64,000 bases of DNA, from the NCBI GenBank assembly GCA_964430705.1, contig CAYSGJ010000178.1, forward strand, positions 2,022 to 66,021. The letters are read 5' to 3'. The notes beneath the pieces were generated by a model. The model did not search any database and was not told where the DNA came from. It worked only from the letters and a program-made list of their open reading frames with translations. Each line of letters starts with the position of its first letter. The first letter of the stretch is position 1. The position numbers and the translations under genes were made by a program. Source of the DNA: an uncultured Desulfobacterales bacterium. GTDB taxonomy: Bacteria > Desulfobacterota > Desulfobacteria > Desulfobacterales > C00003060. Positions 1-64,000 of this stretch are shown in pieces.

Positions 1-1
1 T

Positions 2-1345
2 ATTTATGTGGCCGATGTCTTGAACAACTACCATGAATTCGAAAAGCTCATGCAGTCGTCCGGCGATGAAGAAGAAGCGGCGCCCGACGAAATGCACGAA
101 AATGGAAAGCCTCCTCCCCTGGATATGGGTTTTTTGATCGAAGAACTTCTCCACGAGGGCCAGGAAATCATGGCCCAGGCCTCCAAGGCCCCCATCGGCA
201 ACAAGGGCGCCAGGATTACCTCCAGAATATCCCTGCCCGGTCGCCTTTTGGTTCTGATGCCCACGACAAGCCACATCGGCGTGTCGCGGCGCATTGAGGA
301 TGAGAACGAACGCAGGCGGCTGAAAGAAGCCCTGGCGAGTATCAGGCCGGACAACTACGGCTTCATCGCACGGACCGTTAGCGAGGGGGCCAGTACGGAA
401 AAGCTGGCCAGTGAAATGGACTTCCTGGTGTCTTTATGGGAGGAAATCCAAAAGAAAAACGCCCACGCTCCAGTACCCAGCCTTTTGCATAAAGAGCTGA
501 ATGTAACTTTGCGGGCCGTACGAGACCTATTCACCCAGGAAGTGGATAAACTGGTCATCGATTCGAAGGCCGGGTATAACGAGATCCTCCAATTCCTGGA
601 CACCTTTATGCCGAAGCTTAAGGACTCTGTGGAGTTGTATGAGGACCCCGAACCCATCTTTGATGCCTGCAATCTCGAATCGGAGATCTCCCGCGCCTTG
701 AAGAAAAAGGTTTGGCTCAAGTCGGGCGGATATATCGTTATTGAGCACACCGAAGCCCTGGTCGCAGTAGACGTGAACACCGGCAGATTCGTGGGTAAAC
801 ACAATCTGGAAGAGACCATTCTCAAAACCAATTTGGAAGCTGTCAAGGAAATCGCCTATCAGATGAGATTGCGCGACATCGGTGGACTGATTATCATCGA
901 TTTTATTGATATGGAGAAAAAGTCCAATCGGGAAAGGGTGTCCAATGCGCTCAAGGATGCCGTCAAGATGGATCGCAGCAAGACCAACGTATTGCCCATG
1001 TCGGAACTCGGGCTCATCGAAATGACCAGAAAAAGGACTAGGGAGACCCTCAAGCGCATGCTTTGCGAGCCGTGTTTTTACTGTGAGGGAGAGGGCTACC
1101 TGCAGTCCAAGAGAACTATTTGTTACAATATCTATCGGGAAATGCGCAGAGAGTCCGGTGAGATGATGGGACACAGCGTTACCCTGAAGGTCCACCCGGA
1201 AACCGCAGAGCTCCTTTTGGGAGAAGAGCGGGGGGTTGTAGAGTCTCTGGAACGATGGTTAAAAAAAGAAATCATCATCCGTCCCGACCCCCAGTTTCAT
1301 CTCGAGCAGTGGGAGTGGTACGAAAAGTACAAAAAAAATGGTTGA
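2..1345 (+). CDS. Rne/Rng-family ribonuclease (RNase G-like), N-terminus outside window
   Basis: The frame is open to the window edge. RNase E/G catalytic-core motifs are present (VAVDVNTGRF, GGLIIIDFIDM, Zn-link CEPCFYCEGEGY). No S1 domain is seen, so the start lies upstream. Confidence 0.85.
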   Translation: MYVADVLNNYHEFEKLMQSSGDEEEAAPDEMHENGKPPPLDMGFLIEELLHEGQEIMAQASKAPIGNKGARITSRISLPGRLLVLMPTTSHIGVSRRIEDENERRRLKEALASIRPDNYGFIARTVSEGASTEKLASEMDFLVSLWEEIQKKNAHAPVPSLLHKELNVTLRAVRDLFTQEVDKLVIDSKAGYNEILQFLDTFMPKLKDSVELYEDPEPIFDACNLESEISRALKKKVWLKSGGYIVIEHTEALVAVDVNTGRFVGKHNLEETILKTNLEAVKEIAYQMRLRDIGGLIIIDFIDMEKKSNRERVSNALKDAVKMDRSKTNVLPMSELGLIEMTRKRTRETLKRMLCEPCFYCEGEGYLQSKRTICYNIYREMRRESGEMMGHSVTLKVHPETAELLLGEERGVVESLERWLKKEIIIRPDPQFHLEQWEWYEKYKKNG

Positions 1346-1371
1346 CAATCCTGTTATTGAACCTTTATAAG
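1342..1371 (+). promoter_or_regulatory. sigma70-type promoter candidate for rplU-rpmA
   Basis: TTGACA (1342-1347), 18-nt spacer, TATAAG (1366-1371). It overlaps the ribonuclease stop codon and would give a ~235-nt leader. Confidence 0.4.
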
Positions 1372-1605
1372 AAATAGTTTATCCTGCGAGAGAAAATGGC
1401 GCAAGGTTCCGCCCCGGCTCGTGGGTATGTTTGCATTCGGAGTGCCTCAATAATCAGGTTTTTTCGGCCCAAATCAAGGCATGCCGACATTGTAACCGCA
1501 GAAATAGTGAAATAGTTTCTCGGGGCTGGGATTTGAGTACAACGCGGAAAGCGACGTTGAAAGTCCGTTTCAAGGGGAAGTCCTGCGTTGTAGAAAGGCG
1601 ATATC

Positions 1606-1920
1606 ATGTACGCGGTAATATCTACAGGGGGAAAACAATACCGGGTGGCCGAGGGGCAAACGGTTAGGGTGGAAAAAGTCCCTGGTGATGTAGGCACGTC
1701 GGTGTCTTTTGACCGAGTCCTTATGCTTTCCGATGGGCAGGTGGTGAAAGTTGGACAGCCGATCGTTCAGGGAGCATCGGTCAGTGGCCGCATTGTAGAA
1801 CAAGGCAAGGCCAAAAAAATCATCGTTTTTAAATTCAAACGGCGAAAACGCTACCGAAAAAAGCGTGGTCATAGGCAACACTTTACCGCCCTGAAGATCG
1901 ACAAGATTTTGGCGGGGTAG
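1606..1920 (+). CDS. rplU: 50S ribosomal protein L21
   Basis: 104 aa with the typical L21 N-terminus MYAVISTGGKQYRV. Sits directly upstream of L27. Confidence 0.97.
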   Translation: MYAVISTGGKQYRVAEGQTVRVEKVPGDVGTSVSFDRVLMLSDGQVVKVGQPIVQGASVSGRIVEQGKAKKIIVFKFKRRKRYRKKRGHRQHFTALKIDKILAG

Positions 1921-1947
1921 ATCACTTTACAGAGGAGTCAAGAGACC

Positions 1948-2211
1948 ATGGCACATAAAAAAGCAGGCGGCAGTTCAAGGAATGGCAGGGATAGTGCCGG
2001 TCAGAGGCGGGGGGGAAAGTGTTTTGGCGGACAGACCGTTTCCGCCGGAAGCATTCTGGTTCGACAACTTGGCACCAAGGTTCATGCCGGAGACAACGTC
2101 GGCACAGGCAAAGACTATACACTTTTCGCCAAAAAAGACGGTGTCGTCACGTATGAACGCATGGGACGCAGCAGAAAAAGGGTGAGCGTATATCCCGCGG
2201 CAACGGTGTAG
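1948..2211 (+). CDS. rpmA: 50S ribosomal protein L27
   Basis: 87 aa, [16 protein letters not shown]...G..I.VRQ.GTK.H.G.NVG, the canonical L27 sequence. Confidence 0.97.
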
Positions 2212-2443
2212 GTGCTTGAAAACGTCAAGGCCCGGGCCGTCATATCCGGGGGTCCGAGTCAAAAAAATCGACCCTATCAGTCCCGCAATATTTGTCCTTG
2301 AACACATTCTATCAAGAAGCCCTTCCTGCCCAAAGTTGTTCGGAAAAAACCGGTTTGAATGTATTCCGCCTGACATTTTCTAAAGCTGTCCCTCCCTTTT
2401 TACCGTTCCAGAGAACACCCGAAAACCATTGCGAGTGGTTCTG

Positions 2444-3481
2444 ATGAAATTCATAGACGAAGCGCTCATCACCGTAGAGGCCGGGCACGGCGGCAATGGC
2501 TGCATAAGCTTTCGACGGGAGAAATATGTGCCCAAAGGCGGCCCGGATGGGGGCGACGGGGGAAGGGGGGGCGATGTCATCCTTAAAGCATCGTCCCGCA
2601 AAAACACACTCCGGGACTTCCAATTCAAAAGGCACTTCAAGGCTCAAAAAGGAGCCCATGGTCGGGGGAAAAAACAGGCGGGAAAAGGCGGCAAAGACCT
2701 GATCATCGCCGTGCCTCCAGGTACCTTGGTCCAAGATGCTGAAACCGGCGATCTTCTCAAGGACCTGGCCACCCCGGACCAGTCATGCCGCGTGGCCCGC
2801 GGTGGCCGCGGAGGTTTGGGAAACGCCCGGTTTGTCTCTTCCACAAACAGGGCCCCGAGACATGCCGGGCAAGGCGAGCCTGGACAAAGCCGGGCCCTCA
2901 AGCTGGAGCTGAAACTTCTTGCCGATGTCGGTGTTATAGGCCTTCCCAATGCGGGTAAATCAACTTTTATTTCAAGAGTTTCCTCTGCCCGGCCCAAAAT
3001 CGCCGACTATCCCTTCACGACCCTGAACCCTGTTCTGGGAGTGGTGGAACAAGAGAAAAGCGAACCTTTTGTCGTTGCAGATATTCCAGGTCTCATTGAA
3101 GGCGCCCATCGGGGCGTCGGGCTGGGCACACGGTTTCTCAGGCATGTGGAGCGAACCCAAATTCTGCTCCATATGATCGCCCTTGCAGAATCGGCAGAAG
3201 CTGATCTGGTCGGCTCCTACCATATCATCAACCGGGAATTGGAACGCTTCAGCCCCAAGCTGGCCAATAAATACCAGGTAATCGCCCTGAACAAGGCGGA
3301 CATCGCGGAAGGCCGCGCCCTTGCACAAAAAACCGTGGAAGCGCTCAAACCTTTCCATGCGGACGTCTGGATCATTTCCGCGCTTACGGCAGAAGGCGTG
3401 GATGATTTGATGGTGCATCTCGGCAAGCTTGTGGAAGAAGGCCGCGGAGTCCGAGACGAACGGAAGGATGGGATGACGTAA
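2444..3481 (+). CDS. obg: GTPase Obg/CgtA
   Basis: Obg-fold N-terminus MKFIDEA...GGNGCISFRREKYVPKGGPDGGDGGRGG. G1 motif GLPNAGKST and G3 DIPGLIEGA are present. ATG at 2444 is chosen over the longer ORF start. Confidence 0.95.
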   Translation: MKFIDEALITVEAGHGGNGCISFRREKYVPKGGPDGGDGGRGGDVILKASSRKNTLRDFQFKRHFKAQKGAHGRGKKQAGKGGKDLIIAVPPGTLVQDAETGDLLKDLATPDQSCRVARGGRGGLGNARFVSSTNRAPRHAGQGEPGQSRALKLELKLLADVGVIGLPNAGKSTFISRVSSARPKIADYPFTTLNPVLGVVEQEKSEPFVVADIPGLIEGAHRGVGLGTRFLRHVERTQILLHMIALAESAEADLVGSYHIINRELERFSPKLANKYQVIALNKADIAEGRALAQKTVEALKPFHADVWIISALTAEGVDDLMVHLGKLVEEGRGVRDERKDGMT

Positions 3482-4656
3482 TGACCGAAAAAAAGAAACG
3501 TGTGCAAATGCGACAAAATTTGTTTAACCATGTGCAGCGCGCGGTTATCAAGGTCGGCACCGGGGTACTGACCGGGGAAAAGGACCTGAACCTAAGGGTT
3601 ATCAGCGCCCTGGCCCGCCAGATATCATGGCTTATGAGCGAAGGCTGCGAGGTGATTCTGGTCAGCTCAGGCGCTATCGGCTCAGGAATCAAAAAATTGG
3701 GGCTGAAAGAAAAACCTGTCAGAATCCCGGAAAAACAGGCCGCTGCCGCCGTAGGACAACCCAGTCTCATGCAAGCTTATGAAAGGGCTTTCGGCCGGCA
3801 CAAAAGGCAAGTAGGCCAGATACTTCTGACGCGAGACGATCTGTGCAATCGAAAACGCTATCTGAATGCGCGCAATACCTTGAACGTGTTGTTGGACTGG
3901 GGCATTCTGCCCATCATCAACGAGAATGACACCGTTGTCGTGGATGAACTGAAATTTGGAGACAACGACAATCTTTCCGCCATGATCACGCATCTGATGG
4001 AGGCCCAGGTTCTCATCAGCTTGACCGATACAGACGGTCTCTACGACAAGGACCCCAGAGATCATGATGATGCCGCCCTGTTGCCTTTGGTCGCCAAGAT
4101 CAATCGCTCCCTCGAGCTCGCCGCCCATCACAGTCCCGGGGCCCTGGGAACCGGAGGCATATTGAGCAAAATAGAAACGGCAAAAAAGGTCACCAAAAGT
4201 GGTATCCCCATGATTATTGCCAATGGTCTGAAGTCCAACATCGTGAAGGAACTTTTCGAGGGAAAAGACAGAGGGACCCTTTTTTTGCCTCAACCGGAGA
4301 AAATGACATGCAGAAAGTGTTGGATAGCCTTTACCCTAAAAGAGAAGGGTGTTATTAAAGTGGACCGGGGCGCTGCCAAGGCCATCTGCAATCAGGGCAA
4401 AAGCCTTCTGCCCATCGGTATTACGGACGTGGAAGGAGATTTTCGCAAAGGGGCCATGGTCAATTGTGTCGATCCCGACGGCGTTGCCTTTGCCAAGGGA
4501 CTGGTCAATTACAAGGCGGCTGAAATCAGAAAACTGGCGGGACTGAAAACCAGTGAAATTGAAAAATGCCTGGGATACAAACCCTATGATGAAATCATCC
4601 ACCGAGATAATCTTGTCATGACCACAGACGAAATGGAGGCATTGGCATGTCAATAG
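3481..4656 (+). CDS. proB: glutamate 5-kinase with C-terminal PUA domain
   Basis: Amino-acid-kinase fold ([25 protein letters not shown]) plus a PUA-like C-terminus. 1-nt overlap with the obg stop, and followed by proA. Confidence 0.95.
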
Positions 4657-5903
4657 AACAAACAATTCGGAAAATGGCCCAAAAGGCCAAGGAGGCTGCC
4701 AAGGTCGTATCAATCCTGAACACCAACACAAAGAACCAGGCCCTGGAGCGGATCGCCCAGGGGCTTGTCGACGAAGCGGAAGTCATCAAAAAAGAAAACC
4801 AAAAGGATTTGGCCGAAGGAAAAGAAAAGGGGCTTTCAGCAGCCATGATTGACCGGCTCACGGTCAGTGATGCGGTCATCGAATCCATGGCAAAAGGGTT
4901 GCGTGATGTGGCGGCCCTTCGGGATCCCGTGGGAGAAGTGACCGGTATGTGGCTGAGACCCAATGGGCTGCAGGTCGGTCGGATAAGAATTCCTCTCGGC
5001 GTCATTGGGATGATCTACGAAGCCAGGCCGAACGCCACCGTGGATGCCGCCGGACTCTGTCTGAAAGCAGGCAATGCAGTGATTCTGCGAGGGGGCTCGG
5101 AGGCCTTTCATTCCAACACGGTGTTGGCACACATTATCCAACAAGCACTGGGGCGAACCGGAATTCCGGAAAAGGCGGCCCAGGTGGTTCCCGTCAGAGA
5201 GAGGGAAGCTGTCAATGCATTACTGGTTCAAGAAGATGCTGTTGATTTGATCATCCCCAGGGGCGGCGAAGGGCTGATCCGGTTTGTGGCTGAAAATTCG
5301 AAAATCCCGGTTCTCAAGCATTACAAAGGGGTGTGCCACGTATATGTAGATGACAGGGCGGATCTGGGCATGGCCGAAGAGATCGCATTCAACGCCAAGG
5401 TGCAACGGCCCGGGGTATGCAATGCCATGGAGACCCTGCTGGTGCACCGGGCCGTAGCCAAAGATTTTTTGCCCAACATGGCGAAACGGTTTGTCGATGC
5501 CGGGGTGGAACTTCGAGGATGTCCTGAAACCTGCCGAATGGTGGCCGAAGCCAAAGGAGCCGTTGAACAAGACTGGCCGGCTGAGTACCTTGACCTGATT
5601 CTTGCCGTGAAGGTCGTTTCCGGCATGGATGAGGCCACGAAACATATCGCCGAATACGGCTCCAATCACACGGAAGCCATCGTCACCTCGGACTATGACA
5701 AGGCCAGGAAATTCGTGCGAGAAGTAGACGCGTCCGTAGTTCTGGTAAACGCCTCCACACGGTTCAATGATGGTGGAGAACTCGGTCTCGGCGCTGAAAT
5801 CGGGATCAGTACGACCAAGCTCCATGCATATGGTCCCATGGGACTGGAAGAGTTGACCACCACCAAATTCATGGTCTTTGGCGCCGGACAGATCAGAACC
5901 TAG
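4647..5903 (+). CDS. proA: gamma-glutamyl phosphate reductase
   Basis: 418 aa aldehyde-dehydrogenase-type ProA ([29 protein letters not shown]). Overlaps the proB end by 10 nt. Confidence 0.95.
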
Positions 5904-5966
5904 ACATTTCCGCGCCGTAATTGAACGCCTCGTATCATCGTTGGGTCGGTTAACAATAACAAGGAA

Positions 5967-6617
5967 GTGCTTGTGCGCCTAGGCCTCTTCGGCGGGACTT
6001 TTAATCCTATACACATCGGACACCTTAGAGCGGCGGTGGAAGTCTGGGAGACTTTTGCCCTGGATAAGGTCATATGGATTCCTTCAGCCCACCCGCCCCA
6101 CAAGAGCGCCGACGCGCTTGCCAGCCCTCAGGACCGCCTTGAAATGGTGGGGCTGGCTATCGAGGGGACATCTTTTTTTGAACCCTCTGATGTGGAGATT
6201 GCACGTTCCGGTCCTTCCTACACCATAGAAACGCTGAAATACTTTCAAAAACAATACGGCGCCCAATCGGTCATCCACTTCATCGTGGGGATCGACGCTT
6301 TTTTAGAAATCACCACATGGAAATCATTTGAAGGCCTTTTTTCCACAGCCCATTTCATTGTGATGGCCCGTCCGGGAGCCACGGCAAAAAGCCTGGAAAG
6401 TTTCATCCTTGAACACCTCTCCAAGGAGTACCGACTCGACGGTTCGACCAATGCCTTCAGACACCCAAGGTGGTGCTCGATTTTCTATATCGACATCACC
6501 CGCCTGGACATTTCCGCCACAGAAACCAGAAAACGCATCCGCAAAGGCCGTTCCATCCGATTCCTGGTTCCCCGTGCTGTCGAACACTTCATTACAAGGA
6601 AAGGACTTTACCGATGA
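5967..6617 (+). CDS. nadD: nicotinate-nucleotide adenylyltransferase
   Basis: GGTFNPIHIGH nucleotidyltransferase motif and ISATETRKRI (ISST-type) C-terminal motif. Non-ATG start (GTG at 5967 or 5973). Confidence 0.9.
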   Translation: MLVRLGLFGGTFNPIHIGHLRAAVEVWETFALDKVIWIPSAHPPHKSADALASPQDRLEMVGLAIEGTSFFEPSDVEIARSGPSYTIETLKYFQKQYGAQSVIHFIVGIDAFLEITTWKSFEGLFSTAHFIVMARPGATAKSLESFILEHLSKEYRLDGSTNAFRHPRWCSIFYIDITRLDISATETRKRIRKGRSIRFLVPRAVEHFITRKGLYR

Positions 6618-6970
6618 CCAAAGGCGACGAGCTGGATGTTGCCTCATACGTCAAGGCTGTTCAAGGCATGAAAGCCCTGGACGTCGTGGTCCTGGACGTT
6701 CGCAAAGTGGCTTCCTTTGCCGACGGCTTCATCATTTGCAGCGGTCGTTCCCATCGGCAGGTCACCGCCATGGCCGAACATATTGAACAGGACCTTAAGG
6801 CTCAAGGGATAAGGCTCCTCGGCATGGAGGGACTTCGCGAGGGCCATTGGATTCTTATGGACTATGGAGACGTGATTATTCACATCTTTTACGAGCCTGT
6901 TCGGGTCTTTTACGACCTGGAAGGCCTCTGGTCAGATGCCAAGAGAATCGATCTCGGCGATGCGGGCTGA
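6614..6970 (+). CDS. rsfS: ribosomal silencing factor RsfS (iojap family)
   Basis: Internal ATG at 6614 forms an ATGA overlap with the nadD stop. Iojap motifs are present (DFIICSGRSHRQV, W.LMDYGDVIIHIF). nadD-rsfS synteny is typical. Confidence 0.85.
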   Translation: MTKGDELDVASYVKAVQGMKALDVVVLDVRKVASFADGFIICSGRSHRQVTAMAEHIEQDLKAQGIRLLGMEGLREGHWILMDYGDVIIHIFYEPVRVFYDLEGLWSDAKRIDLGDAG

Positions 6971-7045
6971 AAATAACGCGTCCGTTCACCATTATTTTTT
7001 TCCTGATAACCGTTTTTTTTTGAAAAGACACCGAACCGTTAAGAC

Positions 7046-8731
7046 ATGTCTGATTTGACCGAATCCGAAAAACACCTGTCGATTCCCGCCCTCGATCCGC
7101 AGGAGCTGATGGCCCTTCCAGGTAAAAAGGCGCTTGATGTCATCCTTGAATCACCCATGCCGGCTCGTCTGATCCAATCCCTGGCTGAAGAGGACTTTTT
7201 CTGGCTTGTGCAGGACATCGGCCCGGAGGATGCTCTTCCCATCCTTGCCCGGGCCACCAACGATCAATGGCAGTATCTCTTGGATATCGAGCTGTGGCAC
7301 AAGGACCGCTTGGCCAACGAGGCGGTAAGTCGTTGGCTCGATCTCCTTCTCAAAGCCGATCGCGAGAGATTTGTTACGTGGGGAATCCACAACAACCTGG
7401 ACCTGATTCAACTTCACCTTTTCAAAAACCTGGAAGTACGAATCAGGGAAGAAGAAGGTTCGGCTGAGGATTTTGGAGAAGGCTTTTTTTCGCTGGATAA
7501 CATTTTTTTCGTGCGGATAAAGGATGACAAAAACGATATTGCCATAAGACAGTTTCTGGAAGGTCTTGCCGCCCACGACCTGGAAAAATACCATCACATC
7601 CTGCTTGAAATGGGAGGGGTGCTTCCGGCGGAAACAGAAGAGAGCTTGTATCGACTCAGAAATACACGGTTGGCCGAAAAAGGCTTCTTCCCCTTTGAAG
7701 AGGCTGTCGGTATCTATCAGTACGTGAGCCCTCAACAACTTCTCGGCAAGGATTTCCAGAGTGTAAAACACATAAGACCCAGTGATATGCATCAGGTTGT
7801 GCCGGTCTCCAGTGCGCTTTACATCAATGATCATGGTCTGTTTTCGGGGGCACTGAAGCACATAGACAATGACCTCGCCTTGGAGCAGATCAGGATCGAA
7901 TTTGCCGCCCTTTGCAACCAAATACTTTCTGCAGACAGCCTTGTTGTCAGAGACAAAACGGACCTTGCAGCTATTGTGAAAAAGGCCTGTGGCTATTTAG
8001 ACATCGCTCTTGGGGAGCTGGCAGGAGCAGATCCTCAAAAAACGGTTGCCTTGTTGGAGAGGTTTGCCCTGAAAGATGTTTTTCGCGTAGGCTACGGTGT
8101 TGTCCTCCGGCTGAAGTGGAAAGCCGAAAAATGGATGGGGACCAGCTGGTTCACGAATATAGGATTCGGCCTCGATTTCTGGGAGGAAGAATGGGAGGCC
8201 ATGCTGGAAGGATTGTTACGGAAACGACCTGTTATGTATACCGACGTCTCCGATAGCAGTGAGCCGTACCGCGACTTTAGAAATCCGGATGAAATCAGAC
8301 AATGCGGCGAAAGCCTGAATGAAATCATGGCCGTGGATCATCTGCTGTCCCTGGTTTTTGCCGATCGCCCGCCAAAGCAATCCGATGGCATCGACCAAAC
8401 GGTAACCTATAAAAACCTGCTGCTGACACATTGGGCCGGGCACCACCTGGAGTTGACGCGGGAGGACCCGCCTTTGACCAATGCCCGGCTGCGGTCGTTT
8501 TTCAAAGACCTGTGGGCCGGAGGAATCAAACCCTATGTCATTAAACCAACCATGAAGGAAGGGTTCATCCGTTGGATCACGGCCAGGGCAGGCATAGCGC
8601 CCCTAAAGGTATCATCCTATCTCGAAAAAACGCTCTTCGGCCTTCTGGATGAACTTGAAAAAGAATATGGATCGGTATCACCGGAAGACCTGGATGCAAG
8701 ATACATAAGACATTTTCTTGTCATGTTGTAG
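7046..8731 (+). CDS. large conserved-looking hypothetical protein (561 aa)
   Basis: Long clean ORF with a balanced composition, acidic and helical-looking. I recognise no catalytic motif and no TM segment. Confidence 0.6.
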   Translation: MSDLTESEKHLSIPALDPQELMALPGKKALDVILESPMPARLIQSLAEEDFFWLVQDIGPEDALPILARATNDQWQYLLDIELWHKDRLANEAVSRWLDLLLKADRERFVTWGIHNNLDLIQLHLFKNLEVRIREEEGSAEDFGEGFFSLDNIFFVRIKDDKNDIAIRQFLEGLAAHDLEKYHHILLEMGGVLPAETEESLYRLRNTRLAEKGFFPFEEAVGIYQYVSPQQLLGKDFQSVKHIRPSDMHQVVPVSSALYINDHGLFSGALKHIDNDLALEQIRIEFAALCNQILSADSLVVRDKTDLAAIVKKACGYLDIALGELAGADPQKTVALLERFALKDVFRVGYGVVLRLKWKAEKWMGTSWFTNIGFGLDFWEEEWEAMLEGLLRKRPVMYTDVSDSSEPYRDFRNPDEIRQCGESLNEIMAVDHLLSLVFADRPPKQSDGIDQTVTYKNLLLTHWAGHHLELTREDPPLTNARLRSFFKDLWAGGIKPYVIKPTMKEGFIRWITARAGIAPLKVSSYLEKTLFGLLDELEKEYGSVSPEDLDARYIRHFLVML

Positions 8732-8749
8732 CATCTTGTCCTCGAATGT

Positions 8750-9424
8750 ATGGATATAAGGAAATCGCACATGCCTGAAAAACAATATGTGATTGATGCC
8801 ATCACGGTAAACGAGTCCTGGCGGCTTTTCAAGATTCTTGCCGAGTTTGTCGACGGATTTGAAACCCTGGGGGACATTTATCCTTGCGTTTCGATTTTTG
8901 GCTCGGCCCGCATTGCCCCCGGCGAAAAACTCTACGAGAAGACCGTGATCATTGCAAAAAAACTCGCGGAGAACGGTTACAACATCACCACCGGAGGAGG
9001 CCCCGGCATTATGGAGGCCGCCAACAAGGGGGCAAGAGAAGGCGGGGCGAAGTCCGTCGGGCTCAACATTCACCTGCCCTTTGAACAGGCGCCAAATACT
9101 TATGCGGATATTACCCTTGAATTCAAATACTTTTTTGTCAGAAAAGTTATGCTCGTCAAATACGCCCAGGCATATATAGGCATGCCCGGCGGTTTTGGAA
9201 CACTGGACGAGATATTCGAGGCCATCACCCTCATCCAGACCAAACGCATCAAACCTTTTCCCGTAATCCTGGTCGGATCCGACTTCTGGGGACCGCTTTG
9301 GGAATGGGTCAAAAATCATGCCCTGAATGAAAAACTGGTTTCTCCCGAAGATCTTGAATTGGTAACCATTTTGGACGACCCTGATGAGGTGGTCAAGACG
9401 ATCAAGCGCAGGGTGATCGTTTAG
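8750..9424 (+). CDS. LOG-family / TIGR00730-type Rossmann protein (cytokinin riboside 5'-monophosphate phosphoribohydrolase-like)
   Basis: Hallmark motifs GGGPGIMEAANKGA and PGGFGTLDE. An alternative start lies at 8771. Confidence 0.85.
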   Translation: MDIRKSHMPEKQYVIDAITVNESWRLFKILAEFVDGFETLGDIYPCVSIFGSARIAPGEKLYEKTVIIAKKLAENGYNITTGGGPGIMEAANKGAREGGAKSVGLNIHLPFEQAPNTYADITLEFKYFFVRKVMLVKYAQAYIGMPGGFGTLDEIFEAITLIQTKRIKPFPVILVGSDFWGPLWEWVKNHALNEKLVSPEDLELVTILDDPDEVVKTIKRRVIV

Positions 9425-9625
9425 GCATGCCCAATCCAGCAGGCCTTTGTCGAATTCAAAACCTCTGACGGCATGATTCATGCTTGCAGTCAAGTCGGAA
9501 AATGGCCCAACGGGAGGCTACACCCCCCATTCGAATGGAAGCGCGCAGCAGCACGACCGTCTTCGGCTTTGAGGGAACACAACGTTACTGTTGCCGTCCC
9601 AAGCACCCAGTAAAGAACAAGAGCC

Positions 9626-10915
9626 ATGCTTGACGAAGTGATCGCCAATCCGGACCTACACCGATACGTTATCGCCTATAAACCCGGACATACCCTCATG
9701 GTGGAAGGCGATGACTCTCAGGACCTGTTCATTCTCGCGTCGGGACATCTGGATATTTTCAAGGGAAACAAAAAGATCTATGAGATGACCGAAAAGGGCG
9801 TCGTCTTTGGAGAAATGTCATTTCTTTTGGGAACCAAGAGGACAGCCACAGTCAAAGCGAAAACAGACGTGCGGGCCGTTCGTGTTCCTAAAGAAGAGGT
9901 CCCTTCTTTTCTGCGCCGATTTCCGGACGTGACCGAAGAAATCGCTAAGCTCCTGGCAAAACGGCTCGGAGAGGCCACCCAAGTCATTCACGGGCTTAAG
10001 GAGTTTTGCGACCAATTGCCGGACGCTGTTTTGCTCACGGACGAAAACGGCCGGATCCTGGCCTGGAATACGGCGGCAAAGACTCTGTACGGTCGAGACT
10101 GGGATCATACCACGGACAGATCCGTGGAAGACATCTGCGAAGATCCACAGATCTACCAGGCGCTTGTTGAGGAAGTAAAAAAGCAGTATTCAGTCCGGGA
10201 AAAAGTCCTTAGGATTCGCCACCCCGAAAACGGGATTCGGTTTGTGTCCACAAGCACGACGCTCCTTTATGATGGGCATCACAATTTTAAGGGCGTCCTG
10301 TCGTTGGGTCGGGATGTAACGGCGGTCCAAAAACTGGAAAAAAGATATCGCAGAATTCGCAACTGGATGATCCCGTTATTCATGGTTCTGGTCCTTGGCG
10401 CCACGGTCGCTTTCTTTGGCCGTCCCGTGAATATGGACGCAATAAACCCGACATTGCACAATCAATTGGCCAAGGACTATGTTTTACTCAAGTCATTGCT
10501 CAGCAATCACTTTGCCGCAGGCGATGTGTCCAAAACGCGCCGGTTAATGAAGGAATTCTTCCATATTCAGGATATTGCCTCTGTTCCCTATAAGGGCCTT
10601 GTCCTGCTGGACAAAGACAAAAAAGTCTTTAATGCCTATTCCACGAACAAACAGCAGCCGGACGGCATCATAGGGGACAGCTATGCCGGCATTGCATTTC
10701 GGGGTCCGGAGAAGTCCATTCACAAAGTACTCATCCTTTACCGAGCGACCACAGACCATCCCATGGGCTCCAAAGGGTTGGAAATCGCCTTCGAGCTGCC
10801 GTGGGGTAACCAACTGCTGGGCTGGCTTGTATTCCAGATGGACGTCGACAAGCTGGCAAAAATCTATAAACTCGACGAAAACGCTCTTCAACGATTTTAC
10901 TTTAAAGAATCCTGA
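9626..10915 (+). CDS. cyclic-nucleotide-binding + PAS protein with one TM helix and a C-terminal extracytoplasmic domain
   Basis: cNMP motif FGEMSFLLGTKRTATVKA. PAS-like block DAVLLTDENGRILAWNTAAKTLYG. TM segment MIPLFMVLVLGATVAFFG, then ~150 aa with no enzymatic output domain. Confidence 0.75.
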   Translation: MLDEVIANPDLHRYVIAYKPGHTLMVEGDDSQDLFILASGHLDIFKGNKKIYEMTEKGVVFGEMSFLLGTKRTATVKAKTDVRAVRVPKEEVPSFLRRFPDVTEEIAKLLAKRLGEATQVIHGLKEFCDQLPDAVLLTDENGRILAWNTAAKTLYGRDWDHTTDRSVEDICEDPQIYQALVEEVKKQYSVREKVLRIRHPENGIRFVSTSTTLLYDGHHNFKGVLSLGRDVTAVQKLEKRYRRIRNWMIPLFMVLVLGATVAFFGRPVNMDAINPTLHNQLAKDYVLLKSLLSNHFAAGDVSKTRRLMKEFFHIQDIASVPYKGLVLLDKDKKVFNAYSTNKQQPDGIIGDSYAGIAFRGPEKSIHKVLILYRATTDHPMGSKGLEIAFELPWGNQLLGWLVFQMDVDKLAKIYKLDENALQRFYFKES

Positions 10916-10918
10916 TCT

Positions 10919-12064
10919 ATGCAGACAACCGACCGACAGGAATCCTGCAAATACGATATCTCGGAAAACGGCGAAGGAAGCATTACCCTTCACTTCCAGG
11001 GAAGAATAGAGGCTTCCAACGCAGGCCGACTTATCAAGGAGCTTCAAGAGTTTCTGCAGTCTCGATTGCCTCGCGCCTTGACGATCGACCTTGGCAAGGT
11101 CACCTACCTTGATGATTTTGGCGCCCTGGTGCTTGTGGAAGCCAAAAAAATGGTCCCTGACGGCAAGAAACATTTTTCATTAAAAAATGTGAGTCCGGCG
11201 GCCGGCAGCGTGTTGGCGGTACTGAATTTCGACATCTTGGGAAAAAGGGAGATCCGTCAAAAGAAAAGGCTTCCCAACATTTTGGTCCGCCTTGGGGAAG
11301 GGACTATCGACCTTGCATCAGACCTGAAATACATGATTTCTTTTGTAGGATCCGTCTGCCTGTCATTGATTTACGTCTGTCTGCACCCCGGGTCGCTGCG
11401 AAAAGATGATACCTTCGTGTGCATGCAAAAAGCCGGCGTGGATGCCTTGCCTATCGTCGGCTTGATCAGCTTTCTCATGGGTCTCATCATGGCCTTTATG
11501 TCTTCCGTACAACTTCAACAATTCGGCGCCAACATCTACGTGGCCTCCCTGGTGAGCCTGGCAATGACACGAGAGCTTGGTCCTATCATGACAGCCATTA
11601 TTGTGGCCGGCAGATCAGGATCCGCCTTTGCGGCCGAGATAGGAACCATGAAAATCAATGAAGAGGTTGACGCCCTGTTTACCATGGGCTTTGATCCCAC
11701 ACGGTTTTTGGTAATTCCAAAGATTATTGCGTCGGTCATCGTAGTGCCCCTTCTGACCTTGTTTTCCGATCTGTTTGCCATTATGGGAGGCTTAATCGTC
11801 GGCGTTTTTACCCTTGACCTGACGGCTAATGCCTACATCACCCAAACGTTAAAAACGCTCAGCCTTTTCGATGTGTTTCTGGGATTTTTCAAAAGCATTG
11901 TTTTTGCACTCCTTGTTTCCTGGGTGGGGTGTCTTCGGGGCTTCCAGGTTAAAGGCGGCGCCTCCTCAGTGGGTCAAGCCACGACGTCTGCGGTTGTAAG
12001 CGGCATATTCTTGATCATCCTGTTCAATTCGGCCTTTTCCGTCATCCTTCGGTATTGGGAGTAA
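10919..12064 (+). CDS. MlaE-family ABC permease with N-terminal STAS domain
   Basis: The N-terminal ~100 aa is STAS-like (LTIDLGKVTYLDDFGALVLVE). The remainder is a multi-TM MlaE/YrbE-type permease. Starts 4 nt after the upstream gene. Confidence 0.85.
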   Translation: MQTTDRQESCKYDISENGEGSITLHFQGRIEASNAGRLIKELQEFLQSRLPRALTIDLGKVTYLDDFGALVLVEAKKMVPDGKKHFSLKNVSPAAGSVLAVLNFDILGKREIRQKKRLPNILVRLGEGTIDLASDLKYMISFVGSVCLSLIYVCLHPGSLRKDDTFVCMQKAGVDALPIVGLISFLMGLIMAFMSSVQLQQFGANIYVASLVSLAMTRELGPIMTAIIVAGRSGSAFAAEIGTMKINEEVDALFTMGFDPTRFLVIPKIIASVIVVPLLTLFSDLFAIMGGLIVGVFTLDLTANAYITQTLKTLSLFDVFLGFFKSIVFALLVSWVGCLRGFQVKGGASSVGQATTSAVVSGIFLIILFNSAFSVILRYWE

Positions 12065-12073
12065 AAAGACCTC

Positions 12074-12841
12074 ATGGGCAGACAACCGATCATAGAAGTC
12101 AGGGATTTGGTGGCCAAGTACGGAGACGATACCATTGTTGATCGTGTCTCTTTCGATGTCTACGAAGGGGAAATATTCGGCATTCTGGGCGGAAGCGGAA
12201 GCGGAAAGAGCACACTGCTAAAGCACCTGATCGGACTCATCCGCCCCCATTCCGGGCGGATTGTTGTTGACGGTGACGACATTTCTGCTTGTAGTGAAAA
12301 AACATACCGAAAAATGCTGAAAAAAATTGGTGTGCTCTATCAAGGCGGCGCCTTGCTGGGTTCCATGACCCTGGCAGAGAATGTGGCCTTGCCCGTCAAA
12401 GAGTATACGGATTTGCCGGAAGACTCGGTGAATACCCTGGTCAAGATCAAGCTGAGTCTGGTAGACCTGAGCGGGTACGAAAACCATCTGCCCTCGGAAC
12501 TCAGCGGGGGAATGAAAAAGAGGGCCGGCCTTGCCAGGGCCATGGCGCTAAACCCCCGGATTCTTTTTTTTGACGAACCTTCTGCAGGTCTCGACCCGGT
12601 GACCTCGGTTGAGTTGGACAACCTGATCATTCATTTAAACAAAAGCCTGGGAACCACGATGGTCATTGTTACCCATGAACTTGAAAGCATTTTCGCCGTG
12701 GCACAACGGGTCATTATGCTGGACAAACGCAGCAGGACAATTATTGCCGAAGGCGATCCCGCGTATTTGCGGGATCACAGCCGAAACCCTTTTGTAAAAA
12801 AGTTTTTCACCCGCAGCGCGGCAATTCCAGAGGAAGGATAA
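12074..12841 (+). CDS. ABC transporter ATP-binding protein (MlaF-like)
   Basis: Walker A GGSGSGKST, signature LSGGMKKR, Walker B ILFFDEP. Confidence 0.9.
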   Translation: MGRQPIIEVRDLVAKYGDDTIVDRVSFDVYEGEIFGILGGSGSGKSTLLKHLIGLIRPHSGRIVVDGDDISACSEKTYRKMLKKIGVLYQGGALLGSMTLAENVALPVKEYTDLPEDSVNTLVKIKLSLVDLSGYENHLPSELSGGMKKRAGLARAMALNPRILFFDEPSAGLDPVTSVELDNLIIHLNKSLGTTMVIVTHELESIFAVAQRVIMLDKRSRTIIAEGDPAYLRDHSRNPFVKKFFTRSAAIPEEG

Positions 12842-12847
12842 TTCGCA

Positions 12848-13843
12848 GTGGCGTCCCGAAAAACCAAATTTACAGTAGGACTTTTTGTAGTCAGCGGGGT
12901 GATCGTTGCTTTGTCCGCCGTCATCTGGCTGGGCATGTCGCGTTTTTTTGCAAAGGGGCAGCACTACGCCACGTACTTCAATGAGTCCGTCCAGGGGCTC
13001 GGCACCGAGTCGCCGGTCAAATACCGCGGGGTTTCCATTGGCCGGGTGGAAACCATCGGCGTGGCCCCCGATTCCAAACTCATCGAGGTGGTCTTCAAGA
13101 CTGACTCTTCCCACGCTCTGGATAAGGATGTCGTGGCCCAGCTGAAATCCGTGGGCATCACCGGAAGTATGTTTGTCGAACTCGACAGAAAACGACCCGG
13201 AGAGGCGGATCGATCCCCTGCTTTGAGTTTTCCCTCAGAATATCCCATTGTGGCCTCAAAACCATCTGAAATCAGCAAACTGGTCAGGGGCCTTGATGAT
13301 GTCCTTGATCAGATTCGATCCCTGGACTTGAAAGGAATTTCCGACAAAATCAAGCTCAACCTGGACGACATCAACCGGGCCATCCACGATGCCGATGTGC
13401 CGGGTCTCTCAAAAAACATGCGGTCTTCGCTGGCCCGCGTGGGTCGCGTATTCGACAATGACCGATGGGACGCAGTCATAGCGGAGGTGGAACAAGCCGG
13501 AGAATCGCTTAATGCCCTGCTCCAAAATGCCAGCCGAGGACTGGGCCGCGTGGAAGGACTCGTCAGCAGAAACGAAGGGGCGGTCGACGCAGCGATTGGA
13601 AATTTCCAAAAGGCCATGGAAACGGCGACCGTATTCCTGGAAAAAGGGACATCCTTGGTCAGTGGCACGGACAAATCCCAAGCCCAGCTTCGGCGCCATA
13701 TGTTGATCGTCGCCCAAAACCTTGAAAAGGCAAGCGAGAATCTGCAACGGCTTATCGACCTGTTGGCCGACCAACCCTCACAACTCGTATTTGGACAGCC
13801 ACCGGAGCCAAGAAGGATCGATCCGGAAGTGGATGAAAGGTAA
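12848..13843 (+). CDS. MCE/MlaD-family substrate-binding protein
   Basis: N-terminal TM anchor followed by an MCE domain (PVKYRGVSIGRVE) and a long helical C-terminus. GTG start. Confidence 0.85.
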   Translation: MASRKTKFTVGLFVVSGVIVALSAVIWLGMSRFFAKGQHYATYFNESVQGLGTESPVKYRGVSIGRVETIGVAPDSKLIEVVFKTDSSHALDKDVVAQLKSVGITGSMFVELDRKRPGEADRSPALSFPSEYPIVASKPSEISKLVRGLDDVLDQIRSLDLKGISDKIKLNLDDINRAIHDADVPGLSKNMRSSLARVGRVFDNDRWDAVIAEVEQAGESLNALLQNASRGLGRVEGLVSRNEGAVDAAIGNFQKAMETATVFLEKGTSLVSGTDKSQAQLRRHMLIVAQNLEKASENLQRLIDLLADQPSQLVFGQPPEPRRIDPEVDER

Positions 13844-13856
13844 ACGGAGGTTCGCC

Positions 13857-14483
13857 ATGAATCGGCCACGCAGCAAGGCGGTTTTACTCTTCACTTTGCT
13901 CTGTTTATTAAACGGATGCATGAATTTGAAACAACCAAGTCGCAAGATCGATTATTATACCTTGGAATATGATCCCCCAAGCCTGTCGGTGTCCGAACCG
14001 CTTCCTTTGGTTCTGAGGATGGAACGTTTCACCATCGCTCCGACCTACAACACAAACCATGTGGTATTTCGAGACAAATCGTTCAAAAGGAATATGTATG
14101 TCTATCACCAATGGCGGGCCAACCCGGCGGACCTGGTGAGCTATTTCCTGTACCGGGACATCAGGCAATCCGGTTTGTGTAAAGCGGTATTGCCTTACAC
14201 TAGCGGTTTTGACGCCTCTTATGTCTTGGATGGCTCGGTAGATGAGTTTTTTGAGTGGGATAAGGATGGCCACTGGCAGGCAATACTATCGCTTGGCATC
14301 ACCCTCATGGCCGAAGACGAACCGGATGTAAGAAAAAGAATCTTGCTCCAGAACAACTACCACATCAAAGAAACCTGCCAACGAAAAAACCCCCAGGCCT
14401 TGGCAGAAGCGATGAGCCGCGCCATGGCAAAACTTTCCAAGAAAATCATGGAAGACGTCTACCGTTGTCTCAAAACAACATGA
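13857..14483 (+). CDS. ABC-transport auxiliary lipoprotein (PqiC/DUF330-like)
   Basis: Internal ATG at 13857 gives a signal peptide with lipobox LLNGC. Its position after the MCE gene is typical. Confidence 0.7.
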   Translation: MNRPRSKAVLLFTLLCLLNGCMNLKQPSRKIDYYTLEYDPPSLSVSEPLPLVLRMERFTIAPTYNTNHVVFRDKSFKRNMYVYHQWRANPADLVSYFLYRDIRQSGLCKAVLPYTSGFDASYVLDGSVDEFFEWDKDGHWQAILSLGITLMAEDEPDVRKRILLQNNYHIKETCQRKNPQALAEAMSRAMAKLSKKIMEDVYRCLKTT

Positions 14484-15705
14484 CTCCGACCTGCGTGCCT
14501 TCGTCCAGGCCCTCTGAATTCTTGTCGATCCTGACGAGCCCGTCGGCTTTCACCATGGTGTGCAAAAGGCCGGACTTGCCCAAAACCGGCTCAGCCACCA
14601 GGCCTTTTTCGCGCCGAACCAATCTGACGCGGACATAGTCCTCTCTGCCCTGAACGGAAGAAAGGTTCCGGCTTAATGTGGCACCGACCGCCCGGGCGCC
14701 CTGCGAAGCGTTTAGCGAACAGCCTCCTATTGTCCGCAACGCGGGACCCACCATGACATGAAAGACAATCATGGCGGAAGTCACCTGGCCGGGAAGCCCC
14801 CACAGAATCTTTTGTTCGCTTCGAGCCAATATCGTCGGTTTACCGGGGCTAATGGATACCCCTTGGACCAGGATTTCCGATTCGGGAAGTCCCAGAAGCA
14901 CCTCCAAGGTAAAATCCCGGGCGCCAACCGAACTCCCTCCGGATATCAGCACCATATCGGCCACGGCCAAGGCCTGTCGACACAACCGATTCAAATCCTC
15001 GAAGGTGTCCTTGGCAATGCCGACAAAAATAGGTATCCCGCCGTTCATCCGGACAAAGCCCCCCAATGTATGGGCATTTACGTCCCTGAGTTGGCACGGA
15101 CCAGGGGTCTTTTCAACAGGCACGATCTCATCTCCAGACGAGACAATAGCCACCAGGGGTCTTTTATAAACCGATACGCAGGTCTTGCCGAGGGCCGCCA
15201 ATACGCCCAATTCTTGGGGTCGAACCAAGCTACCCCTTAAAAGGACGGGTCGGCCTTTGCGCAAGTCTTCTCCTGCCTCCATGACATGCTGCAGGGGTGA
15301 AGCGCTCTTACAGACCTCAAGGGTCGTTTCGTCGATCTTCTGGCAATATTCCACCATGACAACGCTGTCTGCTCCCGGCGGAAGCATCCCGCCGGTGGGA
15401 ATCTGGACAGCCTCGCCGGCCTTGACGGAAACTGTCGGCACCTCTCCCATCTCCACGGACCCCACGATGGAAAACAAGGCAGGGGTACCTTCTGAAGCAC
15501 CGAACGTGGAGCGTGCCTGAACGGCATATCCGTCCATGGTGGCCCGGTTGAACTCGGGAAGATTGATGTCCGAAACAATATCCTCAGCCAGAACGCGGCC
15601 CACGCATCGATCCAGGGGGTGGGCTTGCGTTCCCACGGCCGGAAACGCATGAATCAACGTCAACACTTCTTGCAATGAGGTTACTTTGAAGAAGTCTTTT
15701 TCCAT
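14470..15705 (-). CDS. moeA: molybdopterin molybdotransferase
   Basis: MoeA domain order, with a MoCF-biosynthesis core (ISGGSSVG) and typical N-terminal and C-terminal domains. The start is trimmed to the ATG just after the moaC stop. Confidence 0.9.
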   Translation of the reverse strand: MEKDFFKVTSLQEVLTLIHAFPAVGTQAHPLDRCVGRVLAEDIVSDINLPEFNRATMDGYAVQARSTFGASEGTPALFSIVGSVEMGEVPTVSVKAGEAVQIPTGGMLPPGADSVVMVEYCQKIDETTLEVCKSASPLQHVMEAGEDLRKGRPVLLRGSLVRPQELGVLAALGKTCVSVYKRPLVAIVSSGDEIVPVEKTPGPCQLRDVNAHTLGGFVRMNGGIPIFVGIAKDTFEDLNRLCRQALAVADMVLISGGSSVGARDFTLEVLLGLPESEILVQGVSISPGKPTILARSEQKILWGLPGQVTSAMIVFHVMVGPALRTIGGCSLNASQGARAVGATLSRNLSSVQGREDYVRVRLVRREKGLVAEPVLGKSGLLHTMVKADGLVRIDKNSEGLDEGTQVGVMLF

Positions 15706-15707
15706 GG

Positions 15708-16208
15708 CTATCGCCTGACGAACGTGCCGCTTTTGCCTCCTGATTTTTTCAAAAGACAAATATCTGAAATGGTCATGGCACGGTCATGAGATTTGCACAT
15801 GTCATACATGGTCAGGGCGGCAACCGACACGGCCGTCAGGGCTTCCATTTCTACGCCTGTCTGCCCGGCAAGCCGAACGGTCGCTTCAATCCGGAAACTG
15901 TGCGTTTCATCTTCCGGGAAAAAATCCACCCGGGCATGACTGATCGCCAGGGGATGACACATGGGAATGAGCGCCGACGTGTTCTTTGCAGCCATAATGC
16001 CTGCGACACGGGCAGTTTCCAAGACGTTTCCTTTCTTTACCTTTTGGCTTCTTATAAGCTCAAAAGTTTCAGTCTTCATGGCGATGCGTCCTTGCGCTAT
16101 GGCTTCCCGCAGTGTGACGGGCTTATCAGAGACATCGACCATGCGAACCTTTCCTTCGCTGTCAAGATGGCTGAACTCTACCACGGGGTTTCCTTTCTTT
16201 TTTTTCAC
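15708..16208 (-). CDS. moaC: cyclic pyranopterin monophosphate synthase
   Basis: MoaC motifs SHLD..G...MVDVS.K and IPMCHPL, with a typical length. Confidence 0.95.
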   Translation of the reverse strand: MKKKKGNPVVEFSHLDSEGKVRMVDVSDKPVTLREAIAQGRIAMKTETFELIRSQKVKKGNVLETARVAGIMAAKNTSALIPMCHPLAISHARVDFFPEDETHSFRIEATVRLAGQTGVEMEALTAVSVAALTMYDMCKSHDRAMTISDICLLKKSGGKSGTFVRR

Positions 16209-16564
16209 ACGATAAAATGTTCGGTCTTGTGAGTAACCTGTTTCTTGACGGCATTGAGGGTATCTTCCAACACCGGGATGACGCGATCCCGGATATCTCC
16301 GGCCACCACCAGGTGCATGACCACATCACCTGCTTGCAAGCGGCCTTCTTGAATTTCGACAAGCACTTCCACAATACCGGGCTTGCCCCGCTGTTCGACA
16401 AGGATGGTTTCCAGGGCATGGGAGTCTACGGTAAGGTCCAGGCCGGAAACAGGGCGCCCGTCTCTGGAAGTGCCTCGTACCACCCCCACATGGCACAGGA
16501 TCATGCCCACGCCCGAAAAATCCGGATGGGCTCTAACAGCCTCGATCAGGGCGGCAAGATCCAT
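16205..16564 (-). CDS. short MoaE-like protein (molybdopterin synthase large-subunit-like)
   Basis: 119 aa. The residue pattern G.I..H.G.VRG...L..GD.V...V.AG..R resembles the MoaE core. Linked to moaC-moeA by a 4-nt overlap. The assignment is tentative. Confidence 0.45.
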   Translation of the reverse strand: MDLAALIEAVRAHPDFSGVGMILCHVGVVRGTSRDGRPVSGLDLTVDSHALETILVEQRGKPGIVEVLVEIQEGRLQAGDVVMHLVVAGDIRDRVIPVLEDTLNAVKKQVTHKTEHFIV

Positions 16565-16601
16565 CTTTTTCTCCTTTCTTTGACAGGGATATTTGAAACT
16601 A

Positions 16602-17804
16602 TTATTCGGCAGGGTCGTTGGCGGATTGCGGTACGGGCGTTTTCACCTTGAGTCGAACGGAAAAAATCGTGCCCTTGCCGGGCTGCGTTTTCACCTGAAT
16701 CTCTCCGCCGAGTTCATGGACGATCTTCTGGGTAACCAACAGACCCAGACCGGTGCCCCGTCCGCCTTTTGTGCTGAAAAACCGACTGAAAAGTTTTGCC
16801 TTTTGTTCATTCGTCATACCAACGCCGTTATCCGTGACTTCCAGCAGAAATGTGTCCCCCGACCCCCCGTTTTTTTCCAGCCTGGTGCGCAAAACCACCT
16901 CCCAGGATTTCGTCGTATCAGGATCGAAGATGCACGCATCAATGGCATTGGAGAGCAGATTGAGCAGCACGCGGTAAATACCATCGCGATCCGTGTAGGC
17001 TTGCTTGAGATTTTCGTCTAAGACCGTTTTGATTGTAACCCCGTGCTCCCTTGCCTTTTCCTTGAACAGCTCTGCAGCATCCCGGACTATGTCATTGGGG
17101 CTGCACGGGTTGGGCTCCGGGGTCCTGTCCTTGGAATAGCGAAGCAGATCCAGCACCAGCTCCGAAACTTTTTCGATATTGCGTTGGACCATGGACCAGC
17201 CTTCCCGCAACATCTGGGGTTTGTCTCCGGCCATGCCGCGGTTGACCATGTAGGTGCCTCCCCGCAATCCGGTCAATATATTCTTAATATAGTGCGCCAG
17301 GCCTGCCACGGTCTCCCCGATAGTGGCCAGCCTTTCGTTCTTGATCAGTTCCGCCTGTGCCTGTTTTAATTCCAGCGTACAGGCATCGACCTTCTGCTCC
17401 AGGTTGTCCGTGTAATCTTTCAGTTGCTGATTGAGGGATATCTTCTTCTTGGCCCTCTCAATGGACAACATCAAGATCTCGTCCCGAATGGGTTTGGTAA
17501 TAAAGTCCGAGGCCCCGCTCCGAATCGCTGAAATGGCTGAATCCATATCTCCGTGGCCCGTAATGACAATGACCTCCGTCTCGCTGTCAAGGGCCTTGAT
17601 CTGTTTGAGCACCTCAATACCGTCCATTCCCGGCATTTTAATATCCGTCAGGACCAGCTTAGGCCTTTGCTCGGCAAATACCTTCAGCGCTTCTCTGCCG
17701 TTTTCCGCGGTGCGCACCTCGTATCCCTCACTGGACAGAGACATCTCCAGCATTTCGCGGATCGGTGGCTCATCGTCGATAATCAGAAGCTTATTCAAGT
17801 CCAT
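16602..17804 (-). CDS. hybrid response regulator-histidine kinase (REC-HisKA-HATPase)
   Basis: REC (LLIIDDEP...LTDIKMPGMDG), H-box LAHYIKN, and G-boxes DNGVGM and GRGTGLGL. The start is trimmed to MDLNKLL. Confidence 0.85.
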   Translation of the reverse strand: MDLNKLLIIDDEPPIREMLEMSLSSEGYEVRTAENGREALKVFAEQRPKLVLTDIKMPGMDGIEVLKQIKALDSETEVIVITGHGDMDSAISAIRSGASDFITKPIRDEILMLSIERAKKKISLNQQLKDYTDNLEQKVDACTLELKQAQAELIKNERLATIGETVAGLAHYIKNILTGLRGGTYMVNRGMAGDKPQMLREGWSMVQRNIEKVSELVLDLLRYSKDRTPEPNPCSPNDIVRDAAELFKEKAREHGVTIKTVLDENLKQAYTDRDGIYRVLLNLLSNAIDACIFDPDTTKSWEVVLRTRLEKNGGSGDTFLLEVTDNGVGMTNEQKAKLFSRFFSTKGGRGTGLGLLVTQKIVHELGGEIQVKTQPGKGTIFSVRLKVKTPVPQSANDPAE

Positions 17805-17916
17805 GGCTTCCTGTTTCCAAAACGTAAAGGCCCCTAAAGTGAACGCATGGAAAATACCACACACCCCGTTTAAACCGAAAAGCACAAAGAAGAAGGAAAA
17901 CGTTGGGAAAGCATTT

Positions 17917-17947
17917 TCAAAAACAAAACTCCCCGCCCAACGGGGAG
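17917..17947 (-). terminator. rho-independent terminator candidate
   Basis: Minus-strand hairpin CTCCCCG-TTGGG-CGGGGAG followed by a T-rich run (plus-strand A-run 17917-17928). It lies ~200 nt downstream of the receiver gene. Confidence 0.5.
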
Positions 17948-18147
17948 TTACCCGGGGCCACGCCCGGCAAATTATTTCCTAGCCGCAATCACGGCTCGGC
18001 ATTGCACACAGTAAACGAATGGGCGCCGACAAAAAGCCTTCCAGCATCACCCTTGACACAGGACCTGTTTTTCGTCACTTTTCCCTCCGGAAAAGCGGGC
18101 GAAAAGATGACGATACGGCGATCGTGCCCCTTAAAGACCTCCGGAAG

Positions 18148-18579
18148 CTATTCTTTTAACGCACGTTTGATGGCTTTCATCAATTCGTCAGGATCGATCG
18201 GTTTTTCAACATAGCCGTCCGGAATCGTATATTTAGTCAGACCCGTTGTTTCCACGAACTTCTTTTCATCTTTCAGTGGTTGCTTATACATGAAATTCCT
18301 GAAATCAACACCGGTCACTTCGGACACGCCCGTCACCACCACCACAGGAATTTGACTCAACTCCGGATCTTTCCGCAATTCCTGAAACATGGTAATGCCA
18401 CTTTTTTTCGGCATCATCAGGTCTAAAAGCACCAAATCAGGCTTCTCCCTGCGAAGGGCTTCCAGCCCTTCAACGCCGTCCTTCGCGCTCACAGTAGCGT
18501 ATCCGTTTTCTTCGAGAATCGCGCTGAGGAAGGTAACGATATCCGGTTCATCGTCGATAATGAGAACTTGCTTCGACAT
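18148..18579 (-). CDS. single-domain response regulator (CheY-like)
   Basis: REC motifs VLIIDDEPD and LVLLDLMMPKKSG, with a conserved K near the C-terminus. Confidence 0.9.
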   Translation of the reverse strand: MSKQVLIIDDEPDIVTFLSAILEENGYATVSAKDGVEGLEALRREKPDLVLLDLMMPKKSGITMFQELRKDPELSQIPVVVVTGVSEVTGVDFRNFMYKQPLKDEKKFVETTGLTKYTIPDGYVEKPIDPDELMKAIKRALKE

Positions 18580-18697
18580 CTAAGCCTCCTTATGCCTGTT
18601 GTCGCAAGGGACCTGTGGTTTGTTGCAAATCAAATAATCTGAAAAATATGTTATGCCCGGCAAGAAATCCCATCCCCAAAACGAAAGTTCAAAATGG

Positions 18698-19180
18698 CTA
18701 CATGCCGAGAAGCATGCTGATTTCCGGATGTTTGGAAATAACCTTCAAAAATTGCGCGGTGCGTCGTTCCACGCGGTTTTCCAGTATCCTGGCTGCCTTC
18801 TTCATCACAAAAAAACCCATGGTATGATCGCCGGAAAGGACTTCGGAGAACTTGGCCGCCGGCATGATAATGACTTCGCTTGGCTCCGCACAAACCGCAT
18901 ACGAGCTGTGGATTGTGGCTGGGAACAGGGCGGACCAACCAAAAGAATATCCCGGCTTGATAGCTCCCACAGAGATGATAAATTCCGGGGCAAGCTCTGC
19001 CTCCAACAACACCTTTCCCCTTTTGAGGGAATAGAAATGGTCGGGCGAACCGCCTGCTTCGTAAACGATGTGTCTGTCGTCCATGGACTCCTTTTCAGAA
19101 ATAGGACACAGCCTTTCAAGCATTTCATCCGTCAGATCTTCAAAAAGCACAATGCCTCTGAGGTCCTGTAGAGAAACCAT
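18698..19180 (-). CDS. stand-alone cyclic-nucleotide-binding domain protein
   Basis: 160 aa cNMP-binding beta-barrel pattern (G..FGWSALF) with no DNA-binding domain. Confidence 0.8.
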   Translation of the reverse strand: MVSLQDLRGIVLFEDLTDEMLERLCPISEKESMDDRHIVYEAGGSPDHFYSLKRGKVLLEAELAPEFIISVGAIKPGYSFGWSALFPATIHSSYAVCAEPSEVIIMPAAKFSEVLSGDHTMGFFVMKKAARILENRVERRTAQFLKVISKHPEISMLLGM

Positions 19181-19268
19181 TTGTGTCTCCTCTCCATTTG
19201 CCGGCAGGAAATGGACAACACCCTACCCCGGCAAGGCGTTTCTTGCGCCTTTTCAGGACAAGGTCTTA

Positions 19269-21041
19269 TCACATTAAAAGAAAAACAACTACCAAAAAAA
19301 CAGTGGCTACGGCAGCGCTTATTCCTACCGGTACTGTGCCGGTCTTGAGGGCTGCACGGGTTCTGGTGATTTTTGCCTCAAGGTTTTCGCCTTTGGCGCC
19401 GCCCGCAGTCCACAAAGGGACCATCGTTCCAAGGACAAGCATCTCGGGCATACGCCTTGAGACCCAGCCAAGAAATCGAGGCAGCCCCTTTGCGATGAAT
19501 CGATCCGAGGCCCTGTTGACGGTATTAAACACCCTGTCCACTACCGAGTAAAAGAATCTACCGCCCATTCGGTAGAACCAGTCGGCATCCAGATTGACAC
19601 AGCGCATCTCCGGCGGATAAATCCCCGCCAGCAAAAGCAAGGTAAATGCCAGGGCGGAGAAGAACAGTATTTGCGTCTGGGCCACAACATGAGGCATGGT
19701 ATAAGGTTCATACTCAACAGGATATGGAAGCAGACTATAAAGCGGGCCCGGATTCGACCCAATAAAGATGCACAAAAAGGCGGCGATCCCCATGGCGATG
19801 AGCATGTTCAGCGGAGCCTCCTTGGGCCTCATGCCGGAATCGTGTCCAAAAAAGGCAAAGAAGGGGATCTTGATGCCTGCGTGGTGAAATACGCCGGCTG
19901 AGGCAAATAACAAGATAAACCATACAATCCTAAGATGGCCCTGTCCGGCCGCATCCATAACCATGGACTTGCTCACAAAGCCGCTGAAAAGGGGAAACGC
20001 GGAAATGGATGCGGCGCCTACCATGCAAAATATGCACGTAAGCGGCATGGTCCTGTACAACCCCCCAAGGGCGGTGCCGTTGATTTTTCCCGTTCGGTAC
20101 ATCACGGCGCCCATGGACATGAAAAGCAGCGCCTTAAATAAAATATCGTTAAAGGCATGGCACACTGCGCCATTGATGCCCAGATGGGTGCCTATCCCTA
20201 TGCCGACCACCATAAACCCCACCTGGTTAATCAAACTGTAGGCAAGCACTCTTCTGAGGTCATTCTCAATGACCGCATAGAAGATAGGAAATCCGGTCAT
20301 AATCGCCCCAATCCATATCAGGGCCTCCGTTCCGGGAAAGGCCCTCGCCAGGGCATACACCGCACACTTGGTCGTAAAGGCGCTCAAGAAGATGGTTCCC
20401 GTAATGGTTGCCTCGGGATAGGCGTCGGTCAACCATGGATGCAGCACCGGCCAGGCACAGTTCAAGCCGAAACCGATGAATATGAAGTAGGCCGCAGGCC
20501 CGCTCAATCCGATATAACCGAACTCAATAGAGCCCGTTTGATGTGCCAGCAACACGATGCCCGTGAGCAGACACAGCCCCCCGGCAGCATGAACCAGAAG
20601 ATACCGGAACCCCGCGCCCTGGGCGGCCTTTGTCCTTCGAGCCCAGATAAGAAATATGGATGCTACCGTGAGCATCTCCCAGAAGACGAAGAATGAAAAA
20701 AGATCCCCCGCAAAGACGACCCCCAGCGCTGCTCCCGCATAAATAAGGCCGGCCACATGTTGGACGTCATCTTTCACGTGCAGGGCGTACATAATAGCGA
20801 TAAAGGATATGAGATGAAAGATGTAACCAAAAAGCAGGCTCAGCCTGTCCACTTTTCCAAAAACGATCTCAAAGCCTAAAAACTCGACAACCCAATGCGT
20901 CCCGTGGGGAATATGAATCAAGTTCACAAAACCGACCACCGGGATCAGCAGCATGAACCCACTTTTCCACTTTCCCTTGATGAGGGGAACCAACAACCCT
21001 CCGACAATGAATATCAGGGCCGGCGGAACAATATCAATCAT
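19269..21041 (-). CDS. NuoL/MrpA-N-like antiporter subunit with C-terminal amphipathic extension and terminal TM
   Basis: 590 aa multi-TM proton-antiporter family protein (DRLS motif, conserved K/H-rich TM core). An extra ~100-aa C-terminus ends in the TM segment VPVGISAAVATVFLVVVFLLM. Confidence 0.85.
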   Translation of the reverse strand: MIDIVPPALIFIVGGLLVPLIKGKWKSGFMLLIPVVGFVNLIHIPHGTHWVVEFLGFEIVFGKVDRLSLLFGYIFHLISFIAIMYALHVKDDVQHVAGLIYAGAALGVVFAGDLFSFFVFWEMLTVASIFLIWARRTKAAQGAGFRYLLVHAAGGLCLLTGIVLLAHQTGSIEFGYIGLSGPAAYFIFIGFGLNCAWPVLHPWLTDAYPEATITGTIFLSAFTTKCAVYALARAFPGTEALIWIGAIMTGFPIFYAVIENDLRRVLAYSLINQVGFMVVGIGIGTHLGINGAVCHAFNDILFKALLFMSMGAVMYRTGKINGTALGGLYRTMPLTCIFCMVGAASISAFPLFSGFVSKSMVMDAAGQGHLRIVWFILLFASAGVFHHAGIKIPFFAFFGHDSGMRPKEAPLNMLIAMGIAAFLCIFIGSNPGPLYSLLPYPVEYEPYTMPHVVAQTQILFFSALAFTLLLLAGIYPPEMRCVNLDADWFYRMGGRFFYSVVDRVFNTVNRASDRFIAKGLPRFLGWVSRRMPEMLVLGTMVPLWTAGGAKGENLEAKITRTRAALKTGTVPVGISAAVATVFLVVVFLLM

Positions 21042-21294
21042 AGTAATCCTCTCGTCTCATAACCAGGGGCCGCAGGATGTATTTTGCTACGACAACAAGA
21101 ACCACGCAGGCCACGAATCCGTACACACAATAGAACTCGGGCCACTCTTCCCAGGGAAAATGGGCATGCTTATGAACAAACACTTCTATGATTAAAAGGA
21201 CAACCAACGACGAAAAAAAGATCCCGAGAAGCCTGGTTACATTTTTGGGGTTGTCAAAAAGATATTCTTTTTCGTCTGTAGGTTTTGCGTGCAT
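21034..21294 (-). CDS. small two-TM membrane protein
   Basis: 86 aa with two hydrophobic helices. 8-nt overlap with the downstream antiporter-like gene suggests translational coupling. Confidence 0.45.
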   Translation of the reverse strand: MHAKPTDEKEYLFDNPKNVTRLLGIFFSSLVVLLIIEVFVHKHAHFPWEEWPEFYCVYGFVACVVLVVVAKYILRPLVMRREDYYD

Positions 21295-21317
21295 GTCAAG
21301 TCCTTTCCCCCTAAGAT

Positions 21318-21461
21318 CTAGAGGGTCTTCAAAAGAATCAGGCCAAGATACAAACAGCCGATGGTAATGGCTATGAAAAATACGGCCCTATAGGGCGGAA
21401 CAGGGTCATGGCCAAGCACCATCTTGCCCTCTATCTCATCGCTTCTGTCGTTGCTCATCAT
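21318..21461 (-). CDS. very small single-TM protein (47 aa)
   Basis: Internal ATG begins 3 nt after the upstream gene's stop. C-terminal TM VFFIAITIGCLYLGLILL. The longer ORF version overlaps the upstream CDS. Confidence 0.35.
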   Translation of the reverse strand: MMSNDRSDEIEGKMVLGHDPVPPYRAVFFIAITIGCLYLGLILLKTL

Positions 21462-21463
21462 GC

Positions 21464-22945
21464 TTACGTCCCCGTTATGTTGCTCACGACCATACTGGCC
21501 AATTCGAGAAAAGGTTCCGGATAAAAGAGCATTATCATGGAAATCAGGGCGGTAATCACCAGGGGCACCACGCAAAATACAGGCGCCTCTTTCACCGTGT
21601 TTTCAAACATGGCCTCTTTCGGCGTACAAAAGAAAGCCTTGTAGACAAAAGGCATGAAATAGGCTGCATTGAGCAAAGAGCTGGCGAGCAATACAAATAG
21701 AATAGGCATCTGGTCGGCCTGAAGGGAGCCCAGCACAAGATACCACTTACTCAAAAACCCCCCGCACGGGGGCATGCCGATAATACTCAATGCGGCGATA
21801 AAAAAAGCCGTCAGCGTCACGGGCATTCTCCTGCCGATCCCGACCATCTCGCTGATGTTCTTTTTTCCGGTAGCCACAAAGATTGCACCGGCGCAGAAAA
21901 AGAGCGTGATCTTGCCGAAGGCGTGCATGGCAATGTGCATCATGCCGCCGGTCATGCCTTTGGGCGAAAGCAACCCGACACCCAACACAATGTAGGAAAG
22001 CTGGGCAATGGTGGAAAAAGCAAGGAGTCGCTTCAGGTTGTCCTGAGAAAGGGCAATGAAAGACCCAACCAAAATGGTCACGGATGCCACATAAACGATG
22101 GGAACACCCAGGTTCAGAGAAGACAACAGGTCCGTCCCAAACACCCCGGTCAGAACGCGAACAATACTGAACACCCCCACCTTGACAACAGCCACGGCAT
22201 GCAGCAATGCGCTCACCGGGGTAGGCGCCACCATGGCTGCCGGAAGCCACGAGTGAAACGGCATGATTCCGGCTTTGGCAAACCCAAAAATGAACATGAA
22301 CAAAAGCAGCCCGATCAAGCCCTTAGAAGCCCCGGCTCCGGCTAGAAATCCCTGCTTGCCGAATTCAAGGGTTCCGGTCAAACTGTATGATATCAGCATG
22401 GCCGGCAACAAGAGCCCGATAGAGGTTCCCACAATGTAGAGCAAATATTTTCGCCCCGAGCTTCGCGCTTCATGGTCCTGATGGTGCGTGACCAGAGGAT
22501 ACGTGGCAAAGGAAAGCATCTCATAAAACAGATACAAGGTCAGGAGGTTTCCTGAAAAGGCCACGCCGATGGTGGCGGAAAGAGCAAAGGCAAAGAAACA
22601 AAAATAGCGGGTCTGGCTGTGCTCGTCCAGGCCTCGCATATAGCCTATGGAATAGGCCGAGGTAATAATCCACAAGGATGAGGCTACCAGGGCAAAGATC
22701 ATTCCCAGGGCGTCGACCCGGAACTTGATGGCCACCCCCGGTATAACCTCGGCCACCGTATAGACGATTTCCGTTCCCTGTAAAACGAGCGGTACCATGG
22801 AGGCCACAATGAGGAACTTTGCAACCGCGGCCACAAAGGTCCATGTCTCGCGAACATTGGGGGCCCGGCTGGACACCAGCATGGGGGTGACCAAAAGAGA
22901 TGCCAATACCGCCAACAAAGGCTTAATTGATGTGATCGTTTCCAT
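21464..22945 (-). CDS. MrpD/NuoM/N-family antiporter-like subunit
   Basis: 493 aa with ~14 TM segments and proton-conducting transporter family motifs. Confidence 0.85.
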   Translation of the reverse strand: METITSIKPLLAVLASLLVTPMLVSSRAPNVRETWTFVAAVAKFLIVASMVPLVLQGTEIVYTVAEVIPGVAIKFRVDALGMIFALVASSLWIITSAYSIGYMRGLDEHSQTRYFCFFAFALSATIGVAFSGNLLTLYLFYEMLSFATYPLVTHHQDHEARSSGRKYLLYIVGTSIGLLLPAMLISYSLTGTLEFGKQGFLAGAGASKGLIGLLLFMFIFGFAKAGIMPFHSWLPAAMVAPTPVSALLHAVAVVKVGVFSIVRVLTGVFGTDLLSSLNLGVPIVYVASVTILVGSFIALSQDNLKRLLAFSTIAQLSYIVLGVGLLSPKGMTGGMMHIAMHAFGKITLFFCAGAIFVATGKKNISEMVGIGRRMPVTLTAFFIAALSIIGMPPCGGFLSKWYLVLGSLQADQMPILFVLLASSLLNAAYFMPFVYKAFFCTPKEAMFENTVKEAPVFCVVPLVITALISMIMLFYPEPFLELASMVVSNITGT

Positions 22946-22966
22946 AGATACCCTATTCCATCTTTG

Positions 22967-24475
22967 TCAAACCAGGCCCTTTGGTATAGCGAAATGGACA
23001 ATGTGCTCTACGATGTCGCCGGTATACAAACCAACCACGACCAAGCCCGCAGCCACGATTAACAGCGGAACCAGCATGCTCAGGGGCGCTTCATCCATAG
23101 GCGCGGGGGGTTTAGAATGATGATCATGTCCATGCCCGTGGTGATCGGCAAAAGGTTCGTAGTAACCGATCTCGATGATCCTGAAGAACAAAACCACGCA
23201 AACCAGACTGCTGAAGATCAGGGCAACCATAAAACCGTAATGTCCGGCCTGGATGGCCCCGGTGATCAGATACCATTTACTGAAAAAACCACAGGTGGGA
23301 GGAACCCCGATGATGGACATGGCCGCAAGGACAAAGGCTCCCATGGTAAAAGGCATTTTTCTGAACAACCCCTTGAGGTCCTCAAAGTCTGCACCTTTTG
23401 TTTTATAAACAATACAGCCCACGGCAAGAAACGCACATAGCGTCATGATGGCATCGTTTGCAATGTGGAGGATGGCGCCGGTCATTCCGGCACGGTTTCC
23501 CAGCCAGGCCCCGCCAACCATGTAACCCACTTCTGCGATAATGATATAGGTCAGCATCTTTTTCAGATTTCGCTCTGCCAATGCCATGATGGCGCCTATA
23601 AATATGGCAAGCACGGCAAGCCAGACCACGGCCTCGCTCACCGCAATGGCTTCAAACGCGAACGCCGGGGTGAAGACCGTCAATATCAGGCGGATCATCA
23701 CGTATATCATGACCTTGGTGACGAGGGGGGCGATCAAGCTGCTTGCTGCCGAAGGCGCATAGGTGTAAGCATTGGGCAACCAGGCGTGAAGCGGGAAAAA
23801 CGCCATCTTAAGCCACACGCCCACCATGCAAATGAGAAAAGCCGCGAAAACAGCCTTCGACTGATACAGATCGGGGAGGAGCCTCGCAATATCTGCCATA
23901 TTCAATGAGCCTGTGACGATGTACAGGTATCCCACCCCCAGAAGATAAAAACACGCGCCGATGGTGCCCATGTACAAATAGTTGAGGGTTGCAAGCGCCG
24001 CCCGGTCTTTGTGCCCCATGGCGAGCATGCCGTAGCCGGTTAATGCGGCAACCTCGAGCAACACGTAGAGATTGAAGGCGTCCCCCGTAGCCGAGATACC
24101 CAAAAGGCCGGTGACCATGAGCACATACAGGGTGTAAAAGGATCCCGCTTTTTCTGAAAACTCTTCTTCGATGCTCCTCTTGCCGGCCACAAGATTCACC
24201 AGGGCCACGATGGATACCACGGCCAGCACCAAAGCGTTCAAGTGGTCCACGTAATAGGCGATACCCCACGGGGGAGGCCATCCGCCTAAACGGTAGACGA
24301 TAACCCCATGATCCACGACTTGCCGCAGCAAGCCGATAGAACAGTAGGCGGACACGCTCAGCGCGGCCACCGCAATGGGAAAACACAGCCTTCTATTGGC
24401 CCAGCCGGCAGCACTGATAACAAGGGCCGACAAGAGCGGAACAACAATGAGGAGTGCAGGGTATTGTTGGCTCAT
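22967..24475 (-). CDS. MrpD/NuoM/N-family antiporter-like subunit
   Basis: 502 aa, a paralogue of the previous gene, with a His-rich loop near the C-terminus (DHHGHGHDHH). Confidence 0.85.
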   Translation of the reverse strand: MSQQYPALLIVVPLLSALVISAAGWANRRLCFPIAVAALSVSAYCSIGLLRQVVDHGVIVYRLGGWPPPWGIAYYVDHLNALVLAVVSIVALVNLVAGKRSIEEEFSEKAGSFYTLYVLMVTGLLGISATGDAFNLYVLLEVAALTGYGMLAMGHKDRAALATLNYLYMGTIGACFYLLGVGYLYIVTGSLNMADIARLLPDLYQSKAVFAAFLICMVGVWLKMAFFPLHAWLPNAYTYAPSAASSLIAPLVTKVMIYVMIRLILTVFTPAFAFEAIAVSEAVVWLAVLAIFIGAIMALAERNLKKMLTYIIIAEVGYMVGGAWLGNRAGMTGAILHIANDAIMTLCAFLAVGCIVYKTKGADFEDLKGLFRKMPFTMGAFVLAAMSIIGVPPTCGFFSKWYLITGAIQAGHYGFMVALIFSSLVCVVLFFRIIEIGYYEPFADHHGHGHDHHSKPPAPMDEAPLSMLVPLLIVAAGLVVVGLYTGDIVEHIVHFAIPKGLV

Positions 24476-24879
24476 TTTTTCCTTAATTTGGCTAGGATTT
24501 CGTCTTCTTCCAACGTCCCGAATCGCCTGTAGACCTTAATGGCCAATGCAAGGGCCACCCCCAGAGTGGCCACCCCCACCACGATGGCGGTAAGCATCAA
24601 CACATGGGGCAAGGGATTCATATAGTCCACGGCATGAAAGGCATGAGCAACCGTTCCGTGGGCATCGCCGTGGGCGTGCTCCAGGATAGGAATGGTGGCC
24701 CCTCTTTTTGCGCCGATAGACACATAAAACAAGATGATGGCCGTCTGAAAGATATTGACGCCAATAATCTTTTTTACCAGATTGTTTTTGGCGATAATGG
24801 CCCACAGGCCGATCATCATCAATGTGATGTAGATCCAGTAATTGTACTTGGCAACCACGGCCTGAATGAAATCTTCCAT
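24472..24879 (-). CDS. MrpC/MnhC (NuoK-like) subunit
   Basis: 135 aa with 3 TM segments. 4-nt overlap with the downstream D-like gene. Confidence 0.85.
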   Translation of the reverse strand: MEDFIQAVVAKYNYWIYITLMMIGLWAIIAKNNLVKKIIGVNIFQTAIILFYVSIGAKRGATIPILEHAHGDAHGTVAHAFHAVDYMNPLPHVLMLTAIVVGVATLGVALALAIKVYRRFGTLEEDEILAKLRKK

Positions 24880-24882
24880 AGT

Positions 24883-25707
24883 CTAGAGCCCTTCGTCGTA
24901 TCTGCCCCGCGATGCGACAACGTTGTAAATCCAAATCATGGCGGTCAAGACGGCCACCCCCACCCCGATCTCTACAAGGAGAATGCCGTGAGACCTGGCG
25001 GTTATGGGATCCACATGGAGGATCGATGCCAGGGCGGCGTAGTCGAGAAAGTTGAGCCCCAAAAGCAGACACAAGGCCCCCGTGCCTGCAAAGATGAGAA
25101 CGCCGACCGCACAAAGAACGCCCACGGTTTTTTCCGCTATCCTGCCCACCGCCGTTCTCAAATCATTGGAAATGGCAAAAAGAATAATGCTTGCACCAAA
25201 AATCACCCCTCCCTGAAATCCGCCGCCGGGGCTGTGATGTCCGTGGGCAATCACGTAAAGGGCAAACAGTTGTATGAACGGAACAAGCAATCGACAAATG
25301 GTCTTGATGATCAAATCATGCGGCGTCCAGGAGGCATCGATCCTTTCGAAGTCGTCCGACGAGGGAATCTTGCCCTCTTTCAGTCGGATAGTCACACCGG
25401 TCAGGACGTGACGGTACAGCCTTTCACCCGGATCCTCCCTTAAGGAGACGCGCAACAGGAAAAAGCAGACCACGGCGGCGGAAAAGATCACCGCCGTCTC
25501 GAACATGGTGTCAAATCCCCGATAGTCTCCAAGCACCGCAGTCACAATATTGGGAACGGACGTTTCCTCCAAAGTCTTTTCGATATAGCGTGGGGATAGA
25601 TAGGTACTGGCAGGCGAAGCCGGGTCCGCCCACCCGGGAAAATCAGCGGCGGCATAGACAAGAAGGGCCCCTGTGATAGCCGCTATGATCAAACCTATGA
25701 TTTTCAA
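24883..25707 (-). CDS. MrpB/MnhB-type subunit (MbhE+MbhF-like)
   Basis: TTG start (LKIIGLII...) preceded by AGGAGG and overlapping the upstream stop. MnhB-like motif LGDYRGFDT. Confidence 0.75.
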   Translation of the reverse strand: MKIIGLIIAAITGALLVYAAADFPGWADPASPASTYLSPRYIEKTLEETSVPNIVTAVLGDYRGFDTMFETAVIFSAAVVCFFLLRVSLREDPGERLYRHVLTGVTIRLKEGKIPSSDDFERIDASWTPHDLIIKTICRLLVPFIQLFALYVIAHGHHSPGGGFQGGVIFGASIILFAISNDLRTAVGRIAEKTVGVLCAVGVLIFAGTGALCLLLGLNFLDYAALASILHVDPITARSHGILLVEIGVGVAVLTAMIWIYNVVASRGRYDEGL

Positions 25708-25949
25708 TCTTTGGTCCTCCTTGTGGTACGAAACACCGCGCCGACGAAAAAGACCGTGCTTACGCCCGCTCCCACAGAGGCTTCGGTGAAAGCCACGTCC
25801 ACCGCGCCCATAATAGTCCACAGCAAGCACATCATGAAACTGTAGGCCCCAAACAGGATGGCGGCCCCCAATAAATCCTTGACCATGAGAGCGCCGATGC
25901 CACACACGACGACCAGCGTCAGAATGGCCAAATCGAGCTGCCAGACCAT
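25704..25949 (-). CDS. small MrpA-C-terminal/MbhD-like (DUF4040-type) membrane subunit
   Basis: 81 aa from the internal ATG (MVWQLDLAIL...) preceded by GGAGG. 3 TM segments. Confidence 0.6.
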   Translation of the reverse strand: MVWQLDLAILTLVVVCGIGALMVKDLLGAAILFGAYSFMMCLLWTIMGAVDVAFTEASVGAGVSTVFFVGAVFRTTRRTKD

Positions 25950-25953
25950 GAAA

Positions 25954-26277
25954 CTACCTCCTTTCGTCTCCCTTGACCCAGGGTTCCAGGCCCGCCCGGA
26001 CCCCGGCGTCCACAATGGCATGGGTGGCTGTCGGGCTGGAGAGAAAAACGAAAACCGAAATCATAAGGATCTTAACGCTCGTCAGCAATGCCAAGAGGGA
26101 AAAATGGTGGAGATTAAAAAGGGCCAGGCCCAACAAGGCCAATAACGAGCCTACCGTATCCAGCTTACCGGCCGGATGGAGCCTCGAATAAAAGTCGGGC
26201 ATCCGCAATATCCCGACAGCACCACCGGTAAAGAAAAATAGGCCCCCAACAACCAGCAATACCACGATGATATCCAT
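25954..26277 (-). CDS. MrpG/MnhG subunit
   Basis: MnhG signature GILRMPDFYSRLH..GK. Confidence 0.85.
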   Translation of the reverse strand: MDIIVVLLVVGGLFFFTGGAVGILRMPDFYSRLHPAGKLDTVGSLLALLGLALFNLHHFSLLALLTSVKILMISVFVFLSSPTATHAIVDAGVRAGLEPWVKGDERR

Positions 26278-26332
26278 AGTGTCCTATCTCCTGAATGCGG
26301 CTTTTTCTCGGTGAGCAATAACCGAATCCCAA

Positions 26333-26614
26333 TCACGTACTTTCATCAAACAGCCCTTTGCGCTTCTGAAAATACCTCGACGCCGCCAATACGGCGATGA
26401 AGTTCAGCATGGCATAGGCCAGGGCGATGTCCACGAACATTTCCACCCGTTGGTAGATAAGGCCGATAAGGATGAGCAGTACGGCCGTTTTGCTTCCAAT
26501 GGCATTCACCCCGATCATCCGGTCCACCACCGTCGGCCCGAAGAGGCCTCGATACAACGAAAGAACCATGAGAAAAGCCAAATATAGCCCTGTGTACAAA
26601 AAAAACGTATCCAT
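26333..26614 (-). CDS. MrpF/MnhF subunit
   Basis: 93 aa with 3 TM segments and the motif GPT..DR....A. Confidence 0.85.
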   Translation of the reverse strand: MDTFFLYTGLYLAFLMVLSLYRGLFGPTVVDRMIGVNAIGSKTAVLLILIGLIYQRVEMFVDIALAYAMLNFIAVLAASRYFQKRKGLFDEST

Positions 26615-27186
26615 TAGTCCTCACTAAATGTTCTGGAAACCCTTGCCTCCATTTCGCCGGGCAAAGGATCACCGGAAACCTTATCAATGGCGTGCACCTT
26701 GAAATCACCGTCTACCGTCACATACACCGTAATGGTCCCGGGGGTGAGCGTCATGGAGTTGGCAAAGGTCACCAGGGACAACTCGCTTTTTAATGAGCTT
26801 CGAAATTTGATGATCCTGGGGTCAATCAGGTCCATCATTCTGGGATGAAACACCAGATAGGTCACGTGAAGACTTGCCTTGCCTATCTGGACAAGCAGCC
26901 ACGGCAGGTATAAGACAAAGCGAACCCACTGACCCAAAAGCCCTTTTGGCTTGGCGGGAAACAAAAGGTCGCCGGAAAGATACGCAACGATCGCACAGGA
27001 AATGACCCCGAGGCTCAGATGAAAAGCATCAAACTGTCCCGAAAGCAAAACCCAAACGCCTGCCATGATGATAAAGGTCATGATAAAGGGAAAGAAATGG
27101 AAGGTATTGCGTCGAGCGCTCTTAGAATCCGAACGGTTTTTACCGGAAGTAACGGCGGCCGAATCTTTTCGCATTGCATGACCCAC
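26614..27186 (-). CDS. MrpE/MnhE subunit
   Basis: GTG start 6 nt after GGAGGAGG. MnhE motifs WVLLSG and LTPGTI..V. Confidence 0.8.
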   Translation of the reverse strand: MGHAMRKDSAAVTSGKNRSDSKSARRNTFHFFPFIMTFIIMAGVWVLLSGQFDAFHLSLGVISCAIVAYLSGDLLFPAKPKGLLGQWVRFVLYLPWLLVQIGKASLHVTYLVFHPRMMDLIDPRIIKFRSSLKSELSLVTFANSMTLTPGTITVYVTVDGDFKVHAIDKVSGDPLPGEMEARVSRTFSED

Positions 27187-27265
27187 GTATTGCCTCCTCC
27201 TTGCAACGAAGAACCTTGCATTATTACCGGGGCGGTTCGAAGTCCGTAAATGTCATCAGCAAACG

Positions 27266-27281
27266 AGCAAGGCATGTGCCA
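27266..27281 (-). promoter_or_regulatory. sigma54 (-24/-12) promoter for the Mrp-like operon
   Basis: The minus strand reads CTTGGCACATGCCTTGCT, an exact match to TGGCAC-N5-TTGCT, ~80 nt upstream of the mrpE-like start. Confidence 0.7.
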
Positions 27282-27367
27282 AGCTGTATACCTCGCATCG
27301 CAGACTCAATAACATATTGGTTTCATAATATTTTACGAGATGTGCCGCGCAAGCGCCCACGAAACAT

Positions 27368-27389
27368 TATCGGCATTTTTTTGCCGATA
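27368..27389. promoter_or_regulatory. perfect palindrome, candidate activator-binding site (UAS)
   Basis: TATCGGCA-TTTTTT-TGCCGATA, ~90-110 nt upstream of the sigma54 promoter, in the divergent intergenic region next to the activator gene. Confidence 0.45.
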
Positions 27390-27531
27390 CATAGGCGCTT
27401 TTAGTAAAATTGACATGTTTTTGCCGGTTTGCTATCCTGTTCGCCATTGCCGGGTCGGATTGCCGAATCTTGTTTGTGATTTTCGATGCCCGGGTGTTTT
27501 ATGGGTCTGGAAAAGCGGAAGGAGTATCTCC

Positions 27532-28614
27532 ATGAGCCCCAATCGTGTTGCTTTGCACGGCCACATCGAGCCGGATTTATTCCCGGAGTTTGTAGTGGTT
27601 AGCCAACACATGCGTGCTGTTATGAAAACGGTGCACCAAGTCGCACGGTTCGACGCCAATGTATTGATCCATGGAGAGTCGGGAACAGGCAAGGAGCTGC
27701 TGGCACGCATCATGCACCAAAAAAGCAATCGCAAGGACAAGCCGTTTGTCCCTGTAAATTGCGGCACCCTGTCGGGGGAGCTTTTTGAAAGCAAGCTTTT
27801 TGGCCATGAAGTCGGAGCTTTTACCGGGGCCACTAGAAAAACCAAGGGCCGTTTTGAACAGGCCAACCATGGAACCTTGTTTCTCGATGAGGTTTCAGAG
27901 GTTTCGCAACGAAACCAGGTCAATTTTCTTCGGGTCTTGGAAGATGGGTGTTTCCGCAGAATCGGGGGTGAGGTTTCCACCAAGGTGGATGTACGCATCA
28001 TTGCGGCCACCAACAAGGACCTTGCCGCAGAGGTACAGGCCCATCGCTTTCGGCAAGATCTCTACTATCGTCTTCAGGTCATCCCCATCAATCTGCTACC
28101 ACTGAGGAAGCGCAGGGAGGCCATTCCGCATCTGGTAGATTATTTTTTGAAACGCTTTTCAACCATTTATCAGAGCCCAAGACTCTCGGTGGAACCGGAA
28201 GCCCTTCGATATCTGGTCTCTTGCGACTGGCCGGGCAATATCAGAGAGCTGAAAAATCTCATGGAAAGATTGGCCTTGACGGTTCGGGGACCGGTGATTT
28301 CCAAAGAAGATTTTCCGGAAGATTTTGTTTTCACGCATTCAGGCGAGGTATCGCGGACGGAGCCTGCAGCGCCGGAAACAGCCACTGCAATGAGCAACCG
28401 TGTCGTCGCCGGCGGCATCGAACCGCTCCGAAAAGCCCGAAAGCGGGTTGAAAAAACGCTGATATTGCGGGCGCTGGAAACCACGGGCGGCCGGAGAGCA
28501 AAGGCGGCGGAACTGCTTGACATAAAAGCCAGAACGTTGCGACAGAAAATGAGCGACTACGGTATCGTGTTCCCGAGAACACGGAAGAAGAAAGGGAAAA
28601 AAACGTCGTTTTAG
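27532..28614 (+). CDS. sigma54-dependent transcriptional activator, AAA+ and Fis-type HTH only (no sensory/receiver domain)
   Basis: ATG at 27532 follows GGAAGGAG. Walker A GESGTGKE, GAFTGA loop, Walker B LFLDE and a C-terminal HTH are present. The AAA+ core begins ~20 aa after the start. Confidence 0.92.
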   Translation: MSPNRVALHGHIEPDLFPEFVVVSQHMRAVMKTVHQVARFDANVLIHGESGTGKELLARIMHQKSNRKDKPFVPVNCGTLSGELFESKLFGHEVGAFTGATRKTKGRFEQANHGTLFLDEVSEVSQRNQVNFLRVLEDGCFRRIGGEVSTKVDVRIIAATNKDLAAEVQAHRFRQDLYYRLQVIPINLLPLRKRREAIPHLVDYFLKRFSTIYQSPRLSVEPEALRYLVSCDWPGNIRELKNLMERLALTVRGPVISKEDFPEDFVFTHSGEVSRTEPAAPETATAMSNRVVAGGIEPLRKARKRVEKTLILRALETTGGRRAKAAELLDIKARTLRQKMSDYGIVFPRTRKKKGKKTSF

Positions 28615-28681
28615 TGCACTGCTGCGCAACGGCTGTCATGGATATGGGCAATAAAAAATGCACCGGCCAGAAGGAGACACG

Positions 28682-29110
28682 ATGAAGCCCCGGCTTTTAC
28701 TCGTGGATGACGAAGAGATGTATGTTGAGTATCTCTCGAAGCGATTGATAAACCGTGGCTACGATGTGACCAAGTGCCTGACCGGAGAGGAAGCACTCAG
28801 GAAAATTCGGGACGGGGATTTTGACGTCATCATCCTTGATGTGCTGTTGCCGGGCATTGACGGCATCGAAACGCTCCGGGAAATCAACAAATACAAACCG
28901 CTTTGCGAAGTGATCATGCTGACCGGTCATGCCTCGTTGGAGTCCGGCATTGAGGGGATGAAATTGGGGGCTTTCGATTATTTGAGAAAACCTTGCGATA
29001 CGGAGGAGTTGGTAGCAAAAATCGACCAAGCCTATCATAAGAAGTTGGACCAAGAAGAACGGATTCGCGACACCAAGCGGCGTTACCAAGGCAAGGAAGG
29101 CAGTCAATAA
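28682..29110 (+). CDS. stand-alone NtrC-type receiver domain protein
   Basis: LLLVDDEE, IILDVLLPGIDG, LTGHAS...GAFDYLRKP. Lies 68 nt downstream of the activator gene. Confidence 0.9.
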   Translation: MKPRLLLVDDEEMYVEYLSKRLINRGYDVTKCLTGEEALRKIRDGDFDVIILDVLLPGIDGIETLREINKYKPLCEVIMLTGHASLESGIEGMKLGAFDYLRKPCDTEELVAKIDQAYHKKLDQEERIRDTKRRYQGKEGSQ

Positions 29111-29157
29111 AAAAGGCGCGTAGATGAAAACCGTTGCGCTAGGAAGCTGGGCGCCTT

Positions 29158-30312
29158 CTAGCCGATGGGTATGCGGATAGTAAACGTGGATCCCGTTCCG
29201 ACGGTACTTTCAAAGGTGATCGCGCCGCCAAGCCGCTGAATAATATTCTGACAGATCGACAGACCCAGGCCTGTGCCCCTGCCGGGAGGCTTGGTGGTAT
29301 AGAAAAGGCGGAACATCTTTTCTTGTGCCTCTTCCGGAATGCCGACGCCGTTGTCTTGAATATCCACCCGGACATCCGGACCCACCTTTTTTGTGCGCAT
29401 CCCAATCTTTCCGTCTTGGTCGCCCTTGTCCAAAACAGCATGAATGGCATTGGTAACGACATTGACAAAAACCTGTTGCAACAATCGGGGATCGGAGTTC
29501 ACCACAAGCGGATCTTCGGCAAGCTGAAAATCCACAGTGATGGGACTATGTTTTAATTCCGGACTGAGCAGATCAACCGTTTCCCGGAGAACCTCGTTGA
29601 CGTCGAATTCCGTTTTTGTCGGGTCGGTTTGCCTTGTAAAGTCAAGTAGTTTATGGGTGATATGGCGACCACGCCTGGTCTGCGCCGCGATTTTGCTCAG
29701 GGTATCTGAAAGTTCTTGGCGGTCCTCCGGGGCCAGCCCCTGCGCGTCGGAAACAACCTCCTGCGCCCATCCGGACGCCTCGCTGATCACAGCCAAAGGA
29801 TTGTTGATTTCGTGGGCCACCCCGGCAGCAATGCGACCGATCTCGGCGAGCCTGTCCACCTGAACCAGATCATCCTGAAGTTTTTTCCATTGGGTGATGT
29901 CGTTGCAAACACCCACGGTACCGACAATCTTGCCCGCCCTGTTGGTTAGGCTCATCAAAGAAGCATGGCAGTGGACCGTATGTCCCTCTTTGTGTCGAAA
30001 GTGGAAGTCCAGCGTCAGGGCGCAGCCATCAACCTGACAACCTTTTATCACGTGTTCAAACGCATTGGGATCTTCAGCGAAATCACTAATAGACCGGCCT
30101 ATGACCTCGCCCAGCGAATAGCCCAGGACCTTCTCAGCCCCGGCGCTGAAAGATATCACAATCCCTGTCACGTCTGTGGCAAAGATCATGTCCGTAGAGT
30201 TCTGTAAAATGCAATGAAGGTAACCCCTGGTTTGATGCAGCTCTATCTTATAGCTTTCCAGCTCTCGGGTTACCTTCTTGAGTTCGGATGCTACAGCATT
30301 ATTCGATTCCAT
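29158..30312 (-). CDS. PAS-domain sensor histidine kinase
   Basis: PAS block (NSTDMIFATDVTGIVISFS), H-box VAHEINNPL, and G-boxes DNGVGI and GRGTGLGLSICQ. The start is trimmed to MESNN. Confidence 0.9.
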   Translation of the reverse strand: MESNNAVASELKKVTRELESYKIELHQTRGYLHCILQNSTDMIFATDVTGIVISFSAGAEKVLGYSLGEVIGRSISDFAEDPNAFEHVIKGCQVDGCALTLDFHFRHKEGHTVHCHASLMSLTNRAGKIVGTVGVCNDITQWKKLQDDLVQVDRLAEIGRIAAGVAHEINNPLAVISEASGWAQEVVSDAQGLAPEDRQELSDTLSKIAAQTRRGRHITHKLLDFTRQTDPTKTEFDVNEVLRETVDLLSPELKHSPITVDFQLAEDPLVVNSDPRLLQQVFVNVVTNAIHAVLDKGDQDGKIGMRTKKVGPDVRVDIQDNGVGIPEEAQEKMFRLFYTTKPPGRGTGLGLSICQNIIQRLGGAITFESTVGTGSTFTIRIPIG

Positions 30313-30793
30313 AGATTTTGCGAAGATCGGCAATGGCTTTTCTGATGCCGTGGGCGCCGAGACCCGAGGCATAAAGCTGTTCCACCTTTTCCTTGAACTC
30401 CTTTTCCTGGATTTCAGTCTTCTTTTTGTAGGCCTTTTTAATGGCTGCGATCAAGTCATCATGCTCCGCCGGCTTCAGAAGATAGGTGAAGGCATCTTCC
30501 TGGCCGCTTTCCAGGGCCGATTCTATAGAGCCATGACCGGTCAACACGATACACTGCAGAAACGGTTGGATGTCCTTGAGTTTCCGTTGGGTTTCCACCC
30601 CGTCAATACCGGGCATTTTCAGATCGACTACGGCCACGTCAAAATGTTGCTCTTTTGCCACCATGACCGCTTCTTCTCCGGAAAAAGCGGCTTTTACCGT
30701 AAAACCTTGCTTCAGAAGTCTCTTTGATAAGTATTCGATCAGGTTTTCCTCATCGTCCACCAGAAGCACTCGAATTGTCTGTTTTTCAGTCAT
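30299..30793 (-). CDS. stand-alone receiver domain protein (paralogue of 28682..29110)
   Basis: VLLVDDEENLIEYLSKRL, VVDLKMPGIDG, LTGHGS. 14-nt overlap with the kinase gene. Confidence 0.88.
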   Translation of the reverse strand: MTEKQTIRVLLVDDEENLIEYLSKRLLKQGFTVKAAFSGEEAVMVAKEQHFDVAVVDLKMPGIDGVETQRKLKDIQPFLQCIVLTGHGSIESALESGQEDAFTYLLKPAEHDDLIAAIKKAYKKKTEIQEKEFKEKVEQLYASGLGAHGIRKAIADLRKIYGIE

Positions 30794-30839
30794 TAATCTC
30801 TCCTTCAAGATGAAATTCCGGCCGATCAGGCCATTTCCC

Positions 30840-30854
30840 GCAAACAGCGTTCCC
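30840..30854 (-). promoter_or_regulatory. weak sigma54-like promoter candidate for the receiver-kinase operon
   Basis: The minus strand reads GGGAAC-GCTGT-TTGCG. GG and GC have the correct spacing, and there are two mismatches in the -24 hexamer. Lies ~45 nt upstream of ATG 30793. Confidence 0.25.
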
Positions 30855-31040
30855 AAAAACAACGGCCATCCGGATCTTGTACCGGGTGCTTGCTACCAGT
30901 GTCTCGTTAAATTGTCAAGAAAATACCTGAATTGAGACAAACTGATAGTGGGAATATCAACGGGTTAGGTCTTGTAGCGCCCTTTCATTCGGCCGACGTC
31001 ATTTGGCCCCTTACCGTGTCGGCCCGGATGGACGGGAAGC

Positions 31041-31529
31041 CTACCCTCGAGCCACCGCAAGCACTTCCTGCAAAAGGGCTTCTTTGAGCAGGACCCCCAC
31101 TACCACGTCCCCTTCTACAACCGGCAGCCAATCCAGGCCTTTTGAATTCATGAGATGTACCGCTTCGGTCAGGGTGCCGCTTCGGTGAATGACATGGGTG
31201 ACCGGGGACATGACCTCGCCTGCCGGTCTATCCAGAACAGCTATACATTCCTCCTGGAACTGGCCGTGCCAAAAAATGGGAAGCTCCTCCATGGGCTCTG
31301 TTGCAGACTCCATGCGTTTAAGGATGTCGTCAAGGGAAAGAATCCCTACGATTTCTTCTTTGTCGTCCACTTTGTCCACTATCAAAACGACAGGGATAAA
31401 AGGATCTTCACGCTGATCCTGCAGAACCCGAACCCCATCCATGGCCTTTTTCTGTGGAGAAAGCTTCTTCAGGGTTCCCAAATGGATCATCAGGTCTTTG
31501 ATGCGTTTTTCCGTTCTTGCCTTGCCCAT
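31041..31529 (-). CDS. CBS-domain pair protein
   Basis: 162 aa with two CBS-like repeats (GILSLDDIL, VVGVLLKEALL). Confidence 0.8.
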   Translation of the reverse strand: MGKARTEKRIKDLMIHLGTLKKLSPQKKAMDGVRVLQDQREDPFIPVVLIVDKVDDKEEIVGILSLDDILKRMESATEPMEELPIFWHGQFQEECIAVLDRPAGEVMSPVTHVIHRSGTLTEAVHLMNSKGLDWLPVVEGDVVVGVLLKEALLQEVLAVARG

Positions 31530-31911
31530 ATATGCGTCGCCTGTGTGCCTTAGTCTCGACGAAACGACAGTAAAACATCCATGTCTCCTTTATTCAGCAA
31601 GTCACATGCCAGTAGATATTATTGTTTATAATCATTGAATTTTAAGATCTATCCTGCTTGCTCGGCCAAAAAACCCGGAAAGTTATGGGCAAATATTTGC
31701 CGCTATGGGCATAAGCGGACTGGTTTTGTCATTTTCTTGCCGTTCCGCAGGATTGAAGACGCCTCGCGGCAAGCCACGGGGAATGTTCCGTCCGGCGGCA
31801 GAGCTTCGCGTCACCGCAAGGAAAACTGCGCACGGTATATGCACTCGCTGAATCGATTCAAAGGAGAGAAAATGGGGTCCTGCGGGAAAAACGCACGGCC
31901 TTATAAAAAGC

Positions 31912-31953
31912 ACCAGCCTCCGCGTTTTGACCGTGCCGGTGCTTGTTGAGCGA
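31912..31953 (-). terminator. terminator candidate downstream of the Stn-like operon
   Basis: Minus strand: AGCACCGGC...GCTGGTGCT (8/9 pairing) followed by TTTTTAT. The loop is large, so confidence is only moderate. Confidence 0.35.
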
Positions 31954-32062
31954 CCGGAGCGTGGTCATCCGCGTTCGTGATAGTTCCAACATTTTCGGGC
32001 GATACGCGAACACCGCTGCCGGCCTTCAATAGATCGGCGAACCATCATCACCCGCCCTTTCA

Positions 32063-34147
32063 TCAATCGGGCGGCAGCGGCGGTCCGGCGATGGCAAACC
32101 TCAAACGGCATCGCAGGCATCGGTTCGCCTCACCCAGGGCGGTCTTATCATCAAAGGACTTTTCCACCTCCGGAAAACCCGGTTTGAAACGGTCCTTGAC
32201 CGGAATGACCGGCGTTTTCACCCGGCTCATGCGGCCGAACCCTTGGATGACTCCCAGGCGCGGGTCGGGTCCTTCCCGTTCATACAAACGTTGCGTGATG
32301 TCGCCGTCGCCTCCCAGATATTTGTCAATGGCTACGGCTGCCCTCCTTCCCGCCTCGATAGCCTGAATAACAGTAGCCGGCCCGGAAACCACGTCGCCGC
32401 CGGCGAAAACTCCTTCTCGGGAAGACGCCAGGGTATTTTCATCTGCGGCAATACGCCCTCCCCTGTCCAGGTCCACCGAAAAGCCTTGAGGCACCTCGGA
32501 ACGTTGCCCGATGGATACGATGAGCCGGTCCACGGCCATCACGAACTCAGAACCCGGCATGGGCTCCGGTCGCCGTCGTCCGCTGTCGTCCGGCTCACCC
32601 AGGACCATCCGAATACACCTGACCGAAAGTCCCGCTTCACCCTTCATAACTTTTACAGGCGCAACAAGAAACTGGAAATCCACGCCTTCTTCCAGGGCGC
32701 CTTCAATTTCCTCCGGCATGGCGGGCATTTCCTCCCGGCTCCGGCGATAGAGTATATGGGCCTTTTCAACGCCCAGCCGCAAGGCAACCCGGGCCGCATC
32801 GATCGCCACATTGCCCCCTCCGACGACCGCAACAATCTTTCCCAGGTCCACGGGTCGGCCGAAATTGACCGCCTTGAGCAGGGAAATTCCTTCCAGAACC
32901 CGTGAATCGTCCTCGCCCGGAATGCCCATCTTGATCCCCGCGCAAGCCCCCACGGCCATAAACACGGCATCCGCACCCGCCTCAAAAAGGACATCCACCG
33001 ATTCCACCGCAGAGTTGGTCTTGATCACCACCCCGAGGTCCTCGATGATCTTGATCTCGCTTTCCAGCGCGTCTTCAGGCAGCCGGTACCGGGGAATGCC
33101 TCCGCGCATCATCCCGCCCGGCTTTTCCCACGCCTCGTAGACCGTCACATCATGTCCCTTCAGGCGCAGAAAATACGCCGCGGTCAGGCCCGCCGGACCT
33201 GATCCGACGACGGCCACCTTTTTGCCGGTGGCCGGGGCTACCTTGAGTCGTTCCCGCCACTTGCCGTCATCCCGATCGGCCACGAAGCGTTTCAGTTGGC
33301 GAATACAGATCGCCTCGTCGATGCCGCCTCTACGACAAACCGTTTCGCACGGGTGGGGGCAGACGCACCCCAGGGTAAGCGGAAAGGGAACCGTCTCTCT
33401 GATCACCGCAAGGGCATCGGCGTATCTTTTTTGGGCAATAAGGCCCACATAGGCGGCCACATCGATATGCGCCGGACATTCGGCACCGCAAGGGATCAGC
33501 CGGTCTTCTCGTTCCTCCTGTGAAAAGGACACCTTGTCCCGCAGGGCGCCGGTGGGACAAACCTCCACACAGGCCCCGCAAAAACGACAGTCCGTGTCCC
33601 GCATGGGCGCGTCGTAGCACGACGTCACACGACTCATCATCCCCCGGTCCACCACCCCGATGGCCCCCACGCCCCGGATCTCCTTGCATGCCCGGTAACA
33701 GCGCCCACAGAGAATACACAGGTTGGGGTCCCGAATAAAAAGCGGATCGTCTTCGGCCACGGGGAGGTTTTTCGGCTCACAGGTGAACCCGGGCAACAGG
33801 TCGCTGACGCCGATATAATCAACCACCTTTCTGAACTGGGTGTTTTTGTCCACCCGATCGGCGGGACATTCGGAAACAAGCAGCCAGACGATGTTCTTCC
33901 TCAACTCCTGGAGCGTTTTGGTGTTTGTTCGCACTACCATGCCGTCCTGAACAGCCGTGGTGCATGAAACCGGAAGCCCGCGCATGCCCTCAATTTCGAC
34001 AATGCAAAGCCGGCAGGCGCCGGTGGGGTTCAAGTCCGGATGGTAACACAGGTTCGGAATATAGATGCCGTTTTCCAGGGCGGCTTCGAGAACCGTGGCG
34101 TCATTCCTGACCTCCAGGTCTTTGCCGTCGATGTTGATCCTAGCCAT
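32063..34147 (-). CDS. Fe-S / GltD-like NAD(P)H oxidoreductase fusion (StnC-like)
   Basis: NuoG/HydA-type N-terminus (2Fe-2S: CYHPDL..GACRLC; 4Fe-4S: CILCGRCYRAC, CRFCGACVEVCP). This is followed by a glutamate-synthase small-subunit-like part with two dinucleotide sites (VVGSGPAGL, VVGGGNVAID). Confidence 0.85.
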   Translation of the reverse strand: MARINIDGKDLEVRNDATVLEAALENGIYIPNLCYHPDLNPTGACRLCIVEIEGMRGLPVSCTTAVQDGMVVRTNTKTLQELRKNIVWLLVSECPADRVDKNTQFRKVVDYIGVSDLLPGFTCEPKNLPVAEDDPLFIRDPNLCILCGRCYRACKEIRGVGAIGVVDRGMMSRVTSCYDAPMRDTDCRFCGACVEVCPTGALRDKVSFSQEEREDRLIPCGAECPAHIDVAAYVGLIAQKRYADALAVIRETVPFPLTLGCVCPHPCETVCRRGGIDEAICIRQLKRFVADRDDGKWRERLKVAPATGKKVAVVGSGPAGLTAAYFLRLKGHDVTVYEAWEKPGGMMRGGIPRYRLPEDALESEIKIIEDLGVVIKTNSAVESVDVLFEAGADAVFMAVGACAGIKMGIPGEDDSRVLEGISLLKAVNFGRPVDLGKIVAVVGGGNVAIDAARVALRLGVEKAHILYRRSREEMPAMPEEIEGALEEGVDFQFLVAPVKVMKGEAGLSVRCIRMVLGEPDDSGRRRPEPMPGSEFVMAVDRLIVSIGQRSEVPQGFSVDLDRGGRIAADENTLASSREGVFAGGDVVSGPATVIQAIEAGRRAAVAIDKYLGGDGDITQRLYEREGPDPRLGVIQGFGRMSRVKTPVIPVKDRFKPGFPEVEKSFDDKTALGEANRCLRCRLRFAIAGPPLPPD

Positions 34148-34156
34148 GAGGTCGCC

Positions 34157-35911
34157 TCATCGAATAGCCATAAAATCGCAGGCCATCACACATGATTTAC
34201 ATTGAATGCATTTTTCCTTGTCGATCTTGGCGTACTGCTTCTTCTTCCAGGTAATCGCGTCGGCAGGGCACACACTATAACAGCGGCCGCATTTTGTGCA
34301 TGCCGATTCGTCCACGACGAATTCGAGCAACGCCGTGCAGGCATGGGCGGGACACTCGCGATCTCGGATATGAGCCGCATATTCGTCCCGAAAATAATTG
34401 AGCGTGGTCAGCACCGGATTGGGCGCCGTGTTGCCGAGGCCGCACAGGGAGGCGTTTTTCACGGTATCAGCCATGGCCTCGAGGAACACCAGGTGTTCCT
34501 CCTTGCCCCGCCCTGCGGTGATTTCTTCCAGCACCTCAAGCATTCTCTTGAGTCCCACCCGGCACGGCACGCATTTGCCGCAGGACTCCTCCACGGTGAA
34601 CCGAAGAAAATACCGGGCCAAATCCACCATGCAGGTCTTCTGGTCCATGATGATCATGCCGCCCGAGCCCATGATCGCGCCGGTCTGATTTATCGAATCG
34701 TAGTCAATGGGCAGGTCCGCCAAGTGCTCGGGAATACAACCGCCCGAGGGGCCGCCCATCTGAACGCCCTTGAGCTTCAGCAACTTCCTGGCCATGCCGC
34801 CGCCCGGCCCCATAATGAGATCCCGTATGGTGGTTCCCATGGGCACTTCCACCAGGCCGGTATTTTTGACCTTGCCGGCTATGGCAAAGACTTTGGTTCC
34901 TTTTGACTTCTCCGTTCCGATGGCCGCATACCAATCGGCGCCTCTCAGGATGATGTGACGCAGATTGGCAAGGGTCTCGACGTTGTTGATGATGGTCGGT
35001 TTATCAAAGAGCCCTTTTTGCGCGGGAAAGGGAGGGCGGGTCCTGGGCATTCCCCGGCGGCCCTCGATAGACGCCAGCAGGGCGGTTTCTTCGCCGCAGA
35101 CAAACGCCCCGGCCCCTTGAACCACGTGGATGTGAAAAGAAAACCCGCTGCCCTGAATGTTGTCTCCAAGAAACCCCTTGTCCATGGCCTGCCCGATGGC
35201 GATGTCCAGGCGTTTGATGGCCAGGGGATATTCCGCACGACAGTACACATAGCCCTCTTGGCCTCCGATGGCATATCCGGCGATGATCATCCCTTCTAAA
35301 ACCGCATGGGGATCGCCTTCCAGCACGCTCCGGTCCATGAAGGCCCCGGGGTCGCCTTCGTCCGCGTTGCAGACAACGTATTTGACGTCGCCTTCCGCCC
35401 CGCGGCCGAACTGCCATTTCAGTCCTGTAGGAAATCCCGCCCCGCCGCGGCCACGGAGCCCCGATTTTTTCACCTCCTCGATCACCGCTTCGGGAGTCAT
35501 CTGCAGGACTTTCTTCAGGGCGTCGTATCCGCCCGCGGCCACGTAGGCATCCACGTTTTCCGGGTCGATCTCGCCACAGTGGCCCAGCACGACGCGCATC
35601 TGTCCCTCAAAAAACCGATGGTAGTCGTCCCCGGCCAACAGGTCCTTTACCGGCTCGCCGCCCACGAGGTGCTCTGTAACGATTCTGCCCACGTGTTCGG
35701 CCTTGATGTATTCGTATATTATCCGCTCCTTGCCCTCGGCGATCACATCAACGAGAACATCCCGGAACAGACCGCGGTCACCGACCCGAACCACCTCGAA
35801 TACATCGGAAAGACGGTGCGCTTTCAGCTCGGACCGGAAGGCCTCGGCCACCATTTCGGCCCCGGATGAAATACCGCTGGATCCCATACATATAAGTATT
35901 TTCCCTGCCAT
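34157..35911 (-). CDS. NuoF/HydB-type NADH-binding FMN flavoprotein (StnB-like)
   Basis: GRGGAGFPTGLKW, CGKCVPCR, and C-terminal 2x[4Fe-4S] motifs (CTKCGRCYSVCP, CIQCKSCVMAC). N-terminal thioredoxin-like extension. Confidence 0.92.
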   Translation of the reverse strand: MAGKILICMGSSGISSGAEMVAEAFRSELKAHRLSDVFEVVRVGDRGLFRDVLVDVIAEGKERIIYEYIKAEHVGRIVTEHLVGGEPVKDLLAGDDYHRFFEGQMRVVLGHCGEIDPENVDAYVAAGGYDALKKVLQMTPEAVIEEVKKSGLRGRGGAGFPTGLKWQFGRGAEGDVKYVVCNADEGDPGAFMDRSVLEGDPHAVLEGMIIAGYAIGGQEGYVYCRAEYPLAIKRLDIAIGQAMDKGFLGDNIQGSGFSFHIHVVQGAGAFVCGEETALLASIEGRRGMPRTRPPFPAQKGLFDKPTIINNVETLANLRHIILRGADWYAAIGTEKSKGTKVFAIAGKVKNTGLVEVPMGTTIRDLIMGPGGGMARKLLKLKGVQMGGPSGGCIPEHLADLPIDYDSINQTGAIMGSGGMIIMDQKTCMVDLARYFLRFTVEESCGKCVPCRVGLKRMLEVLEEITAGRGKEEHLVFLEAMADTVKNASLCGLGNTAPNPVLTTLNYFRDEYAAHIRDRECPAHACTALLEFVVDESACTKCGRCYSVCPADAITWKKKQYAKIDKEKCIQCKSCVMACDFMAIR

Positions 35912-36403
35912 TTAAGCAACCTTTTCCGGTTTGTTGAACGCATCAAGGATCTGGTCCACGCCCTGCACCGTCATATTGCCGTGGAGATTGCCGTCGACGG
36001 CCACAACGGGCCCCATGCCGCAGCACCCCAAACACGCCACGGTTTCCAATGTAAAAAACCCGTCCTCGGTGGTCTCTTCGGGGACAATGTCCAGCCGCCG
36101 GGATACATGATCCAGGATGTCCCGCCCTCCCAAAATGTAACACGCCGTACCCTGGCAAACCTTGATCGTATGCTCGCCGCGAGGTTCAAGATAAAACTGC
36201 GCATAAAACGTCAATACGCCGTAAATCTCCACGGAGAGTATGCCGAAGGCGTCGGCAATCAGCGCAACGGCCTCTTCGGGCACATATCCATAGTGCGCCT
36301 GAATTTCCTGAAGCAGGGGGATCAACACGATCTTTCGCCCTTCATAGGAGCGAATAATGCGTTTCGCTTCCGCCAAGTCTACTGTGTTGCGAGGTCCGGT
36401 CAT
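35912..36403 (-). CDS. NuoE/HydC-type [2Fe-2S] subunit (StnA-like)
   Basis: CQGTACYILGG...CLGCCGMGP cluster motif. Directly abuts the NuoF-like gene. Confidence 0.9.
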   Translation of the reverse strand: MTGPRNTVDLAEAKRIIRSYEGRKIVLIPLLQEIQAHYGYVPEEAVALIADAFGILSVEIYGVLTFYAQFYLEPRGEHTIKVCQGTACYILGGRDILDHVSRRLDIVPEETTEDGFFTLETVACLGCCGMGPVVAVDGNLHGNMTVQGVDQILDAFNKPEKVA

Positions 36404-36431
36404 AAACCACCCCTTTTTGTATGGTTGCGGT

Positions 36432-36461
36432 TATATAGAAACAATGAAGAGGCTGTGTCAA
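36432..36461 (-). promoter_or_regulatory. sigma70-type promoter candidate for the Stn-like operon
   Basis: Minus strand: TTGACA (36461-36456), 18 nt, TATATA (36437-36432), ~30 nt upstream of the ATG. Confidence 0.4.
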
Positions 36462-36532
36462 CCCGAAAGCCTTTTGTAAGGTACCGAACCAACAAATTGT
36501 GCCCGCCTCCGGACCACGGACTGCCTTTCAAA

Positions 36533-36860
36533 AAAATCCGGCCACCGGACACTCAAGTTCATATGAAAAGGAGGCCGAATGGGTATTGAGTCGTAAGCCG
36601 GGCAAGTGTTTGAGGTGTCTAGGCCGCGTTTGGACGGCCGCAACGCAATCAGGTTGGCACACGGCAAGTACCATGGGTCACAGATGTCATGGTCTTTCTC
36701 TTTTATCGGCCGGCCTTACGCGGCCTTGACGCCGAGTTTTGGCCGGCTGGCGGATCGATGCCCATCGGCCGGCCGAGACACGACTTGAACTTTTTAGATA
36801 ACCGTAAATCCGAATATCTAATTTTGAAATTGCGGCTTGCGCCTTGAAAACAGTACGTGC
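36533..36860. repeat. left (interrupted) arm of an inverted repeat pair
   Basis: 36552-36577 is the reverse complement of 41961-41986 (25/26). 36806-36860 is the reverse complement of 41901-41955 (52/55). The two blocks are ~225 nt apart here but adjacent in the right arm. Alignment was done by hand. Confidence 0.8.
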
Positions 36861-36880
36861 TTCGGTTTTCGAATTTATCT
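36818..36880 (-). pseudogene. relic of the 3' end of a paralogue of the 41521..41943 gene
   Basis: The minus strand reads ...HVLFSRRKPQFQN-stop, against HVSFSRRKPQFRN-stop at 41903-41943. No intact ORF lies upstream of it. Confidence 0.4.
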
Positions 36881-37216
36881 TGGACCTAACTTCGGCAAAG
36901 CCTTAACAATTCTGACCTGGCCCTGAGGACCAGGTTTTAAAAGAACCAAACAAACGTCGGAATTTTGACAACCAAAGGCGCCGCACTTTCAGGTCTCGTG
37001 CTTCGCCACAGGGGTTTTTTACGAAAAACACGCCTAACCACTCGACAACACTGGTTTTCTTATTTCCTATCGAGATCAGGCACAATTTGTGCTTTCACTG
37101 TCCAAGAGGAACCCGTCGGGCCCTGGATGCGGGTCTGCCTCATTGCAACCCGGTAAGCAAAGACCACGCTGTAAAACACGGCCCGGCTTATCGCTCATGA
37201 TTTTGAAGGCAATTGA

Positions 37217-38128
37217 ATGAAAATACTGATCGCCGAAGACAACCCCGTCTCTCGACAGGTTCTGAAAACCAGGTTGACCAAGTGGGGCTATAACGTGCTG
37301 TGCGCCGCCAACGGCGCTGAGGCATGGGAGATGCTCCAGAAAATAGACGCACCCGCACTGGCCATTTTAGACTGGATGATGCCTGAAATCGATGGGGTGG
37401 AGCTGTGTCGAAGGATCCGAAAAAAAGGCGACGAACCATATACCTATATCCTTTTGCTGACGGCCAGGGATGAAAAAGAAGATGTGGTGCTGGCCATGGA
37501 CGCCGGAGCCGACGATTATATCATCAAACCGCCCCATCCCAGTGAACTGCAGGCCCGTCTTCGGGCCGGCCGTCGCGTTATAGAGTTGCAACAACGGCTT
37601 GTCGACACGCAGGAAGCGCTCAGGATTCAAGCCACGCATGATACCCTGACGGGGCTTTGGAACCGGTCCGCGATTCAGGATATTCTCCACCGTGAACTGG
37701 AACGGGCCAAGCGCAAAGAAACGCCCATCGCCGTAGCCATGGCCGATCTGGACCACTTCAAAAAAGTGAACGATTCCTTGGGCCATATGGCCGGCGACAC
37801 GGTGTTGCGGGAAGTGGCGCTCAGGCTCCGGGCCGCCACACGAAACTATGATGCCGTCGGGAGATTCGGCGGGGAGGAGTTCTTGATTGTCTTTCCCGGA
37901 GCAAACGAAAAGCACGCCCTGAGGGCGGCGGAAAGGATCCGTGCGTCCGTAGGCGAAAAACCGGTAACCCTGCCGGACCGGATGTTGCCCATTACGATGT
38001 CTATCGGCGTGACCGCCACCAATCCCACCACTCAGGCGGGCGATACGGAAACCCTTATCCACGTGGCTGATCAGGCCCTTTACACGGCAAAAGCCCGGGG
38101 CAGAAACCGTGTCGAATTCGGCAAATAG
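37217..38128 (+). CDS. response regulator-diguanylate cyclase (REC-GGDEF)
   Basis: REC (ILIAEDNP, ILDWMMPEIDG). GGDEF domain with an intact GGEEF and an RxxD I-site (RNYD-AVGRF-GGEEF). Confidence 0.92.
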   Translation: MKILIAEDNPVSRQVLKTRLTKWGYNVLCAANGAEAWEMLQKIDAPALAILDWMMPEIDGVELCRRIRKKGDEPYTYILLLTARDEKEDVVLAMDAGADDYIIKPPHPSELQARLRAGRRVIELQQRLVDTQEALRIQATHDTLTGLWNRSAIQDILHRELERAKRKETPIAVAMADLDHFKKVNDSLGHMAGDTVLREVALRLRAATRNYDAVGRFGGEEFLIVFPGANEKHALRAAERIRASVGEKPVTLPDRMLPITMSIGVTATNPTTQAGDTETLIHVADQALYTAKARGRNRVEFGK

Positions 38129-38208
38129 TCAAGGAGCCTCAGCGCCCTGCCGAGATGAGCAATGCGGCGGTTCCTGCGACACACAATGCACACAGGAGGC
38201 GATTGACC

Positions 38209-38778
38209 ATGGCAAAGCGGTACAGAAGAACCAAGGTTTTTATTCATCCTTCCAGCCAGCTCAAATATATTGCCTTCAGCATCATCCCGGCCCTGCTGAT
38301 GACTTTTTATTGTACATATTCGCTGATCGCGAGCGGGCAGGTCGTGCTCAGGGCGGCCAAGGAAAAACCTCTGGTGCCCGTGTACGCCATCCGGCAGACC
38401 ATCGCCGCCTTGGAAAAGGACGGGTACTCAACGGATACGGCCGCAAAGGTGACTGTTCTCCGGGGGCAACTGGAATCGCTGAAAAACGCCCTGGAAACCG
38501 CGTATGTGGATACCCTGACCGAGTGGCACGACACGAAACGCGCGATATTCGTGCTGCTGTTCTTTGCCCTTCTGTTTGTAGGGCTCACCTCGCTTGTCTT
38601 TTCCCACAGAATCGCCGGCCCTCTTTTTAGAATACGCACCTGTGTGGACATGCTGGCCCAAGGCAAAAACATGCCGCCCATCCGCCTGCGCAGGCGCGAC
38701 GAGTTCAAGGAACTGGCGGCTTCCGTGGAAAACCTGAGAACCGTTCTCAATGAGAAGGGAATATTGGAAAACCGGTAA
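38209..38778 (+). CDS. two-TM HAMP-only membrane protein
   Basis: ATG at 38209 follows AGGAGG. Basic N-terminus, TM1, an ~85-aa helical periplasmic loop, TM2, then a HAMP-like segment (HRIAGPLFRI...RDEFKELAASVENL). The protein ends there. Confidence 0.7.
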   Translation: MAKRYRRTKVFIHPSSQLKYIAFSIIPALLMTFYCTYSLIASGQVVLRAAKEKPLVPVYAIRQTIAALEKDGYSTDTAAKVTVLRGQLESLKNALETAYVDTLTEWHDTKRAIFVLLFFALLFVGLTSLVFSHRIAGPLFRIRTCVDMLAQGKNMPPIRLRRRDEFKELAASVENLRTVLNEKGILENR

Positions 38779-38783
38779 TAGAC

Positions 38784-39305
38784 GTGAACAACAACCGCGG
38801 CAAATCATTCCGGCATGTCGGGAAAAACCGGGCAAGGGCCCGTGTCCGGGACGGCTCCGGAAACCTGTGCCGCGGCTTTACGTTCATTGAGTTGCTCGTG
38901 GCCGTGGCCATTGTCGCAACCCTGGCGGCCATTGCCGTCCCGGTGTTTACCCATCAGATTCACAAGGCCAGAAACAACCGGGCCATCGCGGAAATCATTT
39001 CGCTGGAGGCGCAGATCTCTGTCTATCTGGATACCAACAATGCCCTGCCCGGCAGCCTGAACGACATCGGCGCAGGCGGCATGTCGGACCCCTGGGGCAA
39101 TCCGTACGTGTACCTTCAAGTAGCGGGAACCCCGCAGGGGCAATTGCGCAAGGATCGCTTTCTGGTCCCCGTGAATACGGACTACGATCTCTACAGCAAG
39201 GGCAGGGACGGACTCACCCAGTCGCCGTTTTCGGCCCCGGTAAGCCGCGACGACATCGTACGGGCCAGCGACGGCGCCTTCATCGGGCTGGCCGAACAGT
39301 TTTAG
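38784..39305 (+). CDS. GspG-like pseudopilin (prepilin-type N-terminal cleavage/methylation domain)
   Basis: Class III signal G|FTFIELLVAVAIVATLAAIAVP with E at +5. GspG-type C-terminal motifs DPWGNPYVY and DYDLYSKGRDG. The only in-frame start is GTG 38784, giving a 31-aa basic leader. Confidence 0.85.
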   Translation: MNNNRGKSFRHVGKNRARARVRDGSGNLCRGFTFIELLVAVAIVATLAAIAVPVFTHQIHKARNNRAIAEIISLEAQISVYLDTNNALPGSLNDIGAGGMSDPWGNPYVYLQVAGTPQGQLRKDRFLVPVNTDYDLYSKGRDGLTQSPFSAPVSRDDIVRASDGAFIGLAEQF

Positions 39306-39316
39306 GATGATTCACT

Positions 39317-41524
39317 ATGAAGATCGAAACGACAATTTTTCGCAGTAAGGTGGCCCGCCGGATTTTCACCCTGTTTGTCTGCTGCGCCCTGATTCCGATC
39401 ACGGCCCTGGCCGTGTTGTCGTTCCGCCAGGTCGCCCAGGAACTCAAGACGCAGGGCCACATGCGGCTTCAACGATCCGTCAAGGCCGTGGGCATGGGCA
39501 TTATCGAAAGGCTTGTTTTTCTGGAAACCGAATTGAAAAACGCCGAGCTGGCCTTGCACACAGGCGCGAAAGACGGCGTAACAACCTTAAAGGACCCGGC
39601 CTGGAAGCGGTTCCAGGGATTGGCCTTTGTCCCGCAGCAAGGCGACCCGGAGGAGCTGTACGGCACGGTGCCCCACACACCCTTTGTTTCCCGGAACGAG
39701 TGGGAACAGATGCGCAGCGGAAAGACCGTGGTGCTCGTCCACAGTGTACGCAATGAGCCGCCGCGTGTCTTTATGCTCCGCGCCGCGGCCTCAAAAAATG
39801 ATCCCGCCAAGGGTTTTTTGCTCGGCGAGGCGGATCCGGCCTACCTCTTTGGGGTGGGCAACGAAAACACGCTGCCCCCCATGACGGAACTCTGCGTTCT
39901 GGATGAAAACAACAACATCATCGTCAGTTCCCTGCCCGTCCCACCGCCCTTGGGAGCACGGGTGGGCGGCAAGGCCGATGGGACGACCAAACGGCAATTC
40001 GAATGGGAACAAAACGGCCACCGGTACCTGGCCGCCTGGTGGCTCGCGTTTTTAAAGTCGCGGTTTGCCGCCCCGAACTGGACCGTCGTGCTGAGCCAGT
40101 CCAAGTCGTTGGTATTGGCACCCATGAGCTATTTTAAAAAAATCTTTCCTATGGTAGTGCTGTTTTCGTTCTGGGTCGTGTTGTTTTTGAGCATCATCCA
40201 GATCCGCAGAAACCTCGTGCCCCTGGAACAATTAAAGGAGGGCGCGCAACTGCTCGGTCAGGGCCTTTTCGACATGCGGGTCACCGTGACAAGCAACGAC
40301 GAATTTCAAGACCTGGCCCGGGCATTCAACGCCATGGCCGGCCAGTTGGGCAAACAGTTCAGGACATTAAAGACGCGGGCGGAAATCGACCGGGCAATCC
40401 TTTCCACTTTGGACACGGAAAGCATCGTTGAGACCACGCTGGACCGAATACCCCTTCTTTGTCGTTGCGACACGGTAAGGATCGGCGTCGCGGAAAAAAA
40501 GGCGCAGGATGCGTGGCGCCTTTACGAAAAAAAATCCGATTCCGGGGAACTGATCCGCACGCACATAGACATGCAACCCGAAACAGCCCAAAAGCTTCTG
40601 GAAAACCGCCATTGTTTTACCCTGCCCGCCCGGGAAATAACGCCGGTTTATGCGAGCCTGCTCGCGCAACCGGAGGCGGAGGTGTTGCTCGTGCTTCCCA
40701 TCTTTGTGAGGCAAGCCTTATGCGGCGTCATCGTGTTGGGATATTGGGAGCACCCCGGCCAAAACCCCGACGATGCCCCGCCGGTGCATGATCGCATCCA
40801 CAAAGACATGGTCGAGGCCCCCCCGTTGAGGGACCAGCTGGCCGTGGCTTTTTCAAACGCCCGCCTGGTGGACCAACTGGAAAAGCTGAACTGGGGCGCC
40901 CTGACCGCCTTGGCCAGGACCGTGGACGCCAAGTCGCCTTGGACGGCGGGCCATTCCGAGCGCGTCACCAAGGTAGCCCTGTACATCGCCGGGAAACTGG
41001 GTTTGGAAGAGGCGGAACGTGATCGTTTGCGGCGGGCGGGCCTGCTCCATGACATCGGAAAGATCGGCATCCCTTCCGCCATCCTCGACAAGCCCGGAAA
41101 ACTCACGGATGAGGAATACGAGTTCATCAAAACCCATCCCCGCCTGGGCGAGCGCATCCTGCAACCCATCGAGGCCTACGCCGACGTCATTCCCATCGTG
41201 GCGCAGCACCACGAGCAGTTCGGCGGCGGCGGCTATCCCGACGGTCTGGCGGGACACGACATCTGCCTGGGCGCCAGGATCCTCGCCGTGGCCGACGTGT
41301 TTGACGCCCTGGCTTCGGAGCGCCCTTACCGCAAGGGATGGGACAAGAAGCGGGTTGTCGATTTCATCAAGAAAAACGCGGGCGACCAGTTTGACCCTGC
41401 AATCGTTCGGGCCTTCTTGAAGGCCCCCGCGAAAAGCAAGCGTAAAACCCCGCCGCCTCTGCCGGCAATGACCCCCCCGGCAATCACGCCACGGACGGCG
41501 GCTGGAATGGAACAGACGCCATGA
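39317..41524 (+). CDS. membrane sensor HD-GYP phosphodiesterase (periplasmic Cache-like domain, HAMP, GAF-like, HD-GYP)
   Basis: TM1, a ~240-aa periplasmic domain, TM2, HAMP (NDEFQDLARAFNAMAG), then an HD-GYP core (HSERV, HDIGKIGIP, HHEQFGGGGYPDG). Confidence 0.9.
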   Translation: MKIETTIFRSKVARRIFTLFVCCALIPITALAVLSFRQVAQELKTQGHMRLQRSVKAVGMGIIERLVFLETELKNAELALHTGAKDGVTTLKDPAWKRFQGLAFVPQQGDPEELYGTVPHTPFVSRNEWEQMRSGKTVVLVHSVRNEPPRVFMLRAAASKNDPAKGFLLGEADPAYLFGVGNENTLPPMTELCVLDENNNIIVSSLPVPPPLGARVGGKADGTTKRQFEWEQNGHRYLAAWWLAFLKSRFAAPNWTVVLSQSKSLVLAPMSYFKKIFPMVVLFSFWVVLFLSIIQIRRNLVPLEQLKEGAQLLGQGLFDMRVTVTSNDEFQDLARAFNAMAGQLGKQFRTLKTRAEIDRAILSTLDTESIVETTLDRIPLLCRCDTVRIGVAEKKAQDAWRLYEKKSDSGELIRTHIDMQPETAQKLLENRHCFTLPAREITPVYASLLAQPEAEVLLVLPIFVRQALCGVIVLGYWEHPGQNPDDAPPVHDRIHKDMVEAPPLRDQLAVAFSNARLVDQLEKLNWGALTALARTVDAKSPWTAGHSERVTKVALYIAGKLGLEEAERDRLRRAGLLHDIGKIGIPSAILDKPGKLTDEEYEFIKTHPRLGERILQPIEAYADVIPIVAQHHEQFGGGGYPDGLAGHDICLGARILAVADVFDALASERPYRKGWDKKRVVDFIKKNAGDQFDPAIVRAFLKAPAKSKRKTPPPLPAMTPPAITPRTAAGMEQTP

Positions 41525-41943
41525 AAAAGACCGCAACAACCGTCAAGGCAACCGTTTCATGGTACCGGCACTGGATTGTCGCGGCCATCGCCCTGCTCGT
41601 GGCCTTTTTTACCTTTGTTCCGGCAAAGCCCACATACCTTCCCGACGGGTTGGCCGGGACTTGGACCTCTTCCCACCCGAGTTATGCCGACCGGACCCTG
41701 GAACTGACCACCGTGACCATGGCGTTCGGGACGAGCCAAAATACCGTGGACGTGTATTTCGTCTCCCATGTGGAAACATCGCTTCAGGGAAACAGGACCT
41801 TGTACACGGTCCACTGCCACCGCAGGGGCGGGCCCGAGGAAACCGTGCGTTTCTATCATATCGAGCGCAACGGCGGCGAGATCACCTTCAAAAACCAGCA
41901 GCACGTATCGTTTTCAAGGCGCAAGCCGCAATTTCGAAATTAG
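41521..41943 (+). CDS. small N-terminally anchored hypothetical protein
   Basis: ATGA overlap with the HD-GYP gene. One TM (WIVAAIALLVAFFTFV), then a ~100-aa beta-rich-looking domain. The last ~14 codons lie inside the right repeat arm. Confidence 0.55.
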   Translation: MKKTATTVKATVSWYRHWIVAAIALLVAFFTFVPAKPTYLPDGLAGTWTSSHPSYADRTLELTTVTMAFGTSQNTVDVYFVSHVETSLQGNRTLYTVHCHRRGGPEETVRFYHIERNGGEITFKNQQHVSFSRRKPQFRN

Positions 41944-42012
41944 ATATTCGGATTTTCGGCCGGCCTCCTTTTCATATGAACCTGAGCTTTCCGGATAACC
42001 GCATTCGGATTT
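41901..42012. repeat. right (uninterrupted) arm of the inverted repeat pair
   Basis: Reverse complement of the two left-arm blocks. Contains the perfect palindromes AATTTCGAAATT (41930-41941) and TTCATATGAA (41971-41980), and a GGCCGGCC site (41958-41965). Confidence 0.8.
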
Positions 42013-42290
42013 AAGCAGAGGCGCCAGGAAAGCCCCCTTTAAGGGGGTAACAAAAAACCAGGCCCTCCGGACCCCGATCTTTATTGCCTGTTTATCTTCT
42101 GCCCCCGATTTCTTGCTCCTGTGTCCTGCCCTGTGAATGACGGCAAGAAAAACCTCCTACCGTTCGCCCTCGTCCATGGTACGGATCGAAGGAATAAGAA
42201 CACAAGCCAAAAAAAAGAATGGCCCTATGGATATCGATTGTTATAATGGCTATGTATACTAAAACAAGGGGGAATGATCCCGACAGACCC

Positions 42291-43457
42291 ATGAAAAAGT
42301 CTTTTATCACCATCATTATCCTGGCCGGACTGGCGTTTTTCGGCTGGCGCGCTTATCAGAATATCGCTTCCAAGCAAGGCCCGGACCGTCAGCGTCAAAA
42401 CGCGCCCGTGGCCGTTGAGATCATGCCCGTAACAATAGCCGCGATCCAAGAAGTGGGCGGCTTCACCGGGACCCTGTATCCCCGGTCTTCATTCGTCCTG
42501 GCGCCGAAAATCGCCGGGCGGCTGGAAAAAATACTGGTCCATATCGGCGATACGGTCCAAGGGGGGCAGTTGGTGGCCATCCTGGACGACGATGAATATT
42601 TCCAGCAGGTCAGCCAGGCGCAGGCAGAACTGGAGGTCGCCCGGGCAACGCTTCAGGAAAGGCGCAACACCCTTGAAAACGCAAAAAGGGAGTTTGAGCG
42701 AACCGTAGAGTTACAAAAAAAGAAAATAGCCTCGGAATCGCAACTGGATGCCGCAGAGTCGCAATTCAAGACCCACCAGGCGGAATTAAAAGTGGCCACC
42801 GCCCAGGTATCTCAAAAAGAGGCGGCCCACAAAATGGCCGAGGTGAGGCTTTCTTATACGCGGATTCACGTACCTAAAAACCATGGCGCCGAGGACCGGG
42901 TGGTGGGCGAGCGCTTTGTGGACGAAGGGGCCATGCTGGCGCCCAACACCCCGATTGTCTCCATTCTCGATATCAAAACGCTCATAGCCGCCATTCATGT
43001 CATCGAACGGGATTATCCAAAAATTCGGCCCAACCTGGAGGCGGTCATTTCCACCGACGCATTCCCGGGTCGTACCTTTGCCGGGAAGGTGGTTCGAATC
43101 GCCCCCCTTCTGAAGGAAAAATCCCGGGAGGCCCGCGTGGAACTCCAAATTCCCAATGAGCAAGGGCTGTTGAAGCCCGGAATGTTTGTCAGGGTGCAGA
43201 TCCAATTTGAACAACACGAAAACACGACGGTCATTCCCACGGCCGCGCTTGTCAAAAGAAACGGCGCCCAAGGGGTCTTTCTGGCCGATCCTGCACGGAG
43301 AAAAGTCCGGTTTGTGCCGGTTACCATCGGCATCGTCAGCGCCGGCCGGGCAGAAGTGCTGGATCCGCCCCTGTCCGGCGCGGTAGTGACCCTGGGACAC
43401 CACCTCTTGGAAGACGGCGCTTCCATCATCCTTCCGGAACAGAATCCGGCCGGCTAG
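42291..43457 (+). CDS. RND efflux periplasmic adaptor (membrane fusion protein)
   Basis: Internal ATG gives the signal/anchor MKKSFITIIILAGLAFFGW. HlyD/biotinyl-lipoyl-like and coiled-coil regions are present. Confidence 0.9.
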   Translation: MKKSFITIIILAGLAFFGWRAYQNIASKQGPDRQRQNAPVAVEIMPVTIAAIQEVGGFTGTLYPRSSFVLAPKIAGRLEKILVHIGDTVQGGQLVAILDDDEYFQQVSQAQAELEVARATLQERRNTLENAKREFERTVELQKKKIASESQLDAAESQFKTHQAELKVATAQVSQKEAAHKMAEVRLSYTRIHVPKNHGAEDRVVGERFVDEGAMLAPNTPIVSILDIKTLIAAIHVIERDYPKIRPNLEAVISTDAFPGRTFAGKVVRIAPLLKEKSREARVELQIPNEQGLLKPGMFVRVQIQFEQHENTTVIPTAALVKRNGAQGVFLADPARRKVRFVPVTIGIVSAGRAEVLDPPLSGAVVTLGHHLLEDGASIILPEQNPAG

Positions 43458-43513
43458 TATTTTGTTCCGAAAACAATAGACAACAACACGAGGACTGCAG
43501 CAGAAAGAACATC

Positions 43514-46500
43514 ATGAACATTTCCGGCTTTTCCGTCCACCGACCTGTGCTGACCGTCATGGTGTCTTTGATTGTCATCATCGTGGGCGGAGTGTCTTTG
43601 TCTCGCCTTTCCATAGACCTGATGCCCGACATCACCTATCCCACGCTGAGCATCAGCACCGGATATGAAAATGCCAGCCCGGAGGAAGTCGAGGAACTGA
43701 TTACCCGTCCCATTGAAGAGGCCATGAGTGCCGTGCCCGGGGTGGAAGAAGTCACCTCGGTTTCCGCTGAAGGCAACAGCAGTGTTCGCGTAACCTTTAC
43801 GTGGGGAACAGACCTGGATGCCGCGGCCAATGACATCCGAGACCGGCTGGATCGGGTCATTCCGGTCCTGCCGGAAGACGCCGACCGGCCGCGGCTGCGC
43901 AAATTCGACCTTGCTTCCTTCCCTATCCTCATCCTTGGGGCATACAGCAACCTGGATCCCATCCAGGTTAGAAGCATTATCGACAACCAGGTGAAAAATC
44001 GGATCGAGCAGATCCCCGGCGTGGCCTCTTTGGATATCCGAGGCGGTTTGGACCGGGAAATCCACGTCAACCTCGACGGAGAAAAGATCAAGGCCCTGGG
44101 GCTGCCGATTGACCGGCTTCTGGAACGCCTCAAGGAAGAAAACGTCAATCTTCCGGCCGGCACCCTGGAACAGGGCTTGCTCGATATCACCATCCGAACC
44201 CCGGGGGTATATACCAGCCTGGAAGAACTGGAAAACACCGTGGTGGCCATCCGGGAAGGAGCGCCCATTCAGTTACGAAAAATCGCCACGGTGGAAGATG
44301 CCTGGGAAAAGGTCACGCGGATCGTTCGGGTAAACGGCAGGCCGGGGATCCGGCTATCGGTGAACAAGCAGTCCGGCAAGAACACCGTGGAGGTGGCCAC
44401 CGGGGCTCTCAAAGAAATCGAACGGATCAACCGGGACATTCCCCAACTCGAGATCGTTCCCATCATCAACACCTCCGATTATATCCAACGAGCCATCACC
44501 AACGTGGGCACGTCCATCCTTTACGGTGGCGCCTTGGCGGTATTGGTCCTGTTGCTTTTTCTGCGCAATATCCCCAACACCGCCATTATTGCCGCCACAA
44601 TCCCCATATCGGTCGTGGCCACTTTTGCCCTCATGTATTTCGGCGGGTTCACCCTCAATCTCATGACCCTGGGAGGGCTGGCCCTCGGCATCGGCATGCT
44701 GGTAGACAATGCCATCGTGGTCTTGGAAAATATCTTCCGGCTTCGAGAAACAGGCGAAAAGCCCGGACCGGCGGCCATAAACGGCAGCAAGGAAGTGACC
44801 GCCGCGGTGATCGCAAGCACCCTGACCACCCTGGCCGTTTTCTTGCCCCTGATCTTTGTGCGCGGCATGTCCGGAATCATGTTCAAGCAGCTTTCCTACG
44901 TAGTGAGTTTTTCGTTGGGTTGCTCTCTGGTGGCGGCGCTGACCCTGGTGCCCATGTTGGCCTCCCGGGTGCGCGGCACGGTCATGGTCGAAACCGACGA
45001 AGGCGCCGCCAAAAGCGGAAAGATTTTCCAAATGACCGGGCGGTTCTTTGCCGCCATGGAGAACAGATACCAGGGGCTACTTCACTTTTGCCTCAATCAT
45101 CGGGTCATGGTGGTGGGCTCGGCATTTCTGTTGCTTTTGGCCAGCGTTGGCCTCGTTCCGTTGGTGGGCGTTGAGTTGATGCCTGCCGCCGACGAAAGCG
45201 AGGTACGGGTATATGCCGAGATGGCCGTCGGGACCCGCCTTGATTTGGTCAATCAGAGCTTTGAAAACATCGAGGCTGTCGTTGAGGCACAGGTACCCGA
45301 AATCGAAAACACCGTGTCTTTTATCGGAGGTTCCGGCTGGCGGGTGCGAGGATCCAATGCCGGAGAAATGCGCATTGCCCTGAAGCCGGTCAGCCAACGG
45401 AGTCGCTCCAGCGATGAGATCGCAGCAGCCCTTCGCAACAAACTCAGTGGCATCCCCGGCGTGAAAGTCCGCACCCGTGCCGGCCAGGGGCTCTTTTTAC
45501 TTCGTATCGGCACCGGAGGAGACGATCAAGTCCAGGTGGAAGTGCGGGGGCACGACCTGGAGATATCCGATGCCCTGGCCCGTCGGGTTGAGGACGTGGT
45601 CGCCAATGTGGCCGGGGTTACCGACACCAAGATCAGCCGGGAAACCGGAACACCGGAAGAGCTCATTATTGTGGATCGACAGAAAGCGGCCGACATGCGG
45701 CTGACGGTTTCGAAAATCGCGAAAATGTTGCAAACCGTGCTTTCCGGCACTAAGGCAGGCAACTACCGTGACGGGGGAAACGAGTACGCCATTCGGGTAA
45801 AGCTGGAGGGGGCGGAGAAAAAAGACCTCAGGGACATTCTCGACCTTCCCATCATCAACACGGACGGAGAGCGGGTGGTGCTTCGAAATGTAGTAAACGT
45901 GCGCCCCAGACGCGGGCCGGTGCTTGTTGAACGCAAAGACCAGGAGCGGGTGGTCTACGTGACGGCCAATATCAGCGGCCGGGACCTGGGCTCCATTGTG
46001 GCCGACATCCGCACCGGCCTCCAATCGGTGCCGGTACCCCGGGATTTCAGCATTCTCTTTGGGGGAGACTATGAGGAACAGCAGGAATCTTTTCGCGAAC
46101 TATTGACAAGCTTCGTCCTTGCCCTGGTTCTTGTCTACATGGTGATGGCCTCCCTCTATGAGTCCCTGCGATATCCTTTTGTGGTCATGTTCTCCGTGCC
46201 CCTGGCGGCCATCGGCGTCATCTGGATGCTCTTTCTGACCCAAACCACCTTTAACATTCAATCTTACATCGGCTGCATTATGCTGGGCGGCATCGTCGTA
46301 AATAATGCCATCTTGCTGGTGGATCACATCAACCTGCTGCGCCGACGGGACGGATTGCCGCTGAGAGAGGCCATTGAAGAGGCAGGCAGAAGACGGCTCC
46401 GGCCGATTCTGATGACCGCCGCGACCACCATTCTGGCCATGACGCCCCTGGCCCTGGGCCTTGGCGAGGGCGGTGAGGCTCAGGCTCCCATGGCACGGGC

Positions 46501-46654
46501 CATTGTGGGCGGCCTGTTCAGCTCGAGCCTGATTACGTTGGTGGTGGTTCCCACCATATACGCACTTTTTGAGCATAAGACGTTTCAGAAAGAGGCCGCC
46601 GTGGCCATCACGATTTCGGACCCTTCTCATCGCAAGCCTTCGGCAAGGAGTTAA
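43514..46654 (+). CDS. RND-family efflux permease (AcrB/HAE-type)
   Basis: 1046 aa with 12-TM RND architecture, two large periplasmic loops and the typical N-terminus FSV.RPVLT.M. Confidence 0.95.
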   Translation: MNISGFSVHRPVLTVMVSLIVIIVGGVSLSRLSIDLMPDITYPTLSISTGYENASPEEVEELITRPIEEAMSAVPGVEEVTSVSAEGNSSVRVTFTWGTDLDAAANDIRDRLDRVIPVLPEDADRPRLRKFDLASFPILILGAYSNLDPIQVRSIIDNQVKNRIEQIPGVASLDIRGGLDREIHVNLDGEKIKALGLPIDRLLERLKEENVNLPAGTLEQGLLDITIRTPGVYTSLEELENTVVAIREGAPIQLRKIATVEDAWEKVTRIVRVNGRPGIRLSVNKQSGKNTVEVATGALKEIERINRDIPQLEIVPIINTSDYIQRAITNVGTSILYGGALAVLVLLLFLRNIPNTAIIAATIPISVVATFALMYFGGFTLNLMTLGGLALGIGMLVDNAIVVLENIFRLRETGEKPGPAAINGSKEVTAAVIASTLTTLAVFLPLIFVRGMSGIMFKQLSYVVSFSLGCSLVAALTLVPMLASRVRGTVMVETDEGAAKSGKIFQMTGRFFAAMENRYQGLLHFCLNHRVMVVGSAFLLLLASVGLVPLVGVELMPAADESEVRVYAEMAVGTRLDLVNQSFENIEAVVEAQVPEIENTVSFIGGSGWRVRGSNAGEMRIALKPVSQRSRSSDEIAAALRNKLSGIPGVKVRTRAGQGLFLLRIGTGGDDQVQVEVRGHDLEISDALARRVEDVVANVAGVTDTKISRETGTPEELIIVDRQKAADMRLTVSKIAKMLQTVLSGTKAGNYRDGGNEYAIRVKLEGAEKKDLRDILDLPIINTDGERVVLRNVVNVRPRRGPVLVERKDQERVVYVTANISGRDLGSIVADIRTGLQSVPVPRDFSILFGGDYEEQQESFRELLTSFVLALVLVYMVMASLYESLRYPFVVMFSVPLAAIGVIWMLFLTQTTFNIQSYIGCIMLGGIVVNNAILLVDHINLLRRRDGLPLREAIEEAGRRRLRPILMTAATTILAMTPLALGLGEGGEAQAPMARAIVGGLFSSSLITLVVVPTIYALFEHKTFQKEAAVAITISDPSHRKPSARS

Positions 46655-46658
46655 CATA

Positions 46659-48317
46659 ATGGCCCTGTGCTACTACCGTTGCAAGCCATCGGCACAACTG
46701 CCGGCCTGGACCTTTTTTCTCGTGTTGCTCACCGGCATGTTTCCCAGAACCGTTGACGGTGAAGAAGCCATTATCCCGACGGCCGGCCGGAGGGCAACCG
46801 CAGGAACAATCGTCACGGAGATCCCGGCCGGGACAGGGCGGCTCGTGAATCCGCCGCAAGAAGCCTCGATGCACATTACCGTCCAAGATGCCGTGTTCAT
46901 GGCATTGGCAAACAACCGCTCGCTGGTTGTGGAAAAGCTCAACCCTTTGATTCAGGAGACTTTTGAACACCAGGAGCGTGCGGTATTCGATCCCACCGTG
47001 GGAGCGCAAGTCTCAGCGGAAAGAAACGAAAGCGAGCGCCTGGCCAGAGCGGGAAGCACCACCGAAACGTCCATCAGCAATATCTATCGGGGCGGTATCG
47101 CTCTGCGGGAATTCTTTCCAACAGGCACGTTCGTAGAAGCGGATGTCGCCACGACAACGACCGATTCATCATTATACAGGGCGCCGTTCTCGTCTACCCG
47201 CATGGGAATATCCCTGACGCAATCCTTGCTTCGGGGGTTCGGCACAAAGGCCAACCTGGCCCGCCTTCGACAGGCAAGGCTGGAGACCCGGATCAGCCGA
47301 TACGAGCTGCGCGGATTTAGCGAATCACTGGTGGCTCAGGTCGAAAACGCCTATTGGGACCACGCCCTTTCCCAGAGACAGATCGAAATCGTGGAGGAAT
47401 CGCTCAACATTGCCGACCGGCAGCTCGCCGAAACCAAAGAAATGATCCAGGTGGGCGTCATGGCGGAAGCAGAGCTTGCAGCGCTGCAGGCCGAGGTGGC
47501 CGCTCAACAGCAGAGTCTGATCAATGCCAGGAGCGCCCTGGAGTCTTCCCGCCTGCGGCTGTTGCGGCTCTTGAACCCGCCCGGTGAGGACATGTGGGAA
47601 CGAAACGTCGCCTTGGTGCATCCGCCCACGCTGCCGGAAATAGAAGTCGAGGACGTGGAGGCCCATGTATTGCTCGCACTTCGGATGCGTCCTGAAATGA
47701 ACCAGGCAAGACTGGACATTCAGCAGCAAGACCTTGAAGTCGTTCGCACCCGCAATGGGCTTCTTCCCCGAATGGATCTGTTTGTCGGCCTGGGCAAAAC
47801 CGGATATGCGGAGTCGTTTTCAGGGTCAGTAAGTAACATGGATGAAGACAGCTATGATGCGACGGTAGGATTGAACGTTGAATTGCCGGTTTTCAACCGG
47901 TACGCCAAGGCAGAGCACCGAAGAGCGCTGTTTAGCCGGGATATGGCTGAAAAGGCCCTGAACAACCTTGTCCAGTTGGTTGAACTGGACGTGCGAACCG
48001 CCCATATCGAAGTCAACCGCACCAGAGAGCAGATTGCTGCGAGTACGGCGACCCGGAGGTTTCAGGAAGAAAAACTGCGGATTGAAACCGAGAAATTCCG
48101 GGTGGGCCGCTCTACCAATCTTTTGGTCGCCCAGGCCCAGAGAGACCTTCTGGCCAGCCGCATCAACGAGGTTCAGGCCGTAGTCAACTACCTCAAAGCA
48201 CTCATTGATTTCTACCGCCGGGAAGGTTCTCTTCTTGAGCGTCGAGGCATCGAAGCGCCCGGCAGCGACCTTGCAGATAGTTCTGCCGACAGGAACCAAC
48301 AGTATATTATTCCTTGA
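46659..48317 (+). CDS. TolC-family outer-membrane efflux protein
   Basis: Signal-like N-terminus from the ATG at 46659. Two OEP repeats with long coiled-coil segments. Confidence 0.88.
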   Translation: MALCYYRCKPSAQLPAWTFFLVLLTGMFPRTVDGEEAIIPTAGRRATAGTIVTEIPAGTGRLVNPPQEASMHITVQDAVFMALANNRSLVVEKLNPLIQETFEHQERAVFDPTVGAQVSAERNESERLARAGSTTETSISNIYRGGIALREFFPTGTFVEADVATTTTDSSLYRAPFSSTRMGISLTQSLLRGFGTKANLARLRQARLETRISRYELRGFSESLVAQVENAYWDHALSQRQIEIVEESLNIADRQLAETKEMIQVGVMAEAELAALQAEVAAQQQSLINARSALESSRLRLLRLLNPPGEDMWERNVALVHPPTLPEIEVEDVEAHVLLALRMRPEMNQARLDIQQQDLEVVRTRNGLLPRMDLFVGLGKTGYAESFSGSVSNMDEDSYDATVGLNVELPVFNRYAKAEHRRALFSRDMAEKALNNLVQLVELDVRTAHIEVNRTREQIAASTATRRFQEEKLRIETEKFRVGRSTNLLVAQAQRDLLASRINEVQAVVNYLKALIDFYRREGSLLERRGIEAPGSDLADSSADRNQQYIIP

Positions 48318-48566
48318 GGCTTCTGTAACATTGCAGGAGACGAAAAGATACCTCCCCCCCGGCTTTTTTTGCCCCTGCCTTTTAGCCTCCCAGCACCCGT
48401 AACCGTTTTTTTGGACCTCTGTGTACCTCGGCTTTGGATTCGCATTCAAGTTTGGCGGTCATATGCCGATATTTCAGTGTAGGCGTTGACATGTTTCCCA
48501 TAACCGCGGGGAAGGCTGCTTACATTGAAAGGTCTGCCCCCCACAGGCATCCCAAGAGGTCTTGCC

Positions 48567-48800
48567 ATGAATCCCGAACGCGGTGTTGTATTTTCTGAAA
48601 AGATCGGTTCACACCTGTTGCTCTTGCACATGGTACGGTGCGTCGTGGAAAAACATGGCGGCAGTATCAAGTTGGACGAAAAAAACAAATCCATGTTTCT
48701 CAGCATTCCAGAAAACAACAAAGCGGCCTGTTTCAAGGAACTGGAAGATACCATAGGGCCAAGCAGGCCTCTCAACGAGGGTAGCGCTTCCATGCAGTGA
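48567..48800 (+). CDS. possible 77-aa ORF resembling the extreme C-terminus of a histidine-kinase ATPase domain
   Basis: AAGAGG lies 8 nt before the ATG. HLLLLHMVRCVVEKHGGSIKLDEKNKSMFLSIP resembles the G2-box-to-end region (GLGL..V...VE.HGG.I......G..F.F.LP). It may be a gene remnant. Confidence 0.3.
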   Translation: MNPERGVVFSEKIGSHLLLLHMVRCVVEKHGGSIKLDEKNKSMFLSIPENNKAACFKELEDTIGPSRPLNEGSASMQ

Positions 48801-49206
48801 CTGTTATCTTGCTTGCCATGACCTCGCTCGTTTGCCTGTTCTTCGTTCCGACATATACTTTAGTCCGCCAAGCTTTTTCTGCCCCCGGATGATTCGAAGG
48901 CCGTGATTGTTTTACCCATTTTTGCTCAAAGCTGTTTTGGGTAATTCTGTGCTTTGGCGTTCAGGATTCGTGATGCATTATGCGATATTCTGAACTCCCA
49001 TGGCCGGCCCCGGCAAGTTTGCTTGAAAATTCAGCCAATACAGGTAATCTAGGCGAGAAAAACCGGGCTGTCTCTCCCGTCAAGGGAGATGCGCCAATGG
49101 TTGAAACGTCCCGGCACGGCCCCGGACCCGATGCGTCGACCGGGTTTGCCGCCCAGCCCGTGGATTGCAAACAACGGCCACCCTCAAAGCGTGGAAAACA
49201 CCGAAC

Positions 49207-50118
49207 ATGGATTACGTCATTGAAGCCAAAGATTTGAAAAAAACATTCGGCGACTTCGTTGCCGTAAACGGCATTTCCTTTCATGTATTGCCGGGCGAAT
49301 GTTTCGGCATTCTGGGACCGAACGGGGCCGGCAAGACATCCACCATCCGGATGATCTACAATTTGTCTCCGGTAACCGCCGGGACCCTGAAGGTCTTTGG
49401 CCTGCCCATGGATCAGGAATGGCGAACCATCAAATCGCGGATCGGGGTGTGTCAGCAGGAAAACACGCTGGATCCTGATTTGTCCGTTGAACAGAATCTG
49501 GAAATCTTTGCGCGTTACTTCAATATCGACAAAAGACAGGCTCAAAAAAGGGCAAGAGACTTATTGGCTTTTTTTGGCCTGGATTATCGAAAAACCGCCC
49601 GGGTCACCGAACTTTCCGGCGGCATGGTCCGCCGGCTGGTGTTGGCCCGCGCCCTGATCAACCAACCGGATCTCCTCATTCTCGATGAACCCACCACGGG
49701 CCTCGATCCCCAATCCAGGCATCAGGTCTGGGAACGTCTGGAGGAGCTCCGATCACAGGGCCTCACGGTCTTGCTGACGACACACTATATGGACGAGGCC
49801 TCCCGCCTTTGCGATCGGCTTGTCATCGTGGATCATGGCCGTATTCTGGTAGAGGGAAAGCCGGAGGCATTGATCAAAGAACACGTAGGCCGGGATGTCA
49901 TTGAAGTTGCCGGGCCAAGCGATGACTTGAGAAACTTTATACGGTCTCAGCCGATGACCCACGAAGACCTGGGACACCGGCTGATTATCTATGGTCAGGA
50001 AAGTAACCAACTATTTCACAAAATAACCGGCACGTTCTGCGAAGAAGAATGCGCTTTGCGCACGGCCACGCTGGAAGATGTCTTTTTAAAACTGACCGGC
50101 AGGGGCCTTCGGGAGTAG
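49207..50118 (+). CDS. ABC-2-type exporter ATP-binding protein (NodI/DrrA-like)
   Basis: Walker A GPNGAGKTS, signature LSGGMVRR, Walker B LLILDEPT. The start is trimmed to MDYVIEAKDL. Confidence 0.9.
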   Translation: MDYVIEAKDLKKTFGDFVAVNGISFHVLPGECFGILGPNGAGKTSTIRMIYNLSPVTAGTLKVFGLPMDQEWRTIKSRIGVCQQENTLDPDLSVEQNLEIFARYFNIDKRQAQKRARDLLAFFGLDYRKTARVTELSGGMVRRLVLARALINQPDLLILDEPTTGLDPQSRHQVWERLEELRSQGLTVLLTTHYMDEASRLCDRLVIVDHGRILVEGKPEALIKEHVGRDVIEVAGPSDDLRNFIRSQPMTHEDLGHRLIIYGQESNQLFHKITGTFCEEECALRTATLEDVFLKLTGRGLRE

Positions 50119-50147
50119 AGAATCCAGGTGTAGAGGATGAAAACTGT

Positions 50148-50278
50148 CGAATATCGAACTCTGAATATCGAATGTTGAAGGAAACACTTCGTGATTCTGC
50201 AGTTCAGTATTCGATATTGGATATTCTAAAACGTTGGTGAGTTCACGGTCGCACTTCACAAATGCGAAACACCGTGAA
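50148..50278. repeat. structured spacer: GAATATCGAA direct/inverted repeats plus a second hairpin
   Basis: GAATATCGAA occurs twice (50150-50159, 50163-50172), with inverted copies TTCGATATTGGATATTC (50210-50226). A separate 8-bp stem TTCACGGT...ACCGTGAA spans 50243-50278. Confidence 0.6.
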
Positions 50279-50300
50279 TCGAGGAAAGGACGTCCCTTCC

Positions 50301-51074
50301 ATGCGTATTTCCAGGCGCTTTGTCCGGGTGTGGCAACGAAACCTTACTGTATACCAGAGAATCTGGAAGACGGTCTTTCTTCCGCCCTTGCTGGAACCCC
50401 TTTTCTATCTGGCGGCCTTTGGGGTAGGATTGAGCGTGCTTGTGGGCAGCATCGGGTATCAAGGGGAGCAGGTTTCCTATACGGCGTTTATCGCCCCGGC
50501 GCTTATTGCCATCAACATCATGCAGAACGCCTTTTTTGAAACCACCTATGCGTCGTTCGTGAGGATGTATTATCAAAAAACCTTTGACGCCATGATGGCC
50601 ACCCCCCTTTGTCTGGAAGAAATCATGACGGGAGAAATCGTCTGGGGAGCCACCAAATCCGTGCTGGCCACGGTCATCATGCAGGGGGTCATCAGCCTTT
50701 TTGGTCTCATTGCATACCCGCAAGGCCTGCTGATTATTCCCGTGGCCTTTTTAGGCGGCATGGCCTTTGCGTCCATCGGTCTGTTTTTCACGGGCACCGT
50801 TCGGGCTATTGAGGCCTTCAACCTGCCGATCTTTTTGTTTGTCACCCCCATGTTTCTTTTCAGCGGAACCTTTTTCCCGCTGGAAAATCTGCCGCCCTGG
50901 GCCCGGACCTTTGCAGCGTTTTTTCCCCTTACCCACCTGGTAACGCTGTCTCGCTCTTTGACTTTTGGTCGTTTGGAGACAAAACTCCTGTGGAATGCAG
51001 CTTACTTGCTCGTGTTTTCCATTGTATTCTTTTTTCTTGCCATCAACACAATGCGTCGCCGACTGGTCACATAG
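50301..51074 (+). CDS. ABC-2-type exporter permease (NodJ-like)
   Basis: 6-TM ABC-2 membrane protein. The N-terminus RRFVRVWQRNL is typical. An alternative ATG lies at 50262. Confidence 0.85.
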   Translation: MRISRRFVRVWQRNLTVYQRIWKTVFLPPLLEPLFYLAAFGVGLSVLVGSIGYQGEQVSYTAFIAPALIAINIMQNAFFETTYASFVRMYYQKTFDAMMATPLCLEEIMTGEIVWGATKSVLATVIMQGVISLFGLIAYPQGLLIIPVAFLGGMAFASIGLFFTGTVRAIEAFNLPIFLFVTPMFLFSGTFFPLENLPPWARTFAAFFPLTHLVTLSRSLTFGRLETKLLWNAAYLLVFSIVFFFLAINTMRRRLVT

Positions 51075-51335
51075 CAAGGTTATCGCTCTTCCAAACCCTT
51101 CAGCAATATTTGAAGACATGGACACAACCAATCTGGATATGAGCCAAAAAAGATGATCTCCTAGCCGCCATACGAACCATCAACCTCCGGCAAAATCCAC
51201 AGACGGTGCGTCCGTATTTCGCCCGGTGATTGAAATAGTTTTTCTTTTATGATAAACGGTCCGTCGCATCGTGAAAGATGGACAAATGTGAATGGGTTCA
51301 AACCATCAACCAACAGGTAAAAGGAGGAGGACATC

Positions 51336-52508
51336 ATGAAGAAGCTGTTTGCGATCTTGGTACCGATGGTCGTGTTAACCCTGGTTTTCGCGCCCCCTGC
51401 ATTGTGCAGGAAAAACGTCGTCAAGATCGGGATCAACGCCCCCATGACCGGCGACATTCCCAAGGTAGGAGAAGGGAGCAAATTCGCAGGGCAGATGTGG
51501 CTTGAAGACATCAAGAAAGCCGGAGGTCTTAAGGTCGGCGACAAAACCTACGATGTCGAACTGGTGATCGAAGACAACGAATCCAAGGCGGAATCGGCCG
51601 TGAAGGCCAATACCAAGATGATCACGGAAGACGAGGTCCTGGCCATCGTGGGGCCCCAATCCTCTAAGCAGGCGGTGCCTGCCGGCGATGTGGCAAATAA
51701 TTACAAAACCCCGATGATCAGTCCCTGGTCTACGAATCCGGACACGACCAGCGATCGACCCTTTGTGTTCCGCGGCTGCTTTCTGGATCCTTTCCAGGGG
51801 CCGGTGTTGGCTAATTTCATCACGGAAGAGTTCGGATTTAAAAAAGCCGCCGTCCTGTACGACGTGGCCAGTGATTATCCCAAGGGGCTGGCCGAGTTTT
51901 TTAAGCAGGCATGGGAAGACCTGCACGGCAAGGGTTCCGTAGTGGCTTTTGAAAGCTTTACCACCAAGGATACGGATTTCAGTTCCCAGTTGACAAAGAT
52001 CAACCAGTCGGGCGCTGAAGTGCTTTTTACGCCACAATACTATAATGAAGTGGCCTTGATCGTCCAACAGGCCCATGAGCTGGGCTGGAAGAAGCCGATC
52101 GTGGGAAGTGATAGCTGGGGTTCGGCAGAAACGGTCAAACTTTGCGGTGAAGCCTGTTATGGGCTGTTTTTCAGCACCCACTATGCGGCGGCCGGCGCCA
52201 CGGGGGCAACCAAAACCTTTATTGACCGCTATAAAGAGAAATACGGGTATGTGCCCGATGACGTCGGCGCACTGACCTGGGACGCATTGAGGATCGTCCA
52301 GACAGCCATCGAGTCCTGCGGCAACCTGACGGGAAATATCGAAAAAGATCGCCAATGTGTCCGCGATGCCCTGGCTAAGATCAAGGCCTTTGACGGCATT
52401 ACCGGAAAAATGACGTTTACGGAAGACGGTGATCCCATCAAGTGCGCCGTTATTGTCAGGATCAGTGACAAGGGCGAGTTTGAGTTCTACAAGTCCGTGT
52501 GTCCCTAA
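51336..52508 (+). CDS. branched-chain/hydrophobic amino-acid ABC substrate-binding protein (LivK-type)
   Basis: Signal peptide, then a type-I periplasmic-binding fold (VKIGINAPMTGD...). Followed by livHMGF-type genes. Confidence 0.9.
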   Translation: MKKLFAILVPMVVLTLVFAPPALCRKNVVKIGINAPMTGDIPKVGEGSKFAGQMWLEDIKKAGGLKVGDKTYDVELVIEDNESKAESAVKANTKMITEDEVLAIVGPQSSKQAVPAGDVANNYKTPMISPWSTNPDTTSDRPFVFRGCFLDPFQGPVLANFITEEFGFKKAAVLYDVASDYPKGLAEFFKQAWEDLHGKGSVVAFESFTTKDTDFSSQLTKINQSGAEVLFTPQYYNEVALIVQQAHELGWKKPIVGSDSWGSAETVKLCGEACYGLFFSTHYAAAGATGATKTFIDRYKEKYGYVPDDVGALTWDALRIVQTAIESCGNLTGNIEKDRQCVRDALAKIKAFDGITGKMTFTEDGDPIKCAVIVRISDKGEFEFYKSVCP

Positions 52509-52639
52509 GGCCGAAAAAGTCCTTTTCTGTTTGCCATAGGCGATCGCACACAAGCCGATACAGGAATCGTATGCCGGGCGTCGGCGTCTTCGCCGGCGCT
52601 TGGCCATCCGGGAAACAGGGGCCAAGACTCCGCATACAG

Positions 52640-52687
52640 ACGGGCGGGCCGGGTGGCGCAAAGCCGGCCGGACCGCCCGTTTTTATT
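52640..52687 (+). terminator. rho-independent terminator/attenuator after the binding-protein gene
   Basis: ACGGGCGG (52640-52647) pairs with CCGCCCGT (52673-52680), followed by TTTTATT. Confidence 0.55.
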
Positions 52688-52716
52688 ACCCGGATATTTA
52701 CTGAGACCATGCCATC

Positions 52717-53640
52717 ATGACATTTTTTTTCCAGAACGTGATCAACGCCCTCCAGTGGGGAAGCTTCTACGCCCTCATCGCACTGGGATACTCCATGGTC
52801 TACAGTATCCTCATGTTGTTCAATTTTGCCCATGGCGACATCTTCATGGTGGGCGCCTACATCGGCTTCGGCGTAGCAACGGGCCTGACAGCGCTGGCAT
52901 CCATGGGCGCCCTGGCACTTCCAAATTGGATCATCCTGGTGTTGACCATTTTCATTTCCATGTTCCTCACCTCTTTTGTCGGTATGGCCGTAGAAAGGCT
53001 CGGGTACAGGCCTTTGCGTGAAGCCCCCCGTGCTTCTGCCGCCATCACAGGCCTGATGATCGGCATCATATTGGAAACGGGCAACCTGGCCCTTTTGGGC
53101 GCCCAGCGAATCAGCTTTCCTCCCTTGATCGAATCGGTGACCTACAATGTGGGCGGGGTATTTGTAACAAACAAAAAGATCATGATTGTCATCGTCTCGG
53201 TGACCATGATGATAGCCCTTCACCAGTTCATAAAGAGAACCAGGTGGGGAATGGCCATGCGCGCCATGGCTTTTGACTATGTGGTCGTCCCCCTGATGGG
53301 TGTGTCCATAAACACCATTGCGGCCCTGACTTTTGCCATAGGCTCGGCACTGGCAGCGGTGGCGGGCATCCTTTTTGGTGTGGCCTATCCGGTCTTGGAC
53401 CCTTATATGGGGATCGTTTTTGGATGGAAGGCCTTTGTGGCGGCTATTCTGGGCGGAAGGGGCTCTGTGTTGGGGGCCACCCTGGCGGGCTTTTTGCTCG
53501 GATTCATTGAAATCTTCGTAGCCATGATATTCCCGTCCACGTTGCGCGACCTGATTGCCTATTCGATTATTTTACTCATTTTGGTGTTCAGACCTCACGG
53601 CTTTTTCGGCGAGGCCTATAGTGCGCGTTTGCGGTTATAG
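52717..53640 (+). CDS. livH: branched-chain amino-acid ABC permease
   Basis: 307 aa LivH-type permease (FAHGDIFMVGAY). Confidence 0.92.
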   Translation: MTFFFQNVINALQWGSFYALIALGYSMVYSILMLFNFAHGDIFMVGAYIGFGVATGLTALASMGALALPNWIILVLTIFISMFLTSFVGMAVERLGYRPLREAPRASAAITGLMIGIILETGNLALLGAQRISFPPLIESVTYNVGGVFVTNKKIMIVIVSVTMMIALHQFIKRTRWGMAMRAMAFDYVVVPLMGVSINTIAALTFAIGSALAAVAGILFGVAYPVLDPYMGIVFGWKAFVAAILGGRGSVLGATLAGFLLGFIEIFVAMIFPSTLRDLIAYSIILLILVFRPHGFFGEAYSARLRL

Positions 53641-53670
53641 GGCCCGTTGGAGGTTATAGGAATTGATTAG

Positions 53671-54966
53671 ATGGAAGACGGACACGAAGTTAAAGGCCGG
53701 GTCAAAACCAAGATAGGGCGGATATTCGGGCAGGTCCCCCTTCTGGGCTGGCTCTTCGGTTGCCTGGTTGCCGTCACACTGGAACAAGTCGTGGGATACG
53801 AATTGGCGGGAATCTTTGGGATGTCCCGAGTTCCCGTCTTGTTCGGGTTTGTCAACATGCTCAAAAAACCCTTGATGATGCCCGGTTCCCTGGCCTTCGT
53901 GTTGCTCATATACGTTCTGCCCATATGTATGGTGGCCCGTTTGAGCGCCCCCTTGACCAACAGGGTGGCAGAAAGGCTCCTGCACCTTCCCACCATCTTC
54001 CCAACGCTCATTCACCTGGGGTTGCTGTATCTGATCCTGCATCTTTGGTCCGATATGAGCGCATACCGGGATCTGACCCTCAGGCTGACCCTTATAGCAA
54101 TCATGCTCACCCTGAGCGTCAACGTGATCAACGGATACATGGGCGAGTTTTCCTGTTCCCACCCCGGATTCATGGCTTTGGGGGCTTATGCCGCCTCGGT
54201 CTTCACCCTGACTCTTTTTGCCGACGACAAGTTTTTCGGCGAAGCCGTCCTGCCCGCGGGACTGGGACCGTTCTTATTCCCCTTGGGACTGGTTCTGGCG
54301 GGTGTTGTTGCCGCCATGGGGGCCCTGGTCATTGCCATCCCGTCGTTTAGGACAAGAGGCGACTATCTGGCGATTATATCTCTGGCGTTCATGTTCATCG
54401 TCAAAAGCATGATCGAAAACCTGGAGGTCGTGGGAGGCCCCCGGGGATTGAGCAGCCACCCCAACTGGGCCAACCTGCCCACGGTGTTTTTATGGACCGT
54501 GGCCTGTGTGTGGATTATCAATAATTTTGTCCGCTCCATTTTCGGAAAAGCGCTGAACGCAGTCCGAGACGACGAGACGGCCGCCAACGCCATGACGGTC
54601 AACACCAGGCGGACAAAGATCGTGGCGTTCATGTTTGGGGCCTTCTGGGCAGGCGTGGCGGGAGGCCTTTTTGCCCATGTGCTCAGATATGTCAATCCCA
54701 GCACCTTCGGTCTGCAAAAGCTGGCTGAGATCCTGGCCATGGTTTATTTTGGCGGGCTCAATTCGGTCTACGGCTCTATCGTGGGCGCCGTGAGCTTGAG
54801 CCTTCTCGGCGAGGTCCTCCGACCCCTGGAAATCTTTAAATGGATCATCATCCCTCTGCTGCTCATCCTTGTTATGATCTTTAGGCCTACCGGGCTCATC
54901 GCGTTTAAGGAATTCGACGTCAAGCACATCATGAGGGCCAGGAACAAGGCAAAGGAAAAGGTGTGA
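53671..54966 (+). CDS. livM: branched-chain amino-acid ABC permease
   Basis: 431 aa LivM-type permease with an extended N-terminus. Confidence 0.9.
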   Translation: MEDGHEVKGRVKTKIGRIFGQVPLLGWLFGCLVAVTLEQVVGYELAGIFGMSRVPVLFGFVNMLKKPLMMPGSLAFVLLIYVLPICMVARLSAPLTNRVAERLLHLPTIFPTLIHLGLLYLILHLWSDMSAYRDLTLRLTLIAIMLTLSVNVINGYMGEFSCSHPGFMALGAYAASVFTLTLFADDKFFGEAVLPAGLGPFLFPLGLVLAGVVAAMGALVIAIPSFRTRGDYLAIISLAFMFIVKSMIENLEVVGGPRGLSSHPNWANLPTVFLWTVACVWIINNFVRSIFGKALNAVRDDETAANAMTVNTRRTKIVAFMFGAFWAGVAGGLFAHVLRYVNPSTFGLQKLAEILAMVYFGGLNSVYGSIVGAVSLSLLGEVLRPLEIFKWIIIPLLLILVMIFRPTGLIAFKEFDVKHIMRARNKAKEKV

Positions 54967-54968
54967 CA

Positions 54969-55739
54969 ATGGCATTGCTGCAGGTGAAAGGCATGGCCCA
55001 CGACTTCGGGGGCTTGAGGGCGGTCAACAATTACAACCTTCATGTGGAGTCCGGCGACATTCGGGGATTGATCGGACCCAATGGCGCGGGCAAGACCACT
55101 ATCTTTAACCTCATTACCGGTATTTACAGGCCGACAGAGGGATCCATCACCTTTGCCGGTAAAAGCATTGTAGGGCTTCAGCCCTACCAGATTGCCTCTA
55201 TGGGAATCAGCAGGACTTTTCAGAACCTCCTGTTGTGGCGACACATGACCGTCCTGGAACATGTAAAAATGGCCCAGTATTCCAAGCTTACCTACGGATT
55301 GTTCGGCGCTTTTTTCGGTTCCACCAAACGCAATAGACAGGAGGCTGAAGCAGAAAAGAAGGCATACGAACTGCTCGATATGGTCGGTGTTCGGCGTTTT
55401 GCGGATCACATGGTGGTAAATCTTCCTTACGGCGCCCAAAGACGGGTGGAAATGGCTCGGGCCTTGGCTACAGACCCAAAGGTGCTTTTTTTGGATGAAC
55501 CCACTGCCGGGATGAACCCTGAAGAGCTGGTGCAGATGATGCACATCATCAGGAAAATCCACAAAAAGCTGGGGCTGGCCATTTTTCTTATCGAACATCG
55601 GTTGAAAATGGTTATGGAGCTTTGCCGGGTGGTGCAGACGTTGGTCTTTGGCGAGGTCATCGCAGAGGGCACTCCGGAGGAAATCCAGGGCGATCCCAAA
55701 GTCATAGAAGCCTATTTGGGCAAGGAGATGGTTCACTGA
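54969..55739 (+). CDS. livG: branched-chain amino-acid ABC ATP-binding protein
   Basis: Walker A GPNGAGKTT, LPYGAQRRVE, Walker B LFLDEPTAG, and the C-terminal LivG motif. Confidence 0.92.
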   Translation: MALLQVKGMAHDFGGLRAVNNYNLHVESGDIRGLIGPNGAGKTTIFNLITGIYRPTEGSITFAGKSIVGLQPYQIASMGISRTFQNLLLWRHMTVLEHVKMAQYSKLTYGLFGAFFGSTKRNRQEAEAEKKAYELLDMVGVRRFADHMVVNLPYGAQRRVEMARALATDPKVLFLDEPTAGMNPEELVQMMHIIRKIHKKLGLAIFLIEHRLKMVMELCRVVQTLVFGEVIAEGTPEEIQGDPKVIEAYLGKEMVH

Positions 55740-56449
55740 TGTTGTTGTCTGTGGAAAACCTGCGCGTTTCTTACGGTAACATCAAAGCGTTGCACGGCAT
55801 CAGTTTTCAGATCGACGAAGGCGAAATCGTTTGTATTATCGGGGCTAACGGGGCCGGCAAGAGCACGACGTTAAAGGCTATTTCCCGCCTCATTCCCGTC
55901 AAACCGGGAACCAGGATGACTTTCATGGGCAAGGATCTGCTCAAGTATTCCGCCGATAAAGTGGTCAGCAAGCTCGGACTGTCCCATGTCCCGGAGGGCA
56001 GAAGGCTGTTTGGCAACTTGACGGTGATGGAAAATCTGAAGCTGGCCACGTTTGCCAGGAAGAAAGATGACCGGATTGATCAAGACCTCGCCAGGATTTT
56101 TTCCATCTTCCCGAGGCTTGATGAAAGAAAAACGCAAAAGGCCGGCACGCTCAGTGGAGGAGAACAGCAGATGTTGGCCATCGGCAGGGCGTTCATGAGT
56201 GGACGAAAGGTCATGCTTCTGGACGAACCGTCCATGGGACTGGCGCCCTTGTTGATGCTGAACGTCTTTGAGGCCCTCAAGGAATTGAACGGAGAAGGCA
56301 CGACCATTCTCCTCGTGGAACAGAACGCCCGATTGGCGTTGCAGTTCGCTCAGCGGGGCTACGTCTTGGAAAATGGGCTCCTGGCACTGGAGGGGGCCTC
56401 GGGCGACCTTCTTGCCGATCCCGAAGTGAAGAAGGCGTACTTGGGATAA
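55739..56449 (+). CDS. livF: branched-chain amino-acid ABC ATP-binding protein
   Basis: The ATG overlaps the livG TGA. Walker A GANGAGKST, LSGGEQQML, LLDEPS. Confidence 0.92.
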   Translation: MLLSVENLRVSYGNIKALHGISFQIDEGEIVCIIGANGAGKSTTLKAISRLIPVKPGTRMTFMGKDLLKYSADKVVSKLGLSHVPEGRRLFGNLTVMENLKLATFARKKDDRIDQDLARIFSIFPRLDERKTQKAGTLSGGEQQMLAIGRAFMSGRKVMLLDEPSMGLAPLLMLNVFEALKELNGEGTTILLVEQNARLALQFAQRGYVLENGLLALEGASGDLLADPEVKKAYLG

Positions 56450-56522
56450 GGCGTGTGATCCGTGATTCGCGTATCAAGCGACATTTCGGATTCCTCCGGA
56501 GACTTGCGCCGTAAGACAACAA

Positions 56523-56665
56523 AGAGTGCCTAAAGTTTGAAGTGCCTAAAATGAGCTAAAGTTGAGGTTCGTGCCTTCGGCAAGGGCACTTCATAACTTC
56601 AGGCACTTTGGTTCATTCTAGCTCACTTTAGGCACTTTAGCTCACTTTAGCTCACTTTCAACTTC
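56523..56665. repeat. repeat-rich imperfect long hairpin (units related to GCTCACTTTAGGCACT)
   Basis: Plus-orientation CACTTT-containing units lie at 56604, 56624, 56633, 56643 and 56653 (9-10 nt phasing for the last four). Inverted units lie at 56526-56537 and 56542-56567. The central stem is GTGCC...GGCAC (56571-56589). Confidence 0.75.
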
Positions 56666-56716
56666 TACCAGTCAGGGCGCCTTGCTGACACTTTTTGCCG
56701 GATTGGATGGGATGCC

Positions 56717-58300
56717 ATGATGAGAATATTGGTTTGCGACGGCCTTCATAAAAGCGGCCTGGAGCTGCTTCGATCCGCCGAGGGAATAGACGTTGACGCC
56801 CCCGACCAGTGGAGCATGGAACAGATTGCCGATCAGATTCACCAGTACCATGCCATGGTCGTTCGAAGCAGGACCAGGGTTACCAAAGCGTTGATGGACA
56901 AGGCCGGGCAACTCAAGGTGATCGGTCGGGCCGGCACCGGGGTGGACAACATCGACATTGCCGCCGCCAGCGTCCGAGGCATTCTCGTCATGAATACGCC
57001 CGGAGCCAATGCCATGGCCGCTGCGGAGCATACCATGGCATTGATGTTCGCCCTGGCCCGCCATGTCCCGCAGGCCACCCAATCCATTCGGGAGGGCCGT
57101 TGGGACAAGAAGCGGTTCATGGGCACGGAACTCTACGAACAGACCTTGGGTATCATCGGCCTTGGACGCATCGGCACCATTGTGGCCGACCGGGCCATCG
57201 GCATGGGCATGGAGGTCATTGGACATGATCCCTATATGACCCCCGAAGCGGCCGCCATCCTCGGCGTTCACTGGGTAGAGCTGGATGCCCTTTTTGCCCG
57301 CAGCGATTTCATCACCCTGCACACCCCCCAGACTGAGGACACCACGCACATCATCAACCGGGAAACGATTGCCGGGATGCGAACCGGGGTACGAATCATC
57401 AATTGCGCCCGAGGCGGTCTTATTGATGAAGAAGCGCTTTATGAGGCCCTTCAGGACGGTCGCATCGCAGGCGCGGCTCTGGATGTTTTCTCCAAAGAGC
57501 CCCCGACGGGCAATCCCCTTGTCTCTCTGGAAAATGTGATTACCACGCCTCACCTGGGGGCATCGAGCATCCAGGCCCAGGCCAACGTGGCTCGCACCAT
57601 TGCCTCTCAGCTGGTAAGTTATCTTCAAAAAGGCATCATCCGAAACGCGGTCAACTTCCCGTCCATCAGCTCGAAGGCTTATAAAAAAATGCGGCCTTAC
57701 CTGGTGTTGGCCGAGAAACTGGGTACGCTGCAGGGCCAGTTGTGCAAACGTATCGATCGTTTGGAGATTGAATACAGTGGCCCGGAACTGGAAGAACTCC
57801 CCTTGGAACCGATTACCCAGACGGCCGTAAAAGGATTCCTCGAACCCATCTTATCAGAAAGGGTGAACCTGGTGAACGCCCCGATCCTGCTGCGGGATCG
57901 GCGGGTCGAACTCATCACGTCCAAAACATCGGAAGAACGCGGCTATACGGGTATGATCGTCGTTCGGGCCTTTGAAAAAGGACAGTGCTTTTCCGCCGCC
58001 GGAACGGTATTTCCGGGAGAAGGCGCCCGACTGATTCGGCTGAACGACTACCGCCTGGAGGCAGAGCTTGAAGGGATCAATTTGATCGTTCACAATTGGG
58101 ACAAGCCGGGCGTGATCGGACTTGTCGGCACCACTCTGGGCGAATTCAAGGTAAATATCGCCAACATGCACCTGAGCCGCACGCCGGAAAGAGACAAAGC
58201 CGTGGCGATTATTCGCATGGATGAAGAGGCCCCGGCGGAAGCCATGGAAACCCTCCAGAGACATCCCAATATCATATCGGTCCAACAAGTCCGACTATGA
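56717..58300 (+). CDS. serA: D-3-phosphoglycerate dehydrogenase (long form with ASB and ACT domains)
   Basis: NAD site GLGRIG, catalytic HLGAS, and a C-terminal ACT-like region. 527 aa. Confidence 0.95.
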   Translation: MMRILVCDGLHKSGLELLRSAEGIDVDAPDQWSMEQIADQIHQYHAMVVRSRTRVTKALMDKAGQLKVIGRAGTGVDNIDIAAASVRGILVMNTPGANAMAAAEHTMALMFALARHVPQATQSIREGRWDKKRFMGTELYEQTLGIIGLGRIGTIVADRAIGMGMEVIGHDPYMTPEAAAILGVHWVELDALFARSDFITLHTPQTEDTTHIINRETIAGMRTGVRIINCARGGLIDEEALYEALQDGRIAGAALDVFSKEPPTGNPLVSLENVITTPHLGASSIQAQANVARTIASQLVSYLQKGIIRNAVNFPSISSKAYKKMRPYLVLAEKLGTLQGQLCKRIDRLEIEYSGPELEELPLEPITQTAVKGFLEPILSERVNLVNAPILLRDRRVELITSKTSEERGYTGMIVVRAFEKGQCFSAAGTVFPGEGARLIRLNDYRLEAELEGINLIVHNWDKPGVIGLVGTTLGEFKVNIANMHLSRTPERDKAVAIIRMDEEAPAEAMETLQRHPNIISVQQVRL

Positions 58301-58607
58301 CGGCGAGGCCGGTTGCCCGAGTATTCGCTGTTTAGGACGGCAATCAACCTTTTCAAATCTTTGGTATTCTTTCGCATGTCACTCGAATCCTTGACCCCCT
58401 GCACCCTTCGGCGCCATATCTGCTCAATGGGAGACGGCTCTCTTGTTTTGCCTTAATGAACGACAATGAATCGGGATAAAAAAATTTGGAGGCCCGCCGC
58501 TGTGTGAACAATCGCCTTCAGTATTTTCGCCGAAATGCCGTTTTATGGAAGAGGGCTGACAAGCCGTTCACTGAAAAATCCTGGAAAACCGCTCACGGAG
58601 GTTCTCA

Positions 58608-59147
58608 TTGATCGAAGATCCGAAGCTCTACATAGACGAAAACGGCAAGGGCTTTTTTAAATGCCCCCACTGTGGCAAGCAAGTAAGCATTGATATCATT
58701 GAATTCCAGGGCCTTACCGATGGCGTGAAGGTCAAATGCGCCTGCGGAGGCGAATTCAAGGTCTGCCTTGGATTAAGAACAGGACGGCGGAAGCAAGGCT
58801 TTTTCAGAGGCAACTACGTTAAACTGCCCCAGGGCAAAGAAAAGGGACGAATCCGGGTCCGTGATGTCTCCACCGGGGGCGCTCACTTCACAACCTGGAA
58901 CGCCCACAACCTGAAGGTTGGAGATGAGATCCTGCTCCAATTTGTCCTGGAAGATCACAAGGGTTCTGAAATCGAAAGGACCGCCGCGGTACGTTGGGTC
59001 AAAGATATGGCCATCGGGTGCCAGTTCACGGACCGGCGCAAGTTGGATCCGGACCTGGGGTTTTACGTCATGGATCTGTCCCAACAAAACGGGACTATTC
59101 CGCATCGCGCTTCAGGACAGCCAGAAAGGCCGACTGGGGAATCATGA
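58608..59147 (+). CDS. zinc-ribbon + PilZ domain protein
   Basis: TTG start 7 nt after GGAGG. N-terminal CPHC...CAC ribbon. PilZ motifs RTGRR (RxxxR) and DVSTGG (DxSxxG). Confidence 0.75.
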
Positions 59148-60891
59148 CCTGCCCGATCATCTTCATCCGTCTCTTGCCCTTCTTTTGTTTTTCCAGGAGT
59201 TTACGTTTTCGGGTAATGTCGCCCCCGTAACACTTGGCCGTTACGTCCTTACGATAGGCCGAGATGGTCTCTCTGGCGATCACCTTCGCTCCAATAGCCC
59301 CCTGAATGGCAATCTTGAACATCTGCTTGGGAATTTCTCCTTTCAATTTTTCACATACCTGTCTGGCCCGCAGGTATGCCCCATCTTCGTGGACCAGCTG
59401 GGAGAGGGCATCCACCTTTTCGCCGTTGATAAGAATGTCCAGCTTAACCAAGTCGGCATCACGATAGTCGATAACCTCATAATCAAAGGATCCGTATCCC
59501 TGCGTGACGGTCTTCAGCCTGTCGTAAAAATCATAGATCACTTCAGCCAGCGGCAGTTCACAGGTCAGTTCAATCCGTTGCTTACCCGTGTATTGATGCT
59601 TTGAGTTGACGCCCCGCCGTTCAAGACACAGCTTGATGACCGCTCCAAGATACCGGTCCGGAATCATGATGGCGGCCCGGATGTAAGGCTCCTGGGTGCC
59701 AATAATCTTGGCGGGATCAGGGTACAGTGACGGGTTGTCGATCACCTCGGTGGTGCCGTCACTCATCATAAAATGATATTTGACCGACGGAGATGTGATG
59801 ATCAAGGAAAGGTCGAATTCCCTTTCCAGCCGCTCTTGGACAATTTCCAGATGCAGAAGCCCCAAAAATCCGCATCGGAAACCAAAACCCAGAGCGGCAG
59901 AGGTATCCTTTTCGTAGACCAAGGATGCATCGTTGAGCTTCAGCTTGTCCATCGCCACAGCCAGGTCTTCATATCCATCAGAGGCCACAGGATAAATGGA
60001 AGAAAAGACCACCGGCTTGATTTCCCTGAAACCGGCCAAGGCGGCGCTGCACGGTTGATCCCGATGGGTGATCGTGTCCCCGCACCGTGTGTCGCTGACC
60101 GTTTTCACGCCGGCAATGATGTAGCCCACTTCTCCGGCCGTGAGCGCTTGCCTGGGAACCCTTTTGATCTGAAAGAACCCCACCTCTTCGACCCGGTAAA
60201 CGGCATTATTGGACATAAAGCGAATGGTGTCGCCGGGTTTCACCGTTCCTTCAAAGACCCGACAATGGATAACGGTGCCGCGGTAAGGGTCGTAGCTGGA
60301 GTCGAAAATCAGCGCTTGCAAAGGCGTTTTTGGATTCCCCTTGGGCGCGGGGAGCTTTTTGATAACAGCCTCCAGGATCTCGTGGATTCCCGTGCCCTCC
60401 TTGGCCGAAGCCAGTAACGCCTCGTTGGGATCCAACCCCAGCTCTTCGTCGATTTGCTCTTTGACCCAATCCAGGTCCGCCGCCGGCAGATCGATTTTGT
60501 TGATCACCGGGATAATCGCCAGGTCGTGATCGATGGCCATATAGAGGTTAGCCACGGTCTGCGCCTCCACGCCTTGACTCGCATCCACGAGGATCAAAAC
60601 CCCCTCGCAGGATGCAAGGGAACGGGATACCTCATAGGTAAAATCCACATGTCCGGGAGTGTCAATCAGATTCAACATATACCATTGGCCGTCTTCGGCC
60701 TCATAAGGCAGCGACACGGCCTGGCTCTTGATCGTGATGCCCCGCTCCCGCTCCAGGTCCATGGTATCCAGGATCTGTTCCTTGAAATCCCGGTCGGAAA
60801 CAATGCCTGTGGCTTGAATCAGGCGGTCGGACAGGGTCGACTTCCCGTGGTTAATATGCGCTATTATACTGAAATTGCGAATATGTTTCAC
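59095..60891 (-). CDS. lepA: translation elongation factor 4
   Basis: [25 protein letters not shown], and the LepA-specific C-terminal domain. 598 aa. Confidence 0.97.
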
Positions 60892-61490
60892 AACGTATCA
60901 AAACCCAACGCAAACGCTTTCAGGTTGATTTCTACAAACTTTTCCTTTGTCTTGGTGCGAAGGGTTTCCTCAAAGGCCTCCTTGGGCACAGGAACCGCCT
61001 TGCTTCGAGCCAACGCACCCATCATCACCACATTGGCCGAAAGGGCGGCGCCGGCGTTCCGGGCCAGTTTTTGGGCATCCAACGTCACCAACGTCTTCAC
61101 GCGGCTTCCGATAAAGGCAAACATCTTGTCCACGTCCGGGTAATCGCTTTTTCCAATCGACACGCCAAAAGGCATGATTGGCACACGGTTGGAAATCACC
61201 ACTGAATCGGCGGAACATTTTCGCATGGCGCGATAGGTCTCCAAGGGTTCAAACCCCACAAGAACATCCGCCTCGCCGTCTGAAATAATCGGGCTTTTAA
61301 TATCCCCGATCATTACCGTGGACTCCACGACACCGCCCCGCTGAGCCATGCCGTGAACTTCACTGGCCAGCACATTGTGACCGGCATGTATGGCGGCTTC
61401 GGCCAAGACCATGGTTGCCAACAGGGTTCCCTGTCCGCCGACGCCTGTAAAACACACCCTGCAGTTATCCACTTTACGGTTATTCATCAT
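60888..61490 (-). CDS. iorB: indolepyruvate:ferredoxin oxidoreductase beta subunit
   Basis: POR-gamma-like fold (GVGGQG...HGMAQRGG). 4-nt overlap with lepA, and lies downstream of iorA. Confidence 0.88.
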
Positions 61491-61503
61491 GTATCTCCTG
61501 CTC

Positions 61504-63393
61504 CTAAATCTTCTTCGGCCTGATCTTGTTGCAGATCTGAATACACACCCCGCACCCGATGCACAGGTCCTGATTGATCACCATGGCCGTGGTGCCGTCA
61601 GGGTCCGGGTTCCGATACAGTGCCGGGCACGCAAACGTGTCGATACACCTCCGGCATTCTCCCGTGCACTCGGGGCCCACCACAAAGGCCCGTTTCTGTT
61701 TAACACCCAGCATCCGCCTTTCAAACAAGGGACAGGGCGCTTTGGCAATAACCACCGACAACATGTCGGCCTCCAGGGCTTCTCGAACCGCGGTCTTGGT
61801 CTTTGCCACGTGGATGGGATTGACCACGGCCACGTTTTCAACGCCACAGGCCCTGACAATGGCTTCGATGGAAACCGAAGGCTTTTGCCAGCCGGGAGGC
61901 GTCATGTCCACGCCGGGATGGGGTTGATGTCCCGTCATGGCCGTAGTGCCGTTATCCAGTATCACCAGGACGAATCTGTGCTGGTTGTGCACGGCATTGA
62001 TCAATCCGGTAATCCCTGAATGGAAAAAGGTGGAATCACCGATAAAGGCAATGACCTTGCTGTCCGTAACCCTGGAAATGCCGGCGGCGGAAGTCACACT
62101 GGAGCCCATGCAAACCAGAAAATCGGCAGATCGCAAGGGCGGCAGAATGCCCAACGTATAGCACCCGATGTCTGTGGGAAAAATGGCTTCCGTGCCCATG
62201 TCGACAAGCGCGCTGTTCACAGCGTAGTACGCTGCCCTGTGGGGACACCCCGCGCACAAATTGGGCGGCCGTATGGGCATCTCTGCGGCCTCGGGATCTT
62301 CTGCCGAGTCGATGGGCTTGGGCGTTTCGTAAGCAACTCCGAAGTGTTTTGCCATGGCGGCCCGGACCATACCCGGCTCGTATTCGTAGAGCCGCGAAAA
62401 AAGATCCGCCGCTTTGCCGGCAATGGGCGTGGCAAGACTGTTCGTATGAGCCACCACCCTCAAATTCTCTTCAATAATCGGTTCCAGCTCTTCGACCACG
62501 AGGATCTTTTCAACGGAACGGATAAACCCTTTGGCAAGGTCTTCCGGAAAAGGATAACCAAAGCCCAGCTTGAGCACCCGCACCTTTTCTTCAATGGCCA
62601 AATCCTTGACGGCATCGACCACGTAATTGTAAGCCATGCCGGCGGCCACAATGCCCCACGGGCCATTGCCGGAAAGCGTGTTAAAAGGCGATTGACAAGC
62701 CATTTCCCGCGCCTTTTCCTCCTGGCCCAGCAGTACCTTGTGTCGCACCCGGGCTACCGCCGGCACGGTGACAAAACGGGAGCTGTCTTTTTGGAAATCA
62801 CCTTTTGTTTTAGGGAGCAGTAAGGCGCCGGTGGTGACAATTCCGCGATGATGGCTCAGCCGGGTGGTTGTGCGAAGCAGCACCGGCAGCTCCAAAGACT
62901 CGGAAATGGCGAATGCGGCCACGGTCATGTCTTTGGCCTCTTGTGCCGAGGAAGGTTCCAGCATGGGCAAAGCGGACAGCCTGGCATACAGACGATTGTC
63001 TTGCTCGTTCTGGCTTGAAAACATGGACGGATCATCCGCCGTAATGATTACCAGCCCGCCGCGGACTCCCACGTAGGCCAGGGTCATGAGCGGATCGGCC
63101 GCCACGTTGAGGCCGACGTGTTTCATGCTGCACATGGTCCGCACGCCGGACACCGCAGCGCCGGCCGCGGTTTCCAGAGCCACCTTTTCGTTGGTGGAGT
63201 ATTCGAAATAGAGATCCGACTCGGCTGCAATCCTGAAAAAGTTGTCTGCTATTTCCGATGACGGCGTTCCCGGATAGGTCGTGGCAAAGCCGAGCCCCGC
63301 CTCCAAAGCGCCCCGAACAATGGCTTCGTTGCCCAACAAAAGGAGTTTTTTCCCTTCCTCAGGGGTTAAAAGCGGATGCATGGCCACCTCCAT
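61504..63393 (-). CDS. iorA: indolepyruvate:ferredoxin oxidoreductase alpha subunit
   Basis: Pyrimidine and TPP-binding domains (GDSTFFHSG) plus C-terminal 4Fe-4S motifs (CIGCGVCIQIC). An alternative start lies at 63381. Confidence 0.9.
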   Translation of the reverse strand: MEVAMHPLLTPEEGKKLLLLGNEAIVRGALEAGLGFATTYPGTPSSEIADNFFRIAAESDLYFEYSTNEKVALETAAGAAVSGVRTMCSMKHVGLNVAADPLMTLAYVGVRGGLVIITADDPSMFSSQNEQDNRLYARLSALPMLEPSSAQEAKDMTVAAFAISESLELPVLLRTTTRLSHHRGIVTTGALLLPKTKGDFQKDSSRFVTVPAVARVRHKVLLGQEEKAREMACQSPFNTLSGNGPWGIVAAGMAYNYVVDAVKDLAIEEKVRVLKLGFGYPFPEDLAKGFIRSVEKILVVEELEPIIEENLRVVAHTNSLATPIAGKAADLFSRLYEYEPGMVRAAMAKHFGVAYETPKPIDSAEDPEAAEMPIRPPNLCAGCPHRAAYYAVNSALVDMGTEAIFPTDIGCYTLGILPPLRSADFLVCMGSSVTSAAGISRVTDSKVIAFIGDSTFFHSGITGLINAVHNQHRFVLVILDNGTTAMTGHQPHPGVDMTPPGWQKPSVSIEAIVRACGVENVAVVNPIHVAKTKTAVREALEADMLSVVIAKAPCPLFERRMLGVKQKRAFVVGPECTGECRRCIDTFACPALYRNPDPDGTTAMVINQDLCIGCGVCIQICNKIRPKKI

Positions 63394-63516
63394 TGGCGTC
63401 TATTTTCGGAACTTCCAGGCGTTCGTTTTTGTGTTCGGCCCAAATCGCCGGAGCCTTATCGGCTTCCTGTCAAAGGTAACGATTCCGGGGCAAACGCGCG
63501 ACAAACTGAACCGGCA

Positions 63517-64000
63517 CTAAAAGGGTTGTGACCTCAATGGGAACGTGTCCGGCCGGTGCAGGTCGGAATAGTCGATGGCCTCTCCCAGGTAAGCGTCGAT
63601 CACGGCCTGGTTTTCCTTGATGACACCCGGAGGACCTTCTGCAATCTTTTGTCCGTAGTTGATCACAACGATTTCATCGGAAATATTCATGACCAAATTC
63701 ATGTCGTGTTCCACCAGCAGGACCGTCATGCCCTGTTCTTTCAGCGCACGGATGCACTCCGACAAGTATTCTGTTTCTCGATCGTTGAGACCTCCGGCAG
63801 GTTCATCCAACAAGAGCAGCTCAGGATCGGTCGCCTTGGCCCTGGCAATCTCCAGGCGTTTTTGTTCCCCAAGAGACAGGTTGTCGGCTTTAAGGTTCCT
63901 TTTCTCAGAAAGTCCGACGAATTCCAGTTGCTCAAGCGCAGACTTGCGGATCTGTTGCTCCTCGTTTTTCATACGCTTCAGCCTGAGCCCTGTGGCAAAA
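63517..64000 (-). CDS. LivG-type ABC ATP-binding protein, N-terminus outside window
   Basis: Signature LSLGEQKRLE, Walker B LLLLDEPAGG, and a C-terminal LivG-type tail. The frame is open to the window end. Confidence 0.85.
   Translation of the reverse strand, partial: FATGLRLKRMKNEEQQIRKSALEQLEFVGLSEKRNLKADNLSLGEQKRLEIARAKATDPELLLLDEPAGGLNDRETEYLSECIRALKEQGMTVLLVEHDMNLVMNISDEIVVINYGQKIAEGPPGVIKENQAVIDAYLGEAIDYSDLHRPDTFPLRSQPF

Follow-up and report, generated by a model that had tools for sequence, protein, structure and literature searches.

The minus-strand genes at positions 19269-27186 of the window (that is, the whole 64-kb stretch of DNA analysed here) probably encode, as judged from sequence, a sigma-54-regulated and stand-alone secondary cation/proton antiporter of the archaeal ('group 3') Mrp/CPA3 type with eleven membrane subunits. 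They form a tightly packed 11-gene operon, in which neighbouring genes overlap or nearly abut and RBS-like sequences occur at several of them (Table 1). All the ORFs listed for this region in an earlier note on the DNA were found at its coordinates on the minus strand, and several start codons were refined by reading the sequence. The RBS-like AAGGAGGAGG lies upstream of mrpE, whose stop overlaps the start of mrpF; the MbhD-like gene begins with the ATG at 25949, which is preceded by GGAGG, and a gene call of 81 aa stands at the same position in one relative; the MbhE/MnhB fusion begins with the TTG at 25707 and overlaps the MbhD stop. The s47 gene encodes 47 rather than 85 aa and begins 3 nt past the D2 stop, while the stop of s86 overlaps the ATG of D3.

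Table 1. Features of the antiporter operon and its surroundings in the window.
Feature	Positions	Strand	Description
Terminator-like hairpin	17927-17949		10 pairs + T-run, after the response regulator gene
Receiver-only response regulator	18148..18579	-	143 aa; Pfam Response_reg; downstream of the operon
Cyclic-nucleotide-binding-domain-only protein	18698..19180	-	160 aa; Pfam cNMP_binding
D3	19269..21041	-	590 aa, Proton_antipo_M; distinct NuoL/MrpA-N/MbsH'-like type
s86	21034..21294	-	Small subunit, 86 aa, two predicted TMs
s47	21318..21461	-	Small subunit, 47 aa, one predicted TM
D2	21464..22945	-	493 aa, Proton_antipo_M; MrpA-N/NuoL/MbhH-type, without lateral helix
D1	22967..24475	-	502 aa, Proton_antipo_M; MrpD/NuoN/MbsH-type
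mrpC (NuoK-like)	24472..24879	-	135 aa; Pfam Oxidored_q2, E 7e-20
MbhE-like + MnhB (MrpB) fusion	24883..25707	-	274 aa; Pfam MbhE + MnhB; MbsE-type architecture
MbhD-like small subunit	25704..25949	-	81 aa; Pfam MbhD, E 3.8e-19
mrpG	25954..26277	-	107 aa; Pfam PhaG_MnhG_YufB, E 1.5e-22
mrpF	26333..26614	-	93 aa; Pfam MrpF_PhaF, E 1.4e-14
mrpE	26614..27186	-	190 aa, GTG start; Pfam MNHE, E 9.7e-31
Sigma-54 (-24/-12) promoter	27266..27281	-	TGGCACATGCCTTGCT; ~80 nt upstream of the mrpE start
Sigma-54-dependent activator	27340..28614	+	424 aa, divergent; Pfam Sigma54_activat, E 3e-68, + HTH_8
Receiver protein of upstream two-component pair	28658-29110	+	Pfam
PAS histidine kinase of upstream two-component pair	29158-30372	-	Pfam
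NuoE-like, NuoF-like and HoxU/NuoG-N-terminus + GltD fusion	32063-36403	-	~5 kb upstream of the operon

By their matches in Pfam, NCBIfam and the PDB sequences, all seven Mrp functions could be identified. The scores of MrpG (73.6 bits against a cutoff of 63.1 for TIGR01300) and of MrpC (112 bits against 95 for NF005624) both exceed the NCBIfam cutoffs, and MrpC carries a conserved His-rich loop. The order E, F, G, MbhD-like, MbhE/MrpB-like and C followed by antiporter-like genes, as well as the presence of three antiporter-like subunits, had been proposed in the earlier note; the Pfam and NCBIfam assignments back the former, and the three Proton_antipo_M proteins the latter. The proposed split of MrpA is also borne out. 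The MbhD-like protein is the counterpart of the first part of the MrpA C-terminal domain, while the 274-aa fusion aligns through residues 35-92 to MbhE and MrpA residues 763-817 and through residues 130-259 to MbhF, MrpB and MbsE, MbsE matching it over two stretches.

Homologues of MrpB, C, E, F and G thus occur together, all above the Pfam gathering scores (MNHE, MrpF_PhaF, PhaG_MnhG_YufB, MnhB and Oxidored_q2), in one operon with three Proton_antipo_M proteins, of which D1 is best matched by MrpD and MbsH; Mrp/CPA3 systems are recognized by such a set with at least one MrpA/MrpD-type subunit. Group 3 Mrp is defined by the lack of a full-length mrpA, an irregular order and at least one mrpD-type gene (Ito, 2017; Haja, 2021), and here the longest pump has 590 aa without an MrpB-like C-terminal domain, and the order is E-F-G-B-B'-C-D-D-x-x-D. 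Group 1/2 Mrp, which needs mrpA(B)CDEFG and an MrpA of ~800-980 aa with an MrpB-like C-terminal domain, was rejected; both order and sizes differ, and the MrpA C-terminal domain comes from the separate MbhD-like and MbhE-like genes.

We fetched 80 related loci, mostly from Desulfobacterota and some from Nitrospirota. The order E-F-G-(MbhD)-B-C-D1-D2-(s47)-s86-D3 recurs in essentially all of them, and in every locus long enough to show it. The three-pump operon is widely conserved and ordinary as a gene family, and it is already annotated in databases as such an antiporter. The earlier description of its composition as unusual was overstated: D3 scores above the cutoff of a curated family (see below), its relatives are encoded in 415 stretches of a one-genome-per-species collection, the published group 3 definitions already allow for mrpA to be absent and for mrpD to be present more than once, and 'MrpEFGBBCDD' is listed in a genome paper.

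The archaeal or MBH-type gene order noticed earlier matches two archaeal clusters. One is the genetically studied stand-alone Mrp of P. furiosus, mrpEFGBB'CD (Pf1147-53; PMC8415708), which has the first seven genes in the same order (E, F, G, two MrpB-domain proteins, C and D) and likewise has neither a full-length mrpA nor an attached redox module. However, it has a single antiporter-like subunit, whereas the present operon also encodes D2, a pair of small membrane proteins and the helix-bearing D3, belongs to a bacterium and has a sigma-54 promoter. The other is on a plasmid of Halomicrococcus gelatinilyticus (NZ_CP100467.1; locus L085), with the order E-F-DUF4040-MnhB-C-D-D-D and no annotated G gene, where the three D genes pair one-to-one, as reciprocal best matches and in unchanged order, with D1, D2 and D3. 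The haloarchaeal cluster differs in that small ORFs are missing between its second and third pump genes, and in having MbhD and MbhE fused as DUF4040 with MnhB separate, whereas here MbhD stands alone and it is MbhE and MnhB that are joined.

As for the bacterial group 1/2 complexes (mrpABCDEFG; 6z16, 7qru and 7d3u), all their subunit functions are present in the operon, D1 corresponding to MrpD, D2 and D3 to the MrpA N-terminal domain, and MbhD plus MbhE to the MrpA C-terminal domain; MrpA is also the closest structural match of D3. They differ in gene order, in having MrpA in one piece rather than split into three or four genes, and in having two antiporter-like subunits instead of three with two extra small subunits and a terminal pump without the TM7 Lys. 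The membrane arms of MBS and MBH (6u8y, 6cfw) have the same gene order, and the MbhE+MrpB fusion, D1 and D3 resemble MbsE, MbsH and MbsH', respectively, while complex I shares the three antiporter-like subunits and the long lateral helix on the distal one. Unlike all of these redox-linked complexes, the window lacks NuoH/MbhM, the NuoA/J-type quinone-side subunits and the peripheral arm.

The three pumps are not alike. D1 appears from its sequence to be of MrpD/NuoN type, its best PDB sequence matches being MbsH (199 bits) and MrpD (182 and 180 bits), compared with ~70-80 bits for MrpA, and 63-64 of 64 orthologues keep its canonical E141, K223, K254 and K400. Since its best NCBIfam model, NF009305, gives 380 bits against a cutoff of 700, D1 falls outside any curated equivalog. 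D2 is a member of NF006236 (PRK08375.1-1, 'putative monovalent cation/H+ antiporter subunit D'; 683.4 bits against 663). Its best PDB matches are MbhH, NuoL, NdhF and MrpA, its conserved residues are E142, K224, H249/K255, H337/H341/K345 and K400, and it carries a TM11 H-x3-H-x3-K motif. Of the two genes that had been called MrpD-like, D1 keeps that name, but the 493-aa D2 is nearer to MrpA-N/NuoL/MbhH by its PDB matches and the TM11 motif. The suggestion of three L/M/N-type pumps like those of complex I did not hold either: NuoM has a Glu at TM12, whereas all three pumps here keep the TM12 Lys, and D2 is not NuoM-like.

D3 is a member of NF009310 (PRK12668, 'Na(+)/H(+) antiporter subunit D'), with 753.7 bits against a cutoff of 564 and residues 1-588 matching profile positions 3-583 of 584. 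Its AlphaFold2 monomer model (pLDDT 84, pTM 0.77) contains a lateral helix at residues 487-546, a short helix at 552-566 and a C-terminal anchor TM at 572-589, with moderate confidence (pLDDT 65-80) in the helix region, and the top Foldseek matches are MrpA and NuoL over 620-670 columns; MbsH' is also among the best solved relatives. The hydrophobic moment of the 60-residue helix was reached by 0 of 1000 shuffles, so that it is strongly amphipathic, and the C-terminus is predicted to be as the earlier note had described it, a lateral amphipathic helix followed by a terminal TM.

The TM7 lysine has been reported to be essential in MrpA. The proton-path residues are conserved in all three subunits with the exception of this lysine in D3, where it is replaced by Asn194, invariant in 79/79 bacterial orthologues. 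The haloarchaeal D3 orthologue also has Asn at this position, and the Lys is kept in every other antiporter-like subunit compared, including the reference subunits. Without it, D3 may not be a normal proton path. A complex that functionally has two pumps, in which D3 and the two small proteins would form a structural clamp or cap giving the lateral helix without translocating protons, could thus be imagined. It would fit this replacement as well as the absence of any lateral helix from D2, on account of which another subunit must supply one. However, E122, K225, H295, K303 and K358 of D3 are invariant in 79/79 orthologues, which would be hard to explain if D3 were purely structural, and we consider this reading unlikely.

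The two tiny membrane ORFs noticed before the 590-aa gene are real genes. A homologue of s47 lies between D2 and D3 in 73 of the 80 related loci, with the motif MEL-H-EPVPGYR...FFIAITIG-LYLG, and s86 is kept in 77. A search of Pfam and NCBIfam gave no family match for s47 and no family assignment for s86; the latter matches 367 protein clusters, nearly all the named ones being 'hypothetical protein', and no Pfam domain was found in these clusters. Their TM predictions rest on hydropathy. The 47-aa and 86-aa proteins could be accessory subunits at the D2-D3 end.

The earlier note had left open whether the cluster is a stand-alone antiporter or serves as the membrane arm for a partner whose genes lie elsewhere. 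If the latter, a module for energy input (a hydrogenase-like or NuoB/D-like one, a formate dehydrogenase, or the NuoE/F-GltD-like flavoprotein encoded nearby) would dock onto it, and the whole would work as an ion pump driven by redox reactions instead of as a secondary antiporter. The gene order equal to that of the MBH/MBS membrane arm, the relatedness of D1 and D3 to MbsH and MbsH', and the NuoE-, NuoF- and HoxU/GltD-like genes on the same strand 5 kb upstream are in its favour. However, no NuoB/C/D/H/I, [NiFe] hydrogenase or formate dehydrogenase and no NuoH/MbhM-like anchor were found among the ORFs scanned across the window. The claim that the window has no hydrogenase, formate dehydrogenase or Nuo peripheral-arm gene accordingly stands, over the ORFs scanned, for the first two and for NuoB/C/D/I, but not for the NuoE/F-like genes at 34157-36403. 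These constitute, with the GltD-like fusion, a separate three-gene unit, whose homologues lie within 10 kb of the cluster in 0/80 related loci.

In the flanks of 22 diverse loci (148 flanking ORFs), two-component, PAS and sigma-54 genes predominate, and the 25 commonest Pfam families there include no redox module, although the survey covers families in at least three ORFs, so that a rare partner in single genomes would escape it. A redox module beyond the cluster in other genomes, which had been named beforehand as speaking against the earlier interpretation, was likewise not among the recurrent flank families of these loci. In addition, the P. furiosus Mrp has been described as lacking a PMF-input module (PMC8415708), and the MrpA-N-type module said to be missing there is supplied here by D2 and D3. 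The membrane-arm reading is consequently very unlikely, and the evidence, which covers 64 kb of this genome and the flanks of related loci, favours a stand-alone antiporter. An MBH/MBS/MBX-type respiratory complex was rejected, with no NuoB/C/D/I-like module or NuoH-like anchor (MbhJKLMN) in the scanned window ORFs or recurrent flank families, and so was complex I (NuoA/H/J and NuoB-I with L/M/N), for which there are only the NuoE- and NuoF-like genes, 5 kb off and unlinked in other genomes.

For the stand-alone antiporter, we infer the subunit arrangement from the homologous Mrp, MBH and MBS complexes of solved structure, and we also infer its ion specificity, direction, stoichiometry and any proton conduction by D3. 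MrpE, MrpF, MrpG and the MnhB domain would form the cation (probably Na+) module, while MrpC would form a connecting module with the MbhD-like protein and the MbhE-like part of the fusion protein, corresponding to the MrpA C-terminal domain plus NuoK. The proton-path row would consist of D1 (MrpD-type), D2 (MrpA-N/NuoL-type) and the distal D3, whose ~90 A amphipathic helix and C-terminal TM would reach back past D2 and D1 and hold the row together in the manner of NuoL. The proton-motive force would drive protons through the antiporter-like subunits, and charge changes along the central polar axis would reach the cation site, with the result that Na+ (or K+) leaves the cell. With a third proton path the H+/cation ratio would be higher, which would allow energy-limited anaerobes to pump out Na+ or take up H+ even when the membrane potential is low.

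In its strongest form, the proposal would be a free-standing complex-I-like three-pump arm, with three active proton paths, a distal helix clamp, two previously undescribed small subunits, a distinct terminal pump (with the invariant TM7 Lys-to-Asn replacement) shared by bacteria and haloarchaea, and a higher H+/Na+ ratio than two-pump Mrp. We hold this form only tentatively, as possible but doubtful. If it were true, the operon would offer a natural experiment on how the number of antiporter-like subunits sets stoichiometry, and it would parallel, or be left over from, the evolutionary step by which complex I acquired a third pump.

One related lineage has, directly upstream of mrpE, a DASS-family transporter and a response-regulator/LCIB-type carbonic-anhydrase-like fusion. 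Such genes would suit a complex serving another ion-coupled vectorial process, for example one that handles CO2/bicarbonate in the way of DAB-like systems or cyanobacterial NDH-1MS. Transport of a different cation (K+, Ca2+) could also be imagined, and some Mrp systems transport K+ or Ca2+ (PMC5703873). However, the window has no carbonic-anhydrase-like gene, such a gene is not among the recurrent flank families, and no operon gene resembles a CO2-hydration subunit, which makes this reading most improbable.

The neighbourhood of the antiporter operon and its sigma-54 promoter point to an environmentally regulated expression, as far as can be predicted from sequence. The promoter element matches TGGCAC-N5-TTGCW as no other site in the window does, where 0.06 matches would be expected. 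Among 44 related loci, nine have the same element upstream of mrpE, and eight of these nine show a homologue of the adjacent sigma-54 activator; that is, promoter and activator gene co-occur across loci. Most loci whose flank is long enough also have homologues of the two-component pair upstream of mrpE. On the downstream side, the cNMP_binding gene follows D3 directly on the same strand in about 60 of the 80 loci and may be on the same transcript as the operon, and the receiver-only response regulator recurs on the same strand in many loci.

Eleven tightly packed ORFs were identified on the minus strand of the window at 19269-27186 by Pfam and NCBIfam assignments, and their start codons were settled from the DNA; the stop/start overlaps and RBS-like sequences are typical of a single operon. 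The Mrp cluster described in the earlier note is therefore real and lies at these positions. It contains, as proposed, three antiporter-like ("pump") subunits, the Proton_antipo_M proteins D1, D2 and D3, together with two small membrane proteins, s47 and s86, for which the Pfam and NCBIfam searches gave no match and whose named homologues almost all carry the label "hypothetical protein".

Genes of the Mrp operon with their window coordinates and assignments
Gene	Position	Strand	Domain or family
mrpE	26614-27186	minus	MNHE
mrpF	26333-26614	minus	MrpF_PhaF
mrpG	25954-26277	minus	PhaG_MnhG_YufB
MbhD-like	25704-25949	minus	PF13244
MbhE + MnhB fusion, 274 aa	24883-25707	minus	PF20501 + PF04039
mrpC	24472-24879	minus	NuoK-like
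D1, 502 aa	22967-24475	minus	Proton_antipo_M
D2, 493 aa	21464-22945	minus	Proton_antipo_M
s47, 47 aa	21318-21461	minus	no family
s86, 86 aa	21034-21294	minus	no family
D3, 590 aa	19269-21041	minus	Proton_antipo_M

The MbhE + MnhB fusion, which has the same architecture as MbsE, aligns in two parts: residues 35-92 match MbhE as well as residues 763-817 of MrpA, and residues 130-259 match MbsE in its C-terminal half as well as MbhF and MrpB. Judged by sequence, the fusion and the separate MbhD-like gene together cover MrpB and the C-terminal domain of MrpA, in agreement with the split MrpA suggested before. The archaeal-type order is also borne out, the first seven genes being arranged as in the stand-alone Mrp of P. 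furiosus (mrpEFGBB'CD), which was studied by deletion and is said to lack the PMF-input (MrpA TM1-16) module (PMC8415708); D2-s47-s86-D3 is added in the window. Among the loops, His-rich stretches were seen in MrpC (EHAHGDAHGTVAHAFH) and close to the D1 C-terminus (ADHHGHGHDHH), which are semi-conserved in orthologues (EHGHG...H and HGH..H) and could be pH- or metal-sensing elements.

Subunit classes were derived from bit scores against solved chains and from a small reciprocal BLAST matrix, which included E. coli NuoL/M/N, Streptomyces MrpA/D and a haloarchaeal trio beside D1-D3. D1 scored 199 bits with MbsH, 182 and 180 bits with MrpD, and only ~70-80 bits with MrpA. The matches of D2 were MbhH, NuoL, NdhF and MrpA, and it carries the TM11 H-x3-H-x3-K motif of NuoL/MrpA type, while those of D3 were MbhH, MbsH', MrpA and ND5, the ND5 alignments extending to D3 residue 538. 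Curated NCBIfam equivalog cutoffs were exceeded by D3 (NF009310) and D2 (NF006236), and none was reached by D1. Alignment of 64-79 orthologues indicated that the canonical TM5 Glu, TM7 Lys, TM8 Lys/His and TM12 Lys are all kept in D1 and D2; in D3, E122, K225, H295, K303 and K358 are kept and the TM7 Lys position is an invariant Asn194. This column is Lys in E. coli NuoL/M/N, Streptomyces MrpA/MrpD, D1 and D2 in a cross-family alignment. As far as their sequences tell, D1, D2 and D3 are not equivalent to one another. Because Asn194 is invariant while the remaining proton-path residues are intact, D3 may pump normally, may pump via lateral proton hand-over from D2, or may have a mainly structural role.

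In the AlphaFold2 model of D3 (84 sequences; mean pLDDT 84, pTM 0.77), the C-terminus is predicted to consist of three helices, a long continuous one (487-546), a short one (552-566) and a hydrophobic one at the very end (572-589), with pLDDT of 65-80 in this part. The 60-residue helix is strongly amphipathic: its mean 18-residue hydrophobic moment is 0.52 vs. 0.25 +/- 0.06 for shuffled sequences, and was reached by none of the 1000 shuffles. The long helix and terminal TM that had been read from the sequence are thus also predicted by the model. In the Foldseek search with D3, MrpA (7qru_A, 6z16_A) and NuoL/NdhF chains rank first, with 620-670 aligned columns. According to PMC8165549, one subunit is spanned by the lateral helix in MBH, two are spanned in MBS and in Mrp, and complex I is the only case with three; PMC7419157 describes complex I as Mrp plus "one additional MrpD-like subunit". 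Sixty helical residues are ~90 A long, and we infer that the predicted lateral helix of D3 follows D2 and D1.

Then, could the operon encode the membrane arm for a redox partner? The 148 ORFs scanned in one Pfam search came from the flanks of 22 diverse loci, and the 25 commonest families were considered. The recurrent ones include Response_reg, HATPase_c, PAS, HisKA and Sigma54_activat, and the 25 contain no family that belongs to complex I, a hydrogenase or a formate dehydrogenase; a redox module beside the cluster in other genomes, which the earlier note had named as a finding that would speak against it, was not among them. A redox partner conserved beside the operon was rejected for these 22 loci, as the recurring families are signalling and housekeeping only. 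The statement that the window contains no Nuo peripheral-arm genes proved incorrect. A three-gene unit on the minus strand at 32063-36403 encodes a NuoE-like protein (163 aa), a NuoF-like protein (584 aa) with an extra 2x[4Fe-4S] domain, and a 694-aa fusion of a HoxU/NuoG/HydA-type N-terminal Fe-S domain with a GltD/NfnB-like NAD(P)H flavoprotein. By domain content, the unit looks like a soluble NADH-linked oxidoreductase, possibly bifurcating. However, the unit is unlinked in related loci, and it was rejected as the missing redox module since tblastn gave a homologue within 10 kb of the cluster in 0 of 80 of them. The remaining large ORFs scanned in the window represent housekeeping functions, transporters and a 2-oxoacid:ferredoxin oxidoreductase. 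The two genes of the latter (60888-63393, minus strand; POR_N/TPP_enzyme_C and POR gamma-like), of indolepyruvate-oxidoreductase type by domains, are distant from and unrelated to the Mrp operon.

As no NuoH-like anchor or NuoB/D-like module was found among the ORFs scanned in the window, a stand-alone antiporter is best supported, and the operon quite probably encodes a group 3 Mrp antiporter for cations and protons that stands alone and has three antiporter-like subunits. The first interpretation was largely right. Its ion, transport direction and stoichiometry are presumed from the family. In the proposed working, the D2-s47-s86-D3 block would supply MrpA-N/NuoL-type subunits and the lateral helix to the seven-gene core. 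Going by the family, a third proton path would raise the H+/cation ratio, which might be useful to energy-limited anaerobes at low membrane potential.

The composition, which had been supposed to be unusual, is common and already annotated in databases. D3 peptide patterns were searched against a one-genome-per-species collection, in which 415 stretches encode a D3 relative. The 80 related loci kept are nearly all from Desulfobacterota, including SEEP-SRB2 MAGs, Desulfatiglandales and strain NaphS2, with a few from Nitrospirota, one Leptospirales MAG and other MAGs; the operon is widespread and common among sulfate reducers, the SEEP-SRB2 partner bacteria of ANME, and Nitrospirota. The order E-F-G-(MbhD)-B-C-D1-D2-(s47)-s86-D3 is found in all related loci of sufficient length, with s86 in 77/80 and s47 in 73/80. 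A second homology search, seeded with a Nitrospirales orthologue, placed the D3 family also in marine anammox bacteria (Scalindua, Anammoxibacter) and in MAGs labelled Acidobacteriota and Actinobacteria. Under the published group 3 definitions, mrpA may be missing from an operon, the order may be irregular and mrpD may be present in several copies (PMC5703873, PMC8415708). Genome papers have reported "MrpEFGBBCDD" for a Solemya symbiont, "MrpEFGBBBCD, MrpDD" for NPL-UPA2 and the order mrpFGBCDDAE for Microbacterium, and these proteins are entered in databases as Na+/H+ antiporter subunits. Therefore, the cluster is already covered by known Mrp types.

A second, isolated D2-s47-s86-D3 copy (493, 43, 80 and 589 aa) was found in the related locus L005 (16837-21348), a few kb downstream from the complete operon, between receiver-domain proteins and without adjoining E/F/G/B/C genes. 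This copy suggests that the four genes may behave as a transferable module. In two other loci, a fourth antiporter-like gene (~500 aa) with 27-30% identity to D2 is located right after D3 (L055:11772-13274 and L053:11777-13276), and D1 and D2 (~45-50% identity) are far more divergent than D3 (82%), which hints at module shuffling. Some genomes have a second, divergent Mrp-like cluster a few kb off on the other strand (L042:10770-18000, L041:14744-17582, L053:18216-21545), with 40-60% identity to E, F, G, MbhD, C and D1; in L042, a D3-like gene (51% identity) sits before E.

On a plasmid of Halomicrococcus gelatinilyticus (NZ_CP100467.1 185009-200361), E-F-DUF4040-MnhB-C precedes three antiporter-like genes, which are the reciprocal best matches of D1, D2 and D3 in identical order, the third having Asn at the TM7 position as in D3. 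Bacteria and Archaea therefore have both the arrangement with three pumps and the D3 type of subunit in common; s47 and s86 were seen in the bacterial version only. After the haloarchaeal cluster come genes for a soluble hypothetical protein of 138 aa and an Lrp/AsnC regulator.

For the specialist, the finding is not surprising. Mrp structural and mechanistic work so far concerns two-pump group 1/2 complexes, and the sole group 3 stand-alone Mrp studied genetically is one-pump. In the full-text literature searched, no work on the biochemistry or structure of a three-pump Mrp was found, nor any description, in the searchable literature, of the non-equivalence of the three "D" subunits, a Lys-less D3 type with a long helix, or the two small conserved subunits; "MRP" in two Desulfatiglans papers denotes unrelated ATPases only. 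The operon is a convenient, widespread natural three-pump Mrp, with which the link between pump number and stoichiometry would become testable: expression could show how the extra pump affects the H+/Na+ ratio, and what roles the two small subunits and the terminal pump without Lys have. For annotation, the 47-aa and 86-aa "hypothetical proteins" are Mrp operon members, and the name "subunit D" lumps three non-equivalent proteins.

A perfect sigma-54 promoter, TGGCACATGCCTTGCT, is located at 27266-27281 on the minus strand, ~80 nt upstream of mrpE, as the sole match in the window (0.06 expected), and a divergent sigma-54 activator gene starts at 27340. The promoter recurs in 9/44 loci, and eight of these nine have an activator homologue. 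Sigma-70 promoter and terminator scans gave no excess over shuffle expectation, the hairpin at 17927-17949 being the only convincing terminator-like candidate. The upstream neighbours are receiver proteins, a CBS protein and a PAS histidine kinase. The genes that follow the operon on its own strand encode a 160-aa cNMP-binding-only protein (18698-19180, minus) and a receiver protein, and the terminator-like hairpin comes next; both genes adjoin the operon in most Desulfobacterota loci. The former, which is directly downstream of D3 in ~60/80 loci and absent from the Nitrospirota loci, may regulate the antiporter. In a single related lineage, a DASS-family (Na_sulph_symp/CitMHS) transporter and a response-regulator/LCIB-type carbonic-anhydrase-like fusion are immediately upstream of mrpE (L081:1134-3663, L082:1741-3632). 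Elsewhere on the plus strand of the window, a full-length DUF6178 protein (7046-8731, E 3e-151) and, at 9626-13843, a cNMP-binding/PAS protein with an Mla-like ABC system are encoded, the MlaE permease of which has an N-terminal STAS domain.

Follow-up and report, generated by a model that had tools for sequence, protein, structure and literature searches.

Why does a gene for a pilin-like protein lie among the genes of a putative c-di-GMP signalling operon, and do the inverted repeats on both sides of this operon turn it into a mobile or invertible unit? Both questions arise from a preliminary description of a 64-kb stretch of DNA (below, the window) from an uncultured Desulfobacterales bacterium. 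Five genes of the plus strand, between the Stn and RND genes, are tightly packed there, with gaps of 80, 5, and 11 nt followed by one ATGA overlap, and an independent check of the open reading frames recovered the genes, motifs, and spacing as first described. In the same way, no pilus or secretion ATPase, platform protein, secretin, or prepilin peptidase was found in the window, either by Pfam among its 30 large open reading frames or in the precomputed annotation of 31.5-51.9 kb, in agreement with the initial claim that such machinery is absent from the window.

Genes of the operon

The first gene (37217..38128, plus strand) encodes a REC-GGDEF diguanylate cyclase (Pfam Response_reg, 4e-28; GGDEF, 8e-47). 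The pattern RNYD-x5-GGEEF at residue 209 (RNYDAVGRFGGEEF) combines an intact GGEEF motif with an RNYD I-site, and the REC domain carries its acceptor Asp in LAILDWMMP, as in PleD-like proteins. It was found together with the other genes only in the population of the window and in two relatives (L002 and L097), and the module does not include it in the 80 loci described below. Although first in the operon, it is thus specific to this lineage and outside the widespread core. The second gene (38209..38778, plus strand, 189 aa), preceded by AGGAGG and with an alternative ATG at 38155, encodes a protein that has two hydrophobic segments and a divergent HAMP domain but lacks an output domain. Its HAMP match of 18 bits is below the Pfam cut-off of 25 bits; SHRIAGPL...GDL...LRK.D is conserved in the family alignment. 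With homologues in 17 of the 80 loci, the gene is an accessory of the module.

The third gene (38784..39305, plus strand, GTG start, 173 aa) encodes a GspG-like prepilin-type protein (Pfam N_methyl, 2.5e-7; T2SSG, 2e-4), with a basic leader of 31 aa and the cleavage/methylation motif G|FTFIE at residue 31. Among 34 members of this family, E+5 is invariant and G-1 and F+1 are nearly so; the GspG-like Ca-loop region is strictly conserved along with E+5 and G-1. By sequence comparison, positions 23-149 of the family profile match residues 1-126 of PulG/GspG (5wda) with an E-value of 3.2e-13. On the other side, the window protein scores 42.9 bits against the GspG equivalog model TIGR01710, below the cut-off of 88.85 and with only residues 30-91 aligned, and the leaders of the family are long and basic as called (median 20 aa, from uncertain start calls).

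The fourth gene (39317..41524, plus strand, 735 aa) encodes a transmembrane dCache-HAMP-GAF-HD-GYP protein (HAMP, 9e-10; HD_5, 3.6e-43), a predicted c-di-GMP phosphodiesterase with the motifs HDIGK at 578, HHE at 631, and GGGGYP at 638. Its periplasmic dCache domain lies between two predicted transmembrane helices (residues 16-34 and 276-294). Pfam is blind to this domain: residues 1-299 have no match at E<=0.01, dCache_1 included, and the input regions of ten homologues have no dCache_1 match at E<=1e-4. The domain had been called Cache-like from the outset, and the AF2 model (pLDDT 87.8, pTM 0.81) upholds this assignment, with the ligand-binding domains of PctA, Mlp24, Tlp3, and KinD as the top Foldseek matches (E ~1e-8, target TM-score at most 0.66). 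The GAF domain is a putative one, assigned through its similarity to a homologous region in which Pfam does recognize GAF (30% identity, E-value 3e-17).

The last gene (41521..41943, plus strand, 140 aa) encodes a single-pass protein with one N-terminal hydrophobic helix, which has no match in Pfam or NCBIfam. It belongs to an unnamed family with 658 cluster representatives at E<=1e-3 and a typical length of ~130 aa, present in 42 of the 80 loci; in the window, Phe replaces the near-invariant Trp of the family. The AF2 model, of low confidence (pLDDT 62), predicts a periplasmic all-beta domain. According to the topology predictions, the small protein, the dCache domain, the globular domain of the pilin-like protein, and the loop of the HAMP-only protein all face the periplasm.

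All five genes recur elsewhere in the same order, both in L002, a ~94% identical relative with the same Stn/RND junction, and in L097, a more distant relative with different flanks. The view of the five genes as one unit is confirmed to this extent; it does not extend to the widespread core, given the distribution of the REC-GGDEF and HAMP-only genes.

The pilin-sensor pair across genomes

In the 80 best-matching species-level genomes, the pilin gene was found directly beside a sensor gene in at least 77 loci: in 75 the two lie within 300 nt on the same strand, and in two more the small gene alone intervenes. The gaps are usually between -3 and ~17 nt, and in one locus (L006) a kinase gene lies upstream of the pilin gene. 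The first ~300 residues of the partner sensors match the dCache domain of the window sensor and are followed by HAMP(-GAF), and as output 55 loci have HD-GYP and eight GGDEF-EAL, with HisKA/HATPase(/REC) confirmed by Pfam in at least seven. The reverse test, in which the sensor alone served as the query, gave an adjacent pilin gene in four cases of four, including the cultured Koribacter versatilis Ellin345. The flanks of the module are heterogeneous: the 133 nearest non-module open reading frames match 169 Pfam families, none of them in more than five frames, and the 25 commonest families listed include none of T2SS or T4P. The pilin gene was detected in at least 545 species-level genomes of Desulfobacterota, Acidobacteriota, Gemmatimonadota, Methylomirabilota, and Pseudomonadota. 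There are exceptions to the pairing, namely a paralogous sensor without a pilin of its own (L065) and pilins without a sensor (L048 and L052).

The evolutionary distances of the pilin globular domain and the dCache domain in 52 loci correlate with r = 0.62, the highest value of the domains compared, and the partial correlation is 0.38 when GAF and HD-GYP are controlled for, against 0.07 and -0.04 in the converse calculation. Like synteny, such a mirror-tree signal is indirect, and common descent as well as the larger dynamic range of dCache confound it. Together, these comparisons of sequences and gene order suggest that the pilin partner tracks the input of the sensor and not its output. Of the envelope-sensing c-di-GMP module proposed in the preliminary description, the pilin-sensor pair is supported; a mobile or invertible unit defined by the repeats, discussed below, is not. 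No published description of a module of a pilin and a dCache sensor was found.

We consider that the pilin-like protein, usually together with the small protein and sometimes with the HAMP-only protein, is on balance probably a co-sensor of the dCache-HAMP-GAF protein, because of the synteny, the input-linked pairing, the reverse test, the heterogeneous flanks, the shared topology, the co-variation, and the precedents from known systems. A prepilin peptidase from another locus would cleave and methylate the pilin-like protein, which would remain in the membrane through its N-terminal helix. As synteny and co-variation indicate, its globular domain and/or helix and the small protein may touch the dCache domain or the transmembrane helices of the sensor, and this contact would fix the conformation of HAMP-GAF and thereby set c-di-GMP hydrolysis by HD-GYP. 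The co-transcribed REC-GGDEF protein, with its active site and I-site intact, could provide an opposing, phosphorylation-controlled synthesis, so that the operon would form a local source and sink of c-di-GMP gated by an envelope signal. Several observations count against a co-sensor: the exceptional loci with only one of the two partners, the lack of the small protein in about half of the loci, and the conservation of the pilin-like protein itself, strict at E+5, G-1, and the Ca-loop and reaching a mean identity of 52% in the globular domain, compared with 28% for the dCache domain. This last pattern is no less compatible with a protein under the constraint of an assembly machine than with a static co-receptor.

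Such a constraint would be expected if the protein were a true substrate of a T4P or T2SS encoded elsewhere and the dCache sensor were reading its inner-membrane pool. The pool would shift as filaments retract or extend, and the c-di-GMP or two-component output would in this way respond to surface contact or to a working pilus or pseudopilus. Processing and filament assembly require the invariant E+5, the near-invariant G-1 and F+1, and the conserved GspG-like globular domain, whereas simple anchoring does not. There are precedents as well: in Caulobacter, the inner-membrane reservoir of PilA activates PleC-PleD and raises c-di-GMP (PMC7196804), and an interaction of PilA with PilS in Pseudomonas is referenced in PMC6058289 (Kilmury and Burrows 2016). 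However, assembly families are missing from the 25 commonest neighbor families listed for the 80 loci, the TIGR01710 score is below the cut-off, and the leaders as called, with the above reservation on start sites, are unlike those of typical T2SS pseudopilins. The co-conserved small anchored protein would also be left unexplained. We regard this alternative as rather unlikely.

A structural or adhesive pilin that merely shares an operon with its regulator, and has no direct contact with the sensor, is less probable still and in our opinion improbable. A tight operon fits co-expression equally well as complex formation, and pili are commonly under the control of c-di-GMP and two-component systems. 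The MshA pili are one example (PMC4624765). But shared regulation is expected to follow the output pathway, and the pairing spans three unrelated output chemistries with the same dCache input throughout; therefore the constant input argues against this explanation. Likewise, the partial correlation is specific to dCache, with none for the output domains, and the short or overlapping gaps between the pilin and sensor genes suggest stoichiometric co-translation.

Inverted repeats around the operon

The repeats consist of two halves. Half A pairs 36802-36869 with 41892-41959 (68 nt, 90% identity) and half B pairs 36552-36577 with 41961-41986 (26 nt, 96% identity); the counts of 52/55 and 25/26 matching positions that were first given for them were reproduced. 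The 64 kb of the window contain two copies of each core and no more, against none in 100 dinucleotide-preserving shuffles. The left arms (half B at 36545-36577, half A at 36802-36869) lie inside a lineage-specific insertion of ~397 nt in the Stn/GGDEF intergenic region (36546..36942, no strand), which is absent from the 94%-identical L002, and they are separated by a nested GC-rich structured segment of 224 nt (36578-36801; folding z = -5.75 on the plus strand). Read as its reverse complement, left half A is a frameshifted relic of the C-terminus of the small gene, HVLFSRRKPQFQN followed by a stop. The right arms (41892..41994, no strand) comprise half A at 41892-41959, which overlaps the final 17 codons of the small gene, and half B at 41961-41994 immediately after it. 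Comparison with L002 indicates that the right arm replaced the last ~12 codons of this gene; the right arms also open a stretch of ~240 nt that is not alignable with L002.

Outside the window, a search that covered the source genome within the window found the 27-nt core of the arms on a single further metagenome contig, and L041 has one copy; the other fetched module loci share no arm sequence beyond this single occurrence of the core. No transposase or recombinase was detected near the arms among the open reading frames scanned with Pfam or in the annotation. Six assemblies from the population of the window are collinear with it, and the window and L090-L094 share a single orientation, as judged from assemblies, in which a minority orientation could be missed. 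The repeats arose recently, and in this lineage only, as a partial duplicate of the 3' end of the small gene, and have no functional role.

The suggestion that these ~110-nt arms delimit the five-gene unit as a mobile or invertible cassette is hardly credible: the arms are genuine and lie on both sides of the operon, with no further copy in the 64 kb, and the Logan contig L001 ends near or inside them (window positions 36913 and 41939), possibly at a branch of the assembly graph, but in L002 the cassette occupies the same Stn/RND junction and both arms are missing, the repeats represent a relic of the small gene with a nested insert in the left copy and not the ends of one transposon or MITE, and recombinases, a second orientation, and, beyond the 27-nt core, arms at other module loci are all missing in the material described above. 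Nor do the repeats have the layout of an invertible switch, since they enclose the whole operon and the region upstream of it, which an inversion would carry along, and therefore no promoter would be switched. They represent a minor result, a recent local rearrangement that altered the small protein at a conserved residue.

Known systems and significance

The PilA-PleC-PleD and PilA-PilS systems resemble the module described here in that a prepilin-type protein of the inner membrane is the input to a transmembrane sensor, with c-di-GMP as the readout in Caulobacter. There, however, a linked and complete T4P has the pilin as its major structural subunit, and the signal is the transmembrane helix of the pilin. 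PleC and PilS are not dCache-HAMP-GAF proteins, and they are not known to form a two-gene unit with the pilin that is conserved from phylum to phylum. In contrast, the present module has a dedicated GspG-like paralogue, no machinery nearby, and one sensor family.

The extracellular domain of WalK is PAS/Cache-like. This kinase of Bacillota is controlled by the co-encoded single-pass proteins YycH and YycI (PMC7355866, PMC5013275), which show the same gene layout and topology, with extracytoplasmic accessory genes adjoining that of a HAMP-containing sensor. The same arrangement is seen here, where the pilin-like (77 of 80 loci) and small (42 of 80) proteins adjoin the sensor and have one N-terminal helix each. 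YycH and YycI, however, are unrelated in sequence and not pilin-like, and they are known only as partners of a histidine kinase of monoderm bacteria. In LuxP-LuxQ and YfiR-YfiN (DgcN), a periplasmic partner protein, rather than just a small ligand, binds a tandem-PAS/Cache-like periplasmic domain and sets a HAMP-linked output, which in YfiN is the synthesis of c-di-GMP. These partners, a solute-binding protein and YfiR, are soluble in the periplasm, unlike prepilin-type membrane proteins. With GspG/PulG, the pilin-like protein shares the prepilin leader motif, a full-length globular alignment, and the motifs DPWGNPY and D.DLYS.G.DG; it differs by its sub-threshold equivalog score, its long called leader, a conserved C-terminal extension (...DDIVRANDG.YVGL), and the lack of a gsp operon in the window or among the 25 commonest neighbor families listed.

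The dCache-GAF-HD_5 architecture is listed in the census of HD-GYP proteins by Galperin and Chou, according to which none of the HD-GYP proteins that have an extracytoplasmic sensor has been characterized (10.1101/2021.11.05.467447). The text of the census contains neither "pilin" nor "pseudopilin" and mentions no small accessory gene, and the dCache family of the window is too divergent for Pfam dCache_1. We tentatively propose an undescribed but widespread class of transmembrane dCache sensors that could work only in complex with their own GspG-like prepilin and small beta-protein, a pilin fold having been co-opted for signalling; this is plausible, if somewhat short of probable. Through such a complex, c-di-GMP and two-component pathways may be informed of how active a remote T4P or T2SS machine is, or of contact at the envelope or surface.

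Several cultured strains have the unit of a pilin and a sensor, with Desulfobacter curvatus DSM 3379, Geobacter argillaceus, Pseudomonas saliphila, and Koribacter versatilis among the carriers, and the unit occurs with three interchangeable outputs. Being conserved and compact, this unit, with or without the small protein, offers a testable route by which the state of the envelope or of a pilus machine could enter c-di-GMP and two-component signalling. It bears on what is sensed by dCache domains that have no obvious small ligand, and on HD-GYP enzymes with an extracytoplasmic sensor, the group noted above as uncharacterized so far (10.1101/2021.11.05.467447). If the proposal is true, subunits of the type IV filament family would have, besides filament building and secretion, a third role as a fixed or exchangeable subunit of a sensor.

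The five-gene operon and its products

The features ascribed to the operon by the preliminary description were recovered: five plus-strand ORFs with their Pfam matches and motifs, the spacing of 80, 5 and 11 nt followed by one ATGA overlap, and the absence of secretion and pilus machinery from the window. The first gene (37217-38128) encodes a REC-GGDEF protein (Pfam, 4e-28 and 8e-47) with the motif RNYD-x5-GGEEF. The second (38209-38778, preceded by AGGAGG, with a longer ORF from 38155) encodes a protein that has two hydrophobic segments and matches HAMP weakly, at 18 bits, under the 25-bit cut-off; the HAMP-like signature SHRIAGPL...GDL...LRK.D is kept across the family alignment. The third gene (38784-39305), for which GTG 38784 is the sole start in frame, encodes a pilin-like protein with G|FTFIE at residue 31, a Pfam N_methyl match and a weak T2SSG match. 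It is followed by the gene for an HD-GYP protein (39317-41524; HAMP and HD_5; motifs HDIGK, HHE and GGGGYP) and by that for a small protein of 140 aa (41521-41943), whose single hydrophobic helix is N-terminal and which matches nothing in Pfam or NCBIfam.

The gene content marks the window as ordinary chromosome, with genes for RNase G, Obg, ProB/ProA, the Mla system, MoaC/MoeA, the Mrp antiporter, the NuoE/NuoF/GltD-like "Stn-like" operon, an RND efflux pump, ABC transporters, SerA, LepA and a 2-oxoacid:ferredoxin oxidoreductase. A full-length DUF6178 protein (7046-8731; Pfam E 3e-151) is encoded upstream of a cNMP-binding/PAS protein and an Mla-like transporter. Scans for promoters and terminators found no signal above chance except weak hairpins at 36536-36550 and 42060-42074.

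The "Cache-like" assignment of the HD-GYP protein is right, because the AlphaFold2 model of its first 309 residues (pLDDT 87.8, pTM 0.81) matches dCache ligand-binding domains, though Pfam does not detect this region. In the model, a pair of TM helices encloses a long helix and then two PAS-like modules, and its closest PDB folds are the dCache domains of PctA, Mlp24, Tlp3, TlpA and KinD (E ~1e-8). The GAF assignment is by homology, at 30% identity (E 3e-17) to a region in which Pfam does detect GAF. The small protein was modeled poorly (pLDDT 62, from a 4-sequence alignment), and Foldseek with this model found no match at E<=0.001. The predicted topology would place three parts in the periplasm beside the dCache domain: the globular domain of the pilin, the all-beta domain of the low-confidence small-protein model and the 2TM-HAMP loop.

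More than 1400 relatives of the pilin-like protein were found by word-indexed search. The family is strongly conserved (GFTL.ELL with invariant E+5; DPWGNPY.Y; LRKDRFLVPVN.DYDLYS.G.DG; DDIVRA.DG.YVGL), and its profile aligns over the full length with PulG/GspG (5wda; E 3e-13). The protein nonetheless falls outside the GspG equivalog family, since two defining features failed; it scores 42.9 bits against the model cut-off of 88.85. Leaders as called in the family (P0001-P0120) are long and basic, with a median of 20 aa and net charge of +3, which is atypical for T2SS pseudopilins; the leader in the window has 31 aa ahead of G-1 (38784-38876).

The pilin-sensor pair in other genomes

One genome of each species was scanned, and at least 545 species have a relative of the pilin; the best 80 loci were analyzed by searching their six-frame ORFs with the window proteins. 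By record titles, these loci belong to Desulfobacterota, Acidobacteriota, Gemmatimonadota, Methylomirabilota, and Beta- and Gammaproteobacteria, including the cultured Desulfobacter curvatus DSM 3379, Desulfosediminicola flagellatus, Geobacter argillaceus, Pseudomonas saliphila, Methyloversatilis, Teredinibacter waterburyi and Salinisphaera hydrothermalis. The expected neighborhood of a pseudopilin gene and signaling genes was confirmed: in 75 of the 80 loci a same-strand ORF within 300 nt of the pilin gene matches, over its first ~300 residues, the N-terminal region of the window HD-GYP protein, and in two more the small gene alone lies between pilin and sensor. The three exceptions are one contig end and two variant arrangements. 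Conversely, four sensors picked with the sensor N-terminus alone all adjoin a pilin gene, one of them on the complete Koribacter versatilis Ellin345 genome.

This synteny is independent of the output of the sensor, which is HD-GYP in 55 loci, GGDEF-EAL in eight, and HisKA-HATPase(-REC), often with PAS, in at least seven by Pfam; in one locus (L006) a hybrid kinase precedes the pilin gene. By profile searches, 42 of the 80 loci encode the small protein and 17 encode the 2TM-HAMP protein. The word-indexed search gave 30 matches for the sensor N-terminus and three for the small protein, and a full HMMER scan was needed for the true size of the small family, 658 cluster representatives (50% identity) at E<=1e-3; none of 60 relatives has a Pfam or NCBIfam name.

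The proposal of a recurring five-gene set stands in part. The five-gene layout exists beyond the species of the window, because a locus from the reverse search (L097) carries all five genes in the same order between different flanking genes, and the order is also kept in L002, a metagenomic relative; the REC-GGDEF gene, however, is outside the widespread core, which is the pair found in 77 of the 80 loci, and the 2TM-HAMP gene is restricted to the minority noted. The nearest non-module neighbors (133 ORFs) fall into 169 Pfam families, each in at most five ORFs, and are unrelated between genomes. T2SS and T4P families are absent from the 25 commonest of these, and within this scope the pilin-like gene was not found to belong to secretion or pilus loci of relatives.

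Two loci (L058, 29-7735; L065, 3665-10959) contain tandem units of sensor and small-protein genes with a pilin gene ahead of the second only, and here one pilin may serve both paralogous sensors. Two contigs of Methylomirabilales encode variant pilins without Phe at +1, RG|VTLIELL and RG|LTLIELL (L040, 905-2083; L052, 2239-3543, with two such pilins in tandem). Neither has an adjacent dCache sensor, the former ending 836 nt downstream of the pilin gene; it has a 2TM-HAMP gene upstream.

A candidate accessory-controlled sensor

With moderate confidence, we propose that the dCache sensor has two accessory subunits in the inner membrane, the pilin-like protein and the small protein. The pilin-like protein would be processed by a distant prepilin peptidase, and both proteins would touch the sensor physically; in the window they would gate c-di-GMP hydrolysis by HD-GYP, in a presumed direction, and the REC-GGDEF protein would supply the opposing synthesis, phospho-controlled and I-site-limited. 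Among sensors controlled by accessory proteins, LuxPQ and YfiR-YfiN resemble this module. WalK-YycH/YycI, which works alike, is among the closest known systems (PMC7355866, PMC5013275). The module is also similar to pilin-to-sensor signaling. In mirror-tree comparisons, the distances of the pilin globular domain track those of dCache best (r = 0.62; partial r = 0.38 with GAF and HD-GYP controlled, versus 0.07 and -0.04 for the converse tests), a result that is weakened by shared phylogeny and the larger dCache variance and gives modest support to the co-sensor model.

In the main rival, a "sentinel pilin", the pilin in the membrane would be a pool for a T4P or T2SS machine encoded elsewhere, and this pool is what the sensor would read, just as PilA is read by PleC (PMC7196804) and, according to a reference in PMC6058289, by PilS. 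The invariance of E+5 and the much higher conservation of the pilin domain than of the dCache domain (52% vs 28%) favor it; we regard this reading as possible but rather doubtful. Simple co-regulation of the pilin and sensor genes, without contact of their products, is improbable, as it fits poorly with a constant input combined with a variable output.

The preliminary description did not recognize the combination as a described system, and the literature, with most subscription journals outside coverage, gave no description of a pilin-sensor gene pair. A census of HD-GYP proteins lists the dCache-GAF-HD-GYP architecture; it states that no such enzyme with an extracytoplasmic sensor has been characterized and nowhere mentions a pilin partner (10.1101/2021.11.05.467447).

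The flanking inverted repeats

The inverted repeats around the operon (left arm near 36545-36869, right arm at 41892-41994) are real, with the identities of 52/55 and 25/26 reproduced. The pairs extend over 68 nt at 90% and 26 nt at 96%, and each core has two copies in the window versus none in 100 shuffles. The claim that they make the cassette mobile or invertible is essentially refuted, since L002 (~94% DNA identity) carries all five genes at this Stn-like/RND junction with both arms absent, and six assemblies are collinear in a single orientation. L090 (JGI 3300001533) and L091-L094, from the same population (99.9-100% identical), have the orientation of the window at every junction spanned; a short Logan contig (L001) terminates near the arms and is weak evidence either way. 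Just past the RND outer-membrane-factor gene, collinearity is lost in both L091 and L002 at ~48270-48290, a strain-variable junction beyond which L002 runs on into a PLD/SNF2-helicase gene.

Compared with L002, positions 36546-36942 are a ~397-nt insertion, and the alignment breaks at 41907 and picks up again near 42150-42194. Because this break is inside the small gene, the C-terminus of its product differs (...QQHVSFSRRKPQFRN in the window, ...QQHVTWVRTRM in L002 and ...HVTWLKAKGEA in a third relative). The near-invariant Trp of the family (consensus ...I.W.K) is Phe in the arm-derived C-terminus (41919-41943), and in this lineage the rearrangement could have changed how the small protein functions. 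The reverse strand of the left arm reads HVLFSRRKPQFQN*, a frameshifted remnant of the C-terminus of the window type, and this arm also includes ~16 nt of native small-gene sequence from upstream of the L002 breakpoint.

The arm halves are contiguous on the right and parted on the left by a GC-rich segment of 224 nt (36578-36801), present once in the window, with predicted RNA folding of -103 kcal/mol (z = -5.75) on the plus strand and z = -2.9 on the minus strand; it may be a MITE-like or structured element. A known RNA was rejected as an intergenic element, the Rfam match of this segment (Atu_Ti1, E 0.14), the only one in the intergenic regions, being sub-threshold. On the simplest reading, the arms are a recent lineage-specific partial duplication of the 3' end of the small gene, or of an unseen paralogue, with the nested insertion later, rather than termini of an element carrying the operon.

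Outside the window, the 27-nt arm core, TTTCGAAWTTAGATATTCGGATTT(W)CG, was found once in the module locus L041 (13923-13949) and on one unrelated metagenome contig, and is therefore neither ubiquitous nor module-linked; with two copies in the window and few on the other contigs searched, the arm was rejected as a ubiquitous intergenic repeat. Copies in L041 and in contig L089 (4669-4695 and ~8170-8193, one beside an rRNA-like stretch) lie in unrelated intergenic contexts of two other organisms, and the core may be a short conserved motif. Overall, the repeats are an ordinary aspect of this locus, and it is the conserved pairing of a pilin-like protein with a sensor that merits following up.
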